DNA from: a virus | Lineage: Duplodnaviria; Caudoviricetes | DNA: 58,821 nt | IMG/VR virus record: IMGVR_UViG_3300022719_000175 | Coordinates: 1-58,821 of that record | Reading direction: 5' to 3' (one strand) | Shown here: positions 1 to 58,821 of the stretch, one piece after another | Layout: each line of letters begins with the position of its first letter | Numbering within the stretch: the first letter of the stretch is position 1 | Made by a program: the position numbers and the translations under genes | Notes under the pieces: model-generated | Database searches by the model: none | What the model was told of the DNA's origin: nothing | Seen by the model: only the letters and a program-made list of their open reading frames with translations

Positions 1-127
1 ACGACTTCTGCGGCGACGAGCTTGAGCTCGGACGATGGCGCGGTCAGGTAGCGTCATCCTTGCGCGGCAAGCGCGGGCAGCGGTTCTTGCGCGATCTCAT
101 CGATGCCCTCGACGCGATGCCCGAAAA
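1..127. repeat. Terminal direct repeat, copy 1 (circular assembly overlap)
   Basis: Bases 1-127 are identical to 58695-58821. The length equals a common assembler k-mer, and the repeat falls inside a gene. Confidence 0.95.
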
Positions 128-428
128 GGTGCTGATCGCGGGCGCGTTCGAGCGGGACGGCAAGGTCTGCGCCTCGGGCGCGGTCGGGAGACTGCGCGGC
201 GTGTCGCTCGCCGACCTGAACCCATCGGACGACGACCTCTGGGACTACTCGTACGACGTTGAGAGCCCTTGGAATTGTCGTGCTGCGGAACGGCTCGATG
301 TTGCGGTCCCGCTGATCGCCGAGGTCGAGGAGGTGAACGATGGGTTTTCCTATGGCAACGAGAGCGACGAGGACCGATGGAAGCGCGTGCGCTTGTGGGC
401 CGCGAGACATCTCAGGGAGGAAGCATGA
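60..428 (+). CDS. Conserved phage hypothetical protein, 3' part; the true start is ATG 58676 across the circular junction
   Basis: The frame is continuous from ATG 58676 (RBS GGAGGAGG): MRSGYAHDFCGDELELGRWRGQVASSLRGKRGQRFLRDL... Confidence 0.8.
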   Translation: MRGKRGQRFLRDLIDALDAMPEKVLIAGAFERDGKVCASGAVGRLRGVSLADLNPSDDDLWDYSYDVESPWNCRAAERLDVAVPLIAEVEEVNDGFSYGNESDEDRWKRVRLWAARHLREEA

Positions 429-504
429 ACACCGACGAGATCGAGAATGCGCCGTGGCACTGGTCTACGCATTGGCCTTGCTGGCCTAGGGAGAGGGGCG
501 AGGG

Positions 505-705
505 ATGAGACACGCGCCTTACTGTTGGGGCGGAAGCGGTCGGGAGTGCGTGCACCCCGAGTGCGATACCATCGTCCGCCTGTACGATGCGGATCGCGAG
601 ATCGTGCCCGGTACCATGTGCCGTGATTGCGCGACGGAAGTCATCGATGAGTACCGGGAGAAGCTCGGCTGGCACTGGACCTATGCCATTTGGGAGGGGA
701 GGTGA
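505..705 (+). CDS. Small Cys-rich hypothetical protein (possible Zn-binding)
   Basis: CVHPEC...CRDC motifs; RBS GAGG; overlapping gene packing. Confidence 0.55.
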   Translation: MRHAPYCWGGSGRECVHPECDTIVRLYDADREIVPGTMCRDCATEVIDEYREKLGWHWTYAIWEGR

Positions 706-903
706 ACCCGCGCGAGGTGCTCAACGTCCTACTCTGGGACTGGCAGCGAAGCTACGGAGGGGGAGCGTGCTCGGGCGGCCCCGCCTCCATCATGACCAGC
801 GAAGTAGAGGCGTGGCTTTGCTCCCGCCTCACACACTGGGAGAGCATCGTTGAAGATTACGAGGATAGGAGCGAGGGATGAGACACGGGCACGAACTGGA
901 GGG

Positions 904-1191
904 ATGAGCATGGACAACCACGACTACAAGACGCTTGCCCACATCGCAGATCACAGCCTCGCTCGCATCGCCGACTCCCTGGGGAAGATCGCGGAGGCTA
1001 CCGGGTGGGTGTCGGACTCGCCGTTCTTCACGCCGAAGCCCGAGCCCGATGATCGGATGGCGATCCTCCGCGCCGTGCGGGAGAGGGTGAAGGGGATGGA
1101 GTTCGAGACGACAGAGGGTGACATCGCACCGGGCATCCTCGACAAAGACGAAGTCCTCGCGATGCTCGAAGAACTGGAGGAGAAAGCATGA
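904..1191 (+). CDS. Hypothetical protein
   Basis: GGAGG RBS before ATG 904/910; stop overlaps the next ATG. Confidence 0.6.
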   Translation: MSMDNHDYKTLAHIADHSLARIADSLGKIAEATGWVSDSPFFTPKPEPDDRMAILRAVRERVKGMEFETTEGDIAPGILDKDEVLAMLEELEEKA

Positions 1192-1460
1192 ACACCGACG
1201 AGACCGATCGGATCATCGTGTCCGCACTCCTGATAAACCCCTCCAACTACACCGTCGAGGATCTCCCTGATCGCTTCGACTTCCGTAGGTGCGCACCGGA
1301 GCTGCTCCGCGCCGTGGCCCGGACCGTCCAACAGGCCGAGCGGCGGACGATGCGGGACGCGCTCAAGGCTCGGTACTTCGACTCCGACTGGCCCGACACC
1401 GATTACGCCGAGTGGTTCGAGAAGGGCGGGCGCTTCGAGATCGAGGAGGGGACGCCGTGA
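1188..1460 (+). CDS. Hypothetical protein
   Basis: ATGA overlap with the upstream gene; RBS GGAGGAG. Confidence 0.6.
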   Translation: MNTDETDRIIVSALLINPSNYTVEDLPDRFDFRRCAPELLRAVARTVQQAERRTMRDALKARYFDSDWPDTDYAEWFEKGGRFEIEEGTP

Positions 1461-2020
1461 AGAAGACACCCACCATCTTCCTGCGGAACGAGAAGGACCG
1501 ATCCAAGGTCACGGACGAGATCAACCCGGACGCACGCTGGGTGTTCTCCGGAGAAGGCGTCGCCACCCGCAAGTACGACGGCACTGCCTGCGCGATCATC
1601 GACGGCGCCCTCTACAAGCGGCGCGAGGTCAAGAAGGGCAAGCCGATCCCGAGCGGTTTCATCGAGAGCGACTACGACGAGAACACCGGCAAGCGGTTCG
1701 GCTGGATGGAGTGCGACCCGCTCGACAAAGCAGACCGCTGGCACTTCGAGGCGTACGACCCGTACGAAAACCGGCTGGGCGATGGAACCTACGAACTCGT
1801 CGGGCCGAAGGTCCAGGGGAACCCGGAGGGCTACGAGAACCACACCCTCGTCCCGCACGCGGACGCGGAGGAGTACCCCGACGCCCCCCGAGACTGGTCC
1901 GGACTCCGTGACTGGCTCGCCGACAAGGACATCGAGGGGCTCGTCTGGCACCACCCGGACGGACGCATGGCCAAGATCAAGAAACGCGATTTCGGGCTTG
2001 AGAGGAAGGAGCTAAAGTGA
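1457..2020 (+). CDS. RNA ligase-like nucleotidyltransferase (DUF5565/RLIG1-like)
   Basis: Motif I ATRKYDGT (KxDG), motif IV IEGLVWH and motif V MAKIK; GTG start with RBS GAGGAGG. Confidence 0.75.
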   Translation: MKKTPTIFLRNEKDRSKVTDEINPDARWVFSGEGVATRKYDGTACAIIDGALYKRREVKKGKPIPSGFIESDYDENTGKRFGWMECDPLDKADRWHFEAYDPYENRLGDGTYELVGPKVQGNPEGYENHTLVPHADAEEYPDAPRDWSGLRDWLADKDIEGLVWHHPDGRMAKIKKRDFGLERKELK

Positions 2021-2655
2021 AGCTGACCAAGGGAAAAGGCACCCCCGAGACCGGCGGCTGCTGGATGGTCGCTGCGTCGATGTATGCAACCGGGACGTGG
2101 GACGACCAGCCGGCGTGCGTGCCGCCGACGCTGCGTACGATGTGCGTCCTCCTCAACGACATGTGCTCGGACGGCGAGCGAGAGGAGCTGCTCGGACCAC
2201 ACCTCTTCGCCCCGCTGGGCCGAGACGCGAGCCTGGAAGCGGAGCTGCAACGCGCGCACCTCTGCGCCGACTGGGCCGTGCGCCGCTACGCCCTCGGAAC
2301 CGCGATCAACGCATGGGCCAGGAAGTGGCTTTCGGGCGAGGACCGTTCGCGGGCGGCGGCGGATGCCGCGGCGACGTCGGCGGTGAGGGCGGCGGGGGCG
2401 GAGGCGGCGTCGCGAGCGGCAGCGGAGGCGGCGGCGGATGCCGCGGCGACGTCGGCGGTGAGGGCGGCGGGGGCGGCGACGGCGGCGGAGGCATCGGCGT
2501 GGGCAGCGGAGGCAGCGGTGGCGGGGGCGGGGGACAAGCAGGCACTCCTCGACCTCATCCTGGAGTGCTGCGAGGTCGGCGATAACCCACCCCAAGAACT
2601 CGATCCCGCCAAGGTGCATGAGGTGATGCGAGTCGTGTGCAAGGAGGAAGCGTGA
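2017..2655 (+). CDS. Ala-rich repeat hypothetical protein
   Basis: 212 aa ORF with a duplicated AAADAAATSAVRAAGA block; GTGA overlap with the upstream gene. Confidence 0.7.
   Translation: MKLTKGKGTPETGGCWMVAASMYATGTWDDQPACVPPTLRTMCVLLNDMCSDGEREELLGPHLFAPLGRDASLEAELQRAHLCADWAVRRYALGTAINAWARKWLSGEDRSRAAADAAATSAVRAAGAEAASRAAAEAAADAAATSAVRAAGAATAAEASAWAAEAAVAGAGDKQALLDLILECCEVGDNPPQELDPAKVHEVMRVVCKEEA
2352..2476 (+). repeat. Intragenic ~50-bp direct repeat, 75-bp period
   Basis: GGCGGCGGCGGATGCCGCGGCGACGTCGGCGGTGAGGGCGGCGGGGGCGG at 2352 and 2427. Confidence 0.9.
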
Positions 2656-2728
2656 GGCTGAGCAAGGGAAAAGGCAGCGGCGGGGGCGCCAGATCGCGGA
2701 CTTCCGGTCTCTGATGATTGGAGAAACG

Positions 2729-3022
2729 ATGGCAAAAAAACAACGGATGCCCGACTACATCGGGCGGGCGCGAAAGGACCAGTCCGGCGCGGGCAAGGGG
2801 GACCGGCAGCGTCCCATGTCGGACGCGTTCGCGGACAACTTCGATGTGGCGTTCTCCAACGGGGAGGCCGCCGTGGAGGACACGGACCCGGAGCCGGGCC
2901 CCGTCGGCCACTACGCCCGCGAGATCGTGGCGGGGCCGGATGGCACGCGCGGACCGCGATACCTGATGGACCCCGGATCGCTGCTGCGGTTCATCGATGA
3001 TGTAGAGGCCCTGGATGCGTAA
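2729..3022 (+). CDS. Hypothetical protein
   Basis: ATG with RBS GGAG; MAKKQRMPDY... Confidence 0.55.
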   Translation: MAKKQRMPDYIGRARKDQSGAGKGDRQRPMSDAFADNFDVAFSNGEAAVEDTDPEPGPVGHYAREIVAGPDGTRGPRYLMDPGSLLRFIDDVEALDA

Positions 3023-3347
3023 CGAACTGCGAGTAGATTTCCAACAGGCGCGGAACGCAGAGGAACGGCGCGCCGTGTGGTTGAAGGCTTTGCGGAGCGG
3101 AGCCTATCGGCGCGGCATCGGCCAGTTGGCCCATGCTGATGCCAAGCACTACTGCTGCATGGGTGTTCTGTGCGACTTGGCGGACCCGGCCCGCGAGACC
3201 TGGAACCGTGAATGGTCTTTCCCGCCGAAAGAAATCACGGCCCTGGTGGATTGGAAGGTGGATCCGTTCACACTGGCGGAAGTGAACGACGACCTGGATC
3301 TGCGCGGGTTCCGCACGCAGGCAACCATGATCGAAAAGGGGGAATAG
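3015..3347 (+). CDS. Conserved phage hypothetical protein
   Basis: W.KALRSG.Y.....L......YCC.GVLCDL pattern, which I recognise as common in phage small proteins. Confidence 0.7.
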   Translation: MRNELRVDFQQARNAEERRAVWLKALRSGAYRRGIGQLAHADAKHYCCMGVLCDLADPARETWNREWSFPPKEITALVDWKVDPFTLAEVNDDLDLRGFRTQATMIEKGE

Positions 3348-3432
3348 TGTTGCCTACGCTGGTGCTCCTCGGTGATGTTTGCGGCGCGGTCAAAGCCGGG
3401 ACGACGCACAGGTGCTCAACGAAAGGAACCGA

Positions 3433-4056
3433 ATGATCCCCATCCTCCTCATCGCCCTCATCGCCCCGGCGGGCGGCGGCGAGCCCGAAATCAACGTCAT
3501 CGTCAACGAGACCGCCCGGTTCGACGCGGGCATCTGGTCGGCCGACGTGGCCGGGACCTCGCTCTCCGTCACCCTGTCGGCGACCATCCTCCCCTCGACC
3601 CTCGGGATCGTCTACCCTGCGATCCTCCCCGAGCCCGGAGTCGCGCTCGTCTCGTCGAGCACCTGGGCGTCGGGCGACGAGGTCTTCATCTCCGCGACCC
3701 TCTCCGGCTCGTGGGACGTCGGCGACCCGCTCTTCCGGCTCCTCGGCGTCTGCAACGCGGCCGAGCCCGTGACGTGGACCGCCGCGAGCGGCGGCTCGGC
3801 GACCTGGGAGTGGTCGGACGTTCAGCGCGGCGACGTGGACGGCAGCGGGACGGTGAACATCGCGGACGCCATCGCGCTACTGGCCGCCAACCTGGGCCCT
3901 TGCGTGGACGCGGCCGACGCAAACGATGATGGGGCGGTTGACATCGCTGATGCGGTGGTTATACTGGATGCGGTGTTCCAGGGCTGGGAGCTCCAGCCGT
4001 GCGGCGTGGACCTGACCCTGGACTTCCTGAACTGCGATGGCGGCGTGTGCCCGTGA
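3433..4056 (+). CDS. Exported protein with C-terminal dockerin-like (paired EF-hand) domain
   Basis: Hydrophobic N-terminus; RGDVDGSGTVNIADAI...CVDAADANDDGAVDIADAV. Confidence 0.8.
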   Translation: MIPILLIALIAPAGGGEPEINVIVNETARFDAGIWSADVAGTSLSVTLSATILPSTLGIVYPAILPEPGVALVSSSTWASGDEVFISATLSGSWDVGDPLFRLLGVCNAAEPVTWTAASGGSATWEWSDVQRGDVDGSGTVNIADAIALLAANLGPCVDAADANDDGAVDIADAVVILDAVFQGWELQPCGVDLTLDFLNCDGGVCP

Positions 4057-4079
4057 TCGCGCAAATGAAAGGTGGTCCG

Positions 4080-5207
4080 ATGCTTCGGATCCTGTGTTGT
4101 TTCCTAGCCGTGACGCCGGGACTGTTCGCCCAGAATGACCTGGCGGAAAAGTTCATCGAGGACAACCTCTCGACGGACCTCCATATCCTTCTACCGCTCG
4201 ACGAGACGACGGGCGATCCGCAGGACACGTCCGGCAACAACCTGGACGGCACCCTGGAGGGCGGCGCGACTCTCGGGGCTGACCCCGTGGTCGATGAGGT
4301 CCTCAACTCGTCCGCCGCGGCGGTACAGATCGACGAGGGCGACTTCATCGAGGTCGTCGACCCGACCCGGATCGGCTGCGGCGACTTCTCCATCGCCATG
4401 TGGGTCCAACTCGACATCGACCTGACGGACTCCGAGGGCTACAACCTGCCCGGGACCGACATCTGGTCGGCGGGACTGTTCCGCAAGGGCAACGGTATGG
4501 CGGGGACGATCCGCTACGACGTGTCCGAAGATGATTTCACCATCGCGATGACCCTGTTTCACCCGCCGTCCGGCGGCGGCCTGTGCGATGGGTCGTCCGG
4601 CTCCCTCGGCGAGGACGAGATTTTCGCCCGCGTCATCCTGCCGTCGTCTCAATTCGATCCGATGGAAGAGCATCTGTACGTCTTCACATACGACCAGTCG
4701 GAAGGAATGGCGTTCGCCTGGGTGGATTTCCAGGCATACGACGACGACATGGTGAACGACCACGGTTTCTTTACCCAAACGCCAAACGAATGGCGGTTCG
4801 GCACGGGCGACCCTGGTATGGTGAATTCTGAGGCCCAAGGGCAAATCGACCTCATCGCGGTTTGGACGCGGCCGCTCACGACAACGGAGATCCACGACCT
4901 CGCCGACATCGGGCACGAGGGCGTCGATTTCATCCGCGGCGACACGAACGCGGACGGCGTGCTGAACATCGCCGACGTGTCCAACATCGCCAACTACGTG
5001 ACCGCCGGGACGTTCTCGCCGGACTGCATCGAGGCGCTCGACGCGAACGACGACGGCCAAGTGGACATCGCGGATTCGTCCTACCTGTCGTCCTACCTCT
5101 TCGGGACCCCGCCGGGACCGGCGCCCGGAGCGCCGACGTCGTGCGGTCGCGAGGCCGGGATCGACCAGGACGACGACACGTGCCTGGCGGAAACGAACTG
5201 CAACTAG
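4080..5207 (+). CDS. Secreted LamG/concanavalin A-like domain protein with C-terminal dockerin-like domain
   Basis: Signal peptide (MLRILCCFLAVTPGLFAQ); LamG hallmarks (LDETTG..DTSGN, FSIAMWV, GQIDLIAVWTRPLT..EI); FIRGDTNADG..NIAD...CIEALDANDDGQVDIAD. Confidence 0.82.
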   Translation: MLRILCCFLAVTPGLFAQNDLAEKFIEDNLSTDLHILLPLDETTGDPQDTSGNNLDGTLEGGATLGADPVVDEVLNSSAAAVQIDEGDFIEVVDPTRIGCGDFSIAMWVQLDIDLTDSEGYNLPGTDIWSAGLFRKGNGMAGTIRYDVSEDDFTIAMTLFHPPSGGGLCDGSSGSLGEDEIFARVILPSSQFDPMEEHLYVFTYDQSEGMAFAWVDFQAYDDDMVNDHGFFTQTPNEWRFGTGDPGMVNSEAQGQIDLIAVWTRPLTTTEIHDLADIGHEGVDFIRGDTNADGVLNIADVSNIANYVTAGTFSPDCIEALDANDDGQVDIADSSYLSSYLFGTPPGPAPGAPTSCGREAGIDQDDDTCLAETNCN

Positions 5208-5217
5208 GAGAGAAGAA

Positions 5218-5985
5218 ATGGCTTTCGGAGCGACAGAGCGTGAGCACGGCAGGTTCGACCAAACGTACCTGTCTGAGAAGAACCACGGCACGAGCATCCA
5301 TCGCGACTACATCAGCCACTGCGAGCGCTGGAGTCACGCCTGCGAGATCGGTCGCAAGAACCGCGTGCTCGATCTCGGCTGCGGTCCCGAGTGGCCGCTG
5401 GGCAAGGCGCTCAAGAGGCGAGCAGGGGCAAACAACCGGGCGAAGCTGTACGTCGGCATCGACCTGAGTCCCGTTCACGTGCGGAACAAGCCGGTCACGG
5501 AACACGAGAGCCCCAGCGGCGACTTCATCCTGCGCGGCGATTTCAACCTGCTCGAGGACGAGATCCCGGCGGGTCCGTTCGACGTGGTGGCCTGCTTCGA
5601 GGTCCTCGAGCACATGGGTGAAGAGGACGGGCGCCGCTTGCTCGAAGTGGCTCGGGATCAGATCGCTGACGACGGCGTGTTCCTGCTCTCGACGCCGGTG
5701 AAGCAGGGGGATCACCAGGCCCGGAATCACATCAAGGAGTGGTACCGCGACGAGCTGCGCGAGGCGATCCTGGAGGCGGAGCTCGAGGTGGTCGAGGAGT
5801 TCGGCACCTACGGGGACCTGCGGGAGATCCGCAAGGCCCTCGTGGCGCGCGAAGAGACCGCGCTCGTCGAGGCCATGGACCGCATGACAGCGTTCCACTC
5901 GGCCGATTACGTGTCCGCCGCGTTCGGCTTCGTGGCGCCCGAGGCCTGCAAGAACATCATGTGGAAATTGCGCCGAGGTGGCTAA
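5218..5985 (+). CDS. Class I SAM-dependent methyltransferase (small-molecule/glycan type)
   Basis: Motif I VLDLGCG, YVGID, FDVVACFEVLEH and LLSTP; no DPPY or PC DNA-MTase motif. Confidence 0.85.
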   Translation: MAFGATEREHGRFDQTYLSEKNHGTSIHRDYISHCERWSHACEIGRKNRVLDLGCGPEWPLGKALKRRAGANNRAKLYVGIDLSPVHVRNKPVTEHESPSGDFILRGDFNLLEDEIPAGPFDVVACFEVLEHMGEEDGRRLLEVARDQIADDGVFLLSTPVKQGDHQARNHIKEWYRDELREAILEAELEVVEEFGTYGDLREIRKALVAREETALVEAMDRMTAFHSADYVSAAFGFVAPEACKNIMWKLRRGG

Positions 5986-6234
5986 AAAATAGCCACTCGT
6001 ACTAGCGGGGTTCTCGTTCCTCGTGGTAGCGCGTTCTCTGCTGTCCGCCTCCTTCGGTGGCTCGGAAGAGGGCAAACCAGGTCGGGTTGTTTCGCAAGAA
6101 ATCAACCCAATGTGGTTGATTGGCGGATCACCTGTCTCGCCCCCTCTCCACTGGTGGGTCGCCGACTGGACGAACGAGACCCCCGCTTCTCATTTCCGAG
6201 AATCCTGTTTTGAGCACCCCCCGCGTTCTGAGAT

Positions 6235-6530
6235 CGACTCAAAACAGCACCCTCGTCCTCTCAGATTTGAGCGGACGCAATCCAAGTCCCCGCAACGGCT
6301 TAGCTCACCTCTACTCAAAACACTCGCTTCTTCAAGACGTTTTGAAAACCCCCGGGGAAACCCCCGGGGAAACCCCCTACCCCTTATTCCTTATACTCTC
6401 TAAGAAGTAAGAAAAATAAGAGGTTTGAGGGAAGTGTAGATAAGCTCAGTTCTGGGCACGGCTTGCGTCCGCTCAAAATCTCGCAACCCTCACTCAAAAT
6501 CTCAAAACTGCCCCGGTCGCCCTCTATCGC
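6235..6530. other. Origin-like non-coding element A
   Basis: Multiple CTCAAAA/TTTGAG motifs, an AAACCCCCGGGG tandem repeat and an AT-rich core; inverted homolog of 35024-35286. Confidence 0.6.
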
Positions 6531-6658
6531 GCTTGAGCGCCCCCAGCCCTGCGACGCCACGCCGCCAGCTCCCCCGTCGCGACTCGGCGCGATCCCCCGG
6601 TCCTCGCCCGTGTCTCTGCCCCCACCGTGGGCAACCCCAGGGGGAGGGGTACTCGAGA

Positions 6659-6681
6659 GTGCCCACTTGTGATACAATTGG
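6659..6681 (+). promoter_or_regulatory. Putative late promoter (extended -10) upstream of terS
   Basis: GTGCCCACTTGTGATACAATTGG; 20/23 identical to 13670-13692 upstream of the major capsid gene. Confidence 0.65.
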
Positions 6682-6731
6682 GCTCGACCCGCCCGGCGTG
6701 AGGCCGGAGGGCAGTAGGGAGAACCTGCGGG

Positions 6732-7418
6732 ATGACGGACAAATCGCCGATGAAGGGCCGAGCCGGCCCGCCGCATCGACCGCTGACTCGTGCGGACATC
6801 ATAGCTGCGCGTGAGACCGGCTCTATCCTCAAGCACGCACAGACGCTCTGCGACTTCGCCGTGTCCAACCCGGTGGACGTCCGCGAGTTCACGCCACCCG
6901 ACCCTCCCGAGCAAGGCATCTACAACGACGACTGGAAGAAGTACACGCTCGAGGTCCTCCTCTGCACCGGCACTTACTCGGCTGCCGCGTCGCTGGTGGG
7001 CTTCCGGCGCGAGACCATCTTCGCGTGGGCAGAGGAAGACCCGGAGTTCAAGCGGGCGCTGCAGCACGTGCGGAACGTCGCCCAGGCCCTGCGCAAGCTC
7101 CGGACGCGATCCGAGCTCGAGCGCCGCGGGATTGAGGGCTTCAACCACAAGCCGGTCTTCGACAAGAACGGCGACCCGGTCATCGACCCGGCAACCGGCG
7201 AGCAGGTTTACACGGCGCAGTACTCGGACGCCGCGCTGATGAAGCTCGCAGACATGGACTTCCCCGAGCTCAAGGACCGTGGGCCTGTCGTCGAAGTAAA
7301 CGCCTCCGGCGTCATCCGCGTTCCGGAGAAGTCAGAGGACGCCGAGGACTTCGACAAGAAGTATGGGGACCTTGAGTCGCCGACGATCGAGGACGCCGAT
7401 TTCGAGGTCAAGGAATGA
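6732..7418 (+). CDS. terS: Terminase small subunit
   Basis: HTH (YSAAASLVGFRRETIFAW), RRGIEG and YSDAALM motifs; immediately upstream of TerL. Confidence 0.8.
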   Translation: MTDKSPMKGRAGPPHRPLTRADIIAARETGSILKHAQTLCDFAVSNPVDVREFTPPDPPEQGIYNDDWKKYTLEVLLCTGTYSAAASLVGFRRETIFAWAEEDPEFKRALQHVRNVAQALRKLRTRSELERRGIEGFNHKPVFDKNGDPVIDPATGEQVYTAQYSDAALMKLADMDFPELKDRGPVVEVNASGVIRVPEKSEDAEDFDKKYGDLESPTIEDADFEVKE

Positions 7419-8866
7419 GCGACAACGTCATCTGGGAACCGAACCCCGGATCGCAGGTCGCTGGTTTGGCCTGCCCCACGTGGGAGCTGCTCATGAGCGG
7501 ACCCCGGGGCACCGGTAAGAGTGAGTTCCTGCTCGCCGACTACGTGTCGGAGGTCGGGCAGGGCTGGCCTCGCTGGCGCGGGCTCATTACGCGGCCGCGG
7601 TACGGCGACCTGACGGACCTGATCCTGAAGTCGCAGTCGTGGTTTCACCTGGCATTCCCCGGAGCCCGGTATACGGCGAGCCCGTTCCCGATGTGGCAGT
7701 TCCCCGACGGGGAGCGGCTCGAGTTCAGGCAGCTCCGCACGCTCGAGGACTACTGGAAAATCCACGGACAGGAGTTCGACTGGTACGGCCCTGACGAGCT
7801 CACAGTCATGGCGGACCCGGAGCCATTCCTCCGGACACTGACCCTTGTGCGAGGGCCGGACGACGGAACACCGCGCCGCGTGCGCGCAGCGACGAACCCG
7901 TCAGGACCCGGGCACAACTGGGTCAAGAAGCGCTACGGCCTTCCACTACCGGGCAACCGCGTCGTGGGGGATGAGATCAAAGCAAGGGGGGAACGACCCC
8001 GCAGAGCGATCTGTGGGTCGATTCCCGAGAATCCGCACCTCGAGAAGGATTACGTCCAGTCGCTCCGGACTGCTTGCACGAGCCCAGCGCAGCTGCGTGC
8101 CTGGCTCTACGGGGACTGGGACATCACCGAAGGCGGCATGTTCGACGATCTGTGGTCGGAGAAAGCACACGTCATCCCCGACCTCGGGCTTGAAGAGATC
8201 CCGCAGGGTTGGCGGCTGTCCCGGTCATTCGACTGGGGCGCCGCCTCCCCATTCTCTATCGGGTGGACGTGGACCAGCGACGGCACGCCGGTCATCAAGG
8301 ACGGCCGGATCCTCGGCGAGGTCCGCGGTGACCGGATCCGCTGGCGCGAGTGGTACGGCGCGACGCCTGAGAACAAGGGCCTGAACCTGCTCAACCGCGA
8401 GATCGCGCAGGGTATCACCGAGCGCGAGGAGCTTTGGGGTGTGCGGGAGCGCGTCCGGCCGGGCAAAGCGGACTCGGCGATATTCACCAAGGCGAATGGC
8501 ACTGGCATGTCGATCGCGGAGGACATGGCGCGCCACGGCGTCCGGTGGCTCGAGAGTGAGAAAGGCCCAGGCAGCCGAATCCAGGGCTGGCAGCAAGTGC
8601 GGCAGCTGCTCGCGGGTGCGTTGCCCGTCGAGGAGGGACGGATTCGGGAGTTCCCTGGTCTGCTGATCTGCGAGAGTTGCAAGGCGGCTCGGGAGTTCCT
8701 GCCCTCAGCGCCGCGGGACGACAAGAAGCCCGACGATGTAGATACGGACTGGGACGGGGACCACGTCTGCGACGAACTGCGGTACGAGGTCTTCGAGAAG
8801 CCGCGCAAGGTGGGCCGCAACTCGTTCCGCGGGAAACGGAAGGCAAGCACAACATGGAGACGATGA
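7415..8866 (+). CDS. terL: Terminase large subunit
   Basis: Walker A GPRGTGKS, Walker B-like GPDELT, ATNPSGPGHNWVK, nuclease SFDWG and DHVCDELRY. Confidence 0.95.
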   Translation: MSDNVIWEPNPGSQVAGLACPTWELLMSGPRGTGKSEFLLADYVSEVGQGWPRWRGLITRPRYGDLTDLILKSQSWFHLAFPGARYTASPFPMWQFPDGERLEFRQLRTLEDYWKIHGQEFDWYGPDELTVMADPEPFLRTLTLVRGPDDGTPRRVRAATNPSGPGHNWVKKRYGLPLPGNRVVGDEIKARGERPRRAICGSIPENPHLEKDYVQSLRTACTSPAQLRAWLYGDWDITEGGMFDDLWSEKAHVIPDLGLEEIPQGWRLSRSFDWGAASPFSIGWTWTSDGTPVIKDGRILGEVRGDRIRWREWYGATPENKGLNLLNREIAQGITEREELWGVRERVRPGKADSAIFTKANGTGMSIAEDMARHGVRWLESEKGPGSRIQGWQQVRQLLAGALPVEEGRIREFPGLLICESCKAAREFLPSAPRDDKKPDDVDTDWDGDHVCDELRYEVFEKPRKVGRNSFRGKRKASTTWRR

Positions 8867-8974
8867 CGTACAAGATCCCCTGCCGCCAGATTCCCTGGTG
8901 CCGCTGCGGGTTCTGCGAGATCCAGACGGATGACCGAGAATACGCGCTGCTCGTACTGAACGACGGGGAAGACG

Positions 8975-10456
8975 ATGTCACGACAAAAGCCTGAAGACAA
9001 TCCGGCGACGACGTCGGCTGCCCACAACGCGATGGCCGGGAGGCTGCAGCGATCCCGATGGCTGCTTGGCGGGACCGACGCCATGCGCGCCGCGGGCCAA
9101 GACGTGCTGCCGTTCCACCAGGAGGAGACGCAACCGGGCTGGAACGAGCGGCTGACGCAGAACATCCTCTTCAACCAATACGAGCTCACGCTGAACCAGC
9201 TCGCGGGCAAGCCGTTCAGCGAGCCAATCGCTCTGGGCGACGACATCCCGGAGGCCCTCGCCGAGCACTTCGAGGACATCGACCTCCAGGGCAACACGCT
9301 CGATGCGTTCTGCTATCAGTGGTTCCGCGACGCTCTGCGGGCCTCGGTGGGCTGCGTCCTGGTGGATTTCCCGCGAGTGGCTCGCGAGGACGAAGAGGGC
9401 AACCCTATCGAGCGGACCCTCGCCGACGATCGCGCCGAGAACCTGCGGCCCTACTGGACGCACGTGCCGCTTGAGAACATCATCTTTGCTTCCACCGAAC
9501 GGATCGGCGGCGTCGAGACGCTGATACACCTCAGGCTCATGGAGGAGATCACTGAGCAGGTGGGCTTCTCCGAGCAGACGATCGAGCAAATCCGGGTCCT
9601 CGAGCCCGGCCTCGTCACGCTCTACCGCAAGCAGGATCCCAAGAAGCAGAATAGCCCTTGGGTCGAATACAACGCCTACACGACCGACCTGCCGTACATC
9701 CCATTGATCACCTTCTACACGGACCGCGAAGCCCCGTTCCAAGGGAAGCCGCTGCTCGACGACCTGGCCCACATGAACATCCGGCACTGGCAGAGCATGT
9801 CGGATCAGATTCGCGCGCTGACTGTCAGCCGCTTTGCGATGCTCGTGGGCAAGGGCATGTACGAGAATGAGACCTCCGACGTCGTCGTCGGTCCCGAGCA
9901 GGCCATGTGGGTCCCGGCAGACGGGGACTTGTACTGGCTCGAGGCCAAAGGCACGGCGCTCGACCAAGGCTGGAAGGAGCTCGAGGGGCTCGAGGAGCGT
10001 ATGGGAGCGTACGGCGCCCAACTGCTCAAGAAGCAGCCGGGCAACCAGACGGCAACCGCTCGAGCGCTCGACTCGGCCGAGGCCATGTCTCCCATCCAGG
10101 CTGCGGCGCTGGCCTTCCAGTCCGCCGTGGAGGAGGCGCTGGCTGTCCACGCCGACTGGATGCGGCTCGACGGCAGTGGCTCGGTGAAGATCAACACGGA
10201 CTTCCACAGCCTCGACGAGTCCAACCAGTCCGTGCTCAAGACGCTCGACACGGCGGCCGACATGGACCGCATCTCGCGCCGCGCCTGGGTTGCCGAAATG
10301 AAGCGGCGGAACGTCCTCGTGGAAGATTACGACCTGGACGAGGACAAGCTGGAAATCGAGGCGGCGATCGAGGAACGCATGGCGCGTATGCCGCAGATCG
10401 ACCTCGACCCCGAAGGCGGCGAACCCGGCGACGAGCCGGAGGAAGAAGACGAATGA
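8975..10456 (+). CDS. Portal protein (DUF4055-like)
   Basis: 493 aa after TerL; LLGGTDAMRAAG, IDLQGN.L and PLLDDLAHMNIRHWQS motifs. Confidence 0.9.
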   Translation: MSRQKPEDNPATTSAAHNAMAGRLQRSRWLLGGTDAMRAAGQDVLPFHQEETQPGWNERLTQNILFNQYELTLNQLAGKPFSEPIALGDDIPEALAEHFEDIDLQGNTLDAFCYQWFRDALRASVGCVLVDFPRVAREDEEGNPIERTLADDRAENLRPYWTHVPLENIIFASTERIGGVETLIHLRLMEEITEQVGFSEQTIEQIRVLEPGLVTLYRKQDPKKQNSPWVEYNAYTTDLPYIPLITFYTDREAPFQGKPLLDDLAHMNIRHWQSMSDQIRALTVSRFAMLVGKGMYENETSDVVVGPEQAMWVPADGDLYWLEAKGTALDQGWKELEGLEERMGAYGAQLLKKQPGNQTATARALDSAEAMSPIQAAALAFQSAVEEALAVHADWMRLDGSGSVKINTDFHSLDESNQSVLKTLDTAADMDRISRRAWVAEMKRRNVLVEDYDLDEDKLEIEAAIEERMARMPQIDLDPEGGEPGDEPEEEDE

Positions 10457-10875
10457 ACATCTGCTTTTCCTGCCGACTGGCGCTCGAGGATGGAGTGCTC
10501 CACATGAACGTCAACTCGGACGTCGTCTGCGCGCGCTGCTACATGAAATACCTCGAGGCCCGAGGGGAGAGCAGGCTCACGTTCGAGCACTGGCGGGCGA
10601 ACGAGGGCGAGCGCTATGGCTTCGACCCGTACCTCGAGCGGGACGCGCAAATTCAAATGCAAGCCGGATCCAACGCGGCGCTGCTGCCGGTTGACCGGGA
10701 CACCCTCGACGCGCTTGAAGACGTCCGCGATGCGCTGCCTGAGCTCACCAACGACGAGATCCTGGTCAACGCACTGGGACTCTTCAAGAAGAAGCTCGTG
10801 GAGATCGAGACCGACGCCATGCGAATGAGCAACCTCGCCCGCATGATCGCGGCAGCGATCCGGGGCGTAGAGTAG
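10453..10875 (+). CDS. Hypothetical protein with N-terminal CxxC..CxxC Zn ribbon
   Basis: ATGA overlap with the portal stop; CFSC...CARC. Confidence 0.6.
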   Translation: MNICFSCRLALEDGVLHMNVNSDVVCARCYMKYLEARGESRLTFEHWRANEGERYGFDPYLERDAQIQMQAGSNAALLPVDRDTLDALEDVRDALPELTNDEILVNALGLFKKKLVEIETDAMRMSNLARMIAAAIRGVE

Positions 10876-10876
10876 C

Positions 10877-11254
10877 GTGGATCGCCGGTACTGCGAGACG
10901 ATCGTCGCAGAGGCCATCGTGCACTGGCGCGAGGAGCTGCCGATCGAGCCGTGGCGGATCGAGGTGAAGGTCGAGACGTTGGACGACTCGTTCGCGACGA
11001 TTGACCTGCAAGCGGAGTACCGCAATGCCGTCTTGCGCGTGGATCACGAGCGCCACGACACCCGGCGGAAGGTCGAGCAGTCGGTTAGACACGAGATGAT
11101 GCACCTCCTGACGGCGGAGTTCCAGATGTTCTGGGATCTCATCGAGGAGGAGCTACCGGAGGCGAGCCGCAAGCTCGCGGAGCGCGCGTTCGATCAGGCT
11201 TGGGAGCTCGTGGTGCGACGACTGGAGCGCGTATGGCTCGACGACGAAAGCTGA
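10877..11254 (+). CDS. Small HExxH zincin-like protein
   Basis: VRHEMMHL motif with a downstream E. Confidence 0.55.
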   Translation: MDRRYCETIVAEAIVHWREELPIEPWRIEVKVETLDDSFATIDLQAEYRNAVLRVDHERHDTRRKVEQSVRHEMMHLLTAEFQMFWDLIEEELPEASRKLAERAFDQAWELVVRRLERVWLDDES

Positions 11255-11436
11255 CGTGGCTGGAGGCGGCCCTGGTCGTGCCTGAGGAGAGTGAAGCGGT
11301 ATGGGCGAAGCTCACGACAGGCAAGGAGCTGAAGCTCATCTACCGGGACGGTTGCTGGATCGACCCGCGGTACTCGTCCATGGTCGTGGAGTTTCTGAGC
11401 GTGGAGTTCTGGAGGCCCGATGCCGACGGCGAATGA
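11233..11436 (+). CDS. Hypothetical protein
   Basis: GGAG RBS; fills the gap before the MuF-like gene. Confidence 0.45.
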   Translation: MARRRKLTWLEAALVVPEESEAVWAKLTTGKELKLIYRDGCWIDPRYSSMVVEFLSVEFWRPDADGE

Positions 11437-12520
11437 GCGCTACTTCGATTCGCAGCTCCGTCACGCTGTTGGCGTCCGGCGGTTCACCGCTGGGCAGGTG
11501 AAGGCGATCCTGGCCCAGCTCGAGGATATGGACGCAGAAACGGTCCGCCGCATCCGACGGCGGATCGCTCGAGCGGTTCGGAACCGGCGCGGCTACGAGT
11601 CCGCGGTTCTGGCGGAGCTGCTGGACAACGTCCACGCGCTCCGGAACACGAAGCTCCGGGGCGCGTTCAACGACCTGCGCGGCGAGATGCGGGATTTCGC
11701 GAAGGCTGAGATCGATTTCGAGGGGAGGCTGGTCAGTGCGGCTGTTCCGATCGAAGTCAGCCTCGCCAGCGTGGATCCGCGCAAAGTCGCGGCAGTCGTT
11801 ACCTCGCGCCCGTTTCAGGGCGCCCTCCTCCGTGAGTGGGTCAACGGCCTGGTGCGACAGGATGCGGATCGTCTCGAGCGGACCATCAAGCGCGGGATCA
11901 TCGAAGGGCTCGGCACCGATGACATCGTTCGCTCAGTCGTGGGCACGCGCCGTATGGACTATGCTGACGGGATCCTGGCGACGACTCGCCGGAACGCTGA
12001 AGCGCTGGTTCGGACGACCGTGAACCACGTGTCCAACGGATCGCGTGAACTGTTCTACGAGGAGAACAAGGATTTCTTCGTCGCGCTGCGCTGGGAAGCC
12101 ACGCTGGACGGTCGCACGAGCGCGATCTGCCGCGGCCGCGACGGGGCAATGACCCCGGTGGGCGACTCCCAGCTCCCCGCTGGAGCTCGACAGCTCGACC
12201 CGCCCAGTGCTCGGCCGCCCGCGCACATCAACTGCCGCTCGACCATGGTCGGCGTGCTGGACGACGAGGCCGAGATCTTCGAGGGCCTCGACAGGCAGTC
12301 CGAGGTCGGCCCCGTGCCGCAGGACGTGACCTACAACGAGTGGCTGCGCCGCCAGCCAACCGCGTTCCAGGACGAAGTACTGGGGCGAACCAAGGCGAAG
12401 CTCTTCCGGGACGGCGGGCTCACGCTCGACAAGTTCACGGATCGGCGCGGCAACGAACTGACATTGGATGGGTTGCGAAGGACGCAACCCGAAGCGTTCG
12501 AGGAAGCCGGAATCTCGTAA
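11420..12520 (+). CDS. Head morphogenesis / minor capsid protein (SPP1 gp7 / MuF family)
   Basis: ATLDGRTSAICRGRDG and PPAHINCRST motifs. Confidence 0.92.
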   Translation: MPTANERYFDSQLRHAVGVRRFTAGQVKAILAQLEDMDAETVRRIRRRIARAVRNRRGYESAVLAELLDNVHALRNTKLRGAFNDLRGEMRDFAKAEIDFEGRLVSAAVPIEVSLASVDPRKVAAVVTSRPFQGALLREWVNGLVRQDADRLERTIKRGIIEGLGTDDIVRSVVGTRRMDYADGILATTRRNAEALVRTTVNHVSNGSRELFYEENKDFFVALRWEATLDGRTSAICRGRDGAMTPVGDSQLPAGARQLDPPSARPPAHINCRSTMVGVLDDEAEIFEGLDRQSEVGPVPQDVTYNEWLRRQPTAFQDEVLGRTKAKLFRDGGLTLDKFTDRRGNELTLDGLRRTQPEAFEEAGIS

Positions 12521-12530
12521 AGGAGAAAAC

Positions 12531-12761
12531 ATGGCGATGCTCAACGACCTTGCGGCTGCGGCCGCTACCGTCCTCGCGGAGACCGAGGACCCGGGCGCGG
12601 ACCAAGTCCGCATCGAACTGACGGAGGACACCAACGCGGTTCCCTCCATCAAGATCACCATCTTCGGCGCGGGGACCCCGCTGAAGGTGCTGGAGCCGCC
12701 CGCCGGGACCACGGACCTGGACGGCTGGATTGACGGAGTCATCGACGGTCTCACGGCCTAG
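12531..12761 (+). CDS. Small acidic hypothetical protein
   Basis: Strong RBS AAGGAG before ATG. Confidence 0.55.
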   Translation: MAMLNDLAAAAATVLAETEDPGADQVRIELTEDTNAVPSIKITIFGAGTPLKVLEPPAGTTDLDGWIDGVIDGLTA

Positions 12762-12836
12762 CGGCGCAACGAGGGGAGGGGCACGTCGCTCCTCCCCGCA
12801 CACTAACGGGCGAGAAGCCCAGGAAAGGACTTCGAG

Positions 12837-13652
12837 ATGAAGTTCGGATTCGATCAACACGTCCCGGCGGACCGCGCCGAGGAGATCCCGGCGGAGTTCC
12901 GTCCGCTCTACACCGAGACCGAGGACGGTTTCACGCTCGACGAGAGCTACGGCGGAGTCCGCGAGGCCATCCTCGGCCTCAACAAGGCGCTCGGCGCCGC
13001 GCGGAACGAGGCGAAGACCTACAAGGGCAAGCAAGTCGACTTGTCCGTGCTCAACGATTTCGGTGAGACCCCCGAGGGGATCCGCGACGCGTTCGAAGAA
13101 AAGCTCAAGGCGGCGCAGACCGCCGCTGCTCAAGCGGGCGACGAAGACGCACAGCGCCGGCTCGAGAAGGTCCGCGCTGAGCTCAATGAGCAGAACCAGA
13201 AGGTGCTCGAGGAGAAAGACAGCGTCATCAGCCAGTACCGCTCGCAACTCGAGTCGGTCCTAGGCGAGGGCGCTGCTCGCGCTGCGCTGACCGGCAAGGC
13301 TGTGGATCCGGACCTCGCGCTTCCGTTCGTGCTCAAGCACCTGCGGACGGTCGAGGACAGCGACGGGAACCTGCAGGTTGTGGTGGTGGACAGCGACGGC
13401 GACGTCCGCGAGAACCCGACCACGGCGCAACCCGTGTCGATCAACGACCTGGTCGAGGAGCTGCGGGCCGATGAGAAGTACGGCCGCCTCTTCGCTTCCG
13501 AGACGCCGTCTGGCGGCGACGCCCGCCCCAACCCCCGGCCCACTTCGGCCCCGCGGCGCCCGGCTCGAGACATGAAGCCGGTCGAGAAGATCGCCGCGGG
13601 GCTCCGCAAGGGGCAGGCCCGGAACGCTCGTGGCATGGGCAAGATCAACTGA
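12837..13652 (+). CDS. Capsid scaffolding protein
   Basis: Coiled-coil rich; lies upstream of the MCP; C-terminal EKIAAGL. Confidence 0.8.
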   Translation: MKFGFDQHVPADRAEEIPAEFRPLYTETEDGFTLDESYGGVREAILGLNKALGAARNEAKTYKGKQVDLSVLNDFGETPEGIRDAFEEKLKAAQTAAAQAGDEDAQRRLEKVRAELNEQNQKVLEEKDSVISQYRSQLESVLGEGAARAALTGKAVDPDLALPFVLKHLRTVEDSDGNLQVVVVDSDGDVRENPTTAQPVSINDLVEELRADEKYGRLFASETPSGGDARPNPRPTSAPRRPARDMKPVEKIAAGLRKGQARNARGMGKIN

Positions 13653-13657
13653 CAAAA

Positions 13658-13692
13658 AGGTGTGCACTCGTGCACACCTGTGGTACAATTGG
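13658..13692 (+). promoter_or_regulatory. Palindromic operator plus extended -10 promoter for the major capsid gene
   Basis: AGGTGTGCAC-TC-GTGCACACCT palindrome followed by GTGGTACAAT. Confidence 0.65.
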
Positions 13693-13834
13693 CCCATGTC
13701 AAGGTGATCTTGGCCAGCTCAAGGGGTTGAGCAAATCGTAAACCCCGGCCCGAGTGATTCGGATCCGGAGGGGAGTCACACCACACAGGTAGCGGGATCC
13801 CTGTAGGATCTCCACGGGAAAGGAATCACTCAAA

Positions 13835-14812
13835 ATGGCGAGTGTTACTCTGGCTGAGAGCGCGAAGCTCGCTCTCAACGAGCTCACTGCAGGCGTCATC
13901 GAGGACGTCATCACGGTGAGCCCCATGTTCGAATTCCTGCCGTTCGATGCCTTCACGGGCAACGCGCTGCAGTACACCCGCGAGAACGCCCTCGGCGGCG
14001 TGGGTGCCATGAACGTCGGCGACGTCATCGGCTCGGCCGATGAGAACGCCCTGACCGCGGGCACGGGCGAAGCCCGCGACGCCGCAACCTTCGCCAGCGT
14101 CTCGGTCGGCCTCACGACCCTCGTCGGCCAGGCCGACGTGAACGGCCTCATCCAGGCCACGCGCTCCGGTGACGGCAACGACCAGGCCGCGATCCAAATC
14201 GCTTCCAAGGCCAAGCACCTCGGTCGTCTGTACCAGCACCTCCTCATCGAGGGCGATAGCAGCAACACCGAGGAGTTCGACGGCCTGAAGAACCTCTGCG
14301 CCGCCGGCCAGACGGTCGACTCGGGCACCGATGGCGGCGCGCTGTCGTTCTCGTTCCTCGACCAGTTGCTTGACCTCGTCACCGACAAGGACGGCCAGGT
14401 CGACTACATCCTCATGCCGGCTCGTACGCTCCGCTCTTACAAGGCGCTCCTTCGCGCCCTCGGCGGGACCTCCCCGGGCGACACCTCGATCACCGTGGTC
14501 GGGGCGGACGGCGAGGACCGCACGATCCTCGCGTACGACGGCGTGCCGATCTTCCGGAACGACTACATCCCGACCGATGTGACGAAGGGCGCGACCGCGA
14601 ACACGACCACGGTCTACGCGGGCACCTTCGACGACGGCTCGCGGAGCCACGGGATCGCCGGGCTCACCTCGGACGTCGACTCCGGCATGTCGGTCGTGGA
14701 CGTCGGGGAGAGCGAGACCAAGGACGAGCACATCTGGCGCGTCAAGTGGTACACCTCGCTTGCGCTCTTCTCTGAGAAGGGCCTCGCGTGTGTCGACGGG
14801 ATCTCCGACTAG
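13835..14812 (+). CDS. Major capsid protein (HK97 fold)
   Basis: MASVTLAESAKL, LPFD...GNAL.Y.RE, FDGL, RVKWY.SLALFSEKGLA; typical of YuA-like MCPs; position after the scaffold gene. Confidence 0.92.
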   Translation: MASVTLAESAKLALNELTAGVIEDVITVSPMFEFLPFDAFTGNALQYTRENALGGVGAMNVGDVIGSADENALTAGTGEARDAATFASVSVGLTTLVGQADVNGLIQATRSGDGNDQAAIQIASKAKHLGRLYQHLLIEGDSSNTEEFDGLKNLCAAGQTVDSGTDGGALSFSFLDQLLDLVTDKDGQVDYILMPARTLRSYKALLRALGGTSPGDTSITVVGADGEDRTILAYDGVPIFRNDYIPTDVTKGATANTTTVYAGTFDDGSRSHGIAGLTSDVDSGMSVVDVGESETKDEHIWRVKWYTSLALFSEKGLACVDGISD

Positions 14813-14872
14813 TAGCAGATGGCGGGGCCGGGAGCTGACGCTCCTGGTCCCATCACCTAGAAAGGGATTCCA

Positions 14873-15433
14873 ATGGCACTTTTTCTTCTCACTCTCCCGG
14901 CTGAGATCGGGACTGCCTACGACAAGAAGGCCGTGGTCGTCGAGGCTGACGACGCCGCAACCGCGAAAGCGATGGCGGAGTCTCTCCACGACGGCCCCTG
15001 GCTTGGCTCGTCCGCGACGACCATCGCGGCGCAGTCCGACGACCTCGCCGGATGGACCTGTCGAGTCCGAATCGGACCCGATCCCACCGATAGCGATGCC
15101 TTCGAAGACATCGTCGACGTGTCGGTCGTGGCGGTTGCCACGGATGACATCGATGACGTCGGCGGCGACCTCGTCACGGCTCTCAACGCAACGGCCGAAG
15201 TCGCGAACGCATCGTACTCGACTCCTACGCTCACCATCGCGGCGGGCAGCGGCGGCGACGACCTCGGCGATCACTCCGTCCGGGTCGAGATGACTCCTCC
15301 GGGTGGCAGCAAGCCGGTCGCCGAAATGATCGGCACCATCACCGACGGCGGCGACGCTACGGACGATCTGACCGTCGTGCTGGACGCCCAGACGGCGGTC
15401 CCGAACATTCAGGCGACCGTCGACAAGCTCTAA
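14873..15433 (+). CDS. Virion structural protein (head decoration-like)
   Basis: Directly after the MCP; Ala/Thr/Asp-rich beta composition. Confidence 0.65.
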   Translation: MALFLLTLPAEIGTAYDKKAVVVEADDAATAKAMAESLHDGPWLGSSATTIAAQSDDLAGWTCRVRIGPDPTDSDAFEDIVDVSVVAVATDDIDDVGGDLVTALNATAEVANASYSTPTLTIAAGSGGDDLGDHSVRVEMTPPGGSKPVAEMIGTITDGGDATDDLTVVLDAQTAVPNIQATVDKL

Positions 15434-15444
15434 GCCTATCGAGC

Positions 15445-15482
15445 GCCCGGCCCGGCTGGCTTTTGTCGGCCGGGCCCTTTTC
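15445..15482 (+). terminator. Rho-independent terminator
   Basis: GC-rich hairpin GCCCGGCC...GGCCGGGC followed by TTTT. Confidence 0.65.
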
Positions 15483-15500
15483 AACACACAAGGAGGCGAA

Positions 15501-15914
15501 ATGCCGAGAATGGAGCGCACGCGGGTCCTCGTGAAGGGGCCTCGCGCGCAGCACACGAAGCTGGAAGCCTGGCCCCGCGTCGAGCTCGAGAACGGCACCG
15601 CTGTCTTCGAGAAAGTCGCGCCACGCGGCGAGACGAACGGGGACGTCCGGTTCTTCGAGCGACTGCTTGGCGACCATCTCGTGCGGATCGAACAGGAGGA
15701 GGTCTGCGATGGCCGGCGCGAAGATCACGCGGCCGAAGAGGTCGCAGCCGGGGAAGGTGACATTCCGGAGGACCGGGATCCTTCCGAGGAAGAAGCCGCT
15801 GAAGGCGGCGCAGGTGACGAAGCTCCGGAAAGGCGTGCGGGGTCGGTTCCCGAGGGGGACGGCGACGACGGCGCCGAGACTCCGGTAAGTGAGGAAGACG
15901 ACGATGGCGAGTAA
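15501..15914 (+). CDS. Hypothetical protein with acidic C-terminus (overlaps a basic ORF)
   Basis: RBS AAGGAGG before ATG. Confidence 0.55.
   Translation: MPRMERTRVLVKGPRAQHTKLEAWPRVELENGTAVFEKVAPRGETNGDVRFFERLLGDHLVRIEQEEVCDGRREDHAAEEVAAGEGDIPEDRDPSEEEAAEGGAGDEAPERRAGSVPEGDGDDGAETPVSEEDDDGE
15709..15888 (+). CDS. Small Arg/Lys-rich protein
   Basis: RBS AGGAGGAGG 7 nt before ATG; 59 aa with no acidic residues. Confidence 0.55.
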   Translation: MAGAKITRPKRSQPGKVTFRRTGILPRKKPLKAAQVTKLRKGVRGRFPRGTATTAPRLR

Positions 15915-16083
15915 CATGGGACACGTGCGCAAGCACGGCAAGGCCGTTATGGCCAAGGCGGGCCGGAAGCGCCGCGGCGCTGGCACGTCTAACACCGGCA
16001 GCGGCCGCCGCAAGGCGGGACCGAAGGCCGAGATCAAGATGAAGGCCGCGCCCATCAAGGGCATGGACCACGGGACCGGGTAG
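15904..16083 (+). CDS. Small Arg/Lys-rich protein
   Basis: MASNMGHVRKHGKAVMAKAGRKRRG...; GAGG RBS. Confidence 0.55.
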   Translation: MASNMGHVRKHGKAVMAKAGRKRRGAGTSNTGSGRRKAGPKAEIKMKAAPIKGMDHGTG

Positions 16084-16086
16084 GGC

Positions 16087-16791
16087 ATGGCCAAGCGAGG
16101 ACGCCCGATCGGGGGAATCCAGAAGCAGGCGGCGCGCCTTGCAGGGCGGACCTCCGGCCGGGTTCCTCCGCTTACACTCAACGACCAACTCATCTCGCGG
16201 AAGGGCATCGTCGACGTTCCGACGTCGTCGGCGCCCAGCGTCACGGACGGCCTGAGCGTAACCAGCACGCAAGCGGCGAACGACGCAGTGTTCAACTGGC
16301 CCGCGGCGGATCCCGCGTACGAAGACGCTGACCGCCAGAAACCGATTACTATCGAGGTGCTGATCACCGTCTCCGACTGGGAGAACGCGACCGGCCACCT
16401 GTGGGGCGTCGGAAACAACGTCGGCGTCGGCATCAGCTATGACCCGGACGGGTACTGGCACGTCAATGGCTTTTCTTCGGCACCCACCACCCTGAACGGC
16501 GGGGGCCTGTCGGGCAACGCGAGTTTTTCGGAGAACGGCGACTATGTGGCGGTGCTCGCGATCAACCCGGGCGACGAAGGCGAGGATGGGTGGTCGTTCT
16601 GGGTGAACGACGTTCTGGAGGCTACCGGAGACCCGCAATTCTCCGGCTCCTGGATAGGATTGTTCGAGACCCTTCGCGTGGCCCGGATTACAACGTCGAA
16701 CTGCATCCCCGCGGACTCGCGGGCAGCGCCCAGCGGGATGACCGTTACGGGTGTGAACATCTACATGGGACAACTTCCCGCGTCGTTCTAA
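16087..16791 (+). CDS. Putative virion protein with basic N-terminus and LamG-like beta domain
   Basis: 234 aa in the head-tail region; beta-rich C-terminal part. Confidence 0.55.
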   Translation: MAKRGRPIGGIQKQAARLAGRTSGRVPPLTLNDQLISRKGIVDVPTSSAPSVTDGLSVTSTQAANDAVFNWPAADPAYEDADRQKPITIEVLITVSDWENATGHLWGVGNNVGVGISYDPDGYWHVNGFSSAPTTLNGGGLSGNASFSENGDYVAVLAINPGDEGEDGWSFWVNDVLEATGDPQFSGSWIGLFETLRVARITTSNCIPADSRAAPSGMTVTGVNIYMGQLPASF

Positions 16792-16800
16792 GGGGGATGC

Positions 16801-17181
16801 ATGGCGGAGGACAGATGCGGCCGCGAGGTGCGGAACTGGTGTTTCACGCGCGGTGACAACGTGGCCATCAAGGCGACCCTCACGGACAACGCCGACGACT
16901 CGGCGATCGACCTCACCGGATGCACGGTCGTCCTCACGGTCAACTCGGACATCTTCCCGGACGACGACACGAACGAGGTCTTCGTCCTCACGGGCGACAT
17001 TCAGTCCCCGCCGACCGACGGTATCGTGCATTTCCAACCGACCACGACCCAGGCGAACCAGACTCCGGGCGTTTACTTCTACGACATCCAAGTCACGTTC
17101 CTCGACGGCTCGCGCCTCACGGTCGCGACCGGCGAGTGGGAGTACGACGGGCAAGACATCTCGGACCCGGCGGAGAACTAA
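16801..17181 (+). CDS. Virion structural protein (BppU N-terminal-like Ig fold)
   Basis: RGD..., IDLTG.TV, G.Y.YDIQVT pattern. Confidence 0.6.
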   Translation: MAEDRCGREVRNWCFTRGDNVAIKATLTDNADDSAIDLTGCTVVLTVNSDIFPDDDTNEVFVLTGDIQSPPTDGIVHFQPTTTQANQTPGVYFYDIQVTFLDGSRLTVATGEWEYDGQDISDPAEN

Positions 17182-17182
17182 G

Positions 17183-17716
17183 ATGGCATTCACCGTACAA
17201 GCGGACACGGGCGGCACGGCGAACGCCAACGCCTACATCTCCGCGTCCTACTTTCGGGACTACCACCGCGACCGCGGGAACGAGATCACGACCATCGGCG
17301 GCGTGACGTACGCGACGACCGACTGGCAGAAGGCGATCGTACGTGCGACGGACTACATTGACTCGCGCTTCACGTTCGTCGGGCTGCGACGCTCAGAAGA
17401 ACAAACGACCGAATGGCCGCGGTACAACGCGTTCGATCGAGACAGCAACCTCGTGTCGGACATTCCGACGGTCATCAAGGAAGCCTGCGCGGAGTACGCA
17501 CTCATCGCGCTCACCACCTCAATCAACCCCACCCCGACGCGCGACGGCACGGGGCAAATTGTCGTCGCAAAGCGATCGAAGGCCGACGTCGTGGAGTCAG
17601 AAGTCCGCTACGCGGGTGGCGACTCCTTCCAACTCCCTCGCTACCCTGCGGCGGACATGAAGCTTATTCGTTCGGGCTTCGTCATCCAGGGCACGAGGAT
17701 TCGGAGGGGGGATTAG
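17183..17716 (+). CDS. Head-tail adaptor (DnaT-like family of siphophages)
   Basis: ANAYIS..YFRDYH.DRG, RATDYID..F.G, Q..EWPR and IKEACAEYAL motifs. Confidence 0.8.
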   Translation: MAFTVQADTGGTANANAYISASYFRDYHRDRGNEITTIGGVTYATTDWQKAIVRATDYIDSRFTFVGLRRSEEQTTEWPRYNAFDRDSNLVSDIPTVIKEACAEYALIALTTSINPTPTRDGTGQIVVAKRSKADVVESEVRYAGGDSFQLPRYPAADMKLIRSGFVIQGTRIRRGD

Positions 17717-18093
17717 TGCCTTCAGATTTCTCAGATCTTCGAGCTGAAGTCTCGACGATCATGGATGAGAACGGCGTGAGCGCGACGCTCCGTCGCCGTT
17801 CTGAAACAGTAGCGGACTCGGCAAAGCCTTGGCGATCAGGGACATCGACGAGCACCGACTACACCGCGACGATGGTCTTCGTCCCCGCAGGTGCCAACGA
17901 TTCGTACGTTGATGCCTCGGGGACGACGCACCAAGCCGAGATCAAGATCCTGATCGCGGGCAATGACCTCGCTGTCACGCCCAACCTGAAGGATGTGGTC
18001 GTCAACGGCTCTGACGTGTGGACCCTCGTCAACGCCAAGACGGTCGCGCCGAACAACGAAGTCATCGTTCACGTGCTGCTGGGAGTCAAGTGA
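17716..18093 (+). CDS. Head closure / head-tail joining protein
   Basis: Position and size; AKPWR motif; GTG start with RBS GGAGG. Confidence 0.7.
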   Translation: MPSDFSDLRAEVSTIMDENGVSATLRRRSETVADSAKPWRSGTSTSTDYTATMVFVPAGANDSYVDASGTTHQAEIKILIAGNDLAVTPNLKDVVVNGSDVWTLVNAKTVAPNNEVIVHVLLGVK

Positions 18094-18536
18094 TGCCGAT
18101 TGCGACCATCACAGAAGCTCGCGATGACATCCTCTCGGTCTTCAAGACTGCATGGGACGCGAACACGACCGCGATCGTGGGCTCGGTTCCCGAGGTTCGG
18201 TATCAGACGGTTGAGGAGACGGCACTCCCGCCCTCAACTGGGTATTGGGCATGGGTAGCCGTGGAGCACGTCGAAGGCGGCCACGCGGCGATCGGGACGC
18301 AGCTCTTCGAGCACGAGGGGATCTTCTCGGTCCAACTGTACTCACCGCTCACGACGCAGGGAATCGAAAATCTCGACGCGCTCGTAGAGGTTGTGCTGGC
18401 GGCGTTTGAAGGCAAGCAAAGTACCAATGGTGTGTGGTTCCGCAACGCGCGGGTCAATGAAGTCGGACCGTCGCGCGCCTGGTTCCAGACAAACATCCTG
18501 ATCGACTTCGTTTACACGATTGCAAGGAGCGGGTAG
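18093..18536 (+). CDS. Tail terminator protein (DUF4128-like)
   Basis: VQLYSP, AFEGK...GVWFRNARVNEVG, WFQTN..IDF.Y motifs. Confidence 0.8.
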   Translation: MPIATITEARDDILSVFKTAWDANTTAIVGSVPEVRYQTVEETALPPSTGYWAWVAVEHVEGGHAAIGTQLFEHEGIFSVQLYSPLTTQGIENLDALVEVVLAAFEGKQSTNGVWFRNARVNEVGPSRAWFQTNILIDFVYTIARSG

Positions 18537-18537
18537 C

Positions 18538-20121
18538 ATGGCGGTTCAAAATCGCATCGACTCGAACTCCGTGGGCCTGCGGATCGCCGAGGAGGATACC
18601 GATTGCATCGGCCAGCTCGCATCCGAGACCACCACGGACAACGCGTCGACCTGGAAGGCGTACGCGCCGAACGAGTTCGGGGACTTCGGTCCCAACGTCG
18701 GGACGGTTTCGCGCCGACCCCTGGAGCCCGGGCGGCAGCGCCGCAAGGGAAGCGCCGTCTCGGTCGAGGCGGCGGGGACGTTCACCATCGACCTCACCCA
18801 AAACAACCTCACTGAGCTGATGAAGGGCGCCCTCGTCACGAACATCGAGGAGCCGCAGGTGAACGCGGCGGCAATCACCGACGTTTCGTCGGGGGTCCTC
18901 ACCTCCGCGGACATCGATGACGACTTCGAGGTCGGGGACCTGCTGTGGGGCACGGGCTCGTCCGTGGACGATCAGAACGCCCTCTTCCGGGTCACGGCGA
19001 CGGCCTCGAACACGATTACCGTCACCCCGGCCCCGGCGGACGACGCCTCGCCGGACGCGACCTGGCAGCTGCAGCGCATCGGCTTCCGCTTCACCGCTGG
19101 CGACCTCGACGTCGACGCCTCGGGCACGCTCCCGCAACTCACGACCTCGACGAAGACGCTGACCGAGCTCGACATCAACTCGGGCGACTGGATCTTCGTC
19201 GGCGGTGACGCGGCCGACACGAAGTTCACGAACCAGGCGACCACGGACATCGACGACAACAACGGCTTCATGCGCGTCCGGTCGATCGCCGCGAACGCCA
19301 TCGAGATTGACCAGACCGACGTCACGATGACGACCGAGGCGTCGACCACGGAAACCATCGAGATCTACTTCGGCCGGGTCATCCACAACCAAGCGCTCGA
19401 GGCGAACCAGCAGCGGCACACGTACCAGCTCGAGCGGACGCTCGGCGAGGACGCGTCGGGCACGCAAGCGGAATACCTCAAGGGTGCGGTCATCGACAAC
19501 ATGACCTTCAACTTCCCGCTCAAGGACAAGGCGACGGTCGAAGTGTCCTTCACGGCGCTGGACCACGAGGTCATCGACGGCGACGGCTCTCCGGCGATCA
19601 AGTCCGAGCAGTCGTCCGCCTCGACGGAGGCCCTCCTCGGCGAGGAGCCTTTCAACACGGCGACCGACATCGCCTACCGCATGGCGGTCTTCGCCGAAGG
19701 CACGGAAGCGCCGACGCCGCTGTTCGCTTACCTGGAGACCCTCAACGTGTCAATCGCGAACAACGTCTCGCGTGTGGACGCGCTCGGGACCCTCGGCTCA
19801 ATCGACATGAGCTACGGCGGCCTCGACATCGGGGCGGAGCCGCTCGCAATCTTCGAGGACGTGGACGCACTCGACACCATCCGGGCAGTCTCCGATGTTT
19901 GCCTCAACTGGCGACTCGTCAAGCAGAACGCGGGGATCCACTTCGACCTCCCGCTGATGACCGCCTCGAGCCCGGGCGCGGACGTGTCTCCCGACACGCC
20001 GATCAAGCTGCCCATGACGGGCGAGGCCGCGACTGGTGCGTCGCTCGACGCCACGGCGCTCGACCACACGATGAAAATCTCGATCTTTCCGTACCTGCCG
20101 ACGCTCGCCGCGGTGAGCTAA
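18538..20121 (+). CDS. Major tail tube protein
   Basis: NRIDSNSVGLRIAEE, RQRRKG and YQLERTLG motifs, as in YuA-like tail tubes. Confidence 0.88.
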   Translation: MAVQNRIDSNSVGLRIAEEDTDCIGQLASETTTDNASTWKAYAPNEFGDFGPNVGTVSRRPLEPGRQRRKGSAVSVEAAGTFTIDLTQNNLTELMKGALVTNIEEPQVNAAAITDVSSGVLTSADIDDDFEVGDLLWGTGSSVDDQNALFRVTATASNTITVTPAPADDASPDATWQLQRIGFRFTAGDLDVDASGTLPQLTTSTKTLTELDINSGDWIFVGGDAADTKFTNQATTDIDDNNGFMRVRSIAANAIEIDQTDVTMTTEASTTETIEIYFGRVIHNQALEANQQRHTYQLERTLGEDASGTQAEYLKGAVIDNMTFNFPLKDKATVEVSFTALDHEVIDGDGSPAIKSEQSSASTEALLGEEPFNTATDIAYRMAVFAEGTEAPTPLFAYLETLNVSIANNVSRVDALGTLGSIDMSYGGLDIGAEPLAIFEDVDALDTIRAVSDVCLNWRLVKQNAGIHFDLPLMTASSPGADVSPDTPIKLPMTGEAATGASLDATALDHTMKISIFPYLPTLAAVS

Positions 20122-20137
20122 GAAAGGAGGTCGCTCG

Positions 20138-20578
20138 ATGGGATTGCGCGACCGAATCGTAACCGACCGAGAGATGGAAGAGAAGGGCGTCTGGTTCAAG
20201 GTCCTCGACACCGGGGTCCGGTTCCTGACGCGCCGCTACCACGGCGGGAACGTCGATGCCATGAACGCGATGCGCGAGCTCGCGGACCGTCACACGACGA
20301 CCGACGCCAACGGCAAGCCGACAGTCGAAACCGATTCCTCGAGCTACGAGGAGGGGCTCTTCGAGGTCTGGGCCAACCACGTCTTCCTTGATTGGGAGGG
20401 CGTTACTGCCTATGACATCGACCCCGAGCAACCCGAGGAGGAGATCCCGTATTCGCCTGAGGCGTGTGTCGCGCTGATGAAGGCGATCCCCGAGACCTTC
20501 GCCGTGCTGTCGGTGGAGGCGGTGTCGCGGGAGAATTACCTCGCGGCGCTTCGCAAGGAGAAGGCGGGAAACTCGTAG
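20138..20578 (+). CDS. Tail assembly chaperone (gpG-like)
   Basis: Follows the tail tube; E.KGVW and F.DWEGV motifs; ends in slippery G GGA AAC. Confidence 0.82.
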   Translation: MGLRDRIVTDREMEEKGVWFKVLDTGVRFLTRRYHGGNVDAMNAMRELADRHTTTDANGKPTVETDSSSYEEGLFEVWANHVFLDWEGVTAYDIDPEQPEEEIPYSPEACVALMKAIPETFAVLSVEAVSRENYLAALRKEKAGNS

Positions 20579-20898
20579 AGGTCCTTCTCTGGCAGTTGGA
20601 GAAGGGCCACAATTATGAGCAGCGGCTCAAGAACGCGAAGCGGTTCGGCCGCCCCGTGGATCACCTGCGGAGACCAGAGCTGCGGCCGGACGTTCAGTGG
20701 GTGTTCGCGGAGTTCTGGAAGCTCCACACCTGCCGCGAGTGGACGAGCGCCGGTTACGGCTACATTCCGTACCTGCGCGTCATGGAGTTCGCGGACCGCA
20801 AGGGCTACGACGCCGACACAGCGGAAGAGTTTTGGGAAATGATCCACTCAATGGACTGCGCCATGATCCAGCACGAAGCGAAAAAGGCCAGTGAGTAG
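20566..20898 (+). CDS. Tail assembly chaperone extension (gpGT-like, -1 frameshift product)
   Basis: GGGAAAC heptamer at 20566-20572; the -1 frame is open to 20898 (FWKLHTCR...IPY). Confidence 0.78.
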   Translation, partial: GKLVEVLLWQLEKGHNYEQRLKNAKRFGRPVDHLRRPELRPDVQWVFAEFWKLHTCREWTSAGYGYIPYLRVMEFADRKGYDADTAEEFWEMIHSMDCAMIQHEAKKASE

Positions 20899-21340
20899 CC
20901 TCGGCGATTTCAGAAGGCGCATCCGCAAGCGCGCCAAGCAGCTGCAGAGGACGACCGAGACTGCCGTCCGTCAAGGCGCAATCGCCGGGTTGCGCGCGGC
21001 CACCGTCGCGACTCCGGTCGACACGGGCAACGCCAGAGTGAACTGGAACGTGTCGGTCAAGGTTCCGGAGGTCGAAGTCCGTCCGCTGCCCGAGGGCGCG
21101 CGGATTTCCAAGAGCGAGGCCAACCAGGAAGCCGGGCGTCGAGCTCGGTTCCGGGTGAAGGCCTTCAAGATCGACGACGGCGTCATCTGGCTGACCAACG
21201 GTGTCCAGTATATCCGGCTGCTCGACACGGGCGGGATCTCGAAAAAGGGCGGCAACATGAGCGCCAAGGCGATTCTTGCGGCGACGCGAGCGATCAAGAT
21301 CCGCCTCGCCAGGGGAATCTTCAAGAGGGGTAGGAGCTGA
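20891..21340 (+). CDS. Tail completion/neck protein (HK97 gp10-like)
   Basis: TPVDTGNARVNW and N.VQYI..L motifs. Confidence 0.8.
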   Translation: MSSLGDFRRRIRKRAKQLQRTTETAVRQGAIAGLRAATVATPVDTGNARVNWNVSVKVPEVEVRPLPEGARISKSEANQEAGRRARFRVKAFKIDDGVIWLTNGVQYIRLLDTGGISKKGGNMSAKAILAATRAIKIRLARGIFKRGRS

Positions 21341-23175
21341 TGGCGCAGGAACCGATTGAGATCCCGATCCGCGTCAAAGGCGCGCGGAAAGCCAAGCGGG
21401 AGATCGAGGGCCTGGGCGAGTCGTCCAAGAAGTCCGAGAAGGGCGTGGCCAGTCTCACCGCCGGTCTGAAGGTACTCGCAGGAGCCGCCGTGGTCCGCGA
21501 GATCGCCGGCCTCGGTGTCGAATTTCAGCAGCTTGAGCGACGCATCCTCGCCGTGTCGGACGGCGCAGAGGACGCGCAGAGGAACCTCCAGATCATCACC
21601 CGTGTCTCGCGGCAGACGCGGTCGAACATTTCCGCCAACGCGGAGGCGTTCCAGAGACTGAGCATCGCCACGGAACGGATCGGCGTCTCGTCGGAGCAAG
21701 CGAGCCAGGTTCTCACGACCCTCAACCAGGCCTTCGCCGTGGGCGGGGTCTCGGCCTCGGAACAGGCGGCTGCGCTCACCCAGCTCGGGCAGGCGCTCGC
21801 CTCGGGCAAGCTCAACGGCGACGAACTGCGATCGCTCACGGAGAACGCGTCCTTCCTCGCGAACGCGCTTGGAAACGAGATCGGTGGGAAGGGCATCGCC
21901 TCGCTCCGGGAACTCTCGGCGCAAGGGAAACTCACCTCCGAGGTCCTCATCGACGCCTTCCTCAAGGTCGGCGGCGACATCGAAGAACAATACAAGTCGC
22001 TCCCGAAGACGCTCGGCGAGGCGTTTACCGAACTGCGGACGGAACTGACCTTGCTGGGCGAGTCACTGGTGCCAGCGATCAACGGGATTTCGAAATCCTT
22101 TTCCAACATCGCCACAAGCATCCGGATTTCCAGCGATGCCCTGACAATCTTCAACGAAAAGATCAACCGGGCCATCGCGAACCGCACGCGGTTCCGGCGG
22201 TTGGAGGGGCTGGACGCGGGCCGCGACGACGCAATCGAGCAGGCCCAGGGGCTGCGAAGGCTGGGCGAAACACTGATCGCCAGCGCCAACCGGCAGGTGG
22301 CCACCACCGGCACGGTTAGCCCGCAACTGGTGGCCGAAATCGCGCAAGTAGACGCGGAGTACCGGAAGGTCGCGGACTCGCTGGGAATCCTTACGGAGCG
22401 CTCCAGCAAGGCGGCGGACGTGTTCGCGGATGAAATCCCGTCGTCCCTGCAGAAATCGCAGGACGCGTTCCTGAAGATCCAATCTGCGCTGGGCGTAGAG
22501 GGCCTGGAGGGTGGAGGCGGCGGCGCGGCGGGTGGGGGAGAACGGGACCTCTCAGGTGACCCGATCCTCCAAGCACTCGAGGCCCGCCAAGCGAAGGAGA
22601 CCGAGCTCACGAAGGCCCACCTCGACCGCATCAATGCGCTGTCGCAGGAGGCCTTCGAGAAAGACCTCGCGCGGTACAGGTTCCAGGAGCAGGCGCTGAC
22701 GGCGGTCTTCAACACGGCGACCGATGCGCTTCTTGAGTACACGCGGACGGGAGAGCTCGACTTCAAGGAGTTCGGTGCCTCGATCCTGGAGACGCTCCAA
22801 CAAATCCTCATCCAGGCGCTCATCACCCAGGCAGTGACGGGGCTCCTCGGCGGAGCGCCCACTGCGCCCGGGACGATTTCGGGCCTCGGCGAGTCGGGCA
22901 TCCCGCTCGCGCCGCAGTTTGCCGGAGGGTTCGCGGACGGCGGGACAATCCCCGCGGGGCAGTTCGGAGTCGTCGGCGAGCAGGGCCCCGAATTCATTTC
23001 CGGGCCGGCTACGATCACGCCAATGGGCGGCGGGTCGGTCACGGTCAACGTATCGATCGGCGGGCGACAGATCGCGCCTGAGGTCCTCGACGTCATCCGC
23101 TCCGAGGACGGAGCGCGCGCCCAGCTGGACACGCTTTCGAAGAAGTCGACCCAAGCGAAAAGGCTGCTGTCGTAA
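21340..23175 (+). CDS. Tape measure protein (short, 611 aa)
   Basis: Tape-measure N-domain QLGQALASGKLNGDELRSL.EN; C-terminal FADGG...VGEQGPE. Confidence 0.92.
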   Translation: MAQEPIEIPIRVKGARKAKREIEGLGESSKKSEKGVASLTAGLKVLAGAAVVREIAGLGVEFQQLERRILAVSDGAEDAQRNLQIITRVSRQTRSNISANAEAFQRLSIATERIGVSSEQASQVLTTLNQAFAVGGVSASEQAAALTQLGQALASGKLNGDELRSLTENASFLANALGNEIGGKGIASLRELSAQGKLTSEVLIDAFLKVGGDIEEQYKSLPKTLGEAFTELRTELTLLGESLVPAINGISKSFSNIATSIRISSDALTIFNEKINRAIANRTRFRRLEGLDAGRDDAIEQAQGLRRLGETLIASANRQVATTGTVSPQLVAEIAQVDAEYRKVADSLGILTERSSKAADVFADEIPSSLQKSQDAFLKIQSALGVEGLEGGGGGAAGGGERDLSGDPILQALEARQAKETELTKAHLDRINALSQEAFEKDLARYRFQEQALTAVFNTATDALLEYTRTGELDFKEFGASILETLQQILIQALITQAVTGLLGGAPTAPGTISGLGESGIPLAPQFAGGFADGGTIPAGQFGVVGEQGPEFISGPATITPMGGGSVTVNVSIGGRQIAPEVLDVIRSEDGARAQLDTLSKKSTQAKRLLS

Positions 23176-24413
23176 TGCCCGAATTCGAGTGGTACAAAGA
23201 ATTGACGATCAATTCGTCGCTCATCGGCTCGGACCTCACGGGGTTCGTCGCTCGTCTCGAACTCGGGGCGGACGACGACCTACGTTCCGTCGCGAACGGC
23301 GGCGGGGTCCGGAGCGCGAACGGCTACGACATCGCGTTTTACTCCGACATTGCGCTGACCACACAGTACCCGCACGAACTGGTTTCCTACGACGACACGA
23401 CCGGCGAGGCCGCTTTCTGGGTCCGCGTCCCGGCGACGGCGGCGTCGGACCAGTCGATCCTGATGCTCTACGGCGAGGCGACGATCACGACCGACCAGTC
23501 CTCGACGGACGTTTATAGCGTCCTCGCGGCGGACGTCGGGTCGAGCGTCTATCACCTCGACGATCTCTCCGGGGACCTTGTCGACGCGACGGCCAACGGA
23601 CACGACCTGGACATCGGCGCGGACTTCGGCGCAACCCTCGCGGGCGAGGTATACGGCGCGGAGGGCAAGATCGGGACGGCGATGCAGACCGACGCCTCTT
23701 CGTGGAACAACACGCTCTGTTCGGCGGGCGCAGGCGTGAAGGTGGTGGACCGCGGAACGCAACCGTTCGAGGACCGGCCGTTTACTGTCTCCACGTGGTT
23801 CCGGTCGCTGGGAGACAACGGCGGCGTTCGACAGTACATCCTGGAGGTGGGGCAGACATCCGGACGCGGCTTCGCGATTCAGCAAGCCGTCGCGGGCTCG
23901 GGAACGTCCGACCCGATCCGGGTGTCGGGATCGTCGTCGGTGTCGGCGACGTTCGACGTGGCGGGAACATACCAGCCGGACCTCGACCTCGACTGGGTCC
24001 TCATCCACGTCACGTTCGACGGCGTCGACGATTGGAACCTCTACGAGAACGGCGTACTCGCCACCAACTGGACCCATGCGGTGGACGTTAGCATGGGAGG
24101 CGATCAAAGCGTGTTCACCATCCTGGGGTCGCGGGAGACGACCCGGCACCGCGGGATGTGGGGTCGGTGGGACGAGGCGCGGATCCTCTTTAACAACGAA
24201 CTATCGGCGGACTGGATCGCGGCGGAACACGCGAACCAAGACGACTCGACGATCGACGCGGCAAACTTCTGGAAATCGATCGGAGCGCAGACGCAAGCGC
24301 AACCCGACCCGTTCCGGAAGAACGTGAACACGGCCCTCGCTCGCGTCCTCGACGTGAACTGTGCCCTCGCTCGCGTCCTCGACGTGAACTGTGCCCTTGA
24401 GAATGCGGAGTAA
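23175..24413 (+). CDS. DUF2341 + LamG-like tail-associated carbohydrate-binding protein
   Basis: NGYDIAFY, FWVRVP, LMLYG, VYHL and DEARI..LSADWI.AE..NQ motifs. Confidence 0.72.
   Translation: MPEFEWYKELTINSSLIGSDLTGFVARLELGADDDLRSVANGGGVRSANGYDIAFYSDIALTTQYPHELVSYDDTTGEAAFWVRVPATAASDQSILMLYGEATITTDQSSTDVYSVLAADVGSSVYHLDDLSGDLVDATANGHDLDIGADFGATLAGEVYGAEGKIGTAMQTDASSWNNTLCSAGAGVKVVDRGTQPFEDRPFTVSTWFRSLGDNGGVRQYILEVGQTSGRGFAIQQAVAGSGTSDPIRVSGSSSVSATFDVAGTYQPDLDLDWVLIHVTFDGVDDWNLYENGVLATNWTHAVDVSMGGDQSVFTILGSRETTRHRGMWGRWDEARILFNNELSADWIAAEHANQDDSTIDAANFWKSIGAQTQAQPDPFRKNVNTALARVLDVNCALARVLDVNCALENAE
24322..24397 (+). repeat. 30-bp tandem repeat (~2.5 copies) at the 3' end of the DUF2341 gene
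   Basis: GACGTGAACTGTGCCCTCGCTCGCGTCCTC units encoding DVNCALARVL. Confidence 0.9.
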
Positions 24414-24416
24414 CCG

Positions 24417-25727
24417 ATGCTGATTCAGGGAACCGCGACGGACTACATCGACCTCGCGGCAGTCATCCGCGACACCGCGCAGGAGCGAGGACTCTCCGCG
24501 GTCGCGGTCAACGCGGGGGGAACCGGCTACACGGTCGGCGACCTCCTCACGGTAGCGGGAGGAACGACGACCGGGGCGGGTGCGGCCACGATCGAAGTTA
24601 CGTCCGTCTCGTCGGGCGTCATTGACGGCGTGAAGGTCAAGATGTCGGGGGCGTACTCGTCCGATCCGACGACCACGGCGAACGCGGTCACGGGCGGGAC
24701 GGGATCTTCCGCGACGATCGACCTCACGATGGCGGACTACGGCTGGACCGAGGAGCGCGACACCGCATACTCGGGCTCGGACCGCGAGATTATCCTCAAC
24801 GGCGAGGGCGCCGGGTCGGATGAAATCTTCGTCGGGATCCGGACGTACAACGACGGCGCCGTCTTCAACTGGGAGCTCGCCGGGATGACTGGCTACTCGT
24901 CCGGCGACATCTGGGACGACCAACCCGGTATCTCGCCGGGACGCTACGACATGGCGGATCCGGACGACGGCGGCGCGTTTGTTGCTCTCGCAACGACGGC
25001 GGCGCAGAACCTCGAATACTGGATTCAGATCGACTCCTATGCGATCGTCGGGGTTGCACGAAACTCAACGTCGTACCAGTCCTTCTACCTCGGATGGCTC
25101 AACCCGTTCGGGACGTCGTCGGAATTCACTTACCCGCTGTGCGTCGCGGGGAACACGCCCGACCCGGAGACGGCCTTCAACTCGTCGGACATCTGGAACT
25201 CTGGCATCACCGACCCAATCCACCACGACGCGAATGACGCTGACGGGCCTTGCCTGTACCGGAACGCCGCGGGCACCTGGCAGTCCTTCATCAACGGCTT
25301 CGCCGCGAACGGTTCCGGCCGAACGATCGCGACGGACCGGCTGGTCTTCCCGGCGGGCGGACCGCCGACCACAACCGCCGGAGACATTCCCGAGGAGGAC
25401 CTCGTTTTCGAAGACCAATTCCGATTCGCCTCGACCTCGGGTCAGAACAACATCATCCCGCAGTCGGCGACTCCCGGGACGGTCGACTACACGCTCGCGC
25501 AGACGCCTGACACGGGCGGCGACATCACCTTCCTGTGGCCCGCGACGCTCATCGAGTGGAACGGCGTAAACGCGCTCCAGGGGGAGATGCGCCACGTCTA
25601 CTGGATCCACAACGACGGCGGGATCGTCGCTGAGGACGACTTCCGGATTGGGGGCGTGGACTTCCGCGTCTTCCAAGCTGGAACTCGGACCAACAACTGG
25701 GCCTTCTGGGCCCTTCGGGAGAACTAA
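24417..25727 (+). CDS. Virion structural (tail) protein
   Basis: GTATDY.DL, IFVGIRTY, SFYLG...P......YPL pattern of YuA-like tail proteins. Confidence 0.75.
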   Translation: MLIQGTATDYIDLAAVIRDTAQERGLSAVAVNAGGTGYTVGDLLTVAGGTTTGAGAATIEVTSVSSGVIDGVKVKMSGAYSSDPTTTANAVTGGTGSSATIDLTMADYGWTEERDTAYSGSDREIILNGEGAGSDEIFVGIRTYNDGAVFNWELAGMTGYSSGDIWDDQPGISPGRYDMADPDDGGAFVALATTAAQNLEYWIQIDSYAIVGVARNSTSYQSFYLGWLNPFGTSSEFTYPLCVAGNTPDPETAFNSSDIWNSGITDPIHHDANDADGPCLYRNAAGTWQSFINGFAANGSGRTIATDRLVFPAGGPPTTTAGDIPEEDLVFEDQFRFASTSGQNNIIPQSATPGTVDYTLAQTPDTGGDITFLWPATLIEWNGVNALQGEMRHVYWIHNDGGIVAEDDFRIGGVDFRVFQAGTRTNNWAFWALREN

Positions 25728-25729
25728 GC

Positions 25730-26722
25730 ATGGCGCTCTACGAAACTGGGTCGGCGACCGACACCGACGACCTCATCGACAAGCTCATGGACTTCGCCAC
25801 GGTGACCAACACCGGGTTCAGCGAGGATGACCGCGACCTCGTCAACAACGAGGCGTCGCTGAACGACGGCGGCTCGCTCTCCGTCCAATTCGAGTGGGAC
25901 TCCGACACGATCGGGATCCACCAAGCGCTCTCCTACTCGTCGCCCACGCCGGGCGGCGGGACGAACGACTCGGGCTCCGGCGGGATCACGGCAACCCAGC
26001 GGGCCTGCCATTTCCCGAGCGGCGAGACGGGCTCCTACACCTACCACTTCTTCACCGACCACGCGACCGCGGGGACCTACGTCCACGTCGTCGTCGAGTA
26101 CAGCTCCGGCCTGTTCCGTCATTTCGGCTTCGGCAACCTGTCGAAGATCGGCGACTGGACCGGCGGCGAGTACGCTTACGGCCATTTCTGGGATCAGACC
26201 GCGGCGGACATCGACAACCCGCTTGACGCGAACCATGCCTGCCCGTTCGACTCGGTCGGCGGGACCATCAGCGCCGGAGATCGCGACCTGTATCCCACGA
26301 TGCACGTCGAAGGGCTGCCCGACCAAGCGGGCTCGGGGAAGTGGGGTGTCATGTGGGCCGACGACGCGCCGGGAACCGACGGCGACGGGAACGCCCGGGT
26401 GAACCTGCTGGGCGGAATGCGCGACGGCCCGATCATGAATGGCCTGGGCGGCCTGAGCACCAACCCGGTTAACGGGCAGATCCTCCTCGTCCCGCTCGGT
26501 GTCTTCTACCGCAACACGACGCCCACGCCGGACGAGCTGACGCTCCTCGGCTTCGCGCCGGACATGGCGTACGTCAACATGAAGAACCTCACGCCGGGCG
26601 CGCTTTACACGGTCGGCTCGGCGAAGTACCGGACATTCCCTCTCGTTCGGAAGCAGTATCTCAAGGACAATACCGAGGAGAGTTGGAACGCCGGAATCGC
26701 CTACCGGGATTATACGAGCTGA
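25730..26722 (+). CDS. Virion structural (tail) protein
   Basis: YETGSATD..DL, VVVEYSSGLFRHFGFG and SWNAGIAYR motifs. Confidence 0.75.
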   Translation: MALYETGSATDTDDLIDKLMDFATVTNTGFSEDDRDLVNNEASLNDGGSLSVQFEWDSDTIGIHQALSYSSPTPGGGTNDSGSGGITATQRACHFPSGETGSYTYHFFTDHATAGTYVHVVVEYSSGLFRHFGFGNLSKIGDWTGGEYAYGHFWDQTAADIDNPLDANHACPFDSVGGTISAGDRDLYPTMHVEGLPDQAGSGKWGVMWADDAPGTDGDGNARVNLLGGMRDGPIMNGLGGLSTNPVNGQILLVPLGVFYRNTTPTPDELTLLGFAPDMAYVNMKNLTPGALYTVGSAKYRTFPLVRKQYLKDNTEESWNAGIAYRDYTS

Positions 26723-28515
26723 TGGCGACTCGATTCGGAACCACTACGCCGTGGCTCATCACCGGGCAGAACCAGGACGGCGATCGTCTCACCCAACCGG
26801 ACTGGACCGCCGATGCGCGGACCGGGTCCGACCGGTGGACGGCCGGGACGCTTGGCGACAGCGAGCTTCGCGATGACCCGACCTCAGGCACGCCGGGGAC
26901 GGGGAACCGTGTGCCGGCTTACCAGGTCGATTTCTCTGGGATCCGGGACAACCGCGCCGGCGCTGGGTTCGGCTGGTTCGAGGACGTCCACGTCCTCCCG
27001 CGATCCGTGGAGCTCGGGAACCTACTCACGGCTCAAACGATCACTTTCGACGTCTTCAACGGCTTCCGCTACGACGAGAAGGAGTTTACCTCGTTCACGA
27101 TCAACGCGGGCTCGGGGATCTCGACCTCGGGGCTCCCGAGCCTTCCGACGGACATCTTCCCGCTTGATACGGTAGATTTCGACGTCATCGTCTCGACGGA
27201 CGGCGACTCTGTCATCGACGGGACCTTCGACGTCGTCGTCGGCGGCTCGACGATCTCTGTTTCGATCGAGGGCTCGCGAATCGTCATGTTCCCGTACCAA
27301 CCGGAGGCGCCGCTCCGTGAAACGCTGGAGTTCATGACGGAGATCCTGACGGCTGTCGACGGGACGGAGCAGCGAATCTCGGGCCGCAAGAACCCGCGGC
27401 AGTCGTTCCGCTTCACGGTCTTCGCGGATAACGACCGGGAGCGGCAGCGGATTTCCAACCTGCTGTTCGACTGGCAAGGCCGGGTGTTCGGCCTGCCAGT
27501 GTGGACGGAGTCGACGACGCTCATGGCCGACGTCGCGATCAACGACACGACCATCAACGTCGCTTCAACCGCGAACGCCGACTACCGGGTCGGGGACCTC
27601 GCGATCATCCTGAAGGACGACGACACCTTCGACGCTCTGACCGTTTCCGCGACGACCGCGACGACGATCACCTTCGACTCGGAGGTCACCCAGTCGTACT
27701 TGGCATCGGACCGCGAGGTCCTAGTGATGCCGCTCCGGCAAGTTTATGCCGACGCAGTTGTTTCCCGATCGAAGTACCGGGTCGGCCCGGAGACCTTCGA
27801 GGTCTCCTTCCGAGTCATCGACAACGACTCCGACCTCGGAGACGTCACCGGCTGGACGGCCCACCCGACCGACTCGAAGGTCATCCTCGACGGTTCCGTC
27901 AAGGGCGTCGGCCTGAACATCGTCCGCGGCCAGCACAGCGGCAAGATGCAGACCCGACTTGCCCAGATCGACTCGAGGACCGGGACGTTCTCGCAGGCGC
28001 CGGACTGGGATCGCTCGAAGGACGAGGAGCCGATCGAAATCTTCGTCTACGACCGAGCTCTCCTCTGGGACGTCCGGCAACTCCTCCACGCCCTCCGCGG
28101 GCGGCAGGTGTCGTTCTATCTGCCGACGTTCTTTCCGGATCTCACAGTCAACACGGCGATCACCTCGGGCGGCTCGACGATGCAGATCGACAACGTCGGG
28201 TACACGCAGTTCAGCGGCGACCGGGTACCGCGGAACCTCATCCGCCTGACGACGGTCAGTGGGGACGAGTACATCGCCTCGGTCTCGTCGGCCTCGGTCA
28301 TCGACGCGGACAACGAGTCGCTCGCAATCACGGTCATCATGAAGAACCAGGCCGCGGCGGGGCCGACCTGGCCCGATAGCCTCGCGGTCGCAGACATCGA
28401 GCGGGTCGACTTCGTTCAGAAGGTCCGGCTCGACCAGGACCGGATTCAGATTACCCACGATGACGCCGCGGGCACCGCGCGCATCCAAGGCAAGATTGTG
28501 ACGGTCTTCGAATGA
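26722..28515 (+). CDS. Tail tip/distal tail-like structural protein
   Basis: ETLEF.TEIL...DGTEQR..R.NPRQ and LRGRQVSFYLPTF motifs. Confidence 0.78.
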   Translation: MATRFGTTTPWLITGQNQDGDRLTQPDWTADARTGSDRWTAGTLGDSELRDDPTSGTPGTGNRVPAYQVDFSGIRDNRAGAGFGWFEDVHVLPRSVELGNLLTAQTITFDVFNGFRYDEKEFTSFTINAGSGISTSGLPSLPTDIFPLDTVDFDVIVSTDGDSVIDGTFDVVVGGSTISVSIEGSRIVMFPYQPEAPLRETLEFMTEILTAVDGTEQRISGRKNPRQSFRFTVFADNDRERQRISNLLFDWQGRVFGLPVWTESTTLMADVAINDTTINVASTANADYRVGDLAIILKDDDTFDALTVSATTATTITFDSEVTQSYLASDREVLVMPLRQVYADAVVSRSKYRVGPETFEVSFRVIDNDSDLGDVTGWTAHPTDSKVILDGSVKGVGLNIVRGQHSGKMQTRLAQIDSRTGTFSQAPDWDRSKDEEPIEIFVYDRALLWDVRQLLHALRGRQVSFYLPTFFPDLTVNTAITSGGSTMQIDNVGYTQFSGDRVPRNLIRLTTVSGDEYIASVSSASVIDADNESLAITVIMKNQAAAGPTWPDSLAVADIERVDFVQKVRLDQDRIQITHDDAAGTARIQGKIVTVFE

Positions 28516-29318
28516 CATACGACGCCTTCGAAACCAGCGCGGAGTCGGGACGCCCGGTCGAGCTCTTTGAAATCACACTCGGCTCGGCCGTCTACCGGTG
28601 GACGAGCGCGGAGGACACCCAGTCTTTCGGCGGGAACGATTTCACGCCGATCGTGATCGAGCGCAACGGTTTCGCCGAGGGAAGCGACGACCGGGACGGC
28701 ATTCTGGAACTGCTCGTCTCTTCATCGAACGCCTTCGCCCAGGAATACATTGACATCGTCCCGACCGACCTCGCGACGGTCGAGGTCCTCCGCCTCCACC
28801 GCGGCGACGGGAATACCGTAACGATCTGGAGGGGGAAGGTGCAGACCGTTACCTTCTTCGACCAGAACCAGCGGGCGAAGATCGCCTGCCGGCCCGACCT
28901 CGGGACGACCTCGCGGCTGATCCCGCGGCGGACGTTTCAGGTCCAATGCAACCACGTCCTCTACGGGACGGCCTGTGCCGTCGTCGAGGCGTCGTTCCGC
29001 TACACCGGGACGGTTGCGTCGGTCTCAGCGGACGGCCGGACGCTTACGGTCACGGGCCTTAGCGCCAACGGTGCGGACTGGGCCGTCGGCGGCTTCGTCA
29101 CCTTCGGGGCCGACAAGCGGATGATCCTGTCCCAGTCGACCGACGACGTTGTCATTTCGCTCCCGTTCCGGTCGAGCCCGAGCGGGCAGTCGGTCGACGT
29201 CCAGGCCGGATGCGACCACACCGCGGCGACCTGCGAATCGAAGTTCTCGAACCTGGAGAACTTCGGCGGCTTCCCGTTCGTACCAACGCGGGACATCTTC
29301 CGGAACGGAGTCACCTAG
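28512..29318 (+). CDS. Tail tip protein (DUF2163 / phage BR0599 family, lambda gpL-like Cys cluster)
   Basis: RPVELF, CNHVLY...C and AGCDHT..TC..KF.N..NFGGFPFVP motifs. Confidence 0.9.
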   Translation: MTYDAFETSAESGRPVELFEITLGSAVYRWTSAEDTQSFGGNDFTPIVIERNGFAEGSDDRDGILELLVSSSNAFAQEYIDIVPTDLATVEVLRLHRGDGNTVTIWRGKVQTVTFFDQNQRAKIACRPDLGTTSRLIPRRTFQVQCNHVLYGTACAVVEASFRYTGTVASVSADGRTLTVTGLSANGADWAVGGFVTFGADKRMILSQSTDDVVISLPFRSSPSGQSVDVQAGCDHTAATCESKFSNLENFGGFPFVPTRDIFRNGVT

Positions 29319-32240
29319 ATGGGATTCTTTGTCACCCTCGCGGTCTTCGCACTGACAACGGTCCTCCAGGAGTTTCTCCGTCCGAAGCCCGATTTCGAGA
29401 ACGCCCGGCCCGCCAACCTGGGCGACTTCCAATTCCCGACGACGACCGAAGGGCGTCCGATCCCGCTTATCGTCGGGACGGTCAAGCTCTCCGCGCCGAA
29501 CGTCGGATGGTACGGCGACCTCCGGCAGGTTCCCATCAAGGTGAAACAGAAGACCGGGATCTTCTCCTTCGTCCGGCAGATCGTCGGATACCGGTACTAC
29601 ATCGGAGTCCAGCTCGACTTCTGCCTTGGGACGACTGGGAAACTCCTCCGCCTTTGGTGGGGCGAGGACGAGCTGATCTCAACGCCGCAAGTCGGTGCCG
29701 GAACGATCTCGGTGAACGCGCCAGACTTCCTCGGCGGAGAGGACCTGGGTCGCGGCGGGATCATCGGGGACTTCACCTACACGACCGGAGCTCAGACCAC
29801 GGCGAACACTTACCTCTCTGCGTTCCAGGACATCGGCGGCTCCTCGCCGGTCTACAAGGGGACGTCCCAGGTTATCATCGAGGGCGTATACATCGGGACG
29901 TCGACCGATCTCTCTGCCATCGCCGCGGAGATGCAGCGGATCCCCGACGGGCTAGACCTCGCGACAGCTCACATCGGTGAGAATGACGCGGGCGATCACC
30001 TCGTCAACACTGTCGATGCGAACCCGGCGAACTTCATCTACGAGATCATCACCGACACGGACTGGGGCCTCGGCGAAAGCGCCGGGTCGATCGACCTCTC
30101 GTCGTTCCGCACCGCGGGCGGCACCTGGGCTGACGAGGGCAACGGGATCTCGATGGTCATTGACACGCAGAAGGACGCGATCGAGATCCTCCGAGAGATT
30201 GAGCGGCAGACCGACAGCTACCTCTACTTCGACCAGGCGTCGAAGACCTGGAAGATCAACCTGGTTCGTGGCGGCTACACGATCGGGAGCGTCCCGGCGC
30301 TTACTGATGCGAACGTCATTTCCATCGACAACTTCACCCGCGCGGGCTGGGGCGATACGACGAACGAGGTCCGCATCGGCTTCGCCGACCGCGCGAAAGA
30401 CTACTTCGAAACATTCGCGACTGCCCACGACACGGCGAACTTCCAGCTCCAAGGGAGCCAACACGTCACCGCCACGGAGAAGTATCCCGGCGTGAAGGAC
30501 GCGACGCTTGCGAACGCCATCGCCTGGCGAGAAATCCGGACCCTCTCCTACCCACTTGCACGGATGACGGTGAGGGTCGACCGGACCTTCTACGACCTCG
30601 TCCCGGGCGACGTCGTCTCCTACACCTCGACGACGCTCGGGCTCACACAGCTCCCGATGCGCGTCCAGCGGATCGACTACGGAAACATCGATGACCCGAC
30701 GATCCTTATCGACCTCGTCCAGGACCTCTTCGAGGCCCGGACCGGATCATACGCCGACCCTGCGGGAACGGGATGGACGGCGCCTGCGGATACCCTCGTC
30801 GCGGTACCGGCCGACGAGGCTCTGGTCATGGAGGCGCCGCGCGGCGTCCTCCTTCGGGCCGACTCCGAGGCTCGGAACCGGATCCTCGCGGCCGCGGCTT
30901 TCCAGGACGACGGTGCGACGGACTTCCGGATCTACCAGAACGAGTCCGGATCCTACGTTGAGGACGGGACGTCGGTCGGAGGCTTCCTCTACCTGGGCGA
31001 GTTGCGGAACGCGATCTCGGCCGGGACGACGAACCCGACCACGGTCTCGACCGAGACGATCGAGATTGACCCGGCGGCAAGTACGGTCGCGGAGCTGCTC
31101 GAAGACCTGCTCGATGGGCTCACTGCTGGAGACGTCGGGCTCGGGCTCCAGAACCTCCTCTTCATCGGGGACCGGACGGCCTCGTCGGACAACGGCGGGG
31201 AGTTTGTCTGCCCGACGTCGTTCGCGGACGGGACGACGCATGTCGACCTCGACGTCGTCTACCGGGGACTGCTCGACACGACTCCACAGGACCACGCCGC
31301 AGGGACCTCGGTCTTCCTCGTCTTCGGGGCAAACGTCCTCTCGCAGACGGACCTCGGGGACTCCGGGACAGTAAACGTCAAGCTCCGGACCCGCTCTCGA
31401 GCGGGCGGGGAAATCGCGGAGGGGACGGCGACTACCCACACGGTCGTTCTCGCGAACCGCTACGACGCACCCTACCCGCCGACGGCCTTGGAGCTGAACA
31501 CGGACGACTGGGGCGCCGCGACGGTGGACCTCGACGACGTCTTCACCGGAGGGACCGGGACGGACTTCGAGGACTGGGGCCTTCAGGTCGAGTGGCTGCG
31601 GCGGGACTTCCGAGTGTTCGACGAAGTGGACAACCTGACGGTGGACGCGGTGACGCGGGACAGCGCGTTCCTGACCGACACCAGCACGGAGTACCGGGTC
31701 CTCGTCTACAACGACCCGACGGGGACGAACGATCTCCTCGTCACGACCGCTTGGGACGGGACCAACCGCGTCGATGTCTCCCGGACGGAGATCCTTGCGA
31801 ACATGCCGACGCCAGGCGCCGTGCCCTCTGAGCTGCGGGTCGTCGTCGAGACGCGGCACACTGTCGACGCGACCGTCATCGAAGCGGTCCAAGATCTGGA
31901 CTACTCGTTCGACGCCGAGTCGACGGCCCTCGCGAATGACAACAACGGCGGGACCGCCGGACAGAACACGTGGGTCGAGGTCATCGCCTCGGCTCCGGAC
32001 ACCGGGACCTACGACATCGCAATCGGCTCGGCCTTCCCGACGAACGGGGACGTTGAGGTCCGGCTCAATGGCGGCGGAGGCTCCGTTGAGATCGCCTTCG
32101 GGGCGACGACCGGGACGTTCTCCGCAACCGCGGGCGACTCTATCGAAATCCGGCATACCTCCTCCGACTCGGGTCTGGAGAAGTTCTGCCAAGTCGACCC
32201 TCCGACCTCCACGGCCGGGGGCTATGCCATCTTTGTCTAA
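29319..32240 (+). CDS. Central tail fiber / tail hub protein
   Basis: 973 aa; FQFPT..EGRPIP...GT, DANPA..IYE.ITD.DWG and L.PGDV motifs. Confidence 0.85.
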   Translation: MGFFVTLAVFALTTVLQEFLRPKPDFENARPANLGDFQFPTTTEGRPIPLIVGTVKLSAPNVGWYGDLRQVPIKVKQKTGIFSFVRQIVGYRYYIGVQLDFCLGTTGKLLRLWWGEDELISTPQVGAGTISVNAPDFLGGEDLGRGGIIGDFTYTTGAQTTANTYLSAFQDIGGSSPVYKGTSQVIIEGVYIGTSTDLSAIAAEMQRIPDGLDLATAHIGENDAGDHLVNTVDANPANFIYEIITDTDWGLGESAGSIDLSSFRTAGGTWADEGNGISMVIDTQKDAIEILREIERQTDSYLYFDQASKTWKINLVRGGYTIGSVPALTDANVISIDNFTRAGWGDTTNEVRIGFADRAKDYFETFATAHDTANFQLQGSQHVTATEKYPGVKDATLANAIAWREIRTLSYPLARMTVRVDRTFYDLVPGDVVSYTSTTLGLTQLPMRVQRIDYGNIDDPTILIDLVQDLFEARTGSYADPAGTGWTAPADTLVAVPADEALVMEAPRGVLLRADSEARNRILAAAAFQDDGATDFRIYQNESGSYVEDGTSVGGFLYLGELRNAISAGTTNPTTVSTETIEIDPAASTVAELLEDLLDGLTAGDVGLGLQNLLFIGDRTASSDNGGEFVCPTSFADGTTHVDLDVVYRGLLDTTPQDHAAGTSVFLVFGANVLSQTDLGDSGTVNVKLRTRSRAGGEIAEGTATTHTVVLANRYDAPYPPTALELNTDDWGAATVDLDDVFTGGTGTDFEDWGLQVEWLRRDFRVFDEVDNLTVDAVTRDSAFLTDTSTEYRVLVYNDPTGTNDLLVTTAWDGTNRVDVSRTEILANMPTPGAVPSELRVVVETRHTVDATVIEAVQDLDYSFDAESTALANDNNGGTAGQNTWVEVIASAPDTGTYDIAIGSAFPTNGDVEVRLNGGGGSVEIAFGATTGTFSATAGDSIEIRHTSSDSGLEKFCQVDPPTSTAGGYAIFV

Positions 32241-32249
32241 GGGGGAAAC

Positions 32250-32567
32250 ATGGACCCGGACCGGATCGCGCGCATTGAGACCGCTCTCCATGACATCCAG
32301 CACAGTCTAGTCGCCGCGAACGCGCGACAGGAGGCCCAGGACGCGAAGCTCGACCGGGTCGAAGCGAAGGTCGACGCCGTCGAGGTTCGCGTGACGATGG
32401 TCGACGACTCGATCCGCGGGAACGGCGGGCCGGGACTCCGCGCTGCGCATCGGTCTCTTGAAGAGCGCGTCGCGGGCCTTGCGAAGGTCCAAGCCTGGGC
32501 TGTCGGCCTCGTCACGACCTGCGCGCTCGGCATGCTCGCGTGGTCTCTCGGAAAAATCTTTGCGTAA
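32250..32567 (+). CDS. Coiled-coil protein with C-terminal TM helix (holin/XhlA-like)
   Basis: Heptad-rich N-terminus and hydrophobic C-terminus WAVGLVTTCALGMLAWSLG; lies at the usual lysis-gene position. Confidence 0.5.
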   Translation: MDPDRIARIETALHDIQHSLVAANARQEAQDAKLDRVEAKVDAVEVRVTMVDDSIRGNGGPGLRAAHRSLEERVAGLAKVQAWAVGLVTTCALGMLAWSLGKIFA

Positions 32568-32597
32568 CCTTTGCTCCCGAGTGGTACAATCACGTTC

Positions 32598-34154
32598 ATG
32601 AGTGACATCAGACAGCGCACCGTCGAGGCCTACCTGCGCAACGGGGGCAACATCTCCGCCGCGGCTCGGGAAATCGGTCGGCACCCGTCGACCGTCCGGG
32701 AGCACATCCGCAAGGCCGGCATCGAGAAGCCGGTGACCAGCGGGCGCCTGGATCATCCCGAGCCCGCGAGGGCGCCACTCGGCCGCACGTACCTCTTGAC
32801 CTGTGCGCAGAACAACACCCCCGTGCACGGCCCATTCTGGGCCAACCTCGTGGCTCTGGCAGAGGACCGTGACGCGACCCTACTAGTGTCTCGGATCCGC
32901 TACAACCACCACGCCTTCGAGCCGGACGGCGAGGAGTTGTGGTACGACCCGGCGATCGCCGAGTACGCCTCCGACGACGCACTCGAGCTCGGCGACAGGC
33001 TGGTGTGGAACGCCGAGGTCAACATCCTGCCCACGGCCGTGAACCCGCTCTCCGGGTTCGACACCTTCAACGGGCCGAAGTCGAACGTCTTCCCGCACAC
33101 GAAGATCGCGATGGTCTCCGTGGCCAACTCGATGCACGAGCCCACGAAGTTTAACTACACGACAGGCACGGTCACGCAGCGGAACTACGTCCAGCGGAAG
33201 GCGGGCCAGAAGGCCAGCTTCCACCACGCCTACGGCGCGCTGCTCGTGGAGGTCGACTCGATGGGGCAGTGGTGGGCGCGGCAGATCAATGCCAACGAGG
33301 ACGGGTCGTTCCAGGACTTGGACACCGTCGTTCGCGACGGGAACCTCGAGGAGGGCAAAGTCGCGGCGATCATCTGGGGCGACATCCACGTGGCCAACCT
33401 CGATCCGACTGTCCGCGAGGCCTGTTGGGGCACCGGCGGGATGATCGACGAGCTGGCGCCCAAGTATCAGGTCTTCCACGACCTTCTCGACTTCCGGGCG
33501 CGTAACCACCACGACACTCGGAACCCGCACCTGAACTTCCAGAAACACCTTGAGGGCACGGACGACGTGGCCGCGGAGGTCCGGAAGACCGCCGATTTCC
33601 TGCATGAGGCGTACCGCGATGGCGTGCAGTCCGTGGTGGTCCCCAGTAACCACGACGACGCGCTGACGCGCTGGCTTCGCGAGGCGGACTATCGGGACGA
33701 CCCGAAGAACGCCCTCTTCTTCCTGCGCACCCAGACGGCCGTCTATACGGCGATCGCGGAAGGGGAAGACGACTTCCACGTCCTCGAGTGGGTGTTGCAG
33801 GAGAGTCCGTCCGATGGCGTGTGGAGCGCCGTCTTCCTGCAGACCGACGAGTCCTTCGTCGTGCAGGACGTGGAGCTCGGGAACCACGGGCACCTCGGGA
33901 TCAACGGGGCACGTGGGGCGCCGCGCCAGTTCGCTCGCTCAGGACGGAAGGCGGTGACAGGCCACACACACTCGGCGGGGATCATCAATGGCGTCTATAC
34001 CGTCGGCACGAGCAGCCGGCTGGACGCGGGATACAACAAGGGCCCGTCCAGCTGGAGTCACACGCACTGCGTGCTCTACTCCAACGGGAAACGGGCCCTT
34101 GTCACTCTCCGTGATGGGAAGTGGCGCGCTTATGCCCGTCCTTCCTCGTCGTAG
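32598..34154 (+). CDS. HTH + calcineurin-like metallophosphoesterase (T5 A1-like)
   Basis: N-terminal HTH (NISAAAREIGRHPSTV); GDIH, FHDLLD, SNHDD, HGH and GHTH motifs; extended -10 TGGTACAAT at 32582-32590. Confidence 0.72.
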   Translation: MSDIRQRTVEAYLRNGGNISAAAREIGRHPSTVREHIRKAGIEKPVTSGRLDHPEPARAPLGRTYLLTCAQNNTPVHGPFWANLVALAEDRDATLLVSRIRYNHHAFEPDGEELWYDPAIAEYASDDALELGDRLVWNAEVNILPTAVNPLSGFDTFNGPKSNVFPHTKIAMVSVANSMHEPTKFNYTTGTVTQRNYVQRKAGQKASFHHAYGALLVEVDSMGQWWARQINANEDGSFQDLDTVVRDGNLEEGKVAAIIWGDIHVANLDPTVREACWGTGGMIDELAPKYQVFHDLLDFRARNHHDTRNPHLNFQKHLEGTDDVAAEVRKTADFLHEAYRDGVQSVVVPSNHDDALTRWLREADYRDDPKNALFFLRTQTAVYTAIAEGEDDFHVLEWVLQESPSDGVWSAVFLQTDESFVVQDVELGNHGHLGINGARGAPRQFARSGRKAVTGHTHSAGIINGVYTVGTSSRLDAGYNKGPSSWSHTHCVLYSNGKRALVTLRDGKWRAYARPSSS

Positions 34155-34237
34155 ATCCCGAGCCACACAGACTCGATCTCGTCCGGGGTGTCCAACAGGT
34201 CTTCCTCCTTCGTGATGAGCGCGTCTTCGAGGTCCAT
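34130..34237 (-). CDS. Tiny acidic peptide (35 aa)
   Basis: GGAGG RBS then MDLEDALITKEEDLLDTPDEIESVWLGIYDEEGRA; not in the ORF track. Confidence 0.45.
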   Translation of the reverse strand: MDLEDALITKEEDLLDTPDEIESVWLGIYDEEGRA

Positions 34238-34269
34238 GCAGCCTCCTCCGGTGTGGCATCGTTCGATTT

Positions 34270-34629
34270 TCACGACGTCTCCTCTACTGCCAGCATCGGC
34301 AGGTGGTTGTGGTACTCCGCGACCGTTCCGTCCGGGTTCAGCACGATCTTTACTCGCAGGCCGGTCTCGAGCCGCAGTTCACCGCTGATGGCGGCCTTCG
34401 CCGCGTCGTACTTGTTCCGCTGCCACGCGTACGTTTCGCCGTCCTCCGTTGGGATCTGCGCGTAGAAGAAGCCGTCGGGGTAGAGCCGGACATCGTACTC
34501 TCCGGTCTTGAGCACCACGTTGCGGTCGTTCCGCGCGGACTCCGCGTAGAACCGCACCTCCTTCCGCTGGACCCACAGAAATCCCGCGTGCGCGTACCGC
34601 ACCCCGTTCTTCGTCGTGACCCACTTCAT
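34270..34629 (-). CDS. Hypothetical protein
   Basis: RBS GGAGG upstream; part of the only minus-strand operon. Confidence 0.65.
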   Translation of the reverse strand: MKWVTTKNGVRYAHAGFLWVQRKEVRFYAESARNDRNVVLKTGEYDVRLYPDGFFYAQIPTEDGETYAWQRNKYDAAKAAISGELRLETGLRVKIVLNPDGTVAEYHNHLPMLAVEETS

Positions 34630-34630
34630 A

Positions 34631-34855
34631 CTATTTTCCCTCCTTGATCATCTCTTCGATCTCCGTGACGAGGCCGCGCAGCAGATCCACGCAGTCGGCG
34701 TTGCGCACGTACCGCTCTTCGTCACTGCACAGAAACATCTCCGTCTTGCGCAGCTCGCCCACGAGGTCGTCGAGGCCGGCGGGGCTGCGGTCGATCGTGA
34801 GCGCCGTGCGCACGGTGCGCAGCGTGAACTTCTCGTCGAGTCTCCAGTTCTTCAT
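34631..34855 (-). CDS. Hypothetical protein
   Basis: AAGGAG RBS before ATG (MKNWRLDEKF...); TACTATTAGG motif upstream on the minus strand. Confidence 0.6.
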   Translation of the reverse strand: MKNWRLDEKFTLRTVRTALTIDRSPAGLDDLVGELRKTEMFLCSDEERYVRNADCVDLLRGLVTEIEEMIKEGK

Positions 34856-35023
34856 CGCGGTCTCCTTGGGTTGCGTGTGCCTCTGCCTAATAGTAGGGCG
34901 CTGACCCGGATCCGTACCGTACTTTTCCCGGAATCCCTCAGATTCTTCCTCCGCCGCGAGGATCGCGCCGTATCGCGACCGGTGAGCACCGCCCATGCGC
35001 TCGCAGGGCCCGCGCTGCCCATC

Positions 35024-35286
35024 GCGACAGAGGGCGACAGGGCAGTTTTGAGTTTTGAGTGAGTTTTGAGATGACGTAAGCTATGACCCCCGCACTCTTT
35101 ATCTTATTCTCTCTCAAAATCTTAAAAAAGAAGAGGTAGAAAGGGCTAGGGGAAGTTCCTAGTAGTAGCTTGCTCCCGGGGGTTTTCAAAACGCTTCGAG
35201 ATCTCAAGAGTTTTGAGTAGAGGCAGCCTAAAGCCAGTCCCGAGCAGCGCTTACGGCTGCTCAAAACCCGAGGCCGCTTTGAGTCG
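35024..35286. other. Origin-like non-coding element B (inverted homolog of A)
   Basis: TTTTGAG repeats and AT-rich core; its reverse complement matches blocks in 6235-6530. Confidence 0.6.
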
Positions 35287-35307
35287 GCAGAGTGCACAAG
35301 ACTTTGG

Positions 35308-35416
35308 CAGGTAAAAAAAGGGCGCACATTTTTACCTGGTGCCGCAGACTGTCAGGCACCTAAGTTCCGCTCTGGGCACGGCTTAGTTTTCCTCGAGCAT
35401 TGACACAGCAGTTGCT
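35308..35416 (+). promoter_or_regulatory. Sigma54-like promoter module, copy 1 (degenerate -24)
   Basis: CAGGTAAAAA-N11-TTTTTACCTG, then TAAG-N17-CTTA, then TGACAC-N5-TTGCT. Confidence 0.5.
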
Positions 35417-35501
35417 TACTAGTATCTCGTCCAGCGCGTTTTCGCCGCCTAGGCTGTGCGGTTCTCGTCCTGCGCTGTACTATTAGGTGGAGGAGGAAGT
35501 G

Positions 35502-36161
35502 ATGACGAAGTTCGAACTGCTGCGCCTCGCCGAAGAGACCCGTGAGAAAGCGATCACTCGCAAACCTGAGTGGGAGCAGCATCTGCGCCGCTGCCGCTTC
35601 GAGGTGAGCGGCCGCATGACCAGCACGGCCGGAATGGCCGACCAGAGCGGGCGCATCAAACTCAGCGCGCCCATCCTCATGAACCCGGAGAACCCGCTGT
35701 CCGACGTCAAGAACACCATCCTCCACGAAATGGCTCACTGCGTGGACTTCTGGGTCTTCGGCGGCTGGAGTCACGGACGGACCTGGGTGATCACAGCGCA
35801 GAGCATCGGCTGCAACGCCAAGCGGTGTCACCGCATGAAGACCGTCAAGCGCCCGTCGGGGCGGATCCACGATATCCAATGCAACAAGTGCGGGTACATC
35901 GCGAAGGTCACGAAACTCATCCTTGGCCGCCTCAAGAGCGGCACTTACGAGTACCGCCACACAGGCTGCCGCGGCGGTCTCTTCGTGGCCGTTCAGCCCA
36001 CCGAAATCAAGCCGGCCGCGGAGAAGGCTGCGCGGCGCAGCAAGGACGTGTTCGTGCCTGCGCACGAAGGCCACGTCACCTGCACCGTCTGCAACAAGAC
36101 CATCAAGAAGGGATCCAAAGGTGACCACCTCAAGTCGAAAGGACACCAGCGAAACGTGTGA
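35502..36161 (+). CDS. SprT-like metalloprotease with C-terminal zinc fingers
   Basis: RMTSTAG, ILHEMAH and HGRTW motifs, CNKC, and CTVC..H..S..H. Confidence 0.85.
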   Translation: MTKFELLRLAEETREKAITRKPEWEQHLRRCRFEVSGRMTSTAGMADQSGRIKLSAPILMNPENPLSDVKNTILHEMAHCVDFWVFGGWSHGRTWVITAQSIGCNAKRCHRMKTVKRPSGRIHDIQCNKCGYIAKVTKLILGRLKSGTYEYRHTGCRGGLFVAVQPTEIKPAAEKAARRSKDVFVPAHEGHVTCTVCNKTIKKGSKGDHLKSKGHQRNV

Positions 36162-36405
36162 TTTCCTGTACGAGTGCTACGAGTGCGGGCAGCCCACCGA
36201 ACCCTTCGACGTCGAAGCGGTCACGGAGGGCCTGCCGCCGCGCGTGCTCAAGGATTTCCGGGTCAGGTGCCCGGACTGCGTGAACGAATTCAAGCCGGAC
36301 GGCCCGGATCACCTGTGGTGCCGCGCGTGCAAGAAGCGGATCAAGGTGGGCTCGAAGGCCGACCACATCAAGAGCAGGAGGCACCAACAGTGCAGTCCAT
36401 CGTGA
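36154..36405 (+). CDS. Zn-finger protein lacking a canonical start (possible ACG start or frameshifted extension)
   Basis: CYEC...CPDC...CRAC..H..S..H; repeats the SprT C-terminal finger. Confidence 0.5.
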   Translation, partial: TCDFLYECYECGQPTEPFDVEAVTEGLPPRVLKDFRVRCPDCVNEFKPDGPDHLWCRACKKRIKVGSKADHIKSRRHQQCSPS

Positions 36406-36725
36406 CACGCGAAGTCTACGCGACGCTGCGACTCGCGCACTACGAGACCGACTATCCGGACAACCCCGCGCTCGCCCACCTCATGCGGTGGGAGATCCAG
36501 CGGCGGGAGGTCCAAACCCACGAGCTCGTGTCCGTGGAAGGCGCCTTCGTGATGAGCGCGCGGCTCGAGATCGATCGCAACGGGTTCGTGCATGACCGCT
36601 GGACCGTCGCGTACGTGACGGACACGAGCCGGCGGTTCCTGCTCAAGGAGGCCGACGCGCCGAGCGCGCATGCCCTCGTGCGAGGCCTGTGGAGCAAGTT
36701 CAACGCGACCGGCTCCATCTTCTAA
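36390..36725 (+). CDS. Hypothetical protein
   Basis: AGGAGG RBS before GTG. Confidence 0.55.
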   Translation: MQSIVTREVYATLRLAHYETDYPDNPALAHLMRWEIQRREVQTHELVSVEGAFVMSARLEIDRNGFVHDRWTVAYVTDTSRRFLLKEADAPSAHALVRGLWSKFNATGSIF

Positions 36726-36746
36726 TAGTACCAGACTCCTCCTCTC

Positions 36747-36780
36747 GCCCGAGTCCCCCTGTTTGGGCTCGGGCTTTTTT
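36747..36780 (+). terminator. Rho-independent terminator
   Basis: GCCCGAG...CTCGGGC stem followed by TTTTTT. Confidence 0.8.
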
Positions 36781-36847
36781 CGTTTCCGGAGGGTTCGCAG
36801 CACGCCGTCGGCAGGTATGATGGAGGATCTCCCTGAAAGGAGGTTCC

Positions 36848-37177
36848 ATGCGGATCAACCTGCGCCGTGTTCTCTTTGTGGCTCTCCTGGGGGCTGGTGC
36901 CCTCATTCTCGTCTCGTTTATCTCTGGCTGCCGGAACGTCGACCGGCACTACTACCCTCCGACGGGCGACGTCAACGGCGACGGCGTTGTCGATGAGCTC
37001 GACGTCGAGGACCTCGAAGCGCGCCTGGGCATCGAGCCCGACGTCTCCTGCCCGCTCCCCGATCCCGCCGACGTCAACGGTGATGGGTTCATCAACGCAC
37101 GCGACGTCGTCGCGCTCCTCAAGATCATCCGCGATAACCGCCTCTGCGAGCGGTATGGCATCCGCTGCGACGACTGA
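36848..37177 (+). CDS. Lipoprotein with dockerin type I-like domain
   Basis: Signal peptide with lipobox ISGC; GDVNGDGVVDELDV...CPLPDPADVNGDGFINARDV. Confidence 0.8.
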   Translation: MRINLRRVLFVALLGAGALILVSFISGCRNVDRHYYPPTGDVNGDGVVDELDVEDLEARLGIEPDVSCPLPDPADVNGDGFINARDVVALLKIIRDNRLCERYGIRCDD

Positions 37178-37455
37178 TGTTCCGCAAGCGTCCCGGCACC
37201 ATCACCGCGCTCGGTTATCCCGTGTTCCTCCCCTTAATGGGGATCTGCATAGGCGCTCAAGTTGCGCTCATGCTCGTCGGGATCGTCGACCAGGACTACA
37301 CCCCATTCGCCCTCGGCCTCTCGTCGTTCGCTCTCACTTACTGGGGCCTCTCGACGCTCTCGAAGATCGAGAAGGATTACTCCTACGCCATCGCGATGAG
37401 GCGACGTTACGAGGCCGAGGAGCAGCGTCTCATCGAGGAGTCGAAGAAGCGATGA
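37177..37455 (+). CDS. Small membrane protein (2 TM)
   Basis: Two hydrophobic segments and a charged tail. Confidence 0.6.
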   Translation: MFRKRPGTITALGYPVFLPLMGICIGAQVALMLVGIVDQDYTPFALGLSSFALTYWGLSTLSKIEKDYSYAIAMRRRYEAEEQRLIEESKKR

Positions 37456-37511
37456 CGCCTCGGTTCGAATGCCGTGGTCTACCTCTGGCAGCAATGGAAG
37501 AACCGGAAACG

Positions 37512-37748
37512 ATGATCGAGCCCATCACTCCCATCCACCGACCCTGGTACCAGGCGATGATGGCATTCTTCGTCGGCGCGCTCTTCTTCGGCGGTACCTT
37601 CCACGCCGTCGAAGGGCGTGTCCTCGCGGGTGGGTTCTGCCTGTTCGCAGGCGTCACCACGATCCTCGCAGTCCGCGGGATGATCAACGTCGATCGCGAC
37701 TGGCAGCGCCTCCACGAGGCGAAGAAACGCTACGAGAGGAAGCGATGA
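37512..37748 (+). CDS. Small membrane protein (2 TM)
   Basis: Two hydrophobic segments and a basic tail. Confidence 0.55.
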   Translation: MIEPITPIHRPWYQAMMAFFVGALFFGGTFHAVEGRVLAGGFCLFAGVTTILAVRGMINVDRDWQRLHEAKKRYERKR

Positions 37749-38206
37749 GTCTTAAGAAACGCTTGCAGGCCCTCGCCAAGATCGCCAAGGGCGGACCCCA
37801 CGCAGTGGAGATCCGCCGCAACGGTCGAGCAGTCGCGTGCAACAACCGCGTCCGTCTCTCCACGCCCCTACTGAGTGGCGTGTCGGAGGAGGTCTCCGTT
37901 GACCCGACCGTGATCGCGGAAGTCGCGAAGGGCATGTCCGCCAAGGACACGGATTTCTGCTTCTCAAGCGGAACCAGTGATTTCCCGCCGATCGAGCCGC
38001 TGCCGTATCTACCGCCGGCGGACCCGTCATGCACGACGCACGTGGACCCGTTCCTGCTCAAGCGGGCAGTGGACGCCCTGACCTCGTGTTGGGAGGGACC
38101 CAAGGCAGACGCCTGTGTCCGGGTCCATTTCTACCCAAGCCAGCAGGCTATCGTGATGAGCGCGAACGACGTGCACGTCATCCTGCGATCGGTGGTCCCA
38201 GTATGA
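37745..38206 (+). CDS. Hypothetical protein (weak beta-clamp-fragment resemblance)
   Basis: DFPPIEPL...VDPFLL pattern; ATGA overlap. Confidence 0.45.
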   Translation: MSLKKRLQALAKIAKGGPHAVEIRRNGRAVACNNRVRLSTPLLSGVSEEVSVDPTVIAEVAKGMSAKDTDFCFSSGTSDFPPIEPLPYLPPADPSCTTHVDPFLLKRAVDALTSCWEGPKADACVRVHFYPSQQAIVMSANDVHVILRSVVPV

Positions 38207-38291
38207 GCTACCTGCCGCCGATCATCCACGTGAACGGCCGACCTTTCCAGTTGCTGAACGGCGTGTATTACCCGCTGGAGAGCGATTGCAG

Positions 38292-39767
38292 ATGATCTTC
38301 AAGACCACGCCCTACCCCCATCAGCTCGAGACGTTCAAGCAGACGAAGGACCGAGAGTGGTACGCGATCCAGTGGGAGATGGGCGCGGGCAAGACGAAGT
38401 TGGCTATCGACACGGCGGCGCACCTGTACTTGGAGGGCAAGATCGACGCCATGCTCGTGGTCGCGCCCAACGGCGTCCACCGCAACTGGGTGTCGGACGA
38501 GCTGCCGGTCCATTGCGCGGTCGACTACGACGCCTGCGTCTATGTCACGTCGAAGGCGAAGACCAAGTGGCACAAGCACGCGGTCATCGACTTGCTCGAG
38601 TCGGACAAGCTCGCGGTCCTCGCGGTCCCGTATTCCGGCTTTATCTCGCAGCACACGAAGGACGCCGTGTGGAAGTTTCTCAAGAAGCGCCGTGTCCTGT
38701 ATGTGCTCGACGAGGCCCACTTCATCAAGACGCCCAGCGCGAAGCGGACGAAGTCCATCGTGGCCTCGGCAAAGTACGCGCCGTATCGCCGGACGCTGAC
38801 GGGCACGCCGTACCTGAACAGCCCGTTCGACCTGTACCCACAGATGAAGTTCCTTCACCTCGACTTCTGGAAGGAGCACGGCCTGCCGAACCTGTCGACG
38901 TTCAAGGCCCACTTCTCGATTCAGAAGGACGTGGAGATCAACGGCAGCCGGTTCAAGCAGGTCGTCGCGTACCGAAACGAGGACGAGCTGCGTGACCTGC
39001 TTGCGCCGCATCGCAGTCGGATCACGACGGAGGAGGCACTGCCCGACCTGCCCGAGCGATCCTACGTGCGTGTGCCGGTTGAGCTTACGAAGCAGCAGTC
39101 GAAGTTGTACGAGGCCATCACCGACGAATACCTCGACGCGTTCGAGGCCTACCGCGACGCCTCCGACAGAACCATGCTTGACCCGCCGCCGGACCCGCTC
39201 ACTACGCTCCTACGTCTGCAGCAGGTCGTCTGCGGGTACTACCCCAACGAGGACGGCGACATCGAGCCGCTCGAGGGCACCAACCCGCGCCTACGCGCCG
39301 CTGTCGAGCTGTGCGACGCGACCGACCACCAGGTCCTCATTTGGGCTCGCTTCTCCGCTGACGTCGAGAATCTGCTCGAAGCGCTCGGCAGTGACCGAGC
39401 CATGCGGTATGATGGCCGCGTTGATGAGGACGCGAAGGTCGCGGCGCTGGACGCGTTCAGAGCCGGCGAAGTTCAGGTGCTTGTGCTGAACCCGCAAGCC
39501 GGTGGCACGGGCCTGACGCTCAACGAGGCCAGGACGACGATTTACTACTCGAACAGCTTCTCGCTTGGCGACCGGCTCCAGTCCGAGCGCCGCAACCACC
39601 GCAGCGGGCAGAAGAACGCCGTGACCTACTACGACCTCATCGCGGAGGGCACGATCGACGAAAAGATCGTCGGCTCGCTGCGCAACAAGATCGACGCAGC
39701 GGCGACCGTGAACGGCGACGAACTTTCTTCTTGGCTCGGGGGTTCTCCCGCCGGGGCCAGCCGGTAG
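38292..39767 (+). CDS. SNF2/DEAH-box helicase
   Basis: PYPHQ, EMGAGKT, LDEAH, LTGTP, GGTGLTL and QSERRNHRSGQ motifs. Confidence 0.93.
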   Translation: MIFKTTPYPHQLETFKQTKDREWYAIQWEMGAGKTKLAIDTAAHLYLEGKIDAMLVVAPNGVHRNWVSDELPVHCAVDYDACVYVTSKAKTKWHKHAVIDLLESDKLAVLAVPYSGFISQHTKDAVWKFLKKRRVLYVLDEAHFIKTPSAKRTKSIVASAKYAPYRRTLTGTPYLNSPFDLYPQMKFLHLDFWKEHGLPNLSTFKAHFSIQKDVEINGSRFKQVVAYRNEDELRDLLAPHRSRITTEEALPDLPERSYVRVPVELTKQQSKLYEAITDEYLDAFEAYRDASDRTMLDPPPDPLTTLLRLQQVVCGYYPNEDGDIEPLEGTNPRLRAAVELCDATDHQVLIWARFSADVENLLEALGSDRAMRYDGRVDEDAKVAALDAFRAGEVQVLVLNPQAGGTGLTLNEARTTIYYSNSFSLGDRLQSERRNHRSGQKNAVTYYDLIAEGTIDEKIVGSLRNKIDAAATVNGDELSSWLGGSPAGASR

Positions 39768-39768
39768 A

Positions 39769-40209
39769 ATGGCACCTATGAGCATCAACTACGAGGACGA
39801 CGTTACCAAACCGGACACTAGTGCGCTGGTGCCCTTGTCGGAACAACTCGAGACCGCCCGTCGCCTGGAGGCCGACGCGGAAGCGGAGTACAAGGACCGG
39901 AAGAGAGCTACCGCCGAGATCGAGCGTCTGATCGGCGAAAAGCTCGTGGAGCTCGGAATCGTCGGGGCTGGCTCGAAGATCAAGCTCGACAACGGCAAGA
40001 CGCTCACGCTGGATGAGCAGACGTATGTGTCGATCCCTGCCACGCTCAGAGACAAGGCGTACGGGTGGCTCAAGGCGAACGGCTACGGTAAGCTCATCGT
40101 CACCGAAACTCGGGAGAGCGTCAATGTGGGGCGTCTGCGTCCGATGGCGGACGACTTGCCACGCGACCTGTTCAAGGTGTCTCCCGTCAGAAAAGTGAAA
40201 ATCAAATGA
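39769..40209 (+). CDS. Conserved phage replication-module protein (coiled coil)
   Basis: AYGWLKANGYGKLI pattern; conserved position upstream of the SSB-like gene. Confidence 0.65.
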   Translation: MAPMSINYEDDVTKPDTSALVPLSEQLETARRLEADAEAEYKDRKRATAEIERLIGEKLVELGIVGAGSKIKLDNGKTLTLDEQTYVSIPATLRDKAYGWLKANGYGKLIVTETRESVNVGRLRPMADDLPRDLFKVSPVRKVKIK

Positions 40210-41030
40210 CCAAGAAGAATGAAATCGCTACGAAACCGAAGAACGAAATCGCGACCATCGACTTCGGCGCGGACGCCGGTGCCGGTATCGGCAAGATCTC
40301 CGCGTCGGAAACCGTCATCCCTTACTTGAACTTGCTGCAAGCTCTCAGCCCGGAGGCAAACGAGGGGACGGACCGCACGATCGAGGGCGCCAAGGCCGGG
40401 CTCATGCTCAACACGGCGACGCGTGATCTGCTTGAAGAGGCGATCATCGTACCTCTGTTGAAGCAGCACTTCTTCGTCGAATGGACTCCGCGGGACGAGG
40501 GCGGTGGACTGGTCGAGCGGCACCTGCCCGACTCCGACTTCGTCCGTCAGGTCCGCGAGACCAACAACCGCGACGCCAAGAACATGCTGCTCACGCCGGA
40601 TGGCAACCACCTCGTCGAGACGTTCTACCTCACCGCGCTGCTGCTCGACGACGCGGATGCCGTTGATGGCGACGTCGTCTGCATCTCGTTCGCCCGGACG
40701 AAGATGGGCCCGTGGCGCGAGATGATGCAGCCGATCTACAAGACGGCGACGAAGTACCCGTTCTTCGCGCACCGCCTCCGTCTCACGACGAAGCAGCAGA
40801 AGGACAAGCAGGGCCGTCCGTACTTCAACTACGTCGCGACGCCGGTCAACCAGGTCGAGGGCGGCCGCGCGCTCGACAGCGTCAAGGCCTCGCTCATCCA
40901 AGACGAAGCGCAGTACGCGTTTGCCAAGGAGGCTTTCGAGTTCGTCAACCAGGGCCTCGAGGACGGCAGCGTCAAACACGCCGACGAGGACACCGAGGAC
41001 GACACCCCCAAGGGCAACACCCCCTTCTAA
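40206..41030 (+). CDS. Putative single-stranded DNA-binding/annealing protein
   Basis: IPYLNLLQALSPE and VEW.PR..GGGLV motifs; acidic C-terminus ending in PF. Confidence 0.65.
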   Translation: MTKKNEIATKPKNEIATIDFGADAGAGIGKISASETVIPYLNLLQALSPEANEGTDRTIEGAKAGLMLNTATRDLLEEAIIVPLLKQHFFVEWTPRDEGGGLVERHLPDSDFVRQVRETNNRDAKNMLLTPDGNHLVETFYLTALLLDDADAVDGDVVCISFARTKMGPWREMMQPIYKTATKYPFFAHRLRLTTKQQKDKQGRPYFNYVATPVNQVEGGRALDSVKASLIQDEAQYAFAKEAFEFVNQGLEDGSVKHADEDTEDDTPKGNTPF

Positions 41031-41046
41031 GATCCTTCCTCAATCC

Positions 41047-41106
41047 GCCCCGGAGCGAGCCCACCCGTTAGATGCGCGGGCTGGCAGTAACTCCGGGGCA
41101 TTTTTC
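41047..41106 (+). terminator. Terminator-like extended hairpin
   Basis: GCCCCGGAG/CTCCGGGGC outer stem, AGCCC/GGGCT inner stem, then ATTTTTT. Confidence 0.6.
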
Positions 41107-41119
41107 TGGAGGCTGACCC

Positions 41120-41347
41120 ATGAGCGGCAACGAAAAAACCGTGAAGGTGGATCTGGGCGGGCTGCCCCTGTTCCTGCTGTTCATCACGTTCATGGCGCTG
41201 AAACTGACCGATGTCATCGACTGGTCGTGGTGGTGGGTGACCGCGCCGCTGTGGATTCCCACCGTGGCTGTGCTGCTGTGCATGGGCGGGGTGTTCGCTG
41301 TGGTGGGTGCCGGAACGTTGATCGCGTGGGCGAGGCGGCGCCGGTGA
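41120..41347 (+). CDS. Small membrane protein (IDWSWWWV.APLW family)
   Basis: LKLTDVIDWSWWWVTAPLWIP motif. Confidence 0.75.
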   Translation: MSGNEKTVKVDLGGLPLFLLFITFMALKLTDVIDWSWWWVTAPLWIPTVAVLLCMGGVFAVVGAGTLIAWARRRR

Positions 41348-42528
41348 AGTGGTCCCCGGAGCAGGCCAAGGCCTTGGATAGCGTGAAGTCATGGTACGCC
41401 AACGAGCCCAATCGTCCGTTCATCCTGAACGGCTACGCCGGAACGGGCAAGACGACGCTCGCGCGGCACATCGCTGCCACAATCGGCGGCTTTGTGCCCT
41501 TCGCCACGTTTACCGGGAAGGCCGCTCATGTGCTCCGGCGCAAGGGCTGCGAGACCGCGACGACCATCCACCAACTGATCTACGCGCCCAAACACCAGAG
41601 CCGGGCACGGCTTCAGGCGCTCGAGGAGGACCTTCAGGCGGCCGAGGTTGCGGAGGAGCACGACCGCGCATCACAGATCATGTCCGCCATCCGGGCGGAG
41701 AAGAAGCGTCTGGAGCGTCCCTCGTTCCGGCTCCTCGAGGACACACCACTCGAGGAGGCCTCCGCCGTCATCATCGATGAGCACTCGATGGTCGACGAGA
41801 AAATCGGCGAGGACCTCGCCTCGTTCGGCGTGCCGACCATCGCCTTGGGCGATCCTGGGCAGTTGCCGCCCGTTGGCGGCCGCCCGTACTTCAACGCGGA
41901 GCCGGACGTGATGCTCGAGCAGATCCACCGGCAAGCAGCAGACAACCCCGTCATCCGACTGGCCACCATGGCGCGAATGGGAGAGCGGATCCCGTTCGGC
42001 GAATACGGCGCTTCTCAGGTCGTGCCGTGGGGGTCGGTCGGTACGGATCAAGTGCTCGAGCACGACCAAATCCTCGTGGGTCGCAACAAGACACGGGCTG
42101 CGTCCAACGAACGAGTGCGCGAGCTCCGCGGCTTCAAGGGAGCCACGCCGCAGGCCGGCGAGCGGATCGTATGCCTGCGGAACAACCACGAGAAGGGGAT
42201 CATGAACGGGTCGACGTGGGAAGTCGAAACGGCTACCGACTTCGATCTCGACACGATCGCTCTGACAATCTTCGACCCGGACGAGCCGGAGGACAGGCAT
42301 TGGGTCCAAGCGTTCGATCTCCCCTTCACGGGCGTGAGCGTACCGTTCTGGGAACGGCGCGCGGATGTGTTCGACTACGGCTATGCCCTCACCGTCCACA
42401 AATCCCAAGGCTCGGAATGGCCCAGCGTACTCGTGTTCGACGAGTCCGGTGCCTTCCGGCAAGACCGAAACAAGCATCTCTATACCGCGCTCACGCGAGC
42501 GTCTGAAAGGGTAACCCTTGTCATCTGA
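41344..42528 (+). CDS. RecD/Dda-like SF1B helicase
   Basis: GYAGTGKT, IIDEHSM, GDPGQLPPV, YALTVHKSQGSEW and YTALTRA motifs. Confidence 0.92.
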   Translation: MKWSPEQAKALDSVKSWYANEPNRPFILNGYAGTGKTTLARHIAATIGGFVPFATFTGKAAHVLRRKGCETATTIHQLIYAPKHQSRARLQALEEDLQAAEVAEEHDRASQIMSAIRAEKKRLERPSFRLLEDTPLEEASAVIIDEHSMVDEKIGEDLASFGVPTIALGDPGQLPPVGGRPYFNAEPDVMLEQIHRQAADNPVIRLATMARMGERIPFGEYGASQVVPWGSVGTDQVLEHDQILVGRNKTRAASNERVRELRGFKGATPQAGERIVCLRNNHEKGIMNGSTWEVETATDFDLDTIALTIFDPDEPEDRHWVQAFDLPFTGVSVPFWERRADVFDYGYALTVHKSQGSEWPSVLVFDESGAFRQDRNKHLYTALTRASERVTLVI

Positions 42529-42532
42529 ACGC

Positions 42533-44158
42533 ATGGGACAGTTTGCCCGCGCTATCTACAAGGCAAAATATGCGATGGACGGCGAGGAGTGGCCGGACAC
42601 CGCGCGTCGCGTGGGGACCGAGGTCTTGAGCTCCGTCGACGCCAGTCCTGAGCTCATCGACGCTACGGTCAAGGCCATCACGGCGCGCGAGTTTTTGCCG
42701 GGTGGCCGGTATCTCTTCGCGGCCGGGCGTTCGTATCACCAGACAAACAACTGTTTTCTCTTCCGCCCCGAAGATTCCCGCGAGGGTTGGGCGGAGTTCA
42801 ACCGCAAGGCCACCATGGCGCTTATGACGGGCGGCGGTATCGGTGGCTGGTATGGGGACATCCGTTCAAGCGGCAAGCCGATCAAAAAGACCGGCGGCAT
42901 TTCGTCGGGACCGCTCGCACTGATGGAGATGGTCAACGAGATCGGCCGCCATGTTATGCAGGGCGGCTCTCGTCGCTCCGCGATCTGGGCAGGCCTACCG
43001 TGGTACCACAATGACATCAACGATTTCCTCGTCATGAAAAACTGGGCTCCCGAGGTCCGCGCCATGAAGGAGCGGGACTTCAACTTCCCCGCCACTATGG
43101 ACATGACCAACATCTCGGTCACGCTCAACGACCAGTTCTTCGCGGCGATCCATGATCACAGCCACGGGATGCACAAGTTGGCGAAAGAGGTCTACTGGAC
43201 CACCGTCAAGCGGATGCTAAAGACCGGCGAGCCCGGTTTCTCCGTCGACACGGGCAACGACTGGCGCGAGAATCTACGCAACGCCTGCACCGAGATCACG
43301 TCGGAGGACGACTCGGACGTCTGCAACCTTGGGCACATCAACCTCGCTCGCATGCGCGATCTCGACCACTTCCGCGACACCGTCGCGCTCGCCACGTCGT
43401 TTTGCCTCGCCGGTACGGTCTACTCTGACGTTCCATTCCTCGAGGTCGAGGAAACTCGCGCCAAGAACCGTCGTCTCGGCGTCGGTCTCATGGGCGTCCA
43501 CGAGTGGCTTATGCAGCGGGGCAAACCGTACGGTGAGGACGAGGAGCTTGGGACTTGGCTGCAAGCCTACGCCGAAATTACTACTGACTTCGCCGCCGAC
43601 TTCGCCGTCCTCTGGGGACTAAGCGAGCCGGTGAAGACCCGAGCAATCGCGCCGACCGGAACGACCGGCATCGTCGCCGAGACCACCACCGGCCTCGAGC
43701 CCATGTTCTGCGCTGCGTACAAGCGGAGATACCTCGAGGAGGGCACGAAGTGGAAGTACCAATTCGTCGTCGACCCGACGGCGAGACGAGCGGTGGAGAA
43801 GTACAACGTGGACCCGGAGGATCTCGAGGACGCGTATTCGCTGGCCAACAACCCGGAGCGGCGCGTCCGCTTTCAGGCGTGGGTCCAAGAGTTCGTCGAC
43901 CACGGGATCTCGTCCACCATCAATCTGCCGGCATGGGGCAGCAAACACAACAACGAAGGGATCATCGACAATTTCGGCACCATGCTGCTGCGGTACTTGC
44001 CAGACCTGCGCGGCATCACGACCTATCCCGATGGGGCCCGCGGAGGCCAGCCACTCACTACGATCGCGTATGAGGAAGCCGTTCGCCACGAGGGAGACAT
44101 CTTCGAGGAGTCCAGCGACGTATGCGACATCACCAGGGGAAGCAGTTGCGGCGACTGA
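42533..44158 (+). CDS. nrdJ: Ribonucleotide reductase, class II (B12-dependent, minimal)
   Basis: LPGGRYL, NCF, GEPG, NACTEI, CNLG.INL, APTGT and C-terminal Cys pair; no beta-subunit gene. Confidence 0.88.
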   Translation: MGQFARAIYKAKYAMDGEEWPDTARRVGTEVLSSVDASPELIDATVKAITAREFLPGGRYLFAAGRSYHQTNNCFLFRPEDSREGWAEFNRKATMALMTGGGIGGWYGDIRSSGKPIKKTGGISSGPLALMEMVNEIGRHVMQGGSRRSAIWAGLPWYHNDINDFLVMKNWAPEVRAMKERDFNFPATMDMTNISVTLNDQFFAAIHDHSHGMHKLAKEVYWTTVKRMLKTGEPGFSVDTGNDWRENLRNACTEITSEDDSDVCNLGHINLARMRDLDHFRDTVALATSFCLAGTVYSDVPFLEVEETRAKNRRLGVGLMGVHEWLMQRGKPYGEDEELGTWLQAYAEITTDFAADFAVLWGLSEPVKTRAIAPTGTTGIVAETTTGLEPMFCAAYKRRYLEEGTKWKYQFVVDPTARRAVEKYNVDPEDLEDAYSLANNPERRVRFQAWVQEFVDHGISSTINLPAWGSKHNNEGIIDNFGTMLLRYLPDLRGITTYPDGARGGQPLTTIAYEEAVRHEGDIFEESSDVCDITRGSSCGD

Positions 44159-44222
44159 GTACTGCTCATCCCTTACCACTACTGCGGCAGCTGCCGCGAA
44201 AGCTACTTGGAGGCACGACGAG

Positions 44223-44411
44223 ATGGAAAGCAAGATCATCGGAGCAGTGACGTCGAAGCGTAACGGCATCGGCGTGGAGGCTCTCGTCAAGAACGACTCG
44301 CGCATCACGGTGAACAACGGCCAGGACGGTACGAAGTACATTCGAATCGGCTTCGACGTGGAGATGCGGCTCGATGCCGCGAAAGCGGCGGAGCTCAAGG
44401 CGGCGCTGTGA
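44223..44411 (+). CDS. Small hypothetical protein
   Basis: GGAGG RBS before MESKIIGAV... Confidence 0.45.
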   Translation: MESKIIGAVTSKRNGIGVEALVKNDSRITVNNGQDGTKYIRIGFDVEMRLDAAKAAELKAAL

Positions 44412-44459
44412 AGAAGGTGCACGGGTTGGGCTCGGGATCCTGCTGAAGGAGACGATGAG

Positions 44460-45101
44460 ATGAGCAGCGCACGGTTGATCTGGATGACGCCTGACGCAGA
44501 GCAGCAAATCGAATACTGCGCGCGGGTCTCGAGCCCGGAGAACCAGGAGCGGATGGAGAAAGGCGAGCTCACGCCCGGCCGGCTACTGCGCTACTGCGCT
44601 CGCAAGGGCCACTGGTCGATCTTCGAGATGGCGAACGCCTGCATCGCGGTCACGACGACGCGGGACATCTCCGCGCAGATCCTCCGGCATCGCTCGTTCT
44701 CGTTCCAAGAGTTCTCAACGCGGTACACCCAGGTCAGCAGGCGGTCCGTCGCCCCTGAGCTGCGGCCGCAGGACCCCAAGAACCGGCAGTCGTCGCTTGA
44801 CGCGCCGATCGACCTGAGTGGCGTGCAACGTGTTCTCGACCGGGCTCACGACGCGTACGACGACCTGATCCGCTGCGGCGTAGCTCGGGAATGCGCTCGC
44901 CGGGTTCTGCCCCTCTGCACTCCCACAAAGTTGTACATGAACGGTACAATCCGTTCATGGATCCACTACTTCAAGGCGAGATGCACCCCTGAGACGCAGA
45001 AGGAGCATAGAGAATTGGCCCTTCAAGCGCGAGCCCTGTTGGCCCGGAATTTGCAGGTGATAGCAGAAGCCTTCGACTGGAACGGAGACCCGAATGAGTA
45101 A
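44460..45101 (+). CDS. thyX: FAD-dependent thymidylate synthase
   Basis: HWSIFE, QILRHRSFSFQEFSTRY (RHRX7S), ECARRVLP and TQKEHR motifs. Confidence 0.95.
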   Translation: MSSARLIWMTPDAEQQIEYCARVSSPENQERMEKGELTPGRLLRYCARKGHWSIFEMANACIAVTTTRDISAQILRHRSFSFQEFSTRYTQVSRRSVAPELRPQDPKNRQSSLDAPIDLSGVQRVLDRAHDAYDDLIRCGVARECARRVLPLCTPTKLYMNGTIRSWIHYFKARCTPETQKEHRELALQARALLARNLQVIAEAFDWNGDPNE

Positions 45102-45274
45102 GTTTCTCGAGGAGAGCGTCGAGCAGGCGCGACAGCTGCTTCGATCCGCCGGCGGAGACCGGGACCTGCTCAATGCAGCGGTCCGGATTCACGCGGCGCG
45201 GATCATTGCGCAGCACCAGGTCGTCGAGCTCGAGATCGATGAAGACCTCGCCGCTCTTCTGGGAGAAGGACCTG

Positions 45275-46264
45275 ATGAGATTGATTGAGGCAAGAAATCC
45301 GCATCAAGCCCTGCCGAAGGCCTTGAAGATGCTCCAAGACGACGGGCATCTGCGTAAGAGCCGCGCGGGAGCGGTGATGACGGTGGATGGGCCCGTCACC
45401 ACGACCTACGAACGACCGTGGGAGATGGTGGTATTCCAGGCGCAACGGGACGCAAACCCATTCTTTCACCTCATGGAGGCCCTGTGGATGCTCGCCGGGC
45501 GGGATGATCTCGCCTTCGTGCGCCGGTTCAACCGCGGGATCGCGCGTTTCGCCGAAGACGAGGGCTACTTCCATGGGGCGTACGGCCGCCGCTGGCGGCA
45601 CCACTTCGGCGCGGATCAGCTCCCGTCCATCGTGCGGGCACTGCGCGAGCAGCCCAACTGCCGGCGGCAAATCCTGCAAATGTGGGACCCGCTCATCGAC
45701 CTGAACGCGAGCAAGCGGGACATCCCGTGCAACATCACGGTCCACTTCCAGGTTTCGTTCCGGAAGCGGCTGGACATGACGGTCTTTTGCCGCTCCAACG
45801 ACGTCGTGTGGGGCTGCTACGGATCCGACTGCGTGACGTTTGGAGTCCTGCAGCAGTTCGTGGCCGCGGCCGTGGGCGTCCCGCCCGGGCGGTACTTCCA
45901 GGTCAGCGACAACTTTCACGCCTACACGGACACGGCGGACTTCGCTCTCGCGGACCAGGCGGGCGAGATGTGCCCGTACGAGTGGGGCTCCGTTGTTCCC
46001 ACACGGCTTGTGGATCACGGGATGGACGCCGACGATTTCATCGCGGACGTCGAGAATTTTTGCAGCGGCGGGACCACGAAGTCGTGGTTTCTCCAGCGCG
46101 TCGCCGAGCCCATGGCCCGCGCCTACGACCGTTTTCGGGGTATGCGAAACCACCCGGAACGCTATGATCTAGCCCTGGAAGAGCTTTCCTACGGCGCATG
46201 TCACTCTGACTGGATCGTGGCCGCGAAAGAGTGGTTCGAAAGGAGGCAGCAGTGCCGGGCATGA
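45275..46264 (+). CDS. ThyA-family pyrimidine hydroxymethylase/methylase, predicted dCMP-specific
   Basis: RDANPFFHLMEALWMLAGR, GAYG.RWR, catalytic DIPCN, RSNDVVWGCYGSD and NFHAY motifs. Confidence 0.85.
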   Translation: MRLIEARNPHQALPKALKMLQDDGHLRKSRAGAVMTVDGPVTTTYERPWEMVVFQAQRDANPFFHLMEALWMLAGRDDLAFVRRFNRGIARFAEDEGYFHGAYGRRWRHHFGADQLPSIVRALREQPNCRRQILQMWDPLIDLNASKRDIPCNITVHFQVSFRKRLDMTVFCRSNDVVWGCYGSDCVTFGVLQQFVAAAVGVPPGRYFQVSDNFHAYTDTADFALADQAGEMCPYEWGSVVPTRLVDHGMDADDFIADVENFCSGGTTKSWFLQRVAEPMARAYDRFRGMRNHPERYDLALEELSYGACHSDWIVAAKEWFERRQQCRA

Positions 46265-46638
46265 AGTTCGACAAGAACAAAACGCGCCTCGAGCTGCTGC
46301 CGTTCGACGCGCTCGAGCAGTGTGCCGACGTGTTCGCCTTCGGCGCGGCCAAGTACGGGGAATGGAACTGGACGGGAATCGAGGAGGGCGTGCAGCGCTA
46401 CGTTGGCTCGCTGCTCCGTCATGTGTCTCGATTCCAGCAGGGGGAAGAGATTGATCCCGATTCCGGGCTGCACCACCTCGCTCACGCGGGGGCGTGCTGC
46501 CTCATCATCTTGCGCTTCCTCGCGGAGGAAGGGCGACTCCCAACTGAGAAGAAGGACCTCAGTGATGTTACAAATGAGTTTACCCCTGCCCGGGACGCCT
46601 ACGCCCGAGACGGAGAATACGATGAGAACGCCGCGTGA
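46261..46638 (+). CDS. dNTP diphosphohydrolase domain protein (DUF5664-like)
   Basis: KFDKNK.RLELLP, FGAAKYG..NW and DPDSGLHHLAHA motifs. Confidence 0.85.
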   Translation: MKFDKNKTRLELLPFDALEQCADVFAFGAAKYGEWNWTGIEEGVQRYVGSLLRHVSRFQQGEEIDPDSGLHHLAHAGACCLIILRFLAEEGRLPTEKKDLSDVTNEFTPARDAYARDGEYDENAA

Positions 46639-46936
46639 GCGCGCAGTCGCGCTCTACAACCAAGGCCTCAGCATCGTCGAGGTGGCGAAGGAGCTCGACC
46701 AACACCCGCAGCTTATCGGCAATCTCATCGTGAACACGCCCAAGCGGGCCGGCGCCGGTCGCCCGCGGCGCAAAATGCCAGGCGACCACGTCGCGAAGAA
46801 CATGCGCCTGCTCAACGAGCAGCACGGGTTCACTCGCGCGCAGATCGCTGAGATGTTCGGCTGCTCGATAACCACCGTGAACTACGCCATCCAGGCGAAT
46901 CGCGTGGCGAACGGCGAGACTCGGCGAGTCAAGTGA
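46622..46936 (+). CDS. Double-HTH DNA-binding protein
   Basis: GLSIVEVAKELD and GFTRAQIAEMFGCSITTV. Confidence 0.7.
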   Translation: MRTPRERAVALYNQGLSIVEVAKELDQHPQLIGNLIVNTPKRAGAGRPRRKMPGDHVAKNMRLLNEQHGFTRAQIAEMFGCSITTVNYAIQANRVANGETRRVK

Positions 46937-48834
46937 GAGTGCAACTCCCTCTCTTCGAACCAACCACGAGTTGGACTCCCCCCAAGGTAGCAGACCTTCC
47001 CTCCTGGGCCGATGCGAAGCGGGTCGCGATCGATATCGAGACCTGTGACCCGGATCTCCGGACGCTCGGCCCGGGAGAGCACCGCGACGGGCGAATCGTC
47101 GGCGTCTCGTTCGCCATCGAAGACAGCCCGCACGCCTACTACCTCCCGATTGGACACGCGCTTGAAGGCAACTTGGAGGCAGACCTCGTTTTGCGTTACT
47201 TGCGAGACCAGGCTGACGCCTTCCAAGGCACCCTTGTCGGACAGAACCTCACATACGACCTTGGGTACCTCCGTCGTGCGGGTGTGCGTTTCACGCCTGA
47301 GAGGTTTCGCGACGTACGACTCGCCGCCGCCGTCCTCAACGAGAACCAACAGTCGTTCACCTTGGACGCAATCGCGTCGGCTATGGGCTTGCCCGGCAAG
47401 GACGAAGCCGGACTCGAGGCCGCCGCGGAGGCTTACGGCGTCGACGCCAAGGGAGGCATGTGGAAGCTGCCGGCCCGGCACGTCGCGCCGTACGCGATTC
47501 GCGACGTCACTCTCCCGCTCGAGTTGCTGCGGCGACAGGAGCGGGTCATCGACGACGAAGACCTGTGGGAGATCTACGACCTAGAGTCCGACGTCCTGCC
47601 GGCGATTGTGCACATCCGCGAGAAGGGCGTGCGGGTCGATCTCAGCCGACTCGAGCTCGTCGAGGAGAAGGCGCGCGCCATCCAACTCGAGCAGCTCGGC
47701 GAGGTTTTCCGCCGGACCGGCGTGCTCGTCCACCCCAACGACATCAACAAGAAGGACGAGGTCGCGAAGATTTTCGAGGCGATCGGCGTCACGCTGCCCA
47801 CCACTCCGACCGGACAGCCGAAGATTGACGCTGCGTTCCTCGAGTCGCTCGACCACCCCGCGTCCAAGGCGTTTCTTGCCGCGAAGCGGGCCAACAAGAT
47901 CGAGACGACCTTCGCGGCCTCCGTCCGCCGCAGCCTCGTCGGCGATCGCATCCACTGCACGTACAACCAGATGCGCCGTGAAGATGACGCGGGCCTCGTG
48001 GGCACGGTGTCCGGTCGCCTGAGCGCGACGAAGCCGAACCTTCAGCAGCAGCCCGCCCGCGACCCCGTGTGGGGAAAGCTCTGGCGCTCGATTTACGTTC
48101 CGGAGGACGGCGAGCAGTGGGCGTGCATGGACTTTTCGTCGCAGGAGCCGCGCCTTGCCGTGCACTACGCCGCCGAAGCCGGCTGCAAGGGAGCAAGCGA
48201 GATCGTCCAGGCGTACGCCGAGGAGGCGCGGCTCGACTTCCACGGGAAGATGGCCGCGCTGGCCGGCTGCAGCCGCAAGCACGCAAAGACTATCTTCCTC
48301 GGTCTCTGCTACGGTATGGGCCAAGCGAAGCTCTGCGACATGCTCGAGCTTCCGACGGAAACGGTGGAGTGGCGCGGGAGCATGCGGCGGTTCGCCGGAG
48401 CAGAGGGCAAGGAGCTCATGCAGCAGTTCAACGCGATGGTGCCGTTCGTCCGCGAGCTCGCCGACCTCGCCAAGAATGCGGCCGGCCGCCGTGGTTGGGT
48501 TCAGACCTACGCCGGGCGTCGCTGCCGCTTTCCGTACGACAAGGCCAAGCGCGAGTTCGACTGGACACACAAGGCGCTGAACCGGATTATCCAGGGGTCG
48601 GCGGCGGACCAGATCAAGCTCGCCATGCGCGATCTGGATCGCGCTGGGATCGTGCCCAATCTGCAGGTCCACGACGAGCTTGACTGCTCTGTCTCGAGCC
48701 CCGCCCAGGCGCGCGAGATCGCCGAGATCATGACGAATGCGGCTCCTATGCGCGTTCCGTCGGTGGTGGACATCGAGCTGGGGCCAAACTGGGGCGAGAT
48801 CGAGGGTATACCCGACCAGAGCGAGACAGTATAA
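46933..48834 (+). CDS. polA: Family A DNA polymerase with 3'-5' exonuclease
   Basis: AIDIET exonuclease motif; SGRLS..PNLQQ; motif A DFSSQEPR; motif B RKHAKTIFLGLCYG; motif C QVHDEL. Confidence 0.95.
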   Translation: MRVQLPLFEPTTSWTPPKVADLPSWADAKRVAIDIETCDPDLRTLGPGEHRDGRIVGVSFAIEDSPHAYYLPIGHALEGNLEADLVLRYLRDQADAFQGTLVGQNLTYDLGYLRRAGVRFTPERFRDVRLAAAVLNENQQSFTLDAIASAMGLPGKDEAGLEAAAEAYGVDAKGGMWKLPARHVAPYAIRDVTLPLELLRRQERVIDDEDLWEIYDLESDVLPAIVHIREKGVRVDLSRLELVEEKARAIQLEQLGEVFRRTGVLVHPNDINKKDEVAKIFEAIGVTLPTTPTGQPKIDAAFLESLDHPASKAFLAAKRANKIETTFAASVRRSLVGDRIHCTYNQMRREDDAGLVGTVSGRLSATKPNLQQQPARDPVWGKLWRSIYVPEDGEQWACMDFSSQEPRLAVHYAAEAGCKGASEIVQAYAEEARLDFHGKMAALAGCSRKHAKTIFLGLCYGMGQAKLCDMLELPTETVEWRGSMRRFAGAEGKELMQQFNAMVPFVRELADLAKNAAGRRGWVQTYAGRRCRFPYDKAKREFDWTHKALNRIIQGSAADQIKLAMRDLDRAGIVPNLQVHDELDCSVSSPAQAREIAEIMTNAAPMRVPSVVDIELGPNWGEIEGIPDQSETV

Positions 48835-49091
48835 TGGGCGACATGATTAACCTAGACGATATCATCGATCTGGTTTACGACGGTGACGGCGAGTCGGTGC
48901 AGGTCACCGTTGCGCCCTGCGAGCGCTGCGACTGCTACCACGCGGTCGTCGACGATGACCCCGTTTGCCGCGTCTGCCGGTGTCTTGAGAGCCACGGCGA
49001 GCTGACGGCCTACTTTCTCGAACGGCTCGAGCTCTATCCTCGCATGCGATCGGACGGAACCTATGAACGCGAAAGCCGCGAAGCTCACTAG
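48834..49091 (+). CDS. Small Cys-rich protein
   Basis: CERC...CRVC; translational coupling with polA. Confidence 0.5.
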   Translation: MGDMINLDDIIDLVYDGDGESVQVTVAPCERCDCYHAVVDDDPVCRVCRCLESHGELTAYFLERLELYPRMRSDGTYERESREAH

Positions 49092-49290
49092 ACGCTACGC
49101 CGCGCTCTACCCGCCTCGCCTTCGCCGCAGCGTGGTGAAGTCCATCAAGAAGCGATGGGGCGAAGCCTCTCCTGCCCTGCGCAGCGAGATGAGGCAGGAC
49201 ATGGAGAAGGCGCTCGCGCGGCCTGACGCCGCCGGGGACGCCATCCTCCGCAAGCTCCGCGACATGGTTGCGGACGATAAAATCGAATGA
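49063..49290 (+). CDS. Hypothetical basic protein
   Basis: Overlapping operon packing. Confidence 0.45.
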   Translation: MNAKAAKLTRRYAALYPPRLRRSVVKSIKKRWGEASPALRSEMRQDMEKALARPDAAGDAILRKLRDMVADDKIE

Positions 49291-49469
49291 CCCAGCACCC
49301 GGCCTCCTTCTGGGAGTGCGACGCCCCCGGCTGTGACGGCGTGGACACGTCCGGACAGGACGACGAGCCGCGCGGCTGGGGGTTCTTGCAGTTCGATGGC
49401 CGAGACTTCGACCTTTGCGACTCGTGCATCAACAAGATTCGGAGGATCCTGAATGATCTTGACGGCTGA
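49287..49469 (+). CDS. Small Zn-binding protein
   Basis: CDAPGC...DLCDSC. Confidence 0.55.
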   Translation: MTQHPASFWECDAPGCDGVDTSGQDDEPRGWGFLQFDGRDFDLCDSCINKIRRILNDLDG

Positions 49470-49947
49470 CACCATCCGCGAGCTTGGCCTCGTCGAGCCT
49501 TGCCGTGAGCGTTACGTTGTGCATGGCAAGTCGGCGGGCCTGTCGTACGCGAGCTATGACTTGACTCTCTCTCAACCCCACGGAGTCCAAATTGCGCCAG
49601 GCACGGCGCAGCTCGTCACCGTCGAGCAGCTCATCAGGCTGCCCAACGACGTGGCCGGCCGCATCATGGACAAGTCGTCCTGGGCACGCCGCGGCATACT
49701 GGTCGGAAACACGTTCGCCGACCCTGGGTGGGAGGGCTACCTCTCCGTGCACCTGTTCAATCACGGCCGCGAGCACATCACCATTCCTGACGGTATGCCC
49801 ATCGCGCAGATCGTGTTCGAGCGCGTGGAAGGCGTCGCGGAGCCGTACTCCGGCAAGTATCAGAACCAGGAACAGAAGCCGACAGGAGCCCGATATGAGC
49901 GAACAGGGGATGAGGAAGAAGGTAGTACAGGCGCTCAAACCTCTTGA
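49453..49947 (+). CDS. dcd: dCTP deaminase/dUTPase superfamily protein
   Basis: ASYDL, KSSWARRG, DPGWEG, IAQIVF and YSGKYQNQ motifs. Confidence 0.88.
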   Translation: MILTADTIRELGLVEPCRERYVVHGKSAGLSYASYDLTLSQPHGVQIAPGTAQLVTVEQLIRLPNDVAGRIMDKSSWARRGILVGNTFADPGWEGYLSVHLFNHGREHITIPDGMPIAQIVFERVEGVAEPYSGKYQNQEQKPTGARYERTGDEEEGSTGAQTS

Positions 49948-50299
49948 CGCCATCTCCGTTGAAAACTCCTGTGGACCTGGAACTCCCGACGTCAATTACG
50001 TGGACGGCTGGCTCGAGCTCAAGTGGGCTCGAACGTGGCCGAAGAAGCCGGAGACCCCGCTTCGCCTTGAGCACTTCACACGGCAGCAGCGGCTCTGGCT
50101 CATCCGCCGGTGGAAAGCCGGAGGAAGGGCGTTCGTTCTCTTGAAGGTTGGAGTAGAATGGTTGTTGTTCGATGCACCAACTGCGGCGGACAAGCTCGGC
50201 CGCTCGACTCGAGCGGAACTTTATGAAGTGGCGACGCAGGTGTGGACCAAACGCTTGAGCGCAACCAAACTGATTGAGGCGGTGACCATTGTCCCCTGA
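49895..50299 (+). CDS. PD-(D/E)xK nuclease (VRR-NUC/Holliday junction resolvase-like)
   Basis: VEN...GTPDV...WLELK and Q..W...R...GG motifs. Confidence 0.8.
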   Translation: MSEQGMRKKVVQALKPLDAISVENSCGPGTPDVNYVDGWLELKWARTWPKKPETPLRLEHFTRQQRLWLIRRWKAGGRAFVLLKVGVEWLLFDAPTAADKLGRSTRAELYEVATQVWTKRLSATKLIEAVTIVP

Positions 50300-52595
50300 T
50301 ACTTTCCTCGAGCGACTGCGGCCCGGAGGCCCGTGGGTGCTGGTGGCGATCAACCCAGAAACCGAGGGGCAGCTCGTCACGGAAACGCTCTCGTCGCGCG
50401 AGTCTGTGCAGGCGTTTGTCGAGAAATACGTGGGTTGGAATCTGTACTACTCGCTCAATCCGACGCTCCGCAGCATCAACAAAAAGGCGCGGCGCGAGGA
50501 TATCGCCGCCGTCGAGTACTTTCACGTGGATCTCGACCCGCGAGCCGGCGAGGATCTCGAGAGCGAGCAAGCCCGGATCGAGACGCTCATCAACGAGCTG
50601 CCGACAGGAATCCCCACGCCGACCGGCATCATCTTCTCCGGCGGCGGCTACAACCTGCTGTGGAAGCTCGAACAGGCGATCCCCGTGGACGGAAACCTCG
50701 ACGCCGCGGAGGACGCGAAGCTATACAACCTCCGCCTCGAGCGCGTGCTCGGTGCCGACAACTGCCACAATGTCGACCGGATCCTCCGGCTGCCGAGCAC
50801 CACGAATTGGCCCAACGCGCGGAAGAAGAAGCGCGGCCGCGAGCCGGCCGAGGCGCGCGTCGTGCAGTGGAACCCCGAGCTCATCTATCCCGTCGATTCC
50901 TTCCAGAAAGCCCACCCGGTCGCCACGAACGCGGTGCCCAAGCCGAAGATTGAGATCTCGGGTAACATCCGGCGTCTGAGTGAGGACGAGCTCGAGGACC
51001 TGCCGATCGCCGAGTGGTGCAAGCTCGTCATCCTCCACGGCAAGGACCCCATCGATGAGTACAAGTACCCGTCCCGGTCCGAGGCGCTCTTCGCCGTCGT
51101 GTGCGAAATGGTCCGCAAGGAAATCTCCGACGAGGTCATCTACTCGGTCATCACCGACCCCGAGCTCAAGATCTCGGAGTCTGTCCTCGAAAAGGGCTCG
51201 AGCACGGAGCGCTACGCGCTCAACCAGATCGAACGGGCTCGGACGATGGCCGTGGACCCGCACCTACTCGACCTCAACGACGAGTTCGCGGTCATCGAAA
51301 ACCTCGGCGGGCGTGTCCGCATCGTCCGGTTCGTGGAGGACCCCGTCACGGGCCACATGAAGCCGCAGCGGTTTACCTTCGAGGACTTCAAGAAGATGAT
51401 GATGAACCAGCGGATCGAGATCCGGAACGGCGACCGGACGCGAACGGTCGGCCTGGGCGACTGGTGGCTCACTCACCCCGAGCGGAGGCAGTACCAGCAA
51501 ATGGTCTTCTCGCCCGCGCGGGATCCGAAGAACTCGCTCAACCTCTGGCGCGGCTTCGCGTGCGAGGCCCTGCCGCCGGATCCGGGCGAGACTGGTAAGC
51601 ATCAGCGCTACCTCGACCACCTGCTTGAGAATGTCTGCGGCGGCAACAAGACCCACTTCGGGTACCTCGTCAAGTGGATGGCTCGCGCCGTTCAGAATCC
51701 CGACCTGCCCGGGTACTCCGCGGTCGTACTCCGCGGCGGACAAGGAACTGGAAAAGGCATCGCCGCCCGGGAATTCGGCTCCCTCTTCGGGCCCCACTTC
51801 AAGCACGTGTCCGATGCGTCGCGCGTTACCGGCAAGCACAATCTTCACCTGCAGGACTGCGTCGTCCTGTTCGCCGACGAGGCGTTCTTCGCCGGAGACA
51901 AGCAGCACGCCGCGGCGCTAAAGCGGATCGTGACCGAGTCCACCTTGGACATCGAGGCGAAATACCACGACGCGGAGATCACGCCGAACCACCTACATAT
52001 CATCATGGCCTCCAACGAGGATTGGATCGTGCCGGCGGATGCGGACGACCGTCGCTTCTTCGTGCTCGAGGTCGCCGACGGCAACAAGCAAGACCGCATG
52101 TACTTCCGCCGGATCATCGACGACCTGAACAACGGCGGCCGGGAGCACCTGCTGTTCTACCTGCAGTCCCTCGATCTGACCGGCTTCGAGGTGGATTCGA
52201 TCCCGCAGACCAGTGCGCTCCGTGAGCAGAAGATGCGGTCGCTCGACCCGCTCCACGCCTGGTGGTATGAGAAGCTCGAGCGGGGCTATGTGTTCGACGA
52301 TGACGACGACGGCTGGCCTGAGAACGTCCCCGTGGACACACTCAAGTCGGACTTCCACGAGCACGTCCGTGCACAAAGTAAGCGCACCGGCACGACGACT
52401 TTCGCGATGAACAGGTTCCTCGAACGCGTGCTCGCGCGAAAAGTCAGCACCGTCCAGCTCGCTGCGACAACCGTACGGGTCAACGGCGAGCCGGTTCCGA
52501 AGAAGAAGCCGTACGCTTACGAGCTCCCGAGCCTAAGCGAATGCCGCGCGGCTTGGGACAAACTGCTCGGGATGGAGTCGACGTGGTCCGTCTAA
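50289..52595 (+). CDS. Primase-helicase (RepB-like primase + SF3/DUF5906 helicase)
   Basis: HVDLD, SGGGY and RILRLP primase motifs; Walker A GGQGTGKG, FADE, MASN and DDRRF. Confidence 0.9.
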   Translation: MSPDTFLERLRPGGPWVLVAINPETEGQLVTETLSSRESVQAFVEKYVGWNLYYSLNPTLRSINKKARREDIAAVEYFHVDLDPRAGEDLESEQARIETLINELPTGIPTPTGIIFSGGGYNLLWKLEQAIPVDGNLDAAEDAKLYNLRLERVLGADNCHNVDRILRLPSTTNWPNARKKKRGREPAEARVVQWNPELIYPVDSFQKAHPVATNAVPKPKIEISGNIRRLSEDELEDLPIAEWCKLVILHGKDPIDEYKYPSRSEALFAVVCEMVRKEISDEVIYSVITDPELKISESVLEKGSSTERYALNQIERARTMAVDPHLLDLNDEFAVIENLGGRVRIVRFVEDPVTGHMKPQRFTFEDFKKMMMNQRIEIRNGDRTRTVGLGDWWLTHPERRQYQQMVFSPARDPKNSLNLWRGFACEALPPDPGETGKHQRYLDHLLENVCGGNKTHFGYLVKWMARAVQNPDLPGYSAVVLRGGQGTGKGIAAREFGSLFGPHFKHVSDASRVTGKHNLHLQDCVVLFADEAFFAGDKQHAAALKRIVTESTLDIEAKYHDAEITPNHLHIIMASNEDWIVPADADDRRFFVLEVADGNKQDRMYFRRIIDDLNNGGREHLLFYLQSLDLTGFEVDSIPQTSALREQKMRSLDPLHAWWYEKLERGYVFDDDDDGWPENVPVDTLKSDFHEHVRAQSKRTGTTTFAMNRFLERVLARKVSTVQLAATTVRVNGEPVPKKKPYAYELPSLSECRAAWDKLLGMESTWSV

Positions 52596-52846
52596 GGCCT
52601 GAAACCCAGAAGAGCATTGCCGCCTTCTTCGGCAACGACAAGACGCCCGACGAAGTCATGCACGAATTCCTGGATGAAGTGAAGGATCTCGAGGTGGCGT
52701 GGTTCACCTCAGACGATCTTGAAGAAGTTGCGGAGGGATTCGCCCGCGTCGCGTGTGCGCTCATGTGCGCCGCTGACGGGGTCGATATCTCCGTGCAAGC
52801 CGAGGTCGACGTATACATGCGCGACCTCAGAAAGGAGGCCGAGTAG
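52583..52846 (+). CDS. Hypothetical acidic protein
   Basis: GGAG RBS before GTG. Confidence 0.5.
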   Translation: MVRLRPETQKSIAAFFGNDKTPDEVMHEFLDEVKDLEVAWFTSDDLEEVAEGFARVACALMCAADGVDISVQAEVDVYMRDLRKEAE

Positions 52847-53064
52847 TGGCCGACCAAGCTCCGGCGCCGCGGAAGGTGCCGATCCAAAGTCCCGAGTACA
52901 AGCGAAAGGTCACGATCCAGACCATCGGTCCGATCATCGCCGCGCTCGGACTCAACCTCGACCCGGAAGTCCTCGCGGCGGGCGTCGGCGTGTTCCTCGC
53001 CGTCGCCGAACTGGGCTACCTGCTCGTCCGTCGCCGCAACGCGAAGAAGGGAGCTGCGCAATGA
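52846..53064 (+). CDS. Holin-like small membrane protein
   Basis: 72 aa; two hydrophobic helices; highly basic C-terminus RRRNAKK. Confidence 0.6.
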   Translation: MADQAPAPRKVPIQSPEYKRKVTIQTIGPIIAALGLNLDPEVLAAGVGVFLAVAELGYLLVRRRNAKKGAAQ

Positions 53065-53339
53065 GAACCACCATCCTCGCGCTCGTCCTCGCGTTCGTCG
53101 CCGGCTGCGCCTTCTTCGAGCGCCCGGAACGGCAAGTCGTTTTGCCCGGCCCAGACGGAGTCCTCGGCACCGCCGATGACATCGTCACGACCGAGAAGGA
53201 CGACTCCGACGCAGAGAAGTCCGCGGACGTCGTCAAGACGATCCTTACCCTCCTCGGATTCGGCGCCGCTGGCGCGGCCGTCGTGACCGGCACGGAAGTC
53301 GCCTCGAACATCGCGACCAACCGGAAGAAGAGGCAATGA
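53061..53339 (+). CDS. Lipoprotein with C-terminal TM segment (unimolecular spanin-like topology)
   Basis: Lipobox FVAGC; GPDGVLGTADDI; hydrophobic TILTLLGFGAAGAAVV; basic tail. Confidence 0.6.
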   Translation: MRTTILALVLAFVAGCAFFERPERQVVLPGPDGVLGTADDIVTTEKDDSDAEKSADVVKTILTLLGFGAAGAAVVTGTEVASNIATNRKKRQ

Positions 53340-54055
53340 GCCGCCTGACAAGGGCGCTCGTCATCGGCTCGTTCCTCTTCATCATCGGTGGGACCTTCGC
53401 CGCGGGCTACAACTGGGTGTCCGAGATCGTCACCGGCTACGAGGCCCGCCTCGCGAGTCTCGAGCATCCGGAGTCCTTCCTCTGGGAGAACGTCGACCAG
53501 GCGTTCCGTCTCGAGAACGGCCTCTGGTGCGGCACCGGCTGGGTCGCTCGATGCCAGAAGGTCGGCGCGGGCTACCGTATCCTCATGGTCACAGCCCGGC
53601 ACGTCGCGGAGGTGGGCCCGGACGTCCCACAGCACGTCCTCGACCAGCGGCAGCATCCCTGGATCGCGACCTCTCGTGACGAACGGTTGACCGGGGGCAC
53701 AGTGCTTGCGCTCCATCCGCAACGCGACGTGGCCGTCCTGGATTTCTTCTCGACGGAGCCAGTCCGGGTCCTCCCGTTCGCCGGCTACCGTCCTCTGTAC
53801 GGGGAGCTCGTTGCCCACTCGGGATACCCGTCGTGCGATGCGAACCTCCGGACGTCCCAGGGACTCCAGTGCCACGACGGCGTGGCCACGTTCCAGGCAT
53901 CGCCCGGCTGCTCCGGCGGGCCGGTGTTCCGCGACGACGGCACCGTGATCGGCATTCTCGTCTCCGGGCTCGGGAACGGCTTCGACACGCTCACGTTCAC
54001 CGGGATGTACGTCCCCGTGAGTGTCTTTGAGGAGTGGCTCCTCGCTCACCTTTGA
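53336..54055 (+). CDS. Membrane-anchored trypsin-like serine protease
   Basis: Catalytic triad TARHV / DVAVL / PGCSGGPV; N-terminal Gly/Ala-rich TM segment. Confidence 0.88.
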   Translation: MSRLTRALVIGSFLFIIGGTFAAGYNWVSEIVTGYEARLASLEHPESFLWENVDQAFRLENGLWCGTGWVARCQKVGAGYRILMVTARHVAEVGPDVPQHVLDQRQHPWIATSRDERLTGGTVLALHPQRDVAVLDFFSTEPVRVLPFAGYRPLYGELVAHSGYPSCDANLRTSQGLQCHDGVATFQASPGCSGGPVFRDDGTVIGILVSGLGNGFDTLTFTGMYVPVSVFEEWLLAHL

Positions 54056-54139
54056 CGCAGGACCGTCATGGACCCGGCTCCCGCGGGGAGGGCCGACGTT
54101 TTGCACGGGCGTCCGGTCGAGTCGGGATAAGTGCGGCCA

Positions 54140-54176
54140 GGGCCCGAGGGGATTCAAATCCTCGGGCCCATTCTTT
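54140..54176 (+). terminator. Hairpin/terminator after the protease gene
   Basis: GGGCCCGAGG/CCTCGGGCCC 10-bp stem followed by ATTCTTT. Confidence 0.6.
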
Positions 54177-54183
54177 CGTTCGC

Positions 54184-54315
54184 ACCAGGTAAAAAGTACC
54201 TCACGTTTTTACCTGGTAGTGCCCCATTTTTACCACCTGCCCCAGATTGTCAGACGCCTAAGCCCTGACCTGGTTTAGGCTTAGCTTTTTGTACTAGTAT
54301 GGCACGCTAGTTGCA
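54184..54315 (+). promoter_or_regulatory. Sigma54-type promoter with upstream palindrome and TAAG-N17-CTTA site
   Basis: ACCAGGTAAAAA-N10-TTTTTACCTGGT; TAAG-N17-CTTA at 54259-54283; perfect TGGCAC-N5-TTGCA at 54300-54315. Confidence 0.72.
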
Positions 54316-54326
54316 GTACCTCCCCC

Positions 54327-54440
54327 ATGAACATCAAACAGTTGCAAGCCGCCTACCTGGAAGCCCTGCGCGAGCACGGGCCGGACAGCAAGGAAGCCAT
54401 CAAGGCGCAAGACGCGCTGATCAAGGCAAAGGGAGGATAG
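54327..54440 (+). CDS. Small protein (37 aa), probably leaderless
   Basis: MNIKQLQAAYLEALREHGPDSKEAIKAQDALIKAKGG; ATG at the predicted sigma54 start site; no RBS. Confidence 0.55.
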   Translation: MNIKQLQAAYLEALREHGPDSKEAIKAQDALIKAKGG

Positions 54441-54881
54441 TAGTGCGCTGCGTACGTGACTTCATCGACACCCGTACGATCCTACTCATCACCGTTTTCG
54501 GCGGTCCGATCGTGGGCCTGTTCGTCTGGGGCGGCCGCGCCGTACAAGCGGCGAGCCAGTAGGAAGGCGGAACGAATGGGGCGCGACGAGACCCTCAACA
54601 AGCGCCGCGACAAGATCGTAACCGTCGACCCCGCGGACTTCGCGGACCTGGAAGAAATCAAGGCCGCGGCGCGCCGCTACGAAGCCGACGGATACGAAGT
54701 GAGGGTCAAATAATGGACCGCGGCCGGATCAACTGGTCCAACGTGGGGGATCTCACGGAGGTCAACAAAAGGCTCGTCGGGATCCTGAACTTTCTCGGAG
54801 AATAGTGGTAGTATTAGGAGGACACGTGACTCGTCTGTCAGAGGCCGAATTTTACATCCTCATGCTCCTGCTGGAGGCCTA

Positions 54882-55412
54882 ATGACCATCTCAGAACAGA
54901 TCATCCAGAACGCCTGCCCGACCGGGTGGAAGGTGGAGGACCAAAGCGGCAAGACCATCCTGGTCGTCTTCCGGGATCCGGAGACTGGTGAGGAGATCCG
55001 GGTCGGCGAGACGTTCCACTACGGCTGGAGTAACTACCACTTCAACCGGCCGGAACCCAACCCGGCGAGTCGCGAAAACTCGGACTGCCACCGCTTCACC
55101 GTCTCTTGGAAGTCGACGCGACGGAACCGCTTCAACGAGTGGGTCGAGAATACGCGCTACTTCACCAAGAGCGCCGCCGTCGGCTCGAAGGTCATCGCCG
55201 CGCTCGAAGACATCAAGGAGCGCCGCCGGCTGCAGGCGCTGCTCGAGCAAGCCGACCTGAAACGCGAGACCGAAATCGCCATGATCCGTTCGAAGATCTA
55301 CGCTGGAGACCACGTCACGGTGGACACCCACAAGGTCACCGTCTCGTTCGTCCGGTGCGAGGGCGAGTCCGCGGCGGATTTCGGCGAGCGCATCAACAAG
55401 GAGATGCAGTGA
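54882..55412 (+). CDS. Hypothetical early protein
   Basis: GGAGG RBS; TAGTATTAGG motif at 54809. Confidence 0.65.
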   Translation: MTISEQIIQNACPTGWKVEDQSGKTILVVFRDPETGEEIRVGETFHYGWSNYHFNRPEPNPASRENSDCHRFTVSWKSTRRNRFNEWVENTRYFTKSAAVGSKVIAALEDIKERRRLQALLEQADLKRETEIAMIRSKIYAGDHVTVDTHKVTVSFVRCEGESAADFGERINKEMQ

Positions 55413-55876
55413 ACATTTTCGTCACCAGCGGCAGCGCCTTCTCCTGCGCCAAGGTCTTGGACGACAAGCGCGTCGTCAAGATGGTGCTCGAGACGGCCCA
55501 GATGCTGTCCACCGCCATCACGGAGCACGGCGGGGAAGGCTTCTACAAGCCCACCCACGTCAACCACCCGTGCTCCCGGTGGGTCAGAGAGACGCGGGGC
55601 AACTACTGGTGGACCGTGCTTCACTTCCACGCCCTGCTGTCGGAGTACTCGCGCCGATACCTGCGGACGCACAAGTGCTCGAACCACTTTCTGGCCGCCG
55701 TTCGCGGCGGCCTGTTCATCCCGGAAGGCTCGCGCACGCCCTTCGTCGACTGCTCCGGGCAAAGCGAAGGGGATGTTTTCGACAACTACTGGGCCTGCCT
55801 GCGTCACAAGTGGGCCAACGACAAGACACCGCCTACGAGGTATAGAGAAAGGATCACACATGCCGCCTCGCTGTAG
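55409..55876 (+). CDS. denV: Pyrimidine dimer DNA glycosylase/endonuclease V-like
   Basis: MNIF......A..LDDKRVVKM.LE.AQMLSTA...YKPTH.NHPC..W pattern. Confidence 0.8.
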   Translation: MNIFVTSGSAFSCAKVLDDKRVVKMVLETAQMLSTAITEHGGEGFYKPTHVNHPCSRWVRETRGNYWWTVLHFHALLSEYSRRYLRTHKCSNHFLAAVRGGLFIPEGSRTPFVDCSGQSEGDVFDNYWACLRHKWANDKTPPTRYRERITHAASL

Positions 55877-56023
55877 CGCCTGCGGACGTCCCCACGTGCC
55901 CTCGCCGCTCGGGAACGGCCGCTACGTCAAGGACTGCACCTGCCGCAAGCTCTCCAAGTCCGAGGCGCTCAAGTGGCTTCGGGTGGACAAGAGCGAGCGT
56001 GCCTTCTACGAAAGAGTCAACCG

Positions 56024-56440
56024 ATGAAACACGTCGAGGCGTTCTACGACGGCCACACCATCAGGATCTCCGACGTGGGCGACGAAGACTGCTCCAAGGC
56101 GTTTCACGAGGTCACGCTGCCCAACGGGGACATAGCGGTCGCAGACATCACGCCGTACGACTGGACCGTCGAGACGGTCATCGCGTGGATCACCGCGGGG
56201 TACCCGCAACGGCAGGGCGTTGGCCCCCTCCACCGAAACGACCTGTACAAGATCGCGCTCCGGCGCGTCGCAACCCCACAGGGGCTCGGGACGTTCTGCT
56301 TCAAATTTTCCTGTGGAGTTTTCAAGGGCCAGCGCTACGGGCAGGCCTTCTGCAACTTCTTCAATCTGACGTACCCGGAACTTTTCTACGCAACGAATGC
56401 ACAGGCCGGCGGCATCATCGCCGAGGCCTTGGAAGGATGA
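56024..56440 (+). CDS. Hypothetical protein
   Basis: QRYGQAFCNFF...YPELFY pattern seen in phage proteins. Confidence 0.55.
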   Translation: MKHVEAFYDGHTIRISDVGDEDCSKAFHEVTLPNGDIAVADITPYDWTVETVIAWITAGYPQRQGVGPLHRNDLYKIALRRVATPQGLGTFCFKFSCGVFKGQRYGQAFCNFFNLTYPELFYATNAQAGGIIAEALEG

Positions 56441-56444
56441 AACC

Positions 56445-56996
56445 ATGAAGTACCTCGCAATCCTCACGCTCCTCGTGTCCGTCGGCTGCGCCGCCCAGGA
56501 TCGCCGCGCCGCCTCGCTCGGCGTCCTGACGGACGGCGACAACGCGATTCTCCAAGGCCGCTACGCGACCTTCGAGAAGGACAAGGTCGGCTTCTTCGCC
56601 TCGCTCGGCGCGGGCGGGACTCCGACCTCCACCGACGAATTCGGCAAGGACACCGGTCCGTTCGTCCCCGGCCCGGAGAGTGCGGCCTCGACTCGCTCCG
56701 ATGACTCCGCTTTCGCGATCGGTGCAGCGGGCGGCGTGACCTACCAGCCGCTCGACCAGGTCGCGCTCGTCCTCGGAATGAGTCTCTACGGCGAGCAGGC
56801 GACCCAGGAGTACCGTTACACGACCCCGTTCTCGGGATCCGGCCGGTACCACACCGACGGGGACATCGAGACGAAGGTCGGCATCGTCGTCGGCGTTGAT
56901 TTCTTCAACAGCTCCGACTGGACCCTCGGTGTCCTCTACGACTCCGCACCGGGCGACGATGGCATGTTCGGCCTCACCATCGGGTACTCGTTCTAA
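56445..56996 (+). CDS. Putative outer-membrane beta-barrel protein (Lom/Ail-like), possibly lipidated
   Basis: Signal peptide with SVGC; alternating beta-strands; C-terminal beta-signal FGLTIGYSF. Confidence 0.7.
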   Translation: MKYLAILTLLVSVGCAAQDRRAASLGVLTDGDNAILQGRYATFEKDKVGFFASLGAGGTPTSTDEFGKDTGPFVPGPESAASTRSDDSAFAIGAAGGVTYQPLDQVALVLGMSLYGEQATQEYRYTTPFSGSGRYHTDGDIETKVGIVVGVDFFNSSDWTLGVLYDSAPGDDGMFGLTIGYSF

Positions 56997-57009
56997 TGGA
57001 GAAGGATGC

Positions 57010-57261
57010 ATGATGTGCGAAATCTGTGGTGGATCCGGCAAGGTCGACGCAATCGAGACCGCGCGCGGCTGGCGCTGCCGCGGCCTGAACGGAGAAGCGA
57101 AATGCAACCGACCGAAGAATGTCCAAAACCGCTTCGACGGAGCACTCGGAATGGTCCGCGTCGGCCAGGCAGACTGCCCTCTCTGCACCCGCCGGACCAT
57201 CGAAAAGACCTCGACGGACGACCACGGCTGGACCGTGCCGTTCGACTCGGAGGCGTTGTGA
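57010..57261 (+). CDS. Small Zn-finger protein
   Basis: CEICGGSG...CPLC. Confidence 0.5.
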   Translation: MMCEICGGSGKVDAIETARGWRCRGLNGEAKCNRPKNVQNRFDGALGMVRVGQADCPLCTRRTIEKTSTDDHGWTVPFDSEAL

Positions 57262-57339
57262 GCGTCTGCCGGCGCGGCCAAGAGAAACAAGAAATTTCTG
57301 CGAGCTGGTGGTTCGCGCTCCTAGAGCAGGCGGTATGAT

Positions 57340-57483
57340 ATGAGGGTCGCCAAGAGTTTCTCGCTCAGCGTCGAAACAGCGGCCGAGCTCGTCAGGCGAG
57401 CCAAGGCCGAAGGCGTTCCGGTCTCGCACCTGCTTGAGCGCATTCTCAAGGAAAGGTTCAAAGATGTCCGACGCAATGACTGA
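57340..57483 (+). CDS. Ribbon-helix-helix (CopG-like) DNA-binding protein
   Basis: MRVAKSFSLSVETAAELVRRAKAEGVPVSHLLERIL; translated by hand, not in the ORF track. Confidence 0.6.
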   Translation: MRVAKSFSLSVETAAELVRRAKAEGVPVSHLLERILKERFKDVRRND

Positions 57484-57736
57484 GGAGTACCGCCGCCAGA
57501 AGAACGTGGTGTACAAGCCGCCGCACTACCGCAAGCACCCGAGCGGTGTCGAGTGCATCGAAATCTCGCAGCACTTCAGCTTCAATCTGGGCAACGCGCT
57601 CAAGTACATCTGGCGAGCCGACCACAAACACGGCGACGGCGGTCTCGAGGACCTTCGCAAGGCTGAATTCTACATCAAGCAGGAAATCCACAAGCGACAG
57701 GGCGGACAAGGCGCCCACAACCGGGACGGAGCATAG
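57464..57736 (+). CDS. DUF3310 family protein
   Basis: V..PPHY....GVECIEI....FNLGNALKYIWRA..K...EDLRKA..Y pattern. Confidence 0.88.
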   Translation: MSDAMTEEYRRQKNVVYKPPHYRKHPSGVECIEISQHFSFNLGNALKYIWRADHKHGDGGLEDLRKAEFYIKQEIHKRQGGQGAHNRDGA

Positions 57737-58131
57737 CGTGGCCTCCATCAGAGGCACCCACCGCGGCCACGGACGACTGTGCGATCATTGTTCGCAGCTC
57801 GACAAAGGCGGGCGCTTCTAGGAGACGCCATAAAGCTCACCGACGCGAACAGCCAGTGAAAAGCGGAAGGAAGGAGTCAGCGGTGCGGCCGAAGATGCTG
57901 AATGAGCGTGACCCGCTCGCGATGGGGCTGGACCGGGCCAGGGACATGGCGGCCGAGTTACAGTCCGCCGACCCCGAATGGAAGTACGTCGTCCAAGACA
58001 ACCCCCTCGGTCGGCCGCTCGGGACGTACGCTGTCGCGGTTTACGAGCAAGACGACACCTTTGTCGGTTACTGGACGACCTAGACGGGGCCGGGCGATAG
58101 GGCTCGGCCCCAAGAAAACGGAGGAGGATGC

Positions 58132-58389
58132 ATGAAGCGCATCGTAGAGGTCACGGGCGAGTCGGGTTTCGAGTCGATGCTCGGTGCACAGATCCAGGTG
58201 TGGTGCGGCGTGTACATTTACGCCGGCACCTTGACGGGCGTGAACGACGACCACATCGAGCTTTCGGACGCGTCGGTCGTGTACGAGACGGGCCCGCTGT
58301 CGAGCAGCGAGTACCAGGACGCGCAACCGTACCCCGGCGTGTTGCGGGTCATGCTCCACGCGATCGAGTCGTGGGGTGACGGACGCTAG
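58132..58389 (+). CDS. Small Sm/SH3-like beta protein
   Basis: YIYAGTLTGVND..IEL.DA.VVYETG pattern; strong RBS GGAGG. Confidence 0.65.
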   Translation: MKRIVEVTGESGFESMLGAQIQVWCGVYIYAGTLTGVNDDHIELSDASVVYETGPLSSSEYQDAQPYPGVLRVMLHAIESWGDGR

Positions 58390-58479
58390 AGCGGATCCCG
58401 AAACGGCCCAACGCGGGCCGTCGGTCGGCGGGTGGCTCCCCCGGCCCTGACGAGGGAAGCCGACGGAAGGAAGACGCAC

Positions 58480-58629
58480 ATGGGGACCAAGAGGAGCAAG
58501 CAACGCTCGAACTCGCGGTCGGTGTCGCGGTCGTGTTTGGGGTCGCGGTCGGGGCCATGGTCGTGGTCGGTGTCGTGGTCGTGTTTGGGATCGCGTTCGC
58601 GGTCGCGGGCGCGGTCGCGGTCGGGCTAG
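58480..58629 (+). CDS. Ser/Arg/Trp dipeptide-repeat peptide
   Basis: TCGCGG/TCGTGG hexamer repeats encoding SRSVSRS...SWSVSWS...SRSRSRARSRSG. Confidence 0.4.
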   Translation: MGTKRSKQRSNSRSVSRSCLGSRSGPWSWSVSWSCLGSRSRSRARSRSG

Positions 58630-58675
58630 GCGAGGAGCGAGGAATGAGACACGGGCACGAACTGGAGGAGGAAGC

Positions 58676-58821
58676 ATGAGAAGCGGATACGCCCACGACT
58701 TCTGCGGCGACGAGCTTGAGCTCGGACGATGGCGCGGTCAGGTAGCGTCATCCTTGCGCGGCAAGCGCGGGCAGCGGTTCTTGCGCGATCTCATCGATGC
58801 CCTCGACGCGATGCCCGAAAA
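58676..58821 (+). CDS. 5' part of the gene completed at 60-428
   Basis: ATG 58676 with RBS GGAGGAGG; in frame across the junction. Confidence 0.8.
   Translation, partial: MRSGYAHDFCGDELELGRWRGQVASSLRGKRGQRFLRDLIDALDAMPE
58695..58821. repeat. Terminal direct repeat, copy 2 (circular assembly overlap)
   Basis: Identical to 1-127. Confidence 0.95.

Follow-up and report, generated by a model that had tools for sequence, protein, structure and literature searches.

The 58,821-nt stretch of viral DNA analyzed here (IMG/VR record IMGVR_UViG_3300022719_000175; hereafter the window) represents an entire phage genome of 59 kb. It encodes the flavin-dependent thymidylate synthase ThyX and also a ThyA-fold enzyme, which raises the question of what the second enzyme makes. 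The initial annotation had placed a single small ORF between the two genes, and profile matches and coordinates confirmed this. The thyX gene, the 64-codon ORF, the ThyA-fold gene and the genes for a DUF5664 protein, PolA and a Dcd-family protein were all present, and the gene order of the replication module was the same as in Pseudomonas phage M6 (Table 1). ThyX scored as canonical by TIGR02170 and carries the RHR motif (RHRSFSFQEFSTR, at residue 76), which supports its predicted role as the source of ordinary dTMP, as first suggested. The 64-codon ORF had no family match in Pfam, PHROG or NCBIfam, and we therefore treat it as a mechanical ORF only.

Table 1. Coordinates of the genes and motifs discussed in the text.
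Feature	Coordinates	Strand	Evidence
Ribonucleotide reductase, upstream neighbor; position as M6 gp46	42518..44158	+	PF02867 E 1.1e-53; synteny with M6
ThyX, flavin-dependent thymidylate synthase	44460..45101	+	Pfam Thy1 E 7.6e-45; TIGR02170 139.9 bits vs cut-off 87.9; RHR motif; M6 map
64-codon ORF between thyX and the ThyA homolog	45094..45288	+	GC by codon position 0.80/0.35/0.66
ThyA-fold enzyme, M6/MilA-like lineage, Asp type; predicted dCMP 5-hydroxymethylase, 329 aa from conserved Met	45275..46264	+	PF00303, phrog_5131, residue map, AF2
Motif RSNDVVWGCYGSD, residues 173-185 of the ThyA-fold enzyme	45791..45829	+	alignments
DIPCN motif of the ThyA-fold enzyme	45719..45733	+	alignments
Standalone DUF5664 (PF18909) protein; predicted dNTP pyrophosphohydrolase	46231..46638	+	PF18909 101.2 bits vs cut-off 27, E 3.2e-29; phrog_801
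Family A DNA polymerase (PolA)	46933..48834	+	PF00476 4.8e-45
Dcd/dUTPase-superfamily protein, His at catalytic-Glu column	49453..49947	+	PF22769 E 9.2e-18, PF00692
DUF3310 protein (T7 gp1.7 nucleotide-kinase family)	57434..57736	+	PF11753 43.5 bits vs cut-off 24; phrog_236 'nucleotide kinase' 1.6e-25

The ThyA-fold enzyme, which starts with a conserved Met at 45275 (45173 in the ORF as listed), matched PF00303 with 71 bits (cut-off 24.3; 71.5 bits in the genome search). The suggestion of a YuA-type scaffold switched to Asp held: the enzyme matched phrog_5131 (6.5e-100 across 326 residues) and was 46% identical over the full length to M6 gp58. Its closest cultured relatives are enzymes of the M6 type, which carry the annotation dUMP hydroxymethylase. 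Foldseek matched an AF2 model (pLDDT 91.2) with MilA and a large number of thymidylate synthases at probability 1.00, aligning across 324-339 columns with MilA and across approximately 230-260 columns with canonical synthases. MilA, the CMP 5-hydroxymethylase of mildiomycin biosynthesis (PDB 5b6d, 5jnh, 5jp9), was the best PDB match both by sequence (E 1.4e-20) and by fold (E 2.4e-17).

Two other assignments were rejected. In a canonical dTMP-forming ThyA, residue 177 (E. coli numbering) is Asn and residue 143 is hydrophobic, while the window enzyme has Asp at both; furthermore, its scores were below the NCBIfam equivalog cut-offs (TIGR03283, 78.9 versus 174.55; TIGR03284, 43.8 versus 108.35). 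Descent from the T4 gp42 lineage was rejected because the identity to gp42 was 20% (alignment A1), far from that to M6 gp58, and because the best PHROG was 5131.

Which base the enzyme reads can be approached through its active-site residues. PMC13326640 gives the rules that Asp at the N177 position goes with dCMP as the substrate and that an acidic residue at the L143 position goes with a hydroxymethyl, not a methyl, product. The same paper reports D169N as the mark of 5-hydroxy-dCMP synthases, present in every one tested. These rules derive from other lineages (T4, E. coli, MilA and RB69).

MAFFT and HMMER agreed in placing the final Asp of RSNDVVWGCYGSD (D185, codon GAC at 45827-45829) at the position of E. 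coli N177, T4 gp42 D179 and MilA D186, and alignment to T4 gp42, Xp12 and M6 thus upheld the Asp claimed at the specificity position. M6 gp58 has Asn there; its sequence, RSNDLIWGAYGAN, agrees with the 'WGAYGAN' that the initial annotation gave for YuA/M6-type enzymes. Residues R173, S174 and D176 correspond to E. coli R166, S167 and D169. In the DIPCN motif, D149 corresponds to L143, C152 to the catalytic Cys146 and N153 to H147. Together, D185, D149 and D176 make up the T4 gp42/MilA pattern. In addition to the catalytic Cys, the enzyme keeps equivalents of E58, Y94, R21, R126/R127, R166, H207 and Y209, among them the phosphate-binding Arg set (R30, R130, R131 and R173). The alignment columns returned T4 C148, S169, R123, H216 and Y218, in agreement with the numbering in PMC5175136.

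Because Asp occupies the N177 position on an M6/YuA-type scaffold, cytosine is the predicted substrate. Moreover, the active-site residues match those of enzymes that convert dCMP to 5-hydroxymethyl-dCMP, so the phage DNA probably contains modified cytosine. Our preferred reading, which we hold to be probable, is that the enzyme is a dCMP 5-hydroxymethylase whose product would be phosphorylated and built into phage DNA. The initial annotation had left the product as 5hmdCMP or 5mdCMP. Its cytosine substrate is supported by the Asp, and between the products the marker residues favor 5hmdCMP over 5mdCMP and also over 5-hydroxy-dCMP.

Asp at the N177 position would fit any dCMP-using member of the family, including a methyltransferase giving the genome 5-methylcytosine as in Xanthomonas phage Xp12, a siphovirus of the same virus family as M6 whose gp59 also has this Asp. 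In PMC8670742, N177D is described as turning a canonical synthase into a dCMP methylase. However, the L143 position is Asp in the window enzyme, T4 gp42, M6 gp58 and, according to PMC13326640, MilA, but Asn in Xp12 and Leu in E. coli, which by the rule in that paper argues against methylation. This Asp was also near-invariant across the 120 best homologs, including the M6-type enzymes annotated as dUMP hydroxymethylases. With a hydroxymethylase, MilA, as the nearest match in sequence and fold, and with a C-terminal helical domain where E. coli ThyA and Xp12 gp59 end in a short tail (alignment A1), we consider a methyltransferase unlikely. The short C-terminal tail of ThyA has a role in hydride transfer.

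A flavin-dependent 5-hydroxy-dCMP synthase of the RB69 gp48 or DLP3 gp80 kind would share both Asp at N177 and the acidic L143 position with the window enzyme, and the structure of a related flavin monooxygenase, 9iqc, was among the fold matches (rank 48). This is extremely unlikely, since the diagnostic D169N is missing (the residue is D176) and no arabinosyl- or other glycosyltransferase was found in the window. The position of MilA as the best solved match could also point to a CMP hydroxymethylase acting on ribonucleotides, with a role other than DNA modification. The ribose preference of MilA is set by A176 and K133, at which deoxyribose enzymes have Ser and Arg (PMC5175136). The window enzyme is of the deoxyribose type, with S174 and R130 corresponding to S167 and R126 of thymidylate synthase, and its gene lies inside a DNA replication module, making a ribonucleotide enzyme very unlikely.

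We then come to dCMP against dUMP within the family itself. Among the 120 best homologs, 98 had Asn at the specificity position and 22 had Asp, and the Asp forms were monophyletic (support 0.965). The Asp was invariant in this 22-member clade, the preceding Ala was replaced by Ser in all 22 members, and in 18 of them Asn was replaced by Ala at residue 31 (P0001 residue 43). In addition, the ThyA-fold gene showed no differences in contigs of two sequencing runs, which are possibly the source of this very record. Since the Asp is invariant across the clade together with the Ser, we conclude that it is neither a chance change nor an assembly error. MetaGPA, in which metagenomic contigs were selected for modified cytosine, also found enrichment of Asp177 among the thymidylate-synthase homologs on those contigs (PMC8670742). 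An enzyme that still uses dUMP, as hydroxymethylase or synthase, and leaves cytosine unmodified would agree with the dUMP hydroxymethylase annotation of phrog_5131, and GAC (Asp) is one base away from AAC (Asn). We judge it improbable, given the supported clade with its covarying neighbor residues, the same codon in both assemblies (with the reservation on their source given above), a separate ThyX already covering dTMP synthesis, and the loss of a partner gene described below.

That partner is the M6 gp55-like gene (PF18723, 5-hmdU DNA kinase helical domain). Of the 125 Asn-type loci whose upstream sequence exceeded 4 kb, 124 had this gene, but neither of two Asp-type loci did, and tblastn of the complete window genome for a gp55-like 5-hmdU DNA kinase gave no match at E <= 0.01. 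Because the Asn-type relatives almost always carry this kinase, its absence is evidence and not a gap. Conversely, a DUF5664 gene follows the ThyA-fold gene in the window and in one further Asp-type locus (L145), whereas none of 145 Asn-type loci had DUF5664 within 2.5 kb downstream. Thus, the enzyme is accompanied in Asn-type phages by a 5-hmdU DNA kinase and frequently by an HD hydrolase as well, while in Asp-type phages the kinase is gone and DUF5664 stands beside the enzyme in two of the three genomes examined. The third (L250) has neither the DUF5664 nor the HD gene. The Asp-type gene context comes from these three usable genomes, and since they are related, the contrasts do not represent independent events. 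L145 is without ThyX, ribonucleotide reductase and a Dcd-like gene within 10 kb on either side, and these three are therefore not a conserved part of the system.

Among the helper genes, the DUF5664-like pyrophosphatase of the initial annotation was recovered as a PF18909 protein; it adjoins the ThyA homolog and not, as had been stated, the Dcd gene. A PDB sequence search with this protein gave no matches. The single standalone DUF5664 protein with a published assay, from Arthrobacter phage Wayne, is reported to hydrolyse dATP, dUTP and dGTP (PMC12884076). The window protein is probably a dNTP pyrophosphatase and may have dCTP as its substrate.

The label 'dCTP deaminase' for the Dcd-like protein became doubtful. 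Its TIGR02274 score (85.1 bits) was under the dCTP-deaminase equivalog cut-off of 92.8, and it has His (codon CAC) at the catalytic-Glu column (DPGWEGYLSVHLFN). In 120 of its homologs this column held 118 Glu, one His and one Ser, and in E. coli Dcd it is Glu, which we take to be the catalytic E138. The superfamily motifs are kept, SSWARRG and ADPGW aligning with SSLARLG and IDPGW of E. coli. Since the catalytic Glu is missing, the protein is probably not a deaminase, and we predict that it is probably a non-deaminating dNTP pyrophosphatase or hydrolase.

The DUF3310 protein (100 residues) is a candidate for the enzyme that phosphorylates the modified dNMP. T7 gp1.7 has kinase activity, and the match covers only a 60-residue domain. 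The initial annotation had recognized no 5hmU kinase, glycosyltransferase or dNMP kinase; the first two were likewise not found here, but this candidate had been missed. No glycosyltransferase or other 5hmC-decorating enzyme was recognized in the complete window genome. In the tentative complete pathway proposed below, with no glycosyltransferase visible, virion DNA would carry bare 5hmC or be decorated by the product of an unannotated ORF.

The sequence itself shows which genes are present, how the active-site residues correspond, that the Asp forms make a conserved clade and that the neighboring genes differ between Asn and Asp types. From this we infer what the enzyme uses and makes, what the helper genes do and that virion DNA contains 5hmC, as follows. 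The enzyme is a sister form of the M6-type dUMP hydroxymethylase in which the pyrimidine-reading Asn is Asp. Most likely, it would convert dCMP and methylene-tetrahydrofolate to 5-hydroxymethyl-dCMP via Cys152, and the product would then be phosphorylated and incorporated in place of some or all cytosine, with ThyX supplying ordinary dTMP. DUF5664, the Glu-less Dcd-like protein or both may turn dCTP (or dUTP) into the monophosphate, which in T4 is done by gp56. A complete pre-replicative 5hmC pathway from non-T-even parts, comprising a switched M6/MilA-lineage hydroxymethylase, a DUF5664 pyrophosphatase, a Glu-less Dcd descendant as dCTPase/dUTPase and a DUF3310 kinase, is a tentative proposal that we consider rather doubtful as a whole.

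Pre-replicative cytosine hydroxymethylation in T-even phages is textbook knowledge, and the Asn-to-Asp rule is already established, at metagenome scale as well (PMC8670742). The chemistry is thus known; the enzyme lineage and the helper genes differ from those of T4. The new element is a matched pair provided by nature, both members of which belong to a single enzyme family and sit in a single conserved replication module. With this Asn/Asp pair one could cleanly test how thymine modification gives way to cytosine modification in a phage lineage, and which helper enzymes have to change along with it. The Dcd-like protein, with His for Glu, provides a concrete candidate on which the conversion of a deaminase into a hydrolase could be tested. 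DNA modified in this way would be resistant to many restriction enzymes, with consequences for how this phage group is sequenced and cloned.

Several known systems resemble the window in part. The DUF5664 protein of Arthrobacter phage Wayne is likewise standalone and comes from a phage with altered nucleotide metabolism, but serves a 2-aminoadenine pathway (PMC12884076); no PurZ-like gene was seen in the window. MilA aligns over nearly the whole window enzyme and shares Ser-Asp at the specificity position, but has the ribose-favoring Ala176 and Lys133 in place of Ser and Arg and belongs to bacterial secondary metabolism rather than to phage DNA replication.

Xp12 is a 5-methylcytosine phage. 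Its gp59, annotated as a thymidylate synthase, shares the Asp at the N177 position, but is 29% identical to the window enzyme, canonically short like ThyA and without the one-residue insertion before this position, and has Asn at the L143 position. T4 gp42 has the same marker residues as the window enzyme (Cys nucleophile; Asp at N177, L143 and D169; Ser at S167; His/Tyr sugar contacts), and the predicted chemistry is the same. It belongs to a different sub-lineage, and the window enzyme has a helical extension of approximately 100 residues relative to it. No homologs of T4 gp56, gp1 or glucosyltransferase were recognized in the window; for T4 gp56 itself, NCBIfam returned a single weak match.

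The closest system is that of M6. Its gp58 shares with the window enzyme the one-residue insertion, the DxPCN and RSND motifs, the C-terminal helical domain and the place in a syntenic replication module, while Asn, Ala and His around the specificity residue are Asp, Ser and Thr in the window enzyme. M6-type phages combine the dUMP hydroxymethylase with a thymidine-hypermodification gene cluster; the window genome is without the M6-type 5-hmdU DNA kinase, amino acid:DNA transferase, radical-SAM and PLP genes. Instead, ThyX takes the place of this cluster, and the places of the M6 HD hydrolase and dCMP deaminase are held by DUF5664 and the Dcd-like gene.

The window holds every element on which the initial annotation had built its proposal of a cytosine-modified genome, namely ThyX, a ThyA homolog, a DUF5664 protein (PF18909) and a Dcd-family gene. 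The ThyA homolog carries the motif RSNDVVWGCYGSD (residues 173-185, nt 45791-45829). In a MAFFT alignment with M6 gp58 (the dUMP hydroxymethylase of Pseudomonas phage M6), T4 gp42, Xp12 gp59 and E. coli ThyA, the last Asp of the motif shared a column with E. coli N177, T4 D179 and an Asp of Xp12, as had been claimed. M6 gp58 showed Asn in this column, within WGAYGAN, again as the initial annotation had stated. HMMER alignments to MilA, a CMP 5-hydroxymethylase, and to three thymidylate synthases left the placement of the Asp unchanged; in them the window protein has one inserted residue. We consider the alignment register trustworthy because the T4 residues in the MAFFT alignment (C148, S169, R123, H216 and Y218) bear the same numbers as in the MilA structure paper (PMC5175136). 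The stretch is present as contigs in two metagenome runs of one study, possibly the source of the record itself, and the gene was identical in them (0 differences). No RNA dataset was found among the listed holders of the stretch.

According to residue rules in PMC13326640 and PMC5175136, Asp at the N177 position selects dCMP, an acidic residue at the L143 position accompanies hydroxymethyl and not methyl products, and Asn at the D169 position marks flavin-dependent 5-hydroxy-dCMP synthases. Ser and Arg at the S167 and R126 positions go with deoxyribose, Ala and Lys, as in MilA, with ribose. At these positions the window enzyme has D185, D149, D176 (the Asp is kept), and S174 and R130, respectively. 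Furthermore, C152, the Cys nucleophile, is retained, as are the equivalents of E58, Y94, R21, R127, R166, H207 and Y209, and the score was far under all NCBIfam equivalog cut-offs for true thymidylate synthase. The residue pattern is that of T4 gp42, and the protein is most likely a dCMP 5-hydroxymethylase. Of the two products initially considered, 5hmdCMP or 5mdCMP, the former fits the residue set, and the methyl product is disfavoured by D149 at the L143 position. On sequence grounds, we regard it as fairly probable that the enzyme produces 5hmdCMP and that the phage DNA contains modified cytosine.

Among the best 120 homologs from a 5.8-billion-protein collection, the specificity residue was Asp in 22 and Asn in 98. 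The 22 Asp-type proteins formed a single clade in the tree of these homologs (support 0.965). Ser replaces Ala directly before the Asp in all 22 members, most have Thr in place of His three residues past it, and 18 have Ala in place of Asn beside the first phosphate-binding Arg. Judged by these sequences, the Asp form is a clade and no accident. In the same set, the nearest homologs of the window protein were 50-51% identical to it. The top match from cultured phages was Bordetella phage CN1 (46.8%), and the enzyme of Rhizobium phage RHph_I65 is of the Asn type.

When 1.84 billion cluster representatives were searched with a profile, the 150 matches listed included 124 Asn-type and 9 genuine Asp-type proteins, and 14 lay outside the type-assigning pattern. 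The GSD..VT signature was present in five of the nine Asp-type representatives. The other four (P0260, P0268, P0277 and P0346, with GADAVH, GADCVH, GSDAVH and GADVVD, respectively) have other sequence backgrounds. Because three of these keep the Asn-type His, their Asn-to-Asp switches probably arose separately from the GSD..VT clade. Three representatives of 546-635 residues (P0259, P0303 and P0316) matched the profile in two stretches, with WGCL..D.. at the specificity motif, and look like proteins interrupted by inteins in the active-site loop. Scans of IMG/VR listed 61 and 80 loci; there, the exact DNA pattern for NDxxWGCYGSD was found in one contig besides the window. A looser WGxYGSD pattern matched six stretches, three of them coding for an enzyme relative. 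Metagenome and genome scans gave at least 241 loci. The pattern assigned 230 of them to the Asn type and 5 to the Asp type, and left 6 unclassified; this set lacks some Asp-type contigs that the protein search had revealed, e.g., those of P0006, P0030 and P0058.

The window comprises an IMG/VR virus record in its entirety (58,821 bases). It has direct terminal repeats (measured as 127 bases), a CheckV completeness of 100% and a GC content of 0.60-0.68 all along. Its left half encodes packaging, head and tail functions (small and large terminase, portal, Mu F-like protein, scaffold, major head protein, tail tube and tape measure), and its right half the replication module.

Genes of the window that bear on nucleotide metabolism, with other recognised features
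Feature	Position (nt)	Remarks
RNA ligase-like protein	1289-2020	near left end; phrog_14301 E 9.9e-59; Pfam RLIG1 E 2.3e-08
Dockerin plus lectin-like domain protein	3999-5207	outside nucleotide-metabolism block
Generic class I SAM methyltransferase	5218-5985	Methyltransf_23 E 5e-13; phrog_4752 'tRNA methyltransferase'; directly precedes terminase genes
SprT-like metalloprotease	35487-36161	outside nucleotide-metabolism block
SNF2 helicase, Pam3 gp33-like and gp34-like proteins, Dda-like helicase		start of replication module
RNR	42518-44158	
ThyX	44460-45101	canonical
ThyA homolog	45275-46264	
DUF5664 protein	46231-46638	
HTH protein		between DUF5664 and PolA
PolA	46933-48834	three small ORFs after
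Two small ORFs	48834-49091, 49287-49469	PolA to Dcd-like interval; abundant paired cysteines, CxxC-type spacing; no family match
Dcd-family protein	49453-49947	
phrog_2165-matching protein		between Dcd-family gene and primase
Primase	50289-52595	
Trypsin-like protease	53336-54055	outside nucleotide-metabolism block
DUF3310 protein	57434-57736	candidate kinase

For the comparison of neighbour genes, loci with identical enzyme sequences were removed (205 of 247 kept). M6 gp55 (12261-13232 in the M6 locus L003) is the Pfam '5-hmdU DNA kinase, helical domain' protein (PF18723), gp54 being the 5-hmdU DNA kinase itself. Of the 125 Asn-type loci that extend more than 4 kb upstream, 124 had a gp55-like gene; it was present in neither of two Asp-type loci (L145 and L250) and was not found in the complete window genome (E <= 0.01). 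The chance of such a split is about 1e-5 if the three Asp-type genomes are taken as independent, a figure that overstates the case because they are related. With Asn-type enzymes (loci L005-L251), tblastn detected the kinase (39), the amino acid:DNA transferase (34) and the HD gene far less often than the gp55-like gene. Within 2.5 kb downstream of the enzyme, an HD (YfbR-like) gene similar to M6 gp59 was found in 81 of 145 Asn-type loci, and DUF5664 in none of the 145. In L145, DUF5664 comes after the HD gene, the window has DUF5664 without the HD gene, and L250 has neither, its enzyme lying directly before PolA. The L250 enzyme (5102-6313) is an AT-rich relative of 403 residues with the motif WGAYGTD. 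ThyX, RNR and the Dcd-like gene are not conserved in the Asp-type set, since L145 lacks all three within 10 kb on each side. We conclude that neighbour genes distinguish the Asn from the Asp type, three related Asp-type genomes having been compared.

The Dcd-family protein had been annotated as a dCTP deaminase. This assignment is doubtful: the protein scored below the dCTP-deaminase equivalog cut-off and, in the alignment column of the catalytic E138 of E. coli Dcd, its residue is His (CAC, a codon that differs from a Glu codon at two bases). This column is Glu in 118 of the 120 closest Dcd homologs, Ser in one, and Glu in all 11 Dcd-like genes of Asn-type loci; two true dUTPases in Asn-type loci have His or Tyr there. 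The best PDB matches, 8y1w and 9ln0 (dCTP deaminases by their depositors' name), have Met. SSxAR retains its Ser and Arg, and DPGW has Asp. We infer that the protein is probably a hydrolase, a dUTPase or dCTPase, and not a deaminase. T4 gp56 was of no use as a reference for the gene, giving one weak NCBIfam match. The xPGW motif has Asp, versus Glu in most of the 120 closest homologs, and the protein has an acidic tail of 15 residues, with GSTG at its end, that is missing in the 25 homologs whose ends were compared. Literature searches returned nothing relevant on PDB 8y1w and 9ln0 or on Dcd Glu mutants.

The pyrophosphatase assignment of the DUF5664 protein is well founded because a standalone DUF5664 protein of Arthrobacter phage Wayne is reported to convert dNTPs to dNMPs, with dATP, dUTP and dGTP as substrates (PMC12884076). 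The draining of dCTP, also proposed initially, is a guess, as would be a role as dCTPase. No close relatives were found in IMG/VR, and no sequence matches in the PDB at E <= 1. The Pfam name of PF18909 raised a Z-genome (2-aminoadenine) reading, which was rejected: no adenylosuccinate-synthetase-like protein was among the ORFs scanned.

The initial annotation had recognised no dNMP kinase; the window does encode a candidate, the DUF3310 protein, whose family is presumably that of the T7 gp1.7 nucleotide kinase. M6 gp61 gave a weak match. In RHph_I65 (L253), an annotated DUF3310 gene (6785-7180) lies between the Asn-type enzyme and PolA, a hint that such proteins accompany the enzyme family. 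In line with the initial annotation, Pfam and PHROG scans of the larger ORFs revealed no glycosyltransferase. Among the ORFs scanned there was likewise no recognisable DNA methyltransferase, TET/JBP, carbamoyltransferase or PurZ-like protein; several ORFs at 52.5-57 kb had no match at all, and the absence of decorating enzymes is thus not proven. The SAM methyltransferase is not recognisable as a DNA methyltransferase.

Both the Asn-to-Asp rule and its association with modified cytosine in phages from metagenomes have already been published (PMC8670742). No account of an M6-lineage enzyme of the Asp type, or of such an enzyme paired with ThyX or DUF5664, turned up in our literature search; the supplementary alignments and sequence lists that accompany PMC13326640 and PMC8670742 may contain proteins of this kind. 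A search on dCMP hydroxymethylase and ThyX in phage found nothing.

In MetaGPA, thymidylate-synthase domains were reported to co-occur with the NTP pyrophosphohydrolase domain PF01503 in cytosine-modified contigs (PMC8670742); the logic is that of the window DUF5664, although the family differs. In the collection searched, coverage of the region by any one phage record stayed below 80%, at 60-80% nucleotide identity. The gene order of the replication module is that of Pseudomonas phage M6, gene for gene; ThyX occupies the place of the M6 thymidine-hypermodification cluster. An AlphaFold model built from the Asp-type alignment (pLDDT 91.2, pTM 0.91) had MilA chains as its top seven PDB matches, with 324-339 columns aligned. 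Alignments to canonical synthases were shorter (about 230-260 columns), and the C-terminal helical domain is therefore a feature of the MilA/M6 lineage. The window enzyme is predicted to carry out a step functionally similar to that of T4 gp42 but is only 20% identical to it, against 46% to M6 gp58, which places the descent of the window enzyme, as judged by identity, in the M6/MilA lineage and not in that of gp42.

What the first reader, a model, noticed from the sequence alone, without database searches (positions are those of the whole stretch)
52846..54055. Candidate endolysin-free lysis cassette: holin-like protein, u-spanin-like lipoprotein and SAR-like trypsin protease
Seen in sequence: three translationally coupled genes (ATGA overlaps). 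They encode a 72-aa two-TM protein with a basic tail, a lipoprotein (FVAGC) with a C-terminal TM helix, and a serine protease with an intact H/D/S triad and a weakly hydrophobic Gly/Ala-rich N-terminal anchor. A terminator follows. Established knowledge: this resembles holin + u-spanin (T1 gp11 topology) + SAR-endolysin architecture. I recognised no muramidase, amidase, transglycosylase or M15/M23 peptidase anywhere in this complete genome. Inference: the phage may lyse its host by proteolysing a proteinaceous wall (S-layer or envelope proteins), with a protease in the endolysin slot. That would fit a Planctomycetota-like host with a thin peptidoglycan layer and a protein-rich envelope.
Basis: partly seen in the sequence, partly recalled or inferred. 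Interest (0 to 1): 0.85.

Follow-up and report, generated by a model that had tools for sequence, protein, structure and literature searches.

The report
Phage membrane trio with anchored protease
A complete phage genome with no recognisable cell-wall-cutting enzyme carries three coupled genes for a small membrane protein, a doubly anchored lipoprotein and a membrane-tethered DegS/HtrA-like protease, which may be an unusual lysis module, though this is unproven.

Summary
Three overlapping genes lie at 52846-54055. They encode a 72-aa holin-like membrane protein, a 92-aa lipoprotein with a C-terminal membrane helix, and a 239-aa Trypsin_2 protease with an intact H89/D131/S193 triad and an N-terminal anchor. 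A strong terminator follows. The genome is complete (127-bp terminal repeat, CheckV 100%). Pfam and PHROGs scans of 88 ORFs and six-frame searches for six major families found no peptidoglycan hydrolase.

The phage is a distant relative of Yuavirus-type siphophages. Two cultured relatives place lysis cassettes at two different late-operon sites, and both sites lack lysis genes here.

- The protease fold is DegS/HtrA-like without a PDZ domain, and that fold is not known to cut peptidoglycan.
- The holin hit is below Pfam's cut-off.
- The lipoprotein's periplasmic linker (about 43 aa) is short for a spanin.
- The small proteins have no homologues.
- The trio ends the replication operon.
- Among ten viral loci with distant protease relatives, one has a neighbouring M15 peptidase and three have an SPFH partner.
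- Cultured relatives all infect Pseudomonadota, so the Planctomycetota idea rests on one weak lead.

My best reading is a non-canonical lysis module (0.4). The main rival is an envelope-remodelling accessory module (0.33).

The parts
52583..52846 (+). g72, an 87-aa acidic cytoplasmic protein of unknown function (an alternative ATG start at 52541 gives 101 aa). It links the primase gene to the trio and may or may not belong to the module.
   Evidence: ORF and overlaps. No Pfam or PHROGs hit below E 0.08.
52846..53064 (+). g73, a 72-aa small membrane protein. It has a basic N-terminus, one weak and one clear hydrophobic segment, and a basic C-terminal tail (RRRNAKKGAAQ). It is holin- or pinholin-like in topology only.
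   Evidence: Pfam Phage_holin_10 E 0.0052, 17.2 bits, below the 27-bit cut-off. No PHROG hit. No homologue other than itself.
53061..53339 (+). g74, a 92-aa lipoprotein. It has lipobox VAGC with Cys16, an acidic linker of about 43 aa, a Gly/Ala-rich C-terminal hydrophobic helix and an RKKRQ tail. The topology is u-spanin-like.
   Evidence: It is one of only two lipobox ORFs in coding frames of the genome. No family hit. No homologue.
53336..54055 (+). g75, a 239-aa protease. An N-terminal membrane helix and stalk (residues 3-42) are followed by an HtrA/DegS-like chymotrypsin-fold domain (57-239) with H89/D131/S193. It has no PDZ domain.
   Evidence: Pfam Trypsin_2 E 4.8e-14. phrog_9683 'protease' E 1.6e-8. 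Triad invariant. AF2 mean pLDDT 93.6. Foldseek PDB top hit is DegS-deltaPDZ, E 6e-11.
54140..54169 (+). Intrinsic-terminator-like hairpin that ends the operon.
   Evidence: 11 pairs, 9 G-C, 8-nt loop, T-rich tail.

Best explanation
The three coupled genes form a non-canonical lysis module in a phage that has no peptidoglycan hydrolase of its own that I could recognise.

Proposed mechanism (inferred): g73 accumulates in the inner membrane and acts as a timer or depolarising holin-like protein. g75 is held on the periplasmic face of the inner membrane by its N-terminal helix. It is the lytic effector, and it acts on proteins. It would not cut the glycan or the D-amino-acid peptide bonds itself. 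Likely targets are outer-membrane-to-wall tethers, other envelope proteins, or host autolysins and their inhibitors, which the protease could cleave or activate. The precedent is MarP, which cleaves RipA in vitro. g74 is anchored at both ends. It either helps to disrupt the outer membrane or positions or restrains the protease.

Shown here: the gene structure, the predicted topologies, the intact catalytic triad, the DegS/HtrA-like fold, genome completeness, and the absence of HMM-detectable wall hydrolases.

Inferred: every functional step.
For: 1. Three envelope-directed proteins are translationally coupled and closed by a terminator.
2. The genome is complete: a 127-bp direct terminal repeat, and the IMG/VR record is DTR with CheckV 100%.
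3. Pfam scans of 88 ORFs showed no wall hydrolase.
   - Set A1: 14 of 14 families shown.
   - Set A3: 25 of 28 shown.
   - Set A2: 25 of 45 shown. 19 of its 30 members were rescanned, with all 17 families shown.
   - 10 unknown ORFs were scanned at E<=10.
4. PHROGs showed no true lysin. The only 'endolysin' labels, phrog_2252 (located) and phrog_5033 (not located), cannot be a known wall hydrolase: phrog_2252 falls on the dGTP_diPhyd_N protein at 46252-46638, and no member of that set matched a wall-hydrolase Pfam family among those shown.
5. Six-frame searches gave 0 matches at E<=10 for Amidase_2, SLT, Phage_lysozyme, Peptidase_M15_3, NLPC_P60 and Peptidase_M23.
6. Relatives place lysis cassettes at variable sites. 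Yuavirus Aergia has i-spanin, holin and endolysin between the capsid and adaptor genes. RcRudolph has a 'cell wall hydrolase' plus small genes after the tail genes. In this window both sites hold no lysis genes.
7. g74 is the only spanin-like ORF, and g75 is the only exported hydrolase recognised.
8. Lysis that depends on trypsin-like peptidases, with no holin or endolysin homologue found, has a precedent in the Caulobacter GTA system LypABC (PMC13236601, passages read).
9. A membrane-anchored HtrA-like protease (MarP) can cleave the wall hydrolase RipA in vitro, and RipA was proposed to need proteolytic processing (passages of PMC9897464 citing Botella 2017).
Against: 1. No S1/HtrA-type protease is known to act as a phage endolysin. 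My paper searches found none.
2. The trio is coupled to the primase gene at the end of the replication operon. The cassettes of both relatives lie in late operons.
3. The holin family hit is below cut-off. g73 and g74 have no homologues even though the protease has two at 56-59% identity. This hints that the trio is not conserved.
4. The periplasmic part of g74 is about 43 residues, which is short for bridging a periplasm.
5. In 10 distinct viral loci with distant protease relatives, 63 neighbouring proteins gave one Peptidase_M15_3, three Band_7/SPFH and no holin family. This kind of protease is therefore usually not in a lysis cassette.
6. About 35 ORFs remain unassigned and were not examined at fold level, so a cryptic endolysin is not excluded.
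7. Other holin-like small membrane proteins exist: g43, g53 and g58.
Confidence: 0.4

Rival explanations
1. The trio is an envelope-remodelling accessory (moron-like) module made together with the replication genes. The tethered periplasmic protease would degrade or process host envelope proteins. Possible purposes are superinfection exclusion, receptor removal, or DegS-like cleavage of an anti-sigma factor to reprogram the host. The two small membrane proteins would be its partners. Lysis would be carried out by an unrecognised endolysin elsewhere.
For: - The trio sits at the 3' end of the primase operon, where YuA and Aergia have only one small unrelated gene before the next promoter.
- The fold and topology match DegS, with an N-terminal anchor and a periplasmic HtrA-type domain.
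- Of 133 relatives, 111 are exported or tethered, and 60 of them look like lipoproteins.
- Relatives in other phages lie next to SPFH proteins and terminase genes. They are not in lysis cassettes.
- Several Uroviricota clusters of small Trypsin_2 proteins exist.
Against: - It leaves a complete genome with no lysis gene of any kind recognised.
- A lipoprotein with a C-terminal membrane helix is a rare topology, best known from u-spanins (PMC6139136).
- No phage periplasmic protease with an exclusion function turned up in my paper search.
Confidence: 0.33
2. g73 and g74 are an ordinary holin (or pinholin) and unimolecular spanin. The protease is an unrelated passenger, and the true endolysin is a divergent enzyme encoded elsewhere in the genome.
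For: - The topologies of g73 and g74 fit these roles, and there is a weak Phage_holin_10 hit.
- About 35 ORFs are unassigned.
- The Yuavirus 'endolysin' itself has no sequence match in the PDB, so divergent lysins exist in this group.
Against: - Holin and spanin genes normally lie beside their endolysin, and here the adjacent enzyme is the protease.
- No hydrolase was found by Pfam, PHROGs or six-frame searches.
- The g74 linker is short.
Confidence: 0.15
3. The three genes are a chance grouping of unrelated small membrane-protein genes with no joint function.
For: The genome holds several other small membrane ORFs: g43, g51-g53, g58 and g77. g73 and g74 are orphans.
Against: There are two consecutive ATGA overlaps and a shared terminator. 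All three products are directed to the same compartment.
Confidence: 0.07

Closest known systems
Phage T1 lysis cassette (pinholin, SAR endolysin, unimolecular spanin gp11)
   Same: Three adjacent genes encode a small two-helix membrane protein, a lipoprotein with a C-terminal membrane helix, and an enzyme with an N-terminal membrane segment. PMC6139136 (section 13 read) states that most members of the T1 gp11 family sit with a pinholin and a SAR endolysin.
   Different: The enzyme here is an HtrA/DegS-like protease, whereas T1's is a muralytic enzyme. The lipoprotein has about 43 periplasmic residues with no predicted beta elements. There is no sequence similarity. The cassette lies in the replication operon. 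The T1 gene order is recalled from memory.
E. coli DegS (inner-membrane-anchored HtrA-family protease)
   Same: An N-terminal membrane anchor is followed by a periplasmic chymotrypsin-fold domain. DegS-deltaPDZ gives the best Foldseek matches (E 6e-11, TM 0.64 by query and 0.73 by target).
   Different: There is no PDZ domain. Identity is only 16-18%. The protein is phage-encoded. The substrate is unknown.
M. tuberculosis MarP (Rv3671c) and the wall hydrolase RipA
   Same: MarP is a membrane-anchored periplasmic HtrA-like protease, and Rv3671c is rank 20 in the Foldseek search. It gives a precedent for a protease that cleaves a peptidoglycan hydrolase in vitro (PMC9897464, passages citing Botella 2017).
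   Different: MarP is a host enzyme with four membrane helices (recalled). It is not a phage or lysis protein. No equivalent target is known here.
Caulobacter GTA lysis system LypABC
   Same: Lysis needs the catalytic serines of trypsin-like peptidases. The authors found no canonical holin or endolysin homologue (PMC13236601, passages read).
   Different: LypABC is a host-encoded CARD-NLR-like system with ATPase and nuclease domains. I took it to be cytoplasmic from that domain make-up, not from a statement I read. It has no membrane anchors and no similarity in architecture.
Yuavirus and RcRudolph lysis cassettes (nearest cultured relatives)
   Same: They share the virion and replication gene backbone. 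Identities to Aergia are capsid protein 61.5%, large terminase 45%, portal 47% and primase 44%. RcRudolph gene 35 is 48% identical to g44.
   Different: These phages carry annotated wall hydrolases with holin and spanin genes in late operons. The window has none at either site, and nothing in the window is similar to those proteins (best E 0.36-0.54).

Membership tests
Holin (class II / pinholin type) | Small protein (about 60-150 aa) with two membrane helices and a charged C-terminal tail | tested here: inconclusive
   It is 72 aa with a basic tail. One segment (36-54) passes the hydropathy threshold, and the first (about 24-41) is weak.
Holin (class II / pinholin type) | Membership of a curated holin family | tested here: not met
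   Phage_holin_10 scores 17.2 bits against a cut-off of 27, E 0.0052. There is no PHROG hit.
Holin (class II / pinholin type) | Gene adjacent to an endolysin gene | tested here: not met
   No peptidoglycan hydrolase lies in the cassette or anywhere in the genome at HMM level.
Holin (class II / pinholin type) | Timed lethal hole formation or membrane depolarisation | not testable with these tools
   This needs expression in a host.
Unimolecular spanin (T1 gp11 type) | Outer-membrane lipoprotein signal with lipobox | tested here: met
   The lipobox is VAGC with Cys16, which fits [LVI][ASTVI][GAS]C (consensus from PMC6139136).
Unimolecular spanin (T1 gp11 type) | C-terminal membrane helix | tested here: met
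   A hydrophobic segment at 57-75 is followed by RKKRQ.
Unimolecular spanin (T1 gp11 type) | Periplasmic domain able to bridge the membranes (a short helix plus four or more beta elements in the T1 family) | tested here: not met
   The linker has only about 43 residues, 11 of them acidic, and is rich in Pro and Gly. The partner's fold was uncertain, with pLDDT under 50. The criterion comes from PMC6139136, section 13.
Unimolecular spanin (T1 gp11 type) | No periplasmic cysteine | tested here: met
   Cys16 is the only cysteine. None of the 58 u-spanins had a periplasmic cysteine (PMC6139136).
Unimolecular spanin (T1 gp11 type) | Complements an Rz/Rz1 defect | not testable with these tools
   This is a bench test.
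SAR endolysin | Muralytic catalytic domain | tested here: not met
   The domain is Trypsin_2 / HtrA-like.
SAR endolysin | Weakly hydrophobic, Gly/Ala/Ser-rich N-terminal segment that can leave the membrane | tested here: inconclusive
   9 of 19 residues in 7-25 are Gly, Ala, Ser or Thr, but mean hydropathy is 1.83-2.14. The homologues have ordinary anchors or lipoboxes. AF2 gives one continuous helix at 3-42.
Peptidase clan PA, HtrA/DegS-like (S1C-like) | Family HMM above the curated cut-off | tested here: met
   Trypsin_2 scores 53.8 bits against 27.6, and Trypsin scores 22.6 against 20.6.
Peptidase clan PA, HtrA/DegS-like (S1C-like) | His-Asp-Ser catalytic triad | tested here: met
   H89, D131 and S193 are invariant in 48 of 48 aligned sequences.
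Peptidase clan PA, HtrA/DegS-like (S1C-like) | C-terminal PDZ domain(s) | tested here: not met
   The protein ends at residue 239, directly after the protease domain.
Peptidase clan PA, HtrA/DegS-like (S1C-like) | HtrA-type fold of the protease domain | tested here: met
   Foldseek PDB gives DegS, MarP, DegP, DegQ and HtrA1 at E 6e-11 to 1e-9, with 1089 matches at E<=0.001.

The most novel reading that the evidence does not exclude
This tailed phage lyses a diderm host with no peptidoglycan hydrolase of its own. A holin-like timer and a membrane-tethered, PDZ-less HtrA/DegS-like protease bring down the envelope. They would do so by proteolysis of envelope proteins or by proteolytic unleashing of host autolysins. 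The module would have replaced the wall-hydrolase cassettes seen in its cultured relatives.
Probability: 0.2. Interest if true: 0.85.

Novelty: new variant of a known kind. Interest (0 to 1): 0.55.

Why it matters
Lysis by tailed phages of diderm bacteria is generally described as needing a holin, a peptidoglycan-degrading endolysin and an outer-membrane disruptor. A complete genome in which the only exported hydrolase is a protease would be a clean test case. It is flanked by holin-like and spanin-like genes, and the wall-hydrolase cassettes of related phages are absent. The question it tests is whether the endolysin step can be replaced or outsourced to host autolysins.

It would also give a first function to the many small, tethered Trypsin_2 proteases found in uncultured phages. 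If the module instead remodels the envelope during replication, it would be a new kind of phage-encoded DegS-like host-takeover or exclusion device. Both outcomes can be tested with three small genes.

Tried and rejected
Searches for relatives and context that gave nothing:
- Megablast of 46-58 kb against phages gave only a 45-bp match.
- tblastn of the protease against phages gave none.
- Scans with the protease or primase as single queries found nothing in viral contigs.
- Scans with alignment A4 found nothing in metagenome contigs or genome contigs.
- A scan with g11 found nothing in genome contigs. The host is therefore undetermined.

False alarm: the PHROG label 'endolysin; inhibits RNA polymerase'. 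phrog_2252 maps to the dGTP_diPhyd_N protein at 46252-46638. I did not locate phrog_5033. No member of that set matched a wall-hydrolase Pfam family among the 25 of 28 shown.

Candidates considered and dropped:
- g27 (16087-16791) lies where Yuavirus has its endolysin. I rejected it as a divergent lysin. Its best local match has E 0.007 in a single comparison over 69 residues, and by eye it looks like a LamG-type beta protein.
- g43 (32250-32567) has weak XhlA (E 4e-4) and phrog_689 'holin' (E 2e-3) hits. I considered it as an alternative holin. It has the size, topology and position of RcRudolph gene 34, just before the A1-like gene, but no sequence similarity to it. I left it open.
- g54 was considered as a cryptic lysin. 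It has no PDB match, and single-sequence AF2 gave mean pLDDT 39.6, which is unusable.
- PDB sequence searches of g80, g83, g27 and g1 gave nothing below E 0.9.

Jobs with no usable answer:
- Complex prediction of g74 (residues 16-60) with g75 (residues 40-239) gave no verdict, score 0.01.
- No RNA holder was listed for the stretch, and read laying was not used.
- The paper search for Pam3 gp28 holin context gave nothing useful.

Limits:
- Supplements of papers were not opened. Table S1 of PMC6139136 (u-spanin lengths) could bear on the linker argument.
- The PHROGs scan was not run on 6 of the 88 ORFs: g32, g36, g51, g55, g59 and g60. All six have strong Pfam assignments.
Full report
**What is there.** The window is a complete virus record. 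Bases 1-127 repeat exactly at 58695-58821. The record is classed as having direct terminal repeats, with CheckV completeness 100. G+C is 63.9%, and no tRNA gene was found.

The finding's coordinates hold three genes on the + strand: 52846-53064 (72 aa, GTG start), 53061-53339 (92 aa) and 53336-54055 (239 aa). Both junctions are ATGA overlaps. The stop of the preceding 87-aa ORF overlaps the GTG start. A codon-usage gene caller trained on the long ORFs of this genome picks all three, with scores 28.1, 38.9 and 61.6. A hairpin of 11 pairs (9 G-C) with a T-rich tail lies at 54140-54169. The terminator scan as a whole was not above shuffles (6 sites against 4.8 +/- 2.2), so this rests on the strength and position of that one site.

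**The three proteins.**

g75 is a real serine protease:
- It matches Pfam Trypsin_2 at E 4.8e-14, above the curated cut-off, and phrog_9683 'protease' at E 1.6e-8.
- H89, D131 and S193 are invariant in 48 of 48 aligned relatives.
- An AlphaFold2 model built on that alignment has mean pLDDT 93.6. It shows one continuous helix at residues 3-42 and a two-barrel domain at 57-239.
- Foldseek against the PDB puts DegS without its PDZ domain first (E 6e-11, TM 0.64 by query and 0.73 by target, 18% identity). Rv3671c/MarP, DegP, DegQ and HtrA1 follow.
- Sequence search of the PDB gives only weak hits to Spl, HtrA2 and glutamyl endopeptidases.

So g75 is a PDZ-less HtrA/DegS-like protease tethered by an N-terminal helix.

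g74 has lipobox VAGC with Cys16. An acidic, Pro/Gly-rich linker of about 43 residues follows, then a Gly/Ala-rich hydrophobic segment and a basic end. A scan of all frames found lipobox ORFs in coding frames only for g74 and for g51.

g73 has a basic N-terminus, a weak first hydrophobic segment, a clear second one and a basic tail. Its only family hit is Phage_holin_10 at E 0.0052 and 17.2 bits, below the 27-bit cut-off. Neither g73 nor g74 has any homologue other than itself in the word-indexed search of 5.8 billion proteins.

**Is the genome really without an endolysin?** I called 90 ORFs and scanned 88 of them.

Pfam results:
- The first 30 ORFs gave 14 families, all shown.
- The next 30 gave 45 families, of which 25 were shown.
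- The last 28 gave 28 families, of which 25 were shown.
- 19 of the middle 30 were rescanned, and all 17 families were shown.
- Ten unassigned ORFs were scanned at E up to 10.

None of the families shown is a wall hydrolase.

PHROGs scans gave one false alarm. phrog_2252, labelled 'endolysin; inhibits RNA polymerase', maps to 46237-46527. That stretch is the dATP/dGTP diphosphohydrolase N-terminal domain protein.

Six-frame searches of the whole record gave 0 matches at E<=10 for Amidase_2, SLT, Phage_lysozyme, Peptidase_M15_3, NLPC_P60 and Peptidase_M23. The control genomes did give matches in the same searches.

This is an HMM-level result. About 35 ORFs stay unassigned, and I could not examine them at fold level. 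The one attempt, g54 without an alignment, gave pLDDT 39.6.

**What the relatives show.** The phage belongs to the wider group of Yuavirus-like siphophages. Against Pseudomonas phage Aergia, the capsid protein is 61.5% identical, the large terminase 45%, the portal 47%, the adaptor 49% and the primase 44%.

In Aergia the annotated i-spanin, holin and endolysin lie between the capsid genes and the head-tail adaptor. The endolysin there has a signal-like N-terminus, and I recognise its motifs as transglycosylase-like from recall. In the window that interval holds g27 and g28. Neither resembles any Aergia lysis protein (best E 0.54).

Rhodobacter phage RcRudolph and Xanthomonas phage FMYAK-P1 also have no lysis genes in that interval. 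The Yuavirus placement is therefore lineage-specific.

RcRudolph has a 'cell wall hydrolase' and four small genes after its tail genes. These lie just before gene 35, which is 48% identical to the window's g44. In the window that slot holds only g43.

So two relatives keep lysis cassettes at two different late-operon sites, and the window has none at either. The genes after the primase in YuA and Aergia are unrelated to g72-g75.

**What the protease family shows.** An exhaustive profile-free search of 1.84 billion representatives found 133 relatives at E<=1e-3, only one of them below 1e-30. Their median length is 217 aa. Sixty have a lipobox-like N-terminus, 51 have another hydrophobic N-terminus and 22 have none. 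The Atlas lists several Uroviricota clusters of Trypsin_2 proteins of 200-280 aa. BFVD gives mostly uncultured phage proteins, plus one from Rhizobium phage AF3.

Fourteen IMG/VR loci with distant relatives (26-35% identity, two short matches at 53%) were fetched. I analysed 12 of them, dropping L019 and L020, whose matches cover only about 30 residues. Ten of the 12 are distinct, because L001 duplicates L002 and L015 duplicates L014.

Among 63 neighbouring proteins (four genes on either side, plus one more in L003; proteins over 460 aa or under 40 aa left out), Pfam found Band_7/SPFH in three loci (L003, L011, L012) and Peptidase_M15_3 in one (L017). It found no holin family. In L011 and L012 the order is small terminase, a protein of about 100 aa, an SPFH protein, the anchored protease, a small protein, and the large terminase.

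The holin-lipoprotein-protease order therefore does not recur in the relatives I could reach.

**Weighing.**

In favour of a lysis role:
- A complete genome must encode lysis.
- This is the only place where a holin-like protein, a spanin-like lipoprotein and an exported hydrolase lie together and are translationally coupled.
- Lysis cassettes move around in this phage group.
- Protease-dependent lysis without a canonical holin or endolysin homologue has a precedent in the Caulobacter GTA system (PMC13236601, passages read).
- A membrane-anchored HtrA-like protease (MarP) cleaves a wall hydrolase (RipA) in vitro (PMC9897464, passages read).

Against a lysis role:
- The fold is not muralytic.
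- The module ends a replication operon.
- The holin hit is below cut-off.
- The lipoprotein's linker is short. Fully extended it would reach roughly 15 nm. That figure is my inference from residue spacing, and periplasm widths are recalled.
- The small proteins are orphans.
- Distant relatives mostly sit outside lysis cassettes.
- A cryptic endolysin is not excluded.

I put the lysis-module reading at 0.4, with the protease acting on proteins and not on the glycan or the D-amino-acid peptide bonds. The envelope-remodelling accessory reading is at 0.33. An ordinary holin and spanin with a hidden endolysin is at 0.15. Chance grouping is at 0.07.

**Host.** The Planctomycetota suggestion is not supported beyond one lead. 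The LamG/dockerin protein g11 has as its nearest Atlas cluster one whose known members are mostly Planctomycetota (score 0.96, phylum known for 13 of 55 members). All cultured phages with a capsid protein 50-62% identical infect Pseudomonadota. g84 looks like an outer-membrane protein, so the host is probably diderm. Genome-contig scans found nothing.

**Novelty and score.** The parts are known kinds: an HtrA-like protease, a lipoprotein and a small membrane protein. The combination, in a complete genome with no recognisable wall hydrolase, would be a new variant of the lysis cassette if it is one. My four paper searches on phage lysis and serine proteases found no such case in print. The evidence is all in silico and the synteny test is still open, so interest is moderate at 0.55.

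Noticed in passing
window 32250-34154: g44 (518 aa) has an N-terminal HTH domain and matches phrog_1745 'DNA transfer protein' at E 1e-186. I also see metallophosphoesterase-like motifs by eye. It is 48% identical to RcRudolph gene 35. In both phages a protein of about 105 aa with a C-terminal membrane helix comes just before it (g43 here, gene 34 there). The two small proteins share position and topology but no sequence similarity.
   Followed up: partly
window 46252-46638: PHROG families phrog_2252 and phrog_5033 are labelled 'endolysin; inhibits RNA polymerase'. phrog_2252 hits the dATP/dGTP diphosphohydrolase N-terminal domain protein here. The label misleads automatic annotation.
   Followed up: yes
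window 36848-38206: A second membrane cluster lies early in the replication operon. It comprises a dockerin-repeat lipoprotein (g51), a 61-aa protein (g52), a two-helix 84-aa protein with a basic tail (g53) and an unassigned 153-aa protein (g54).
   Followed up: partly
window 56445-56996: g84 (183 aa) has a signal or lipoprotein-like N-terminus and ends in an aromatic residue after alternating strands. It looks like a small outer-membrane beta-barrel, which suggests a diderm host. It has no family hit.
   Followed up: partly
L011 4416-5722; L012 7349-8612; L003 2135-4479: In three uncultured phages, an SPFH/Band_7 protein is paired with a membrane-anchored trypsin-like protease. In L011 and L012 the pair lies between the small and large terminase genes. 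Its function is unknown.
   Followed up: partly
L017 7429-8858: In one uncultured phage, a 40-aa membrane protein, a 241-aa exported trypsin-like protease and a 43-aa ORF are followed by a Peptidase_M15_3 protein (E 2e-24). This is the only case seen of such a protease beside a wall peptidase.
   Followed up: partly
window 55462-55506: A 45-bp stretch inside g81 (a Pyr_excise-like protein) is 95.6% identical to Pseudomonas phages PaMx28, AAT-1, phiH2 and PA_LZ02. It is the only nucleotide-level match to any cultured phage in the 46-58 kb stretch searched.
   Followed up: no
window 10877-11254: g18 (125 aa, in the head module) carries an HExxH-type motif (HEMMH). It may be a small metalloprotease. 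One member of that gene set, not identified, matched a 'head maturation protease' PHROG.
   Followed up: no
window 16087-17181: The interval that holds the lysis cassette in Yuavirus is occupied here by two beta-rich proteins, g27 (234 aa, basic disordered N-terminus) and g28 (126 aa). They are probably virion decoration or structural proteins.
   Followed up: partly
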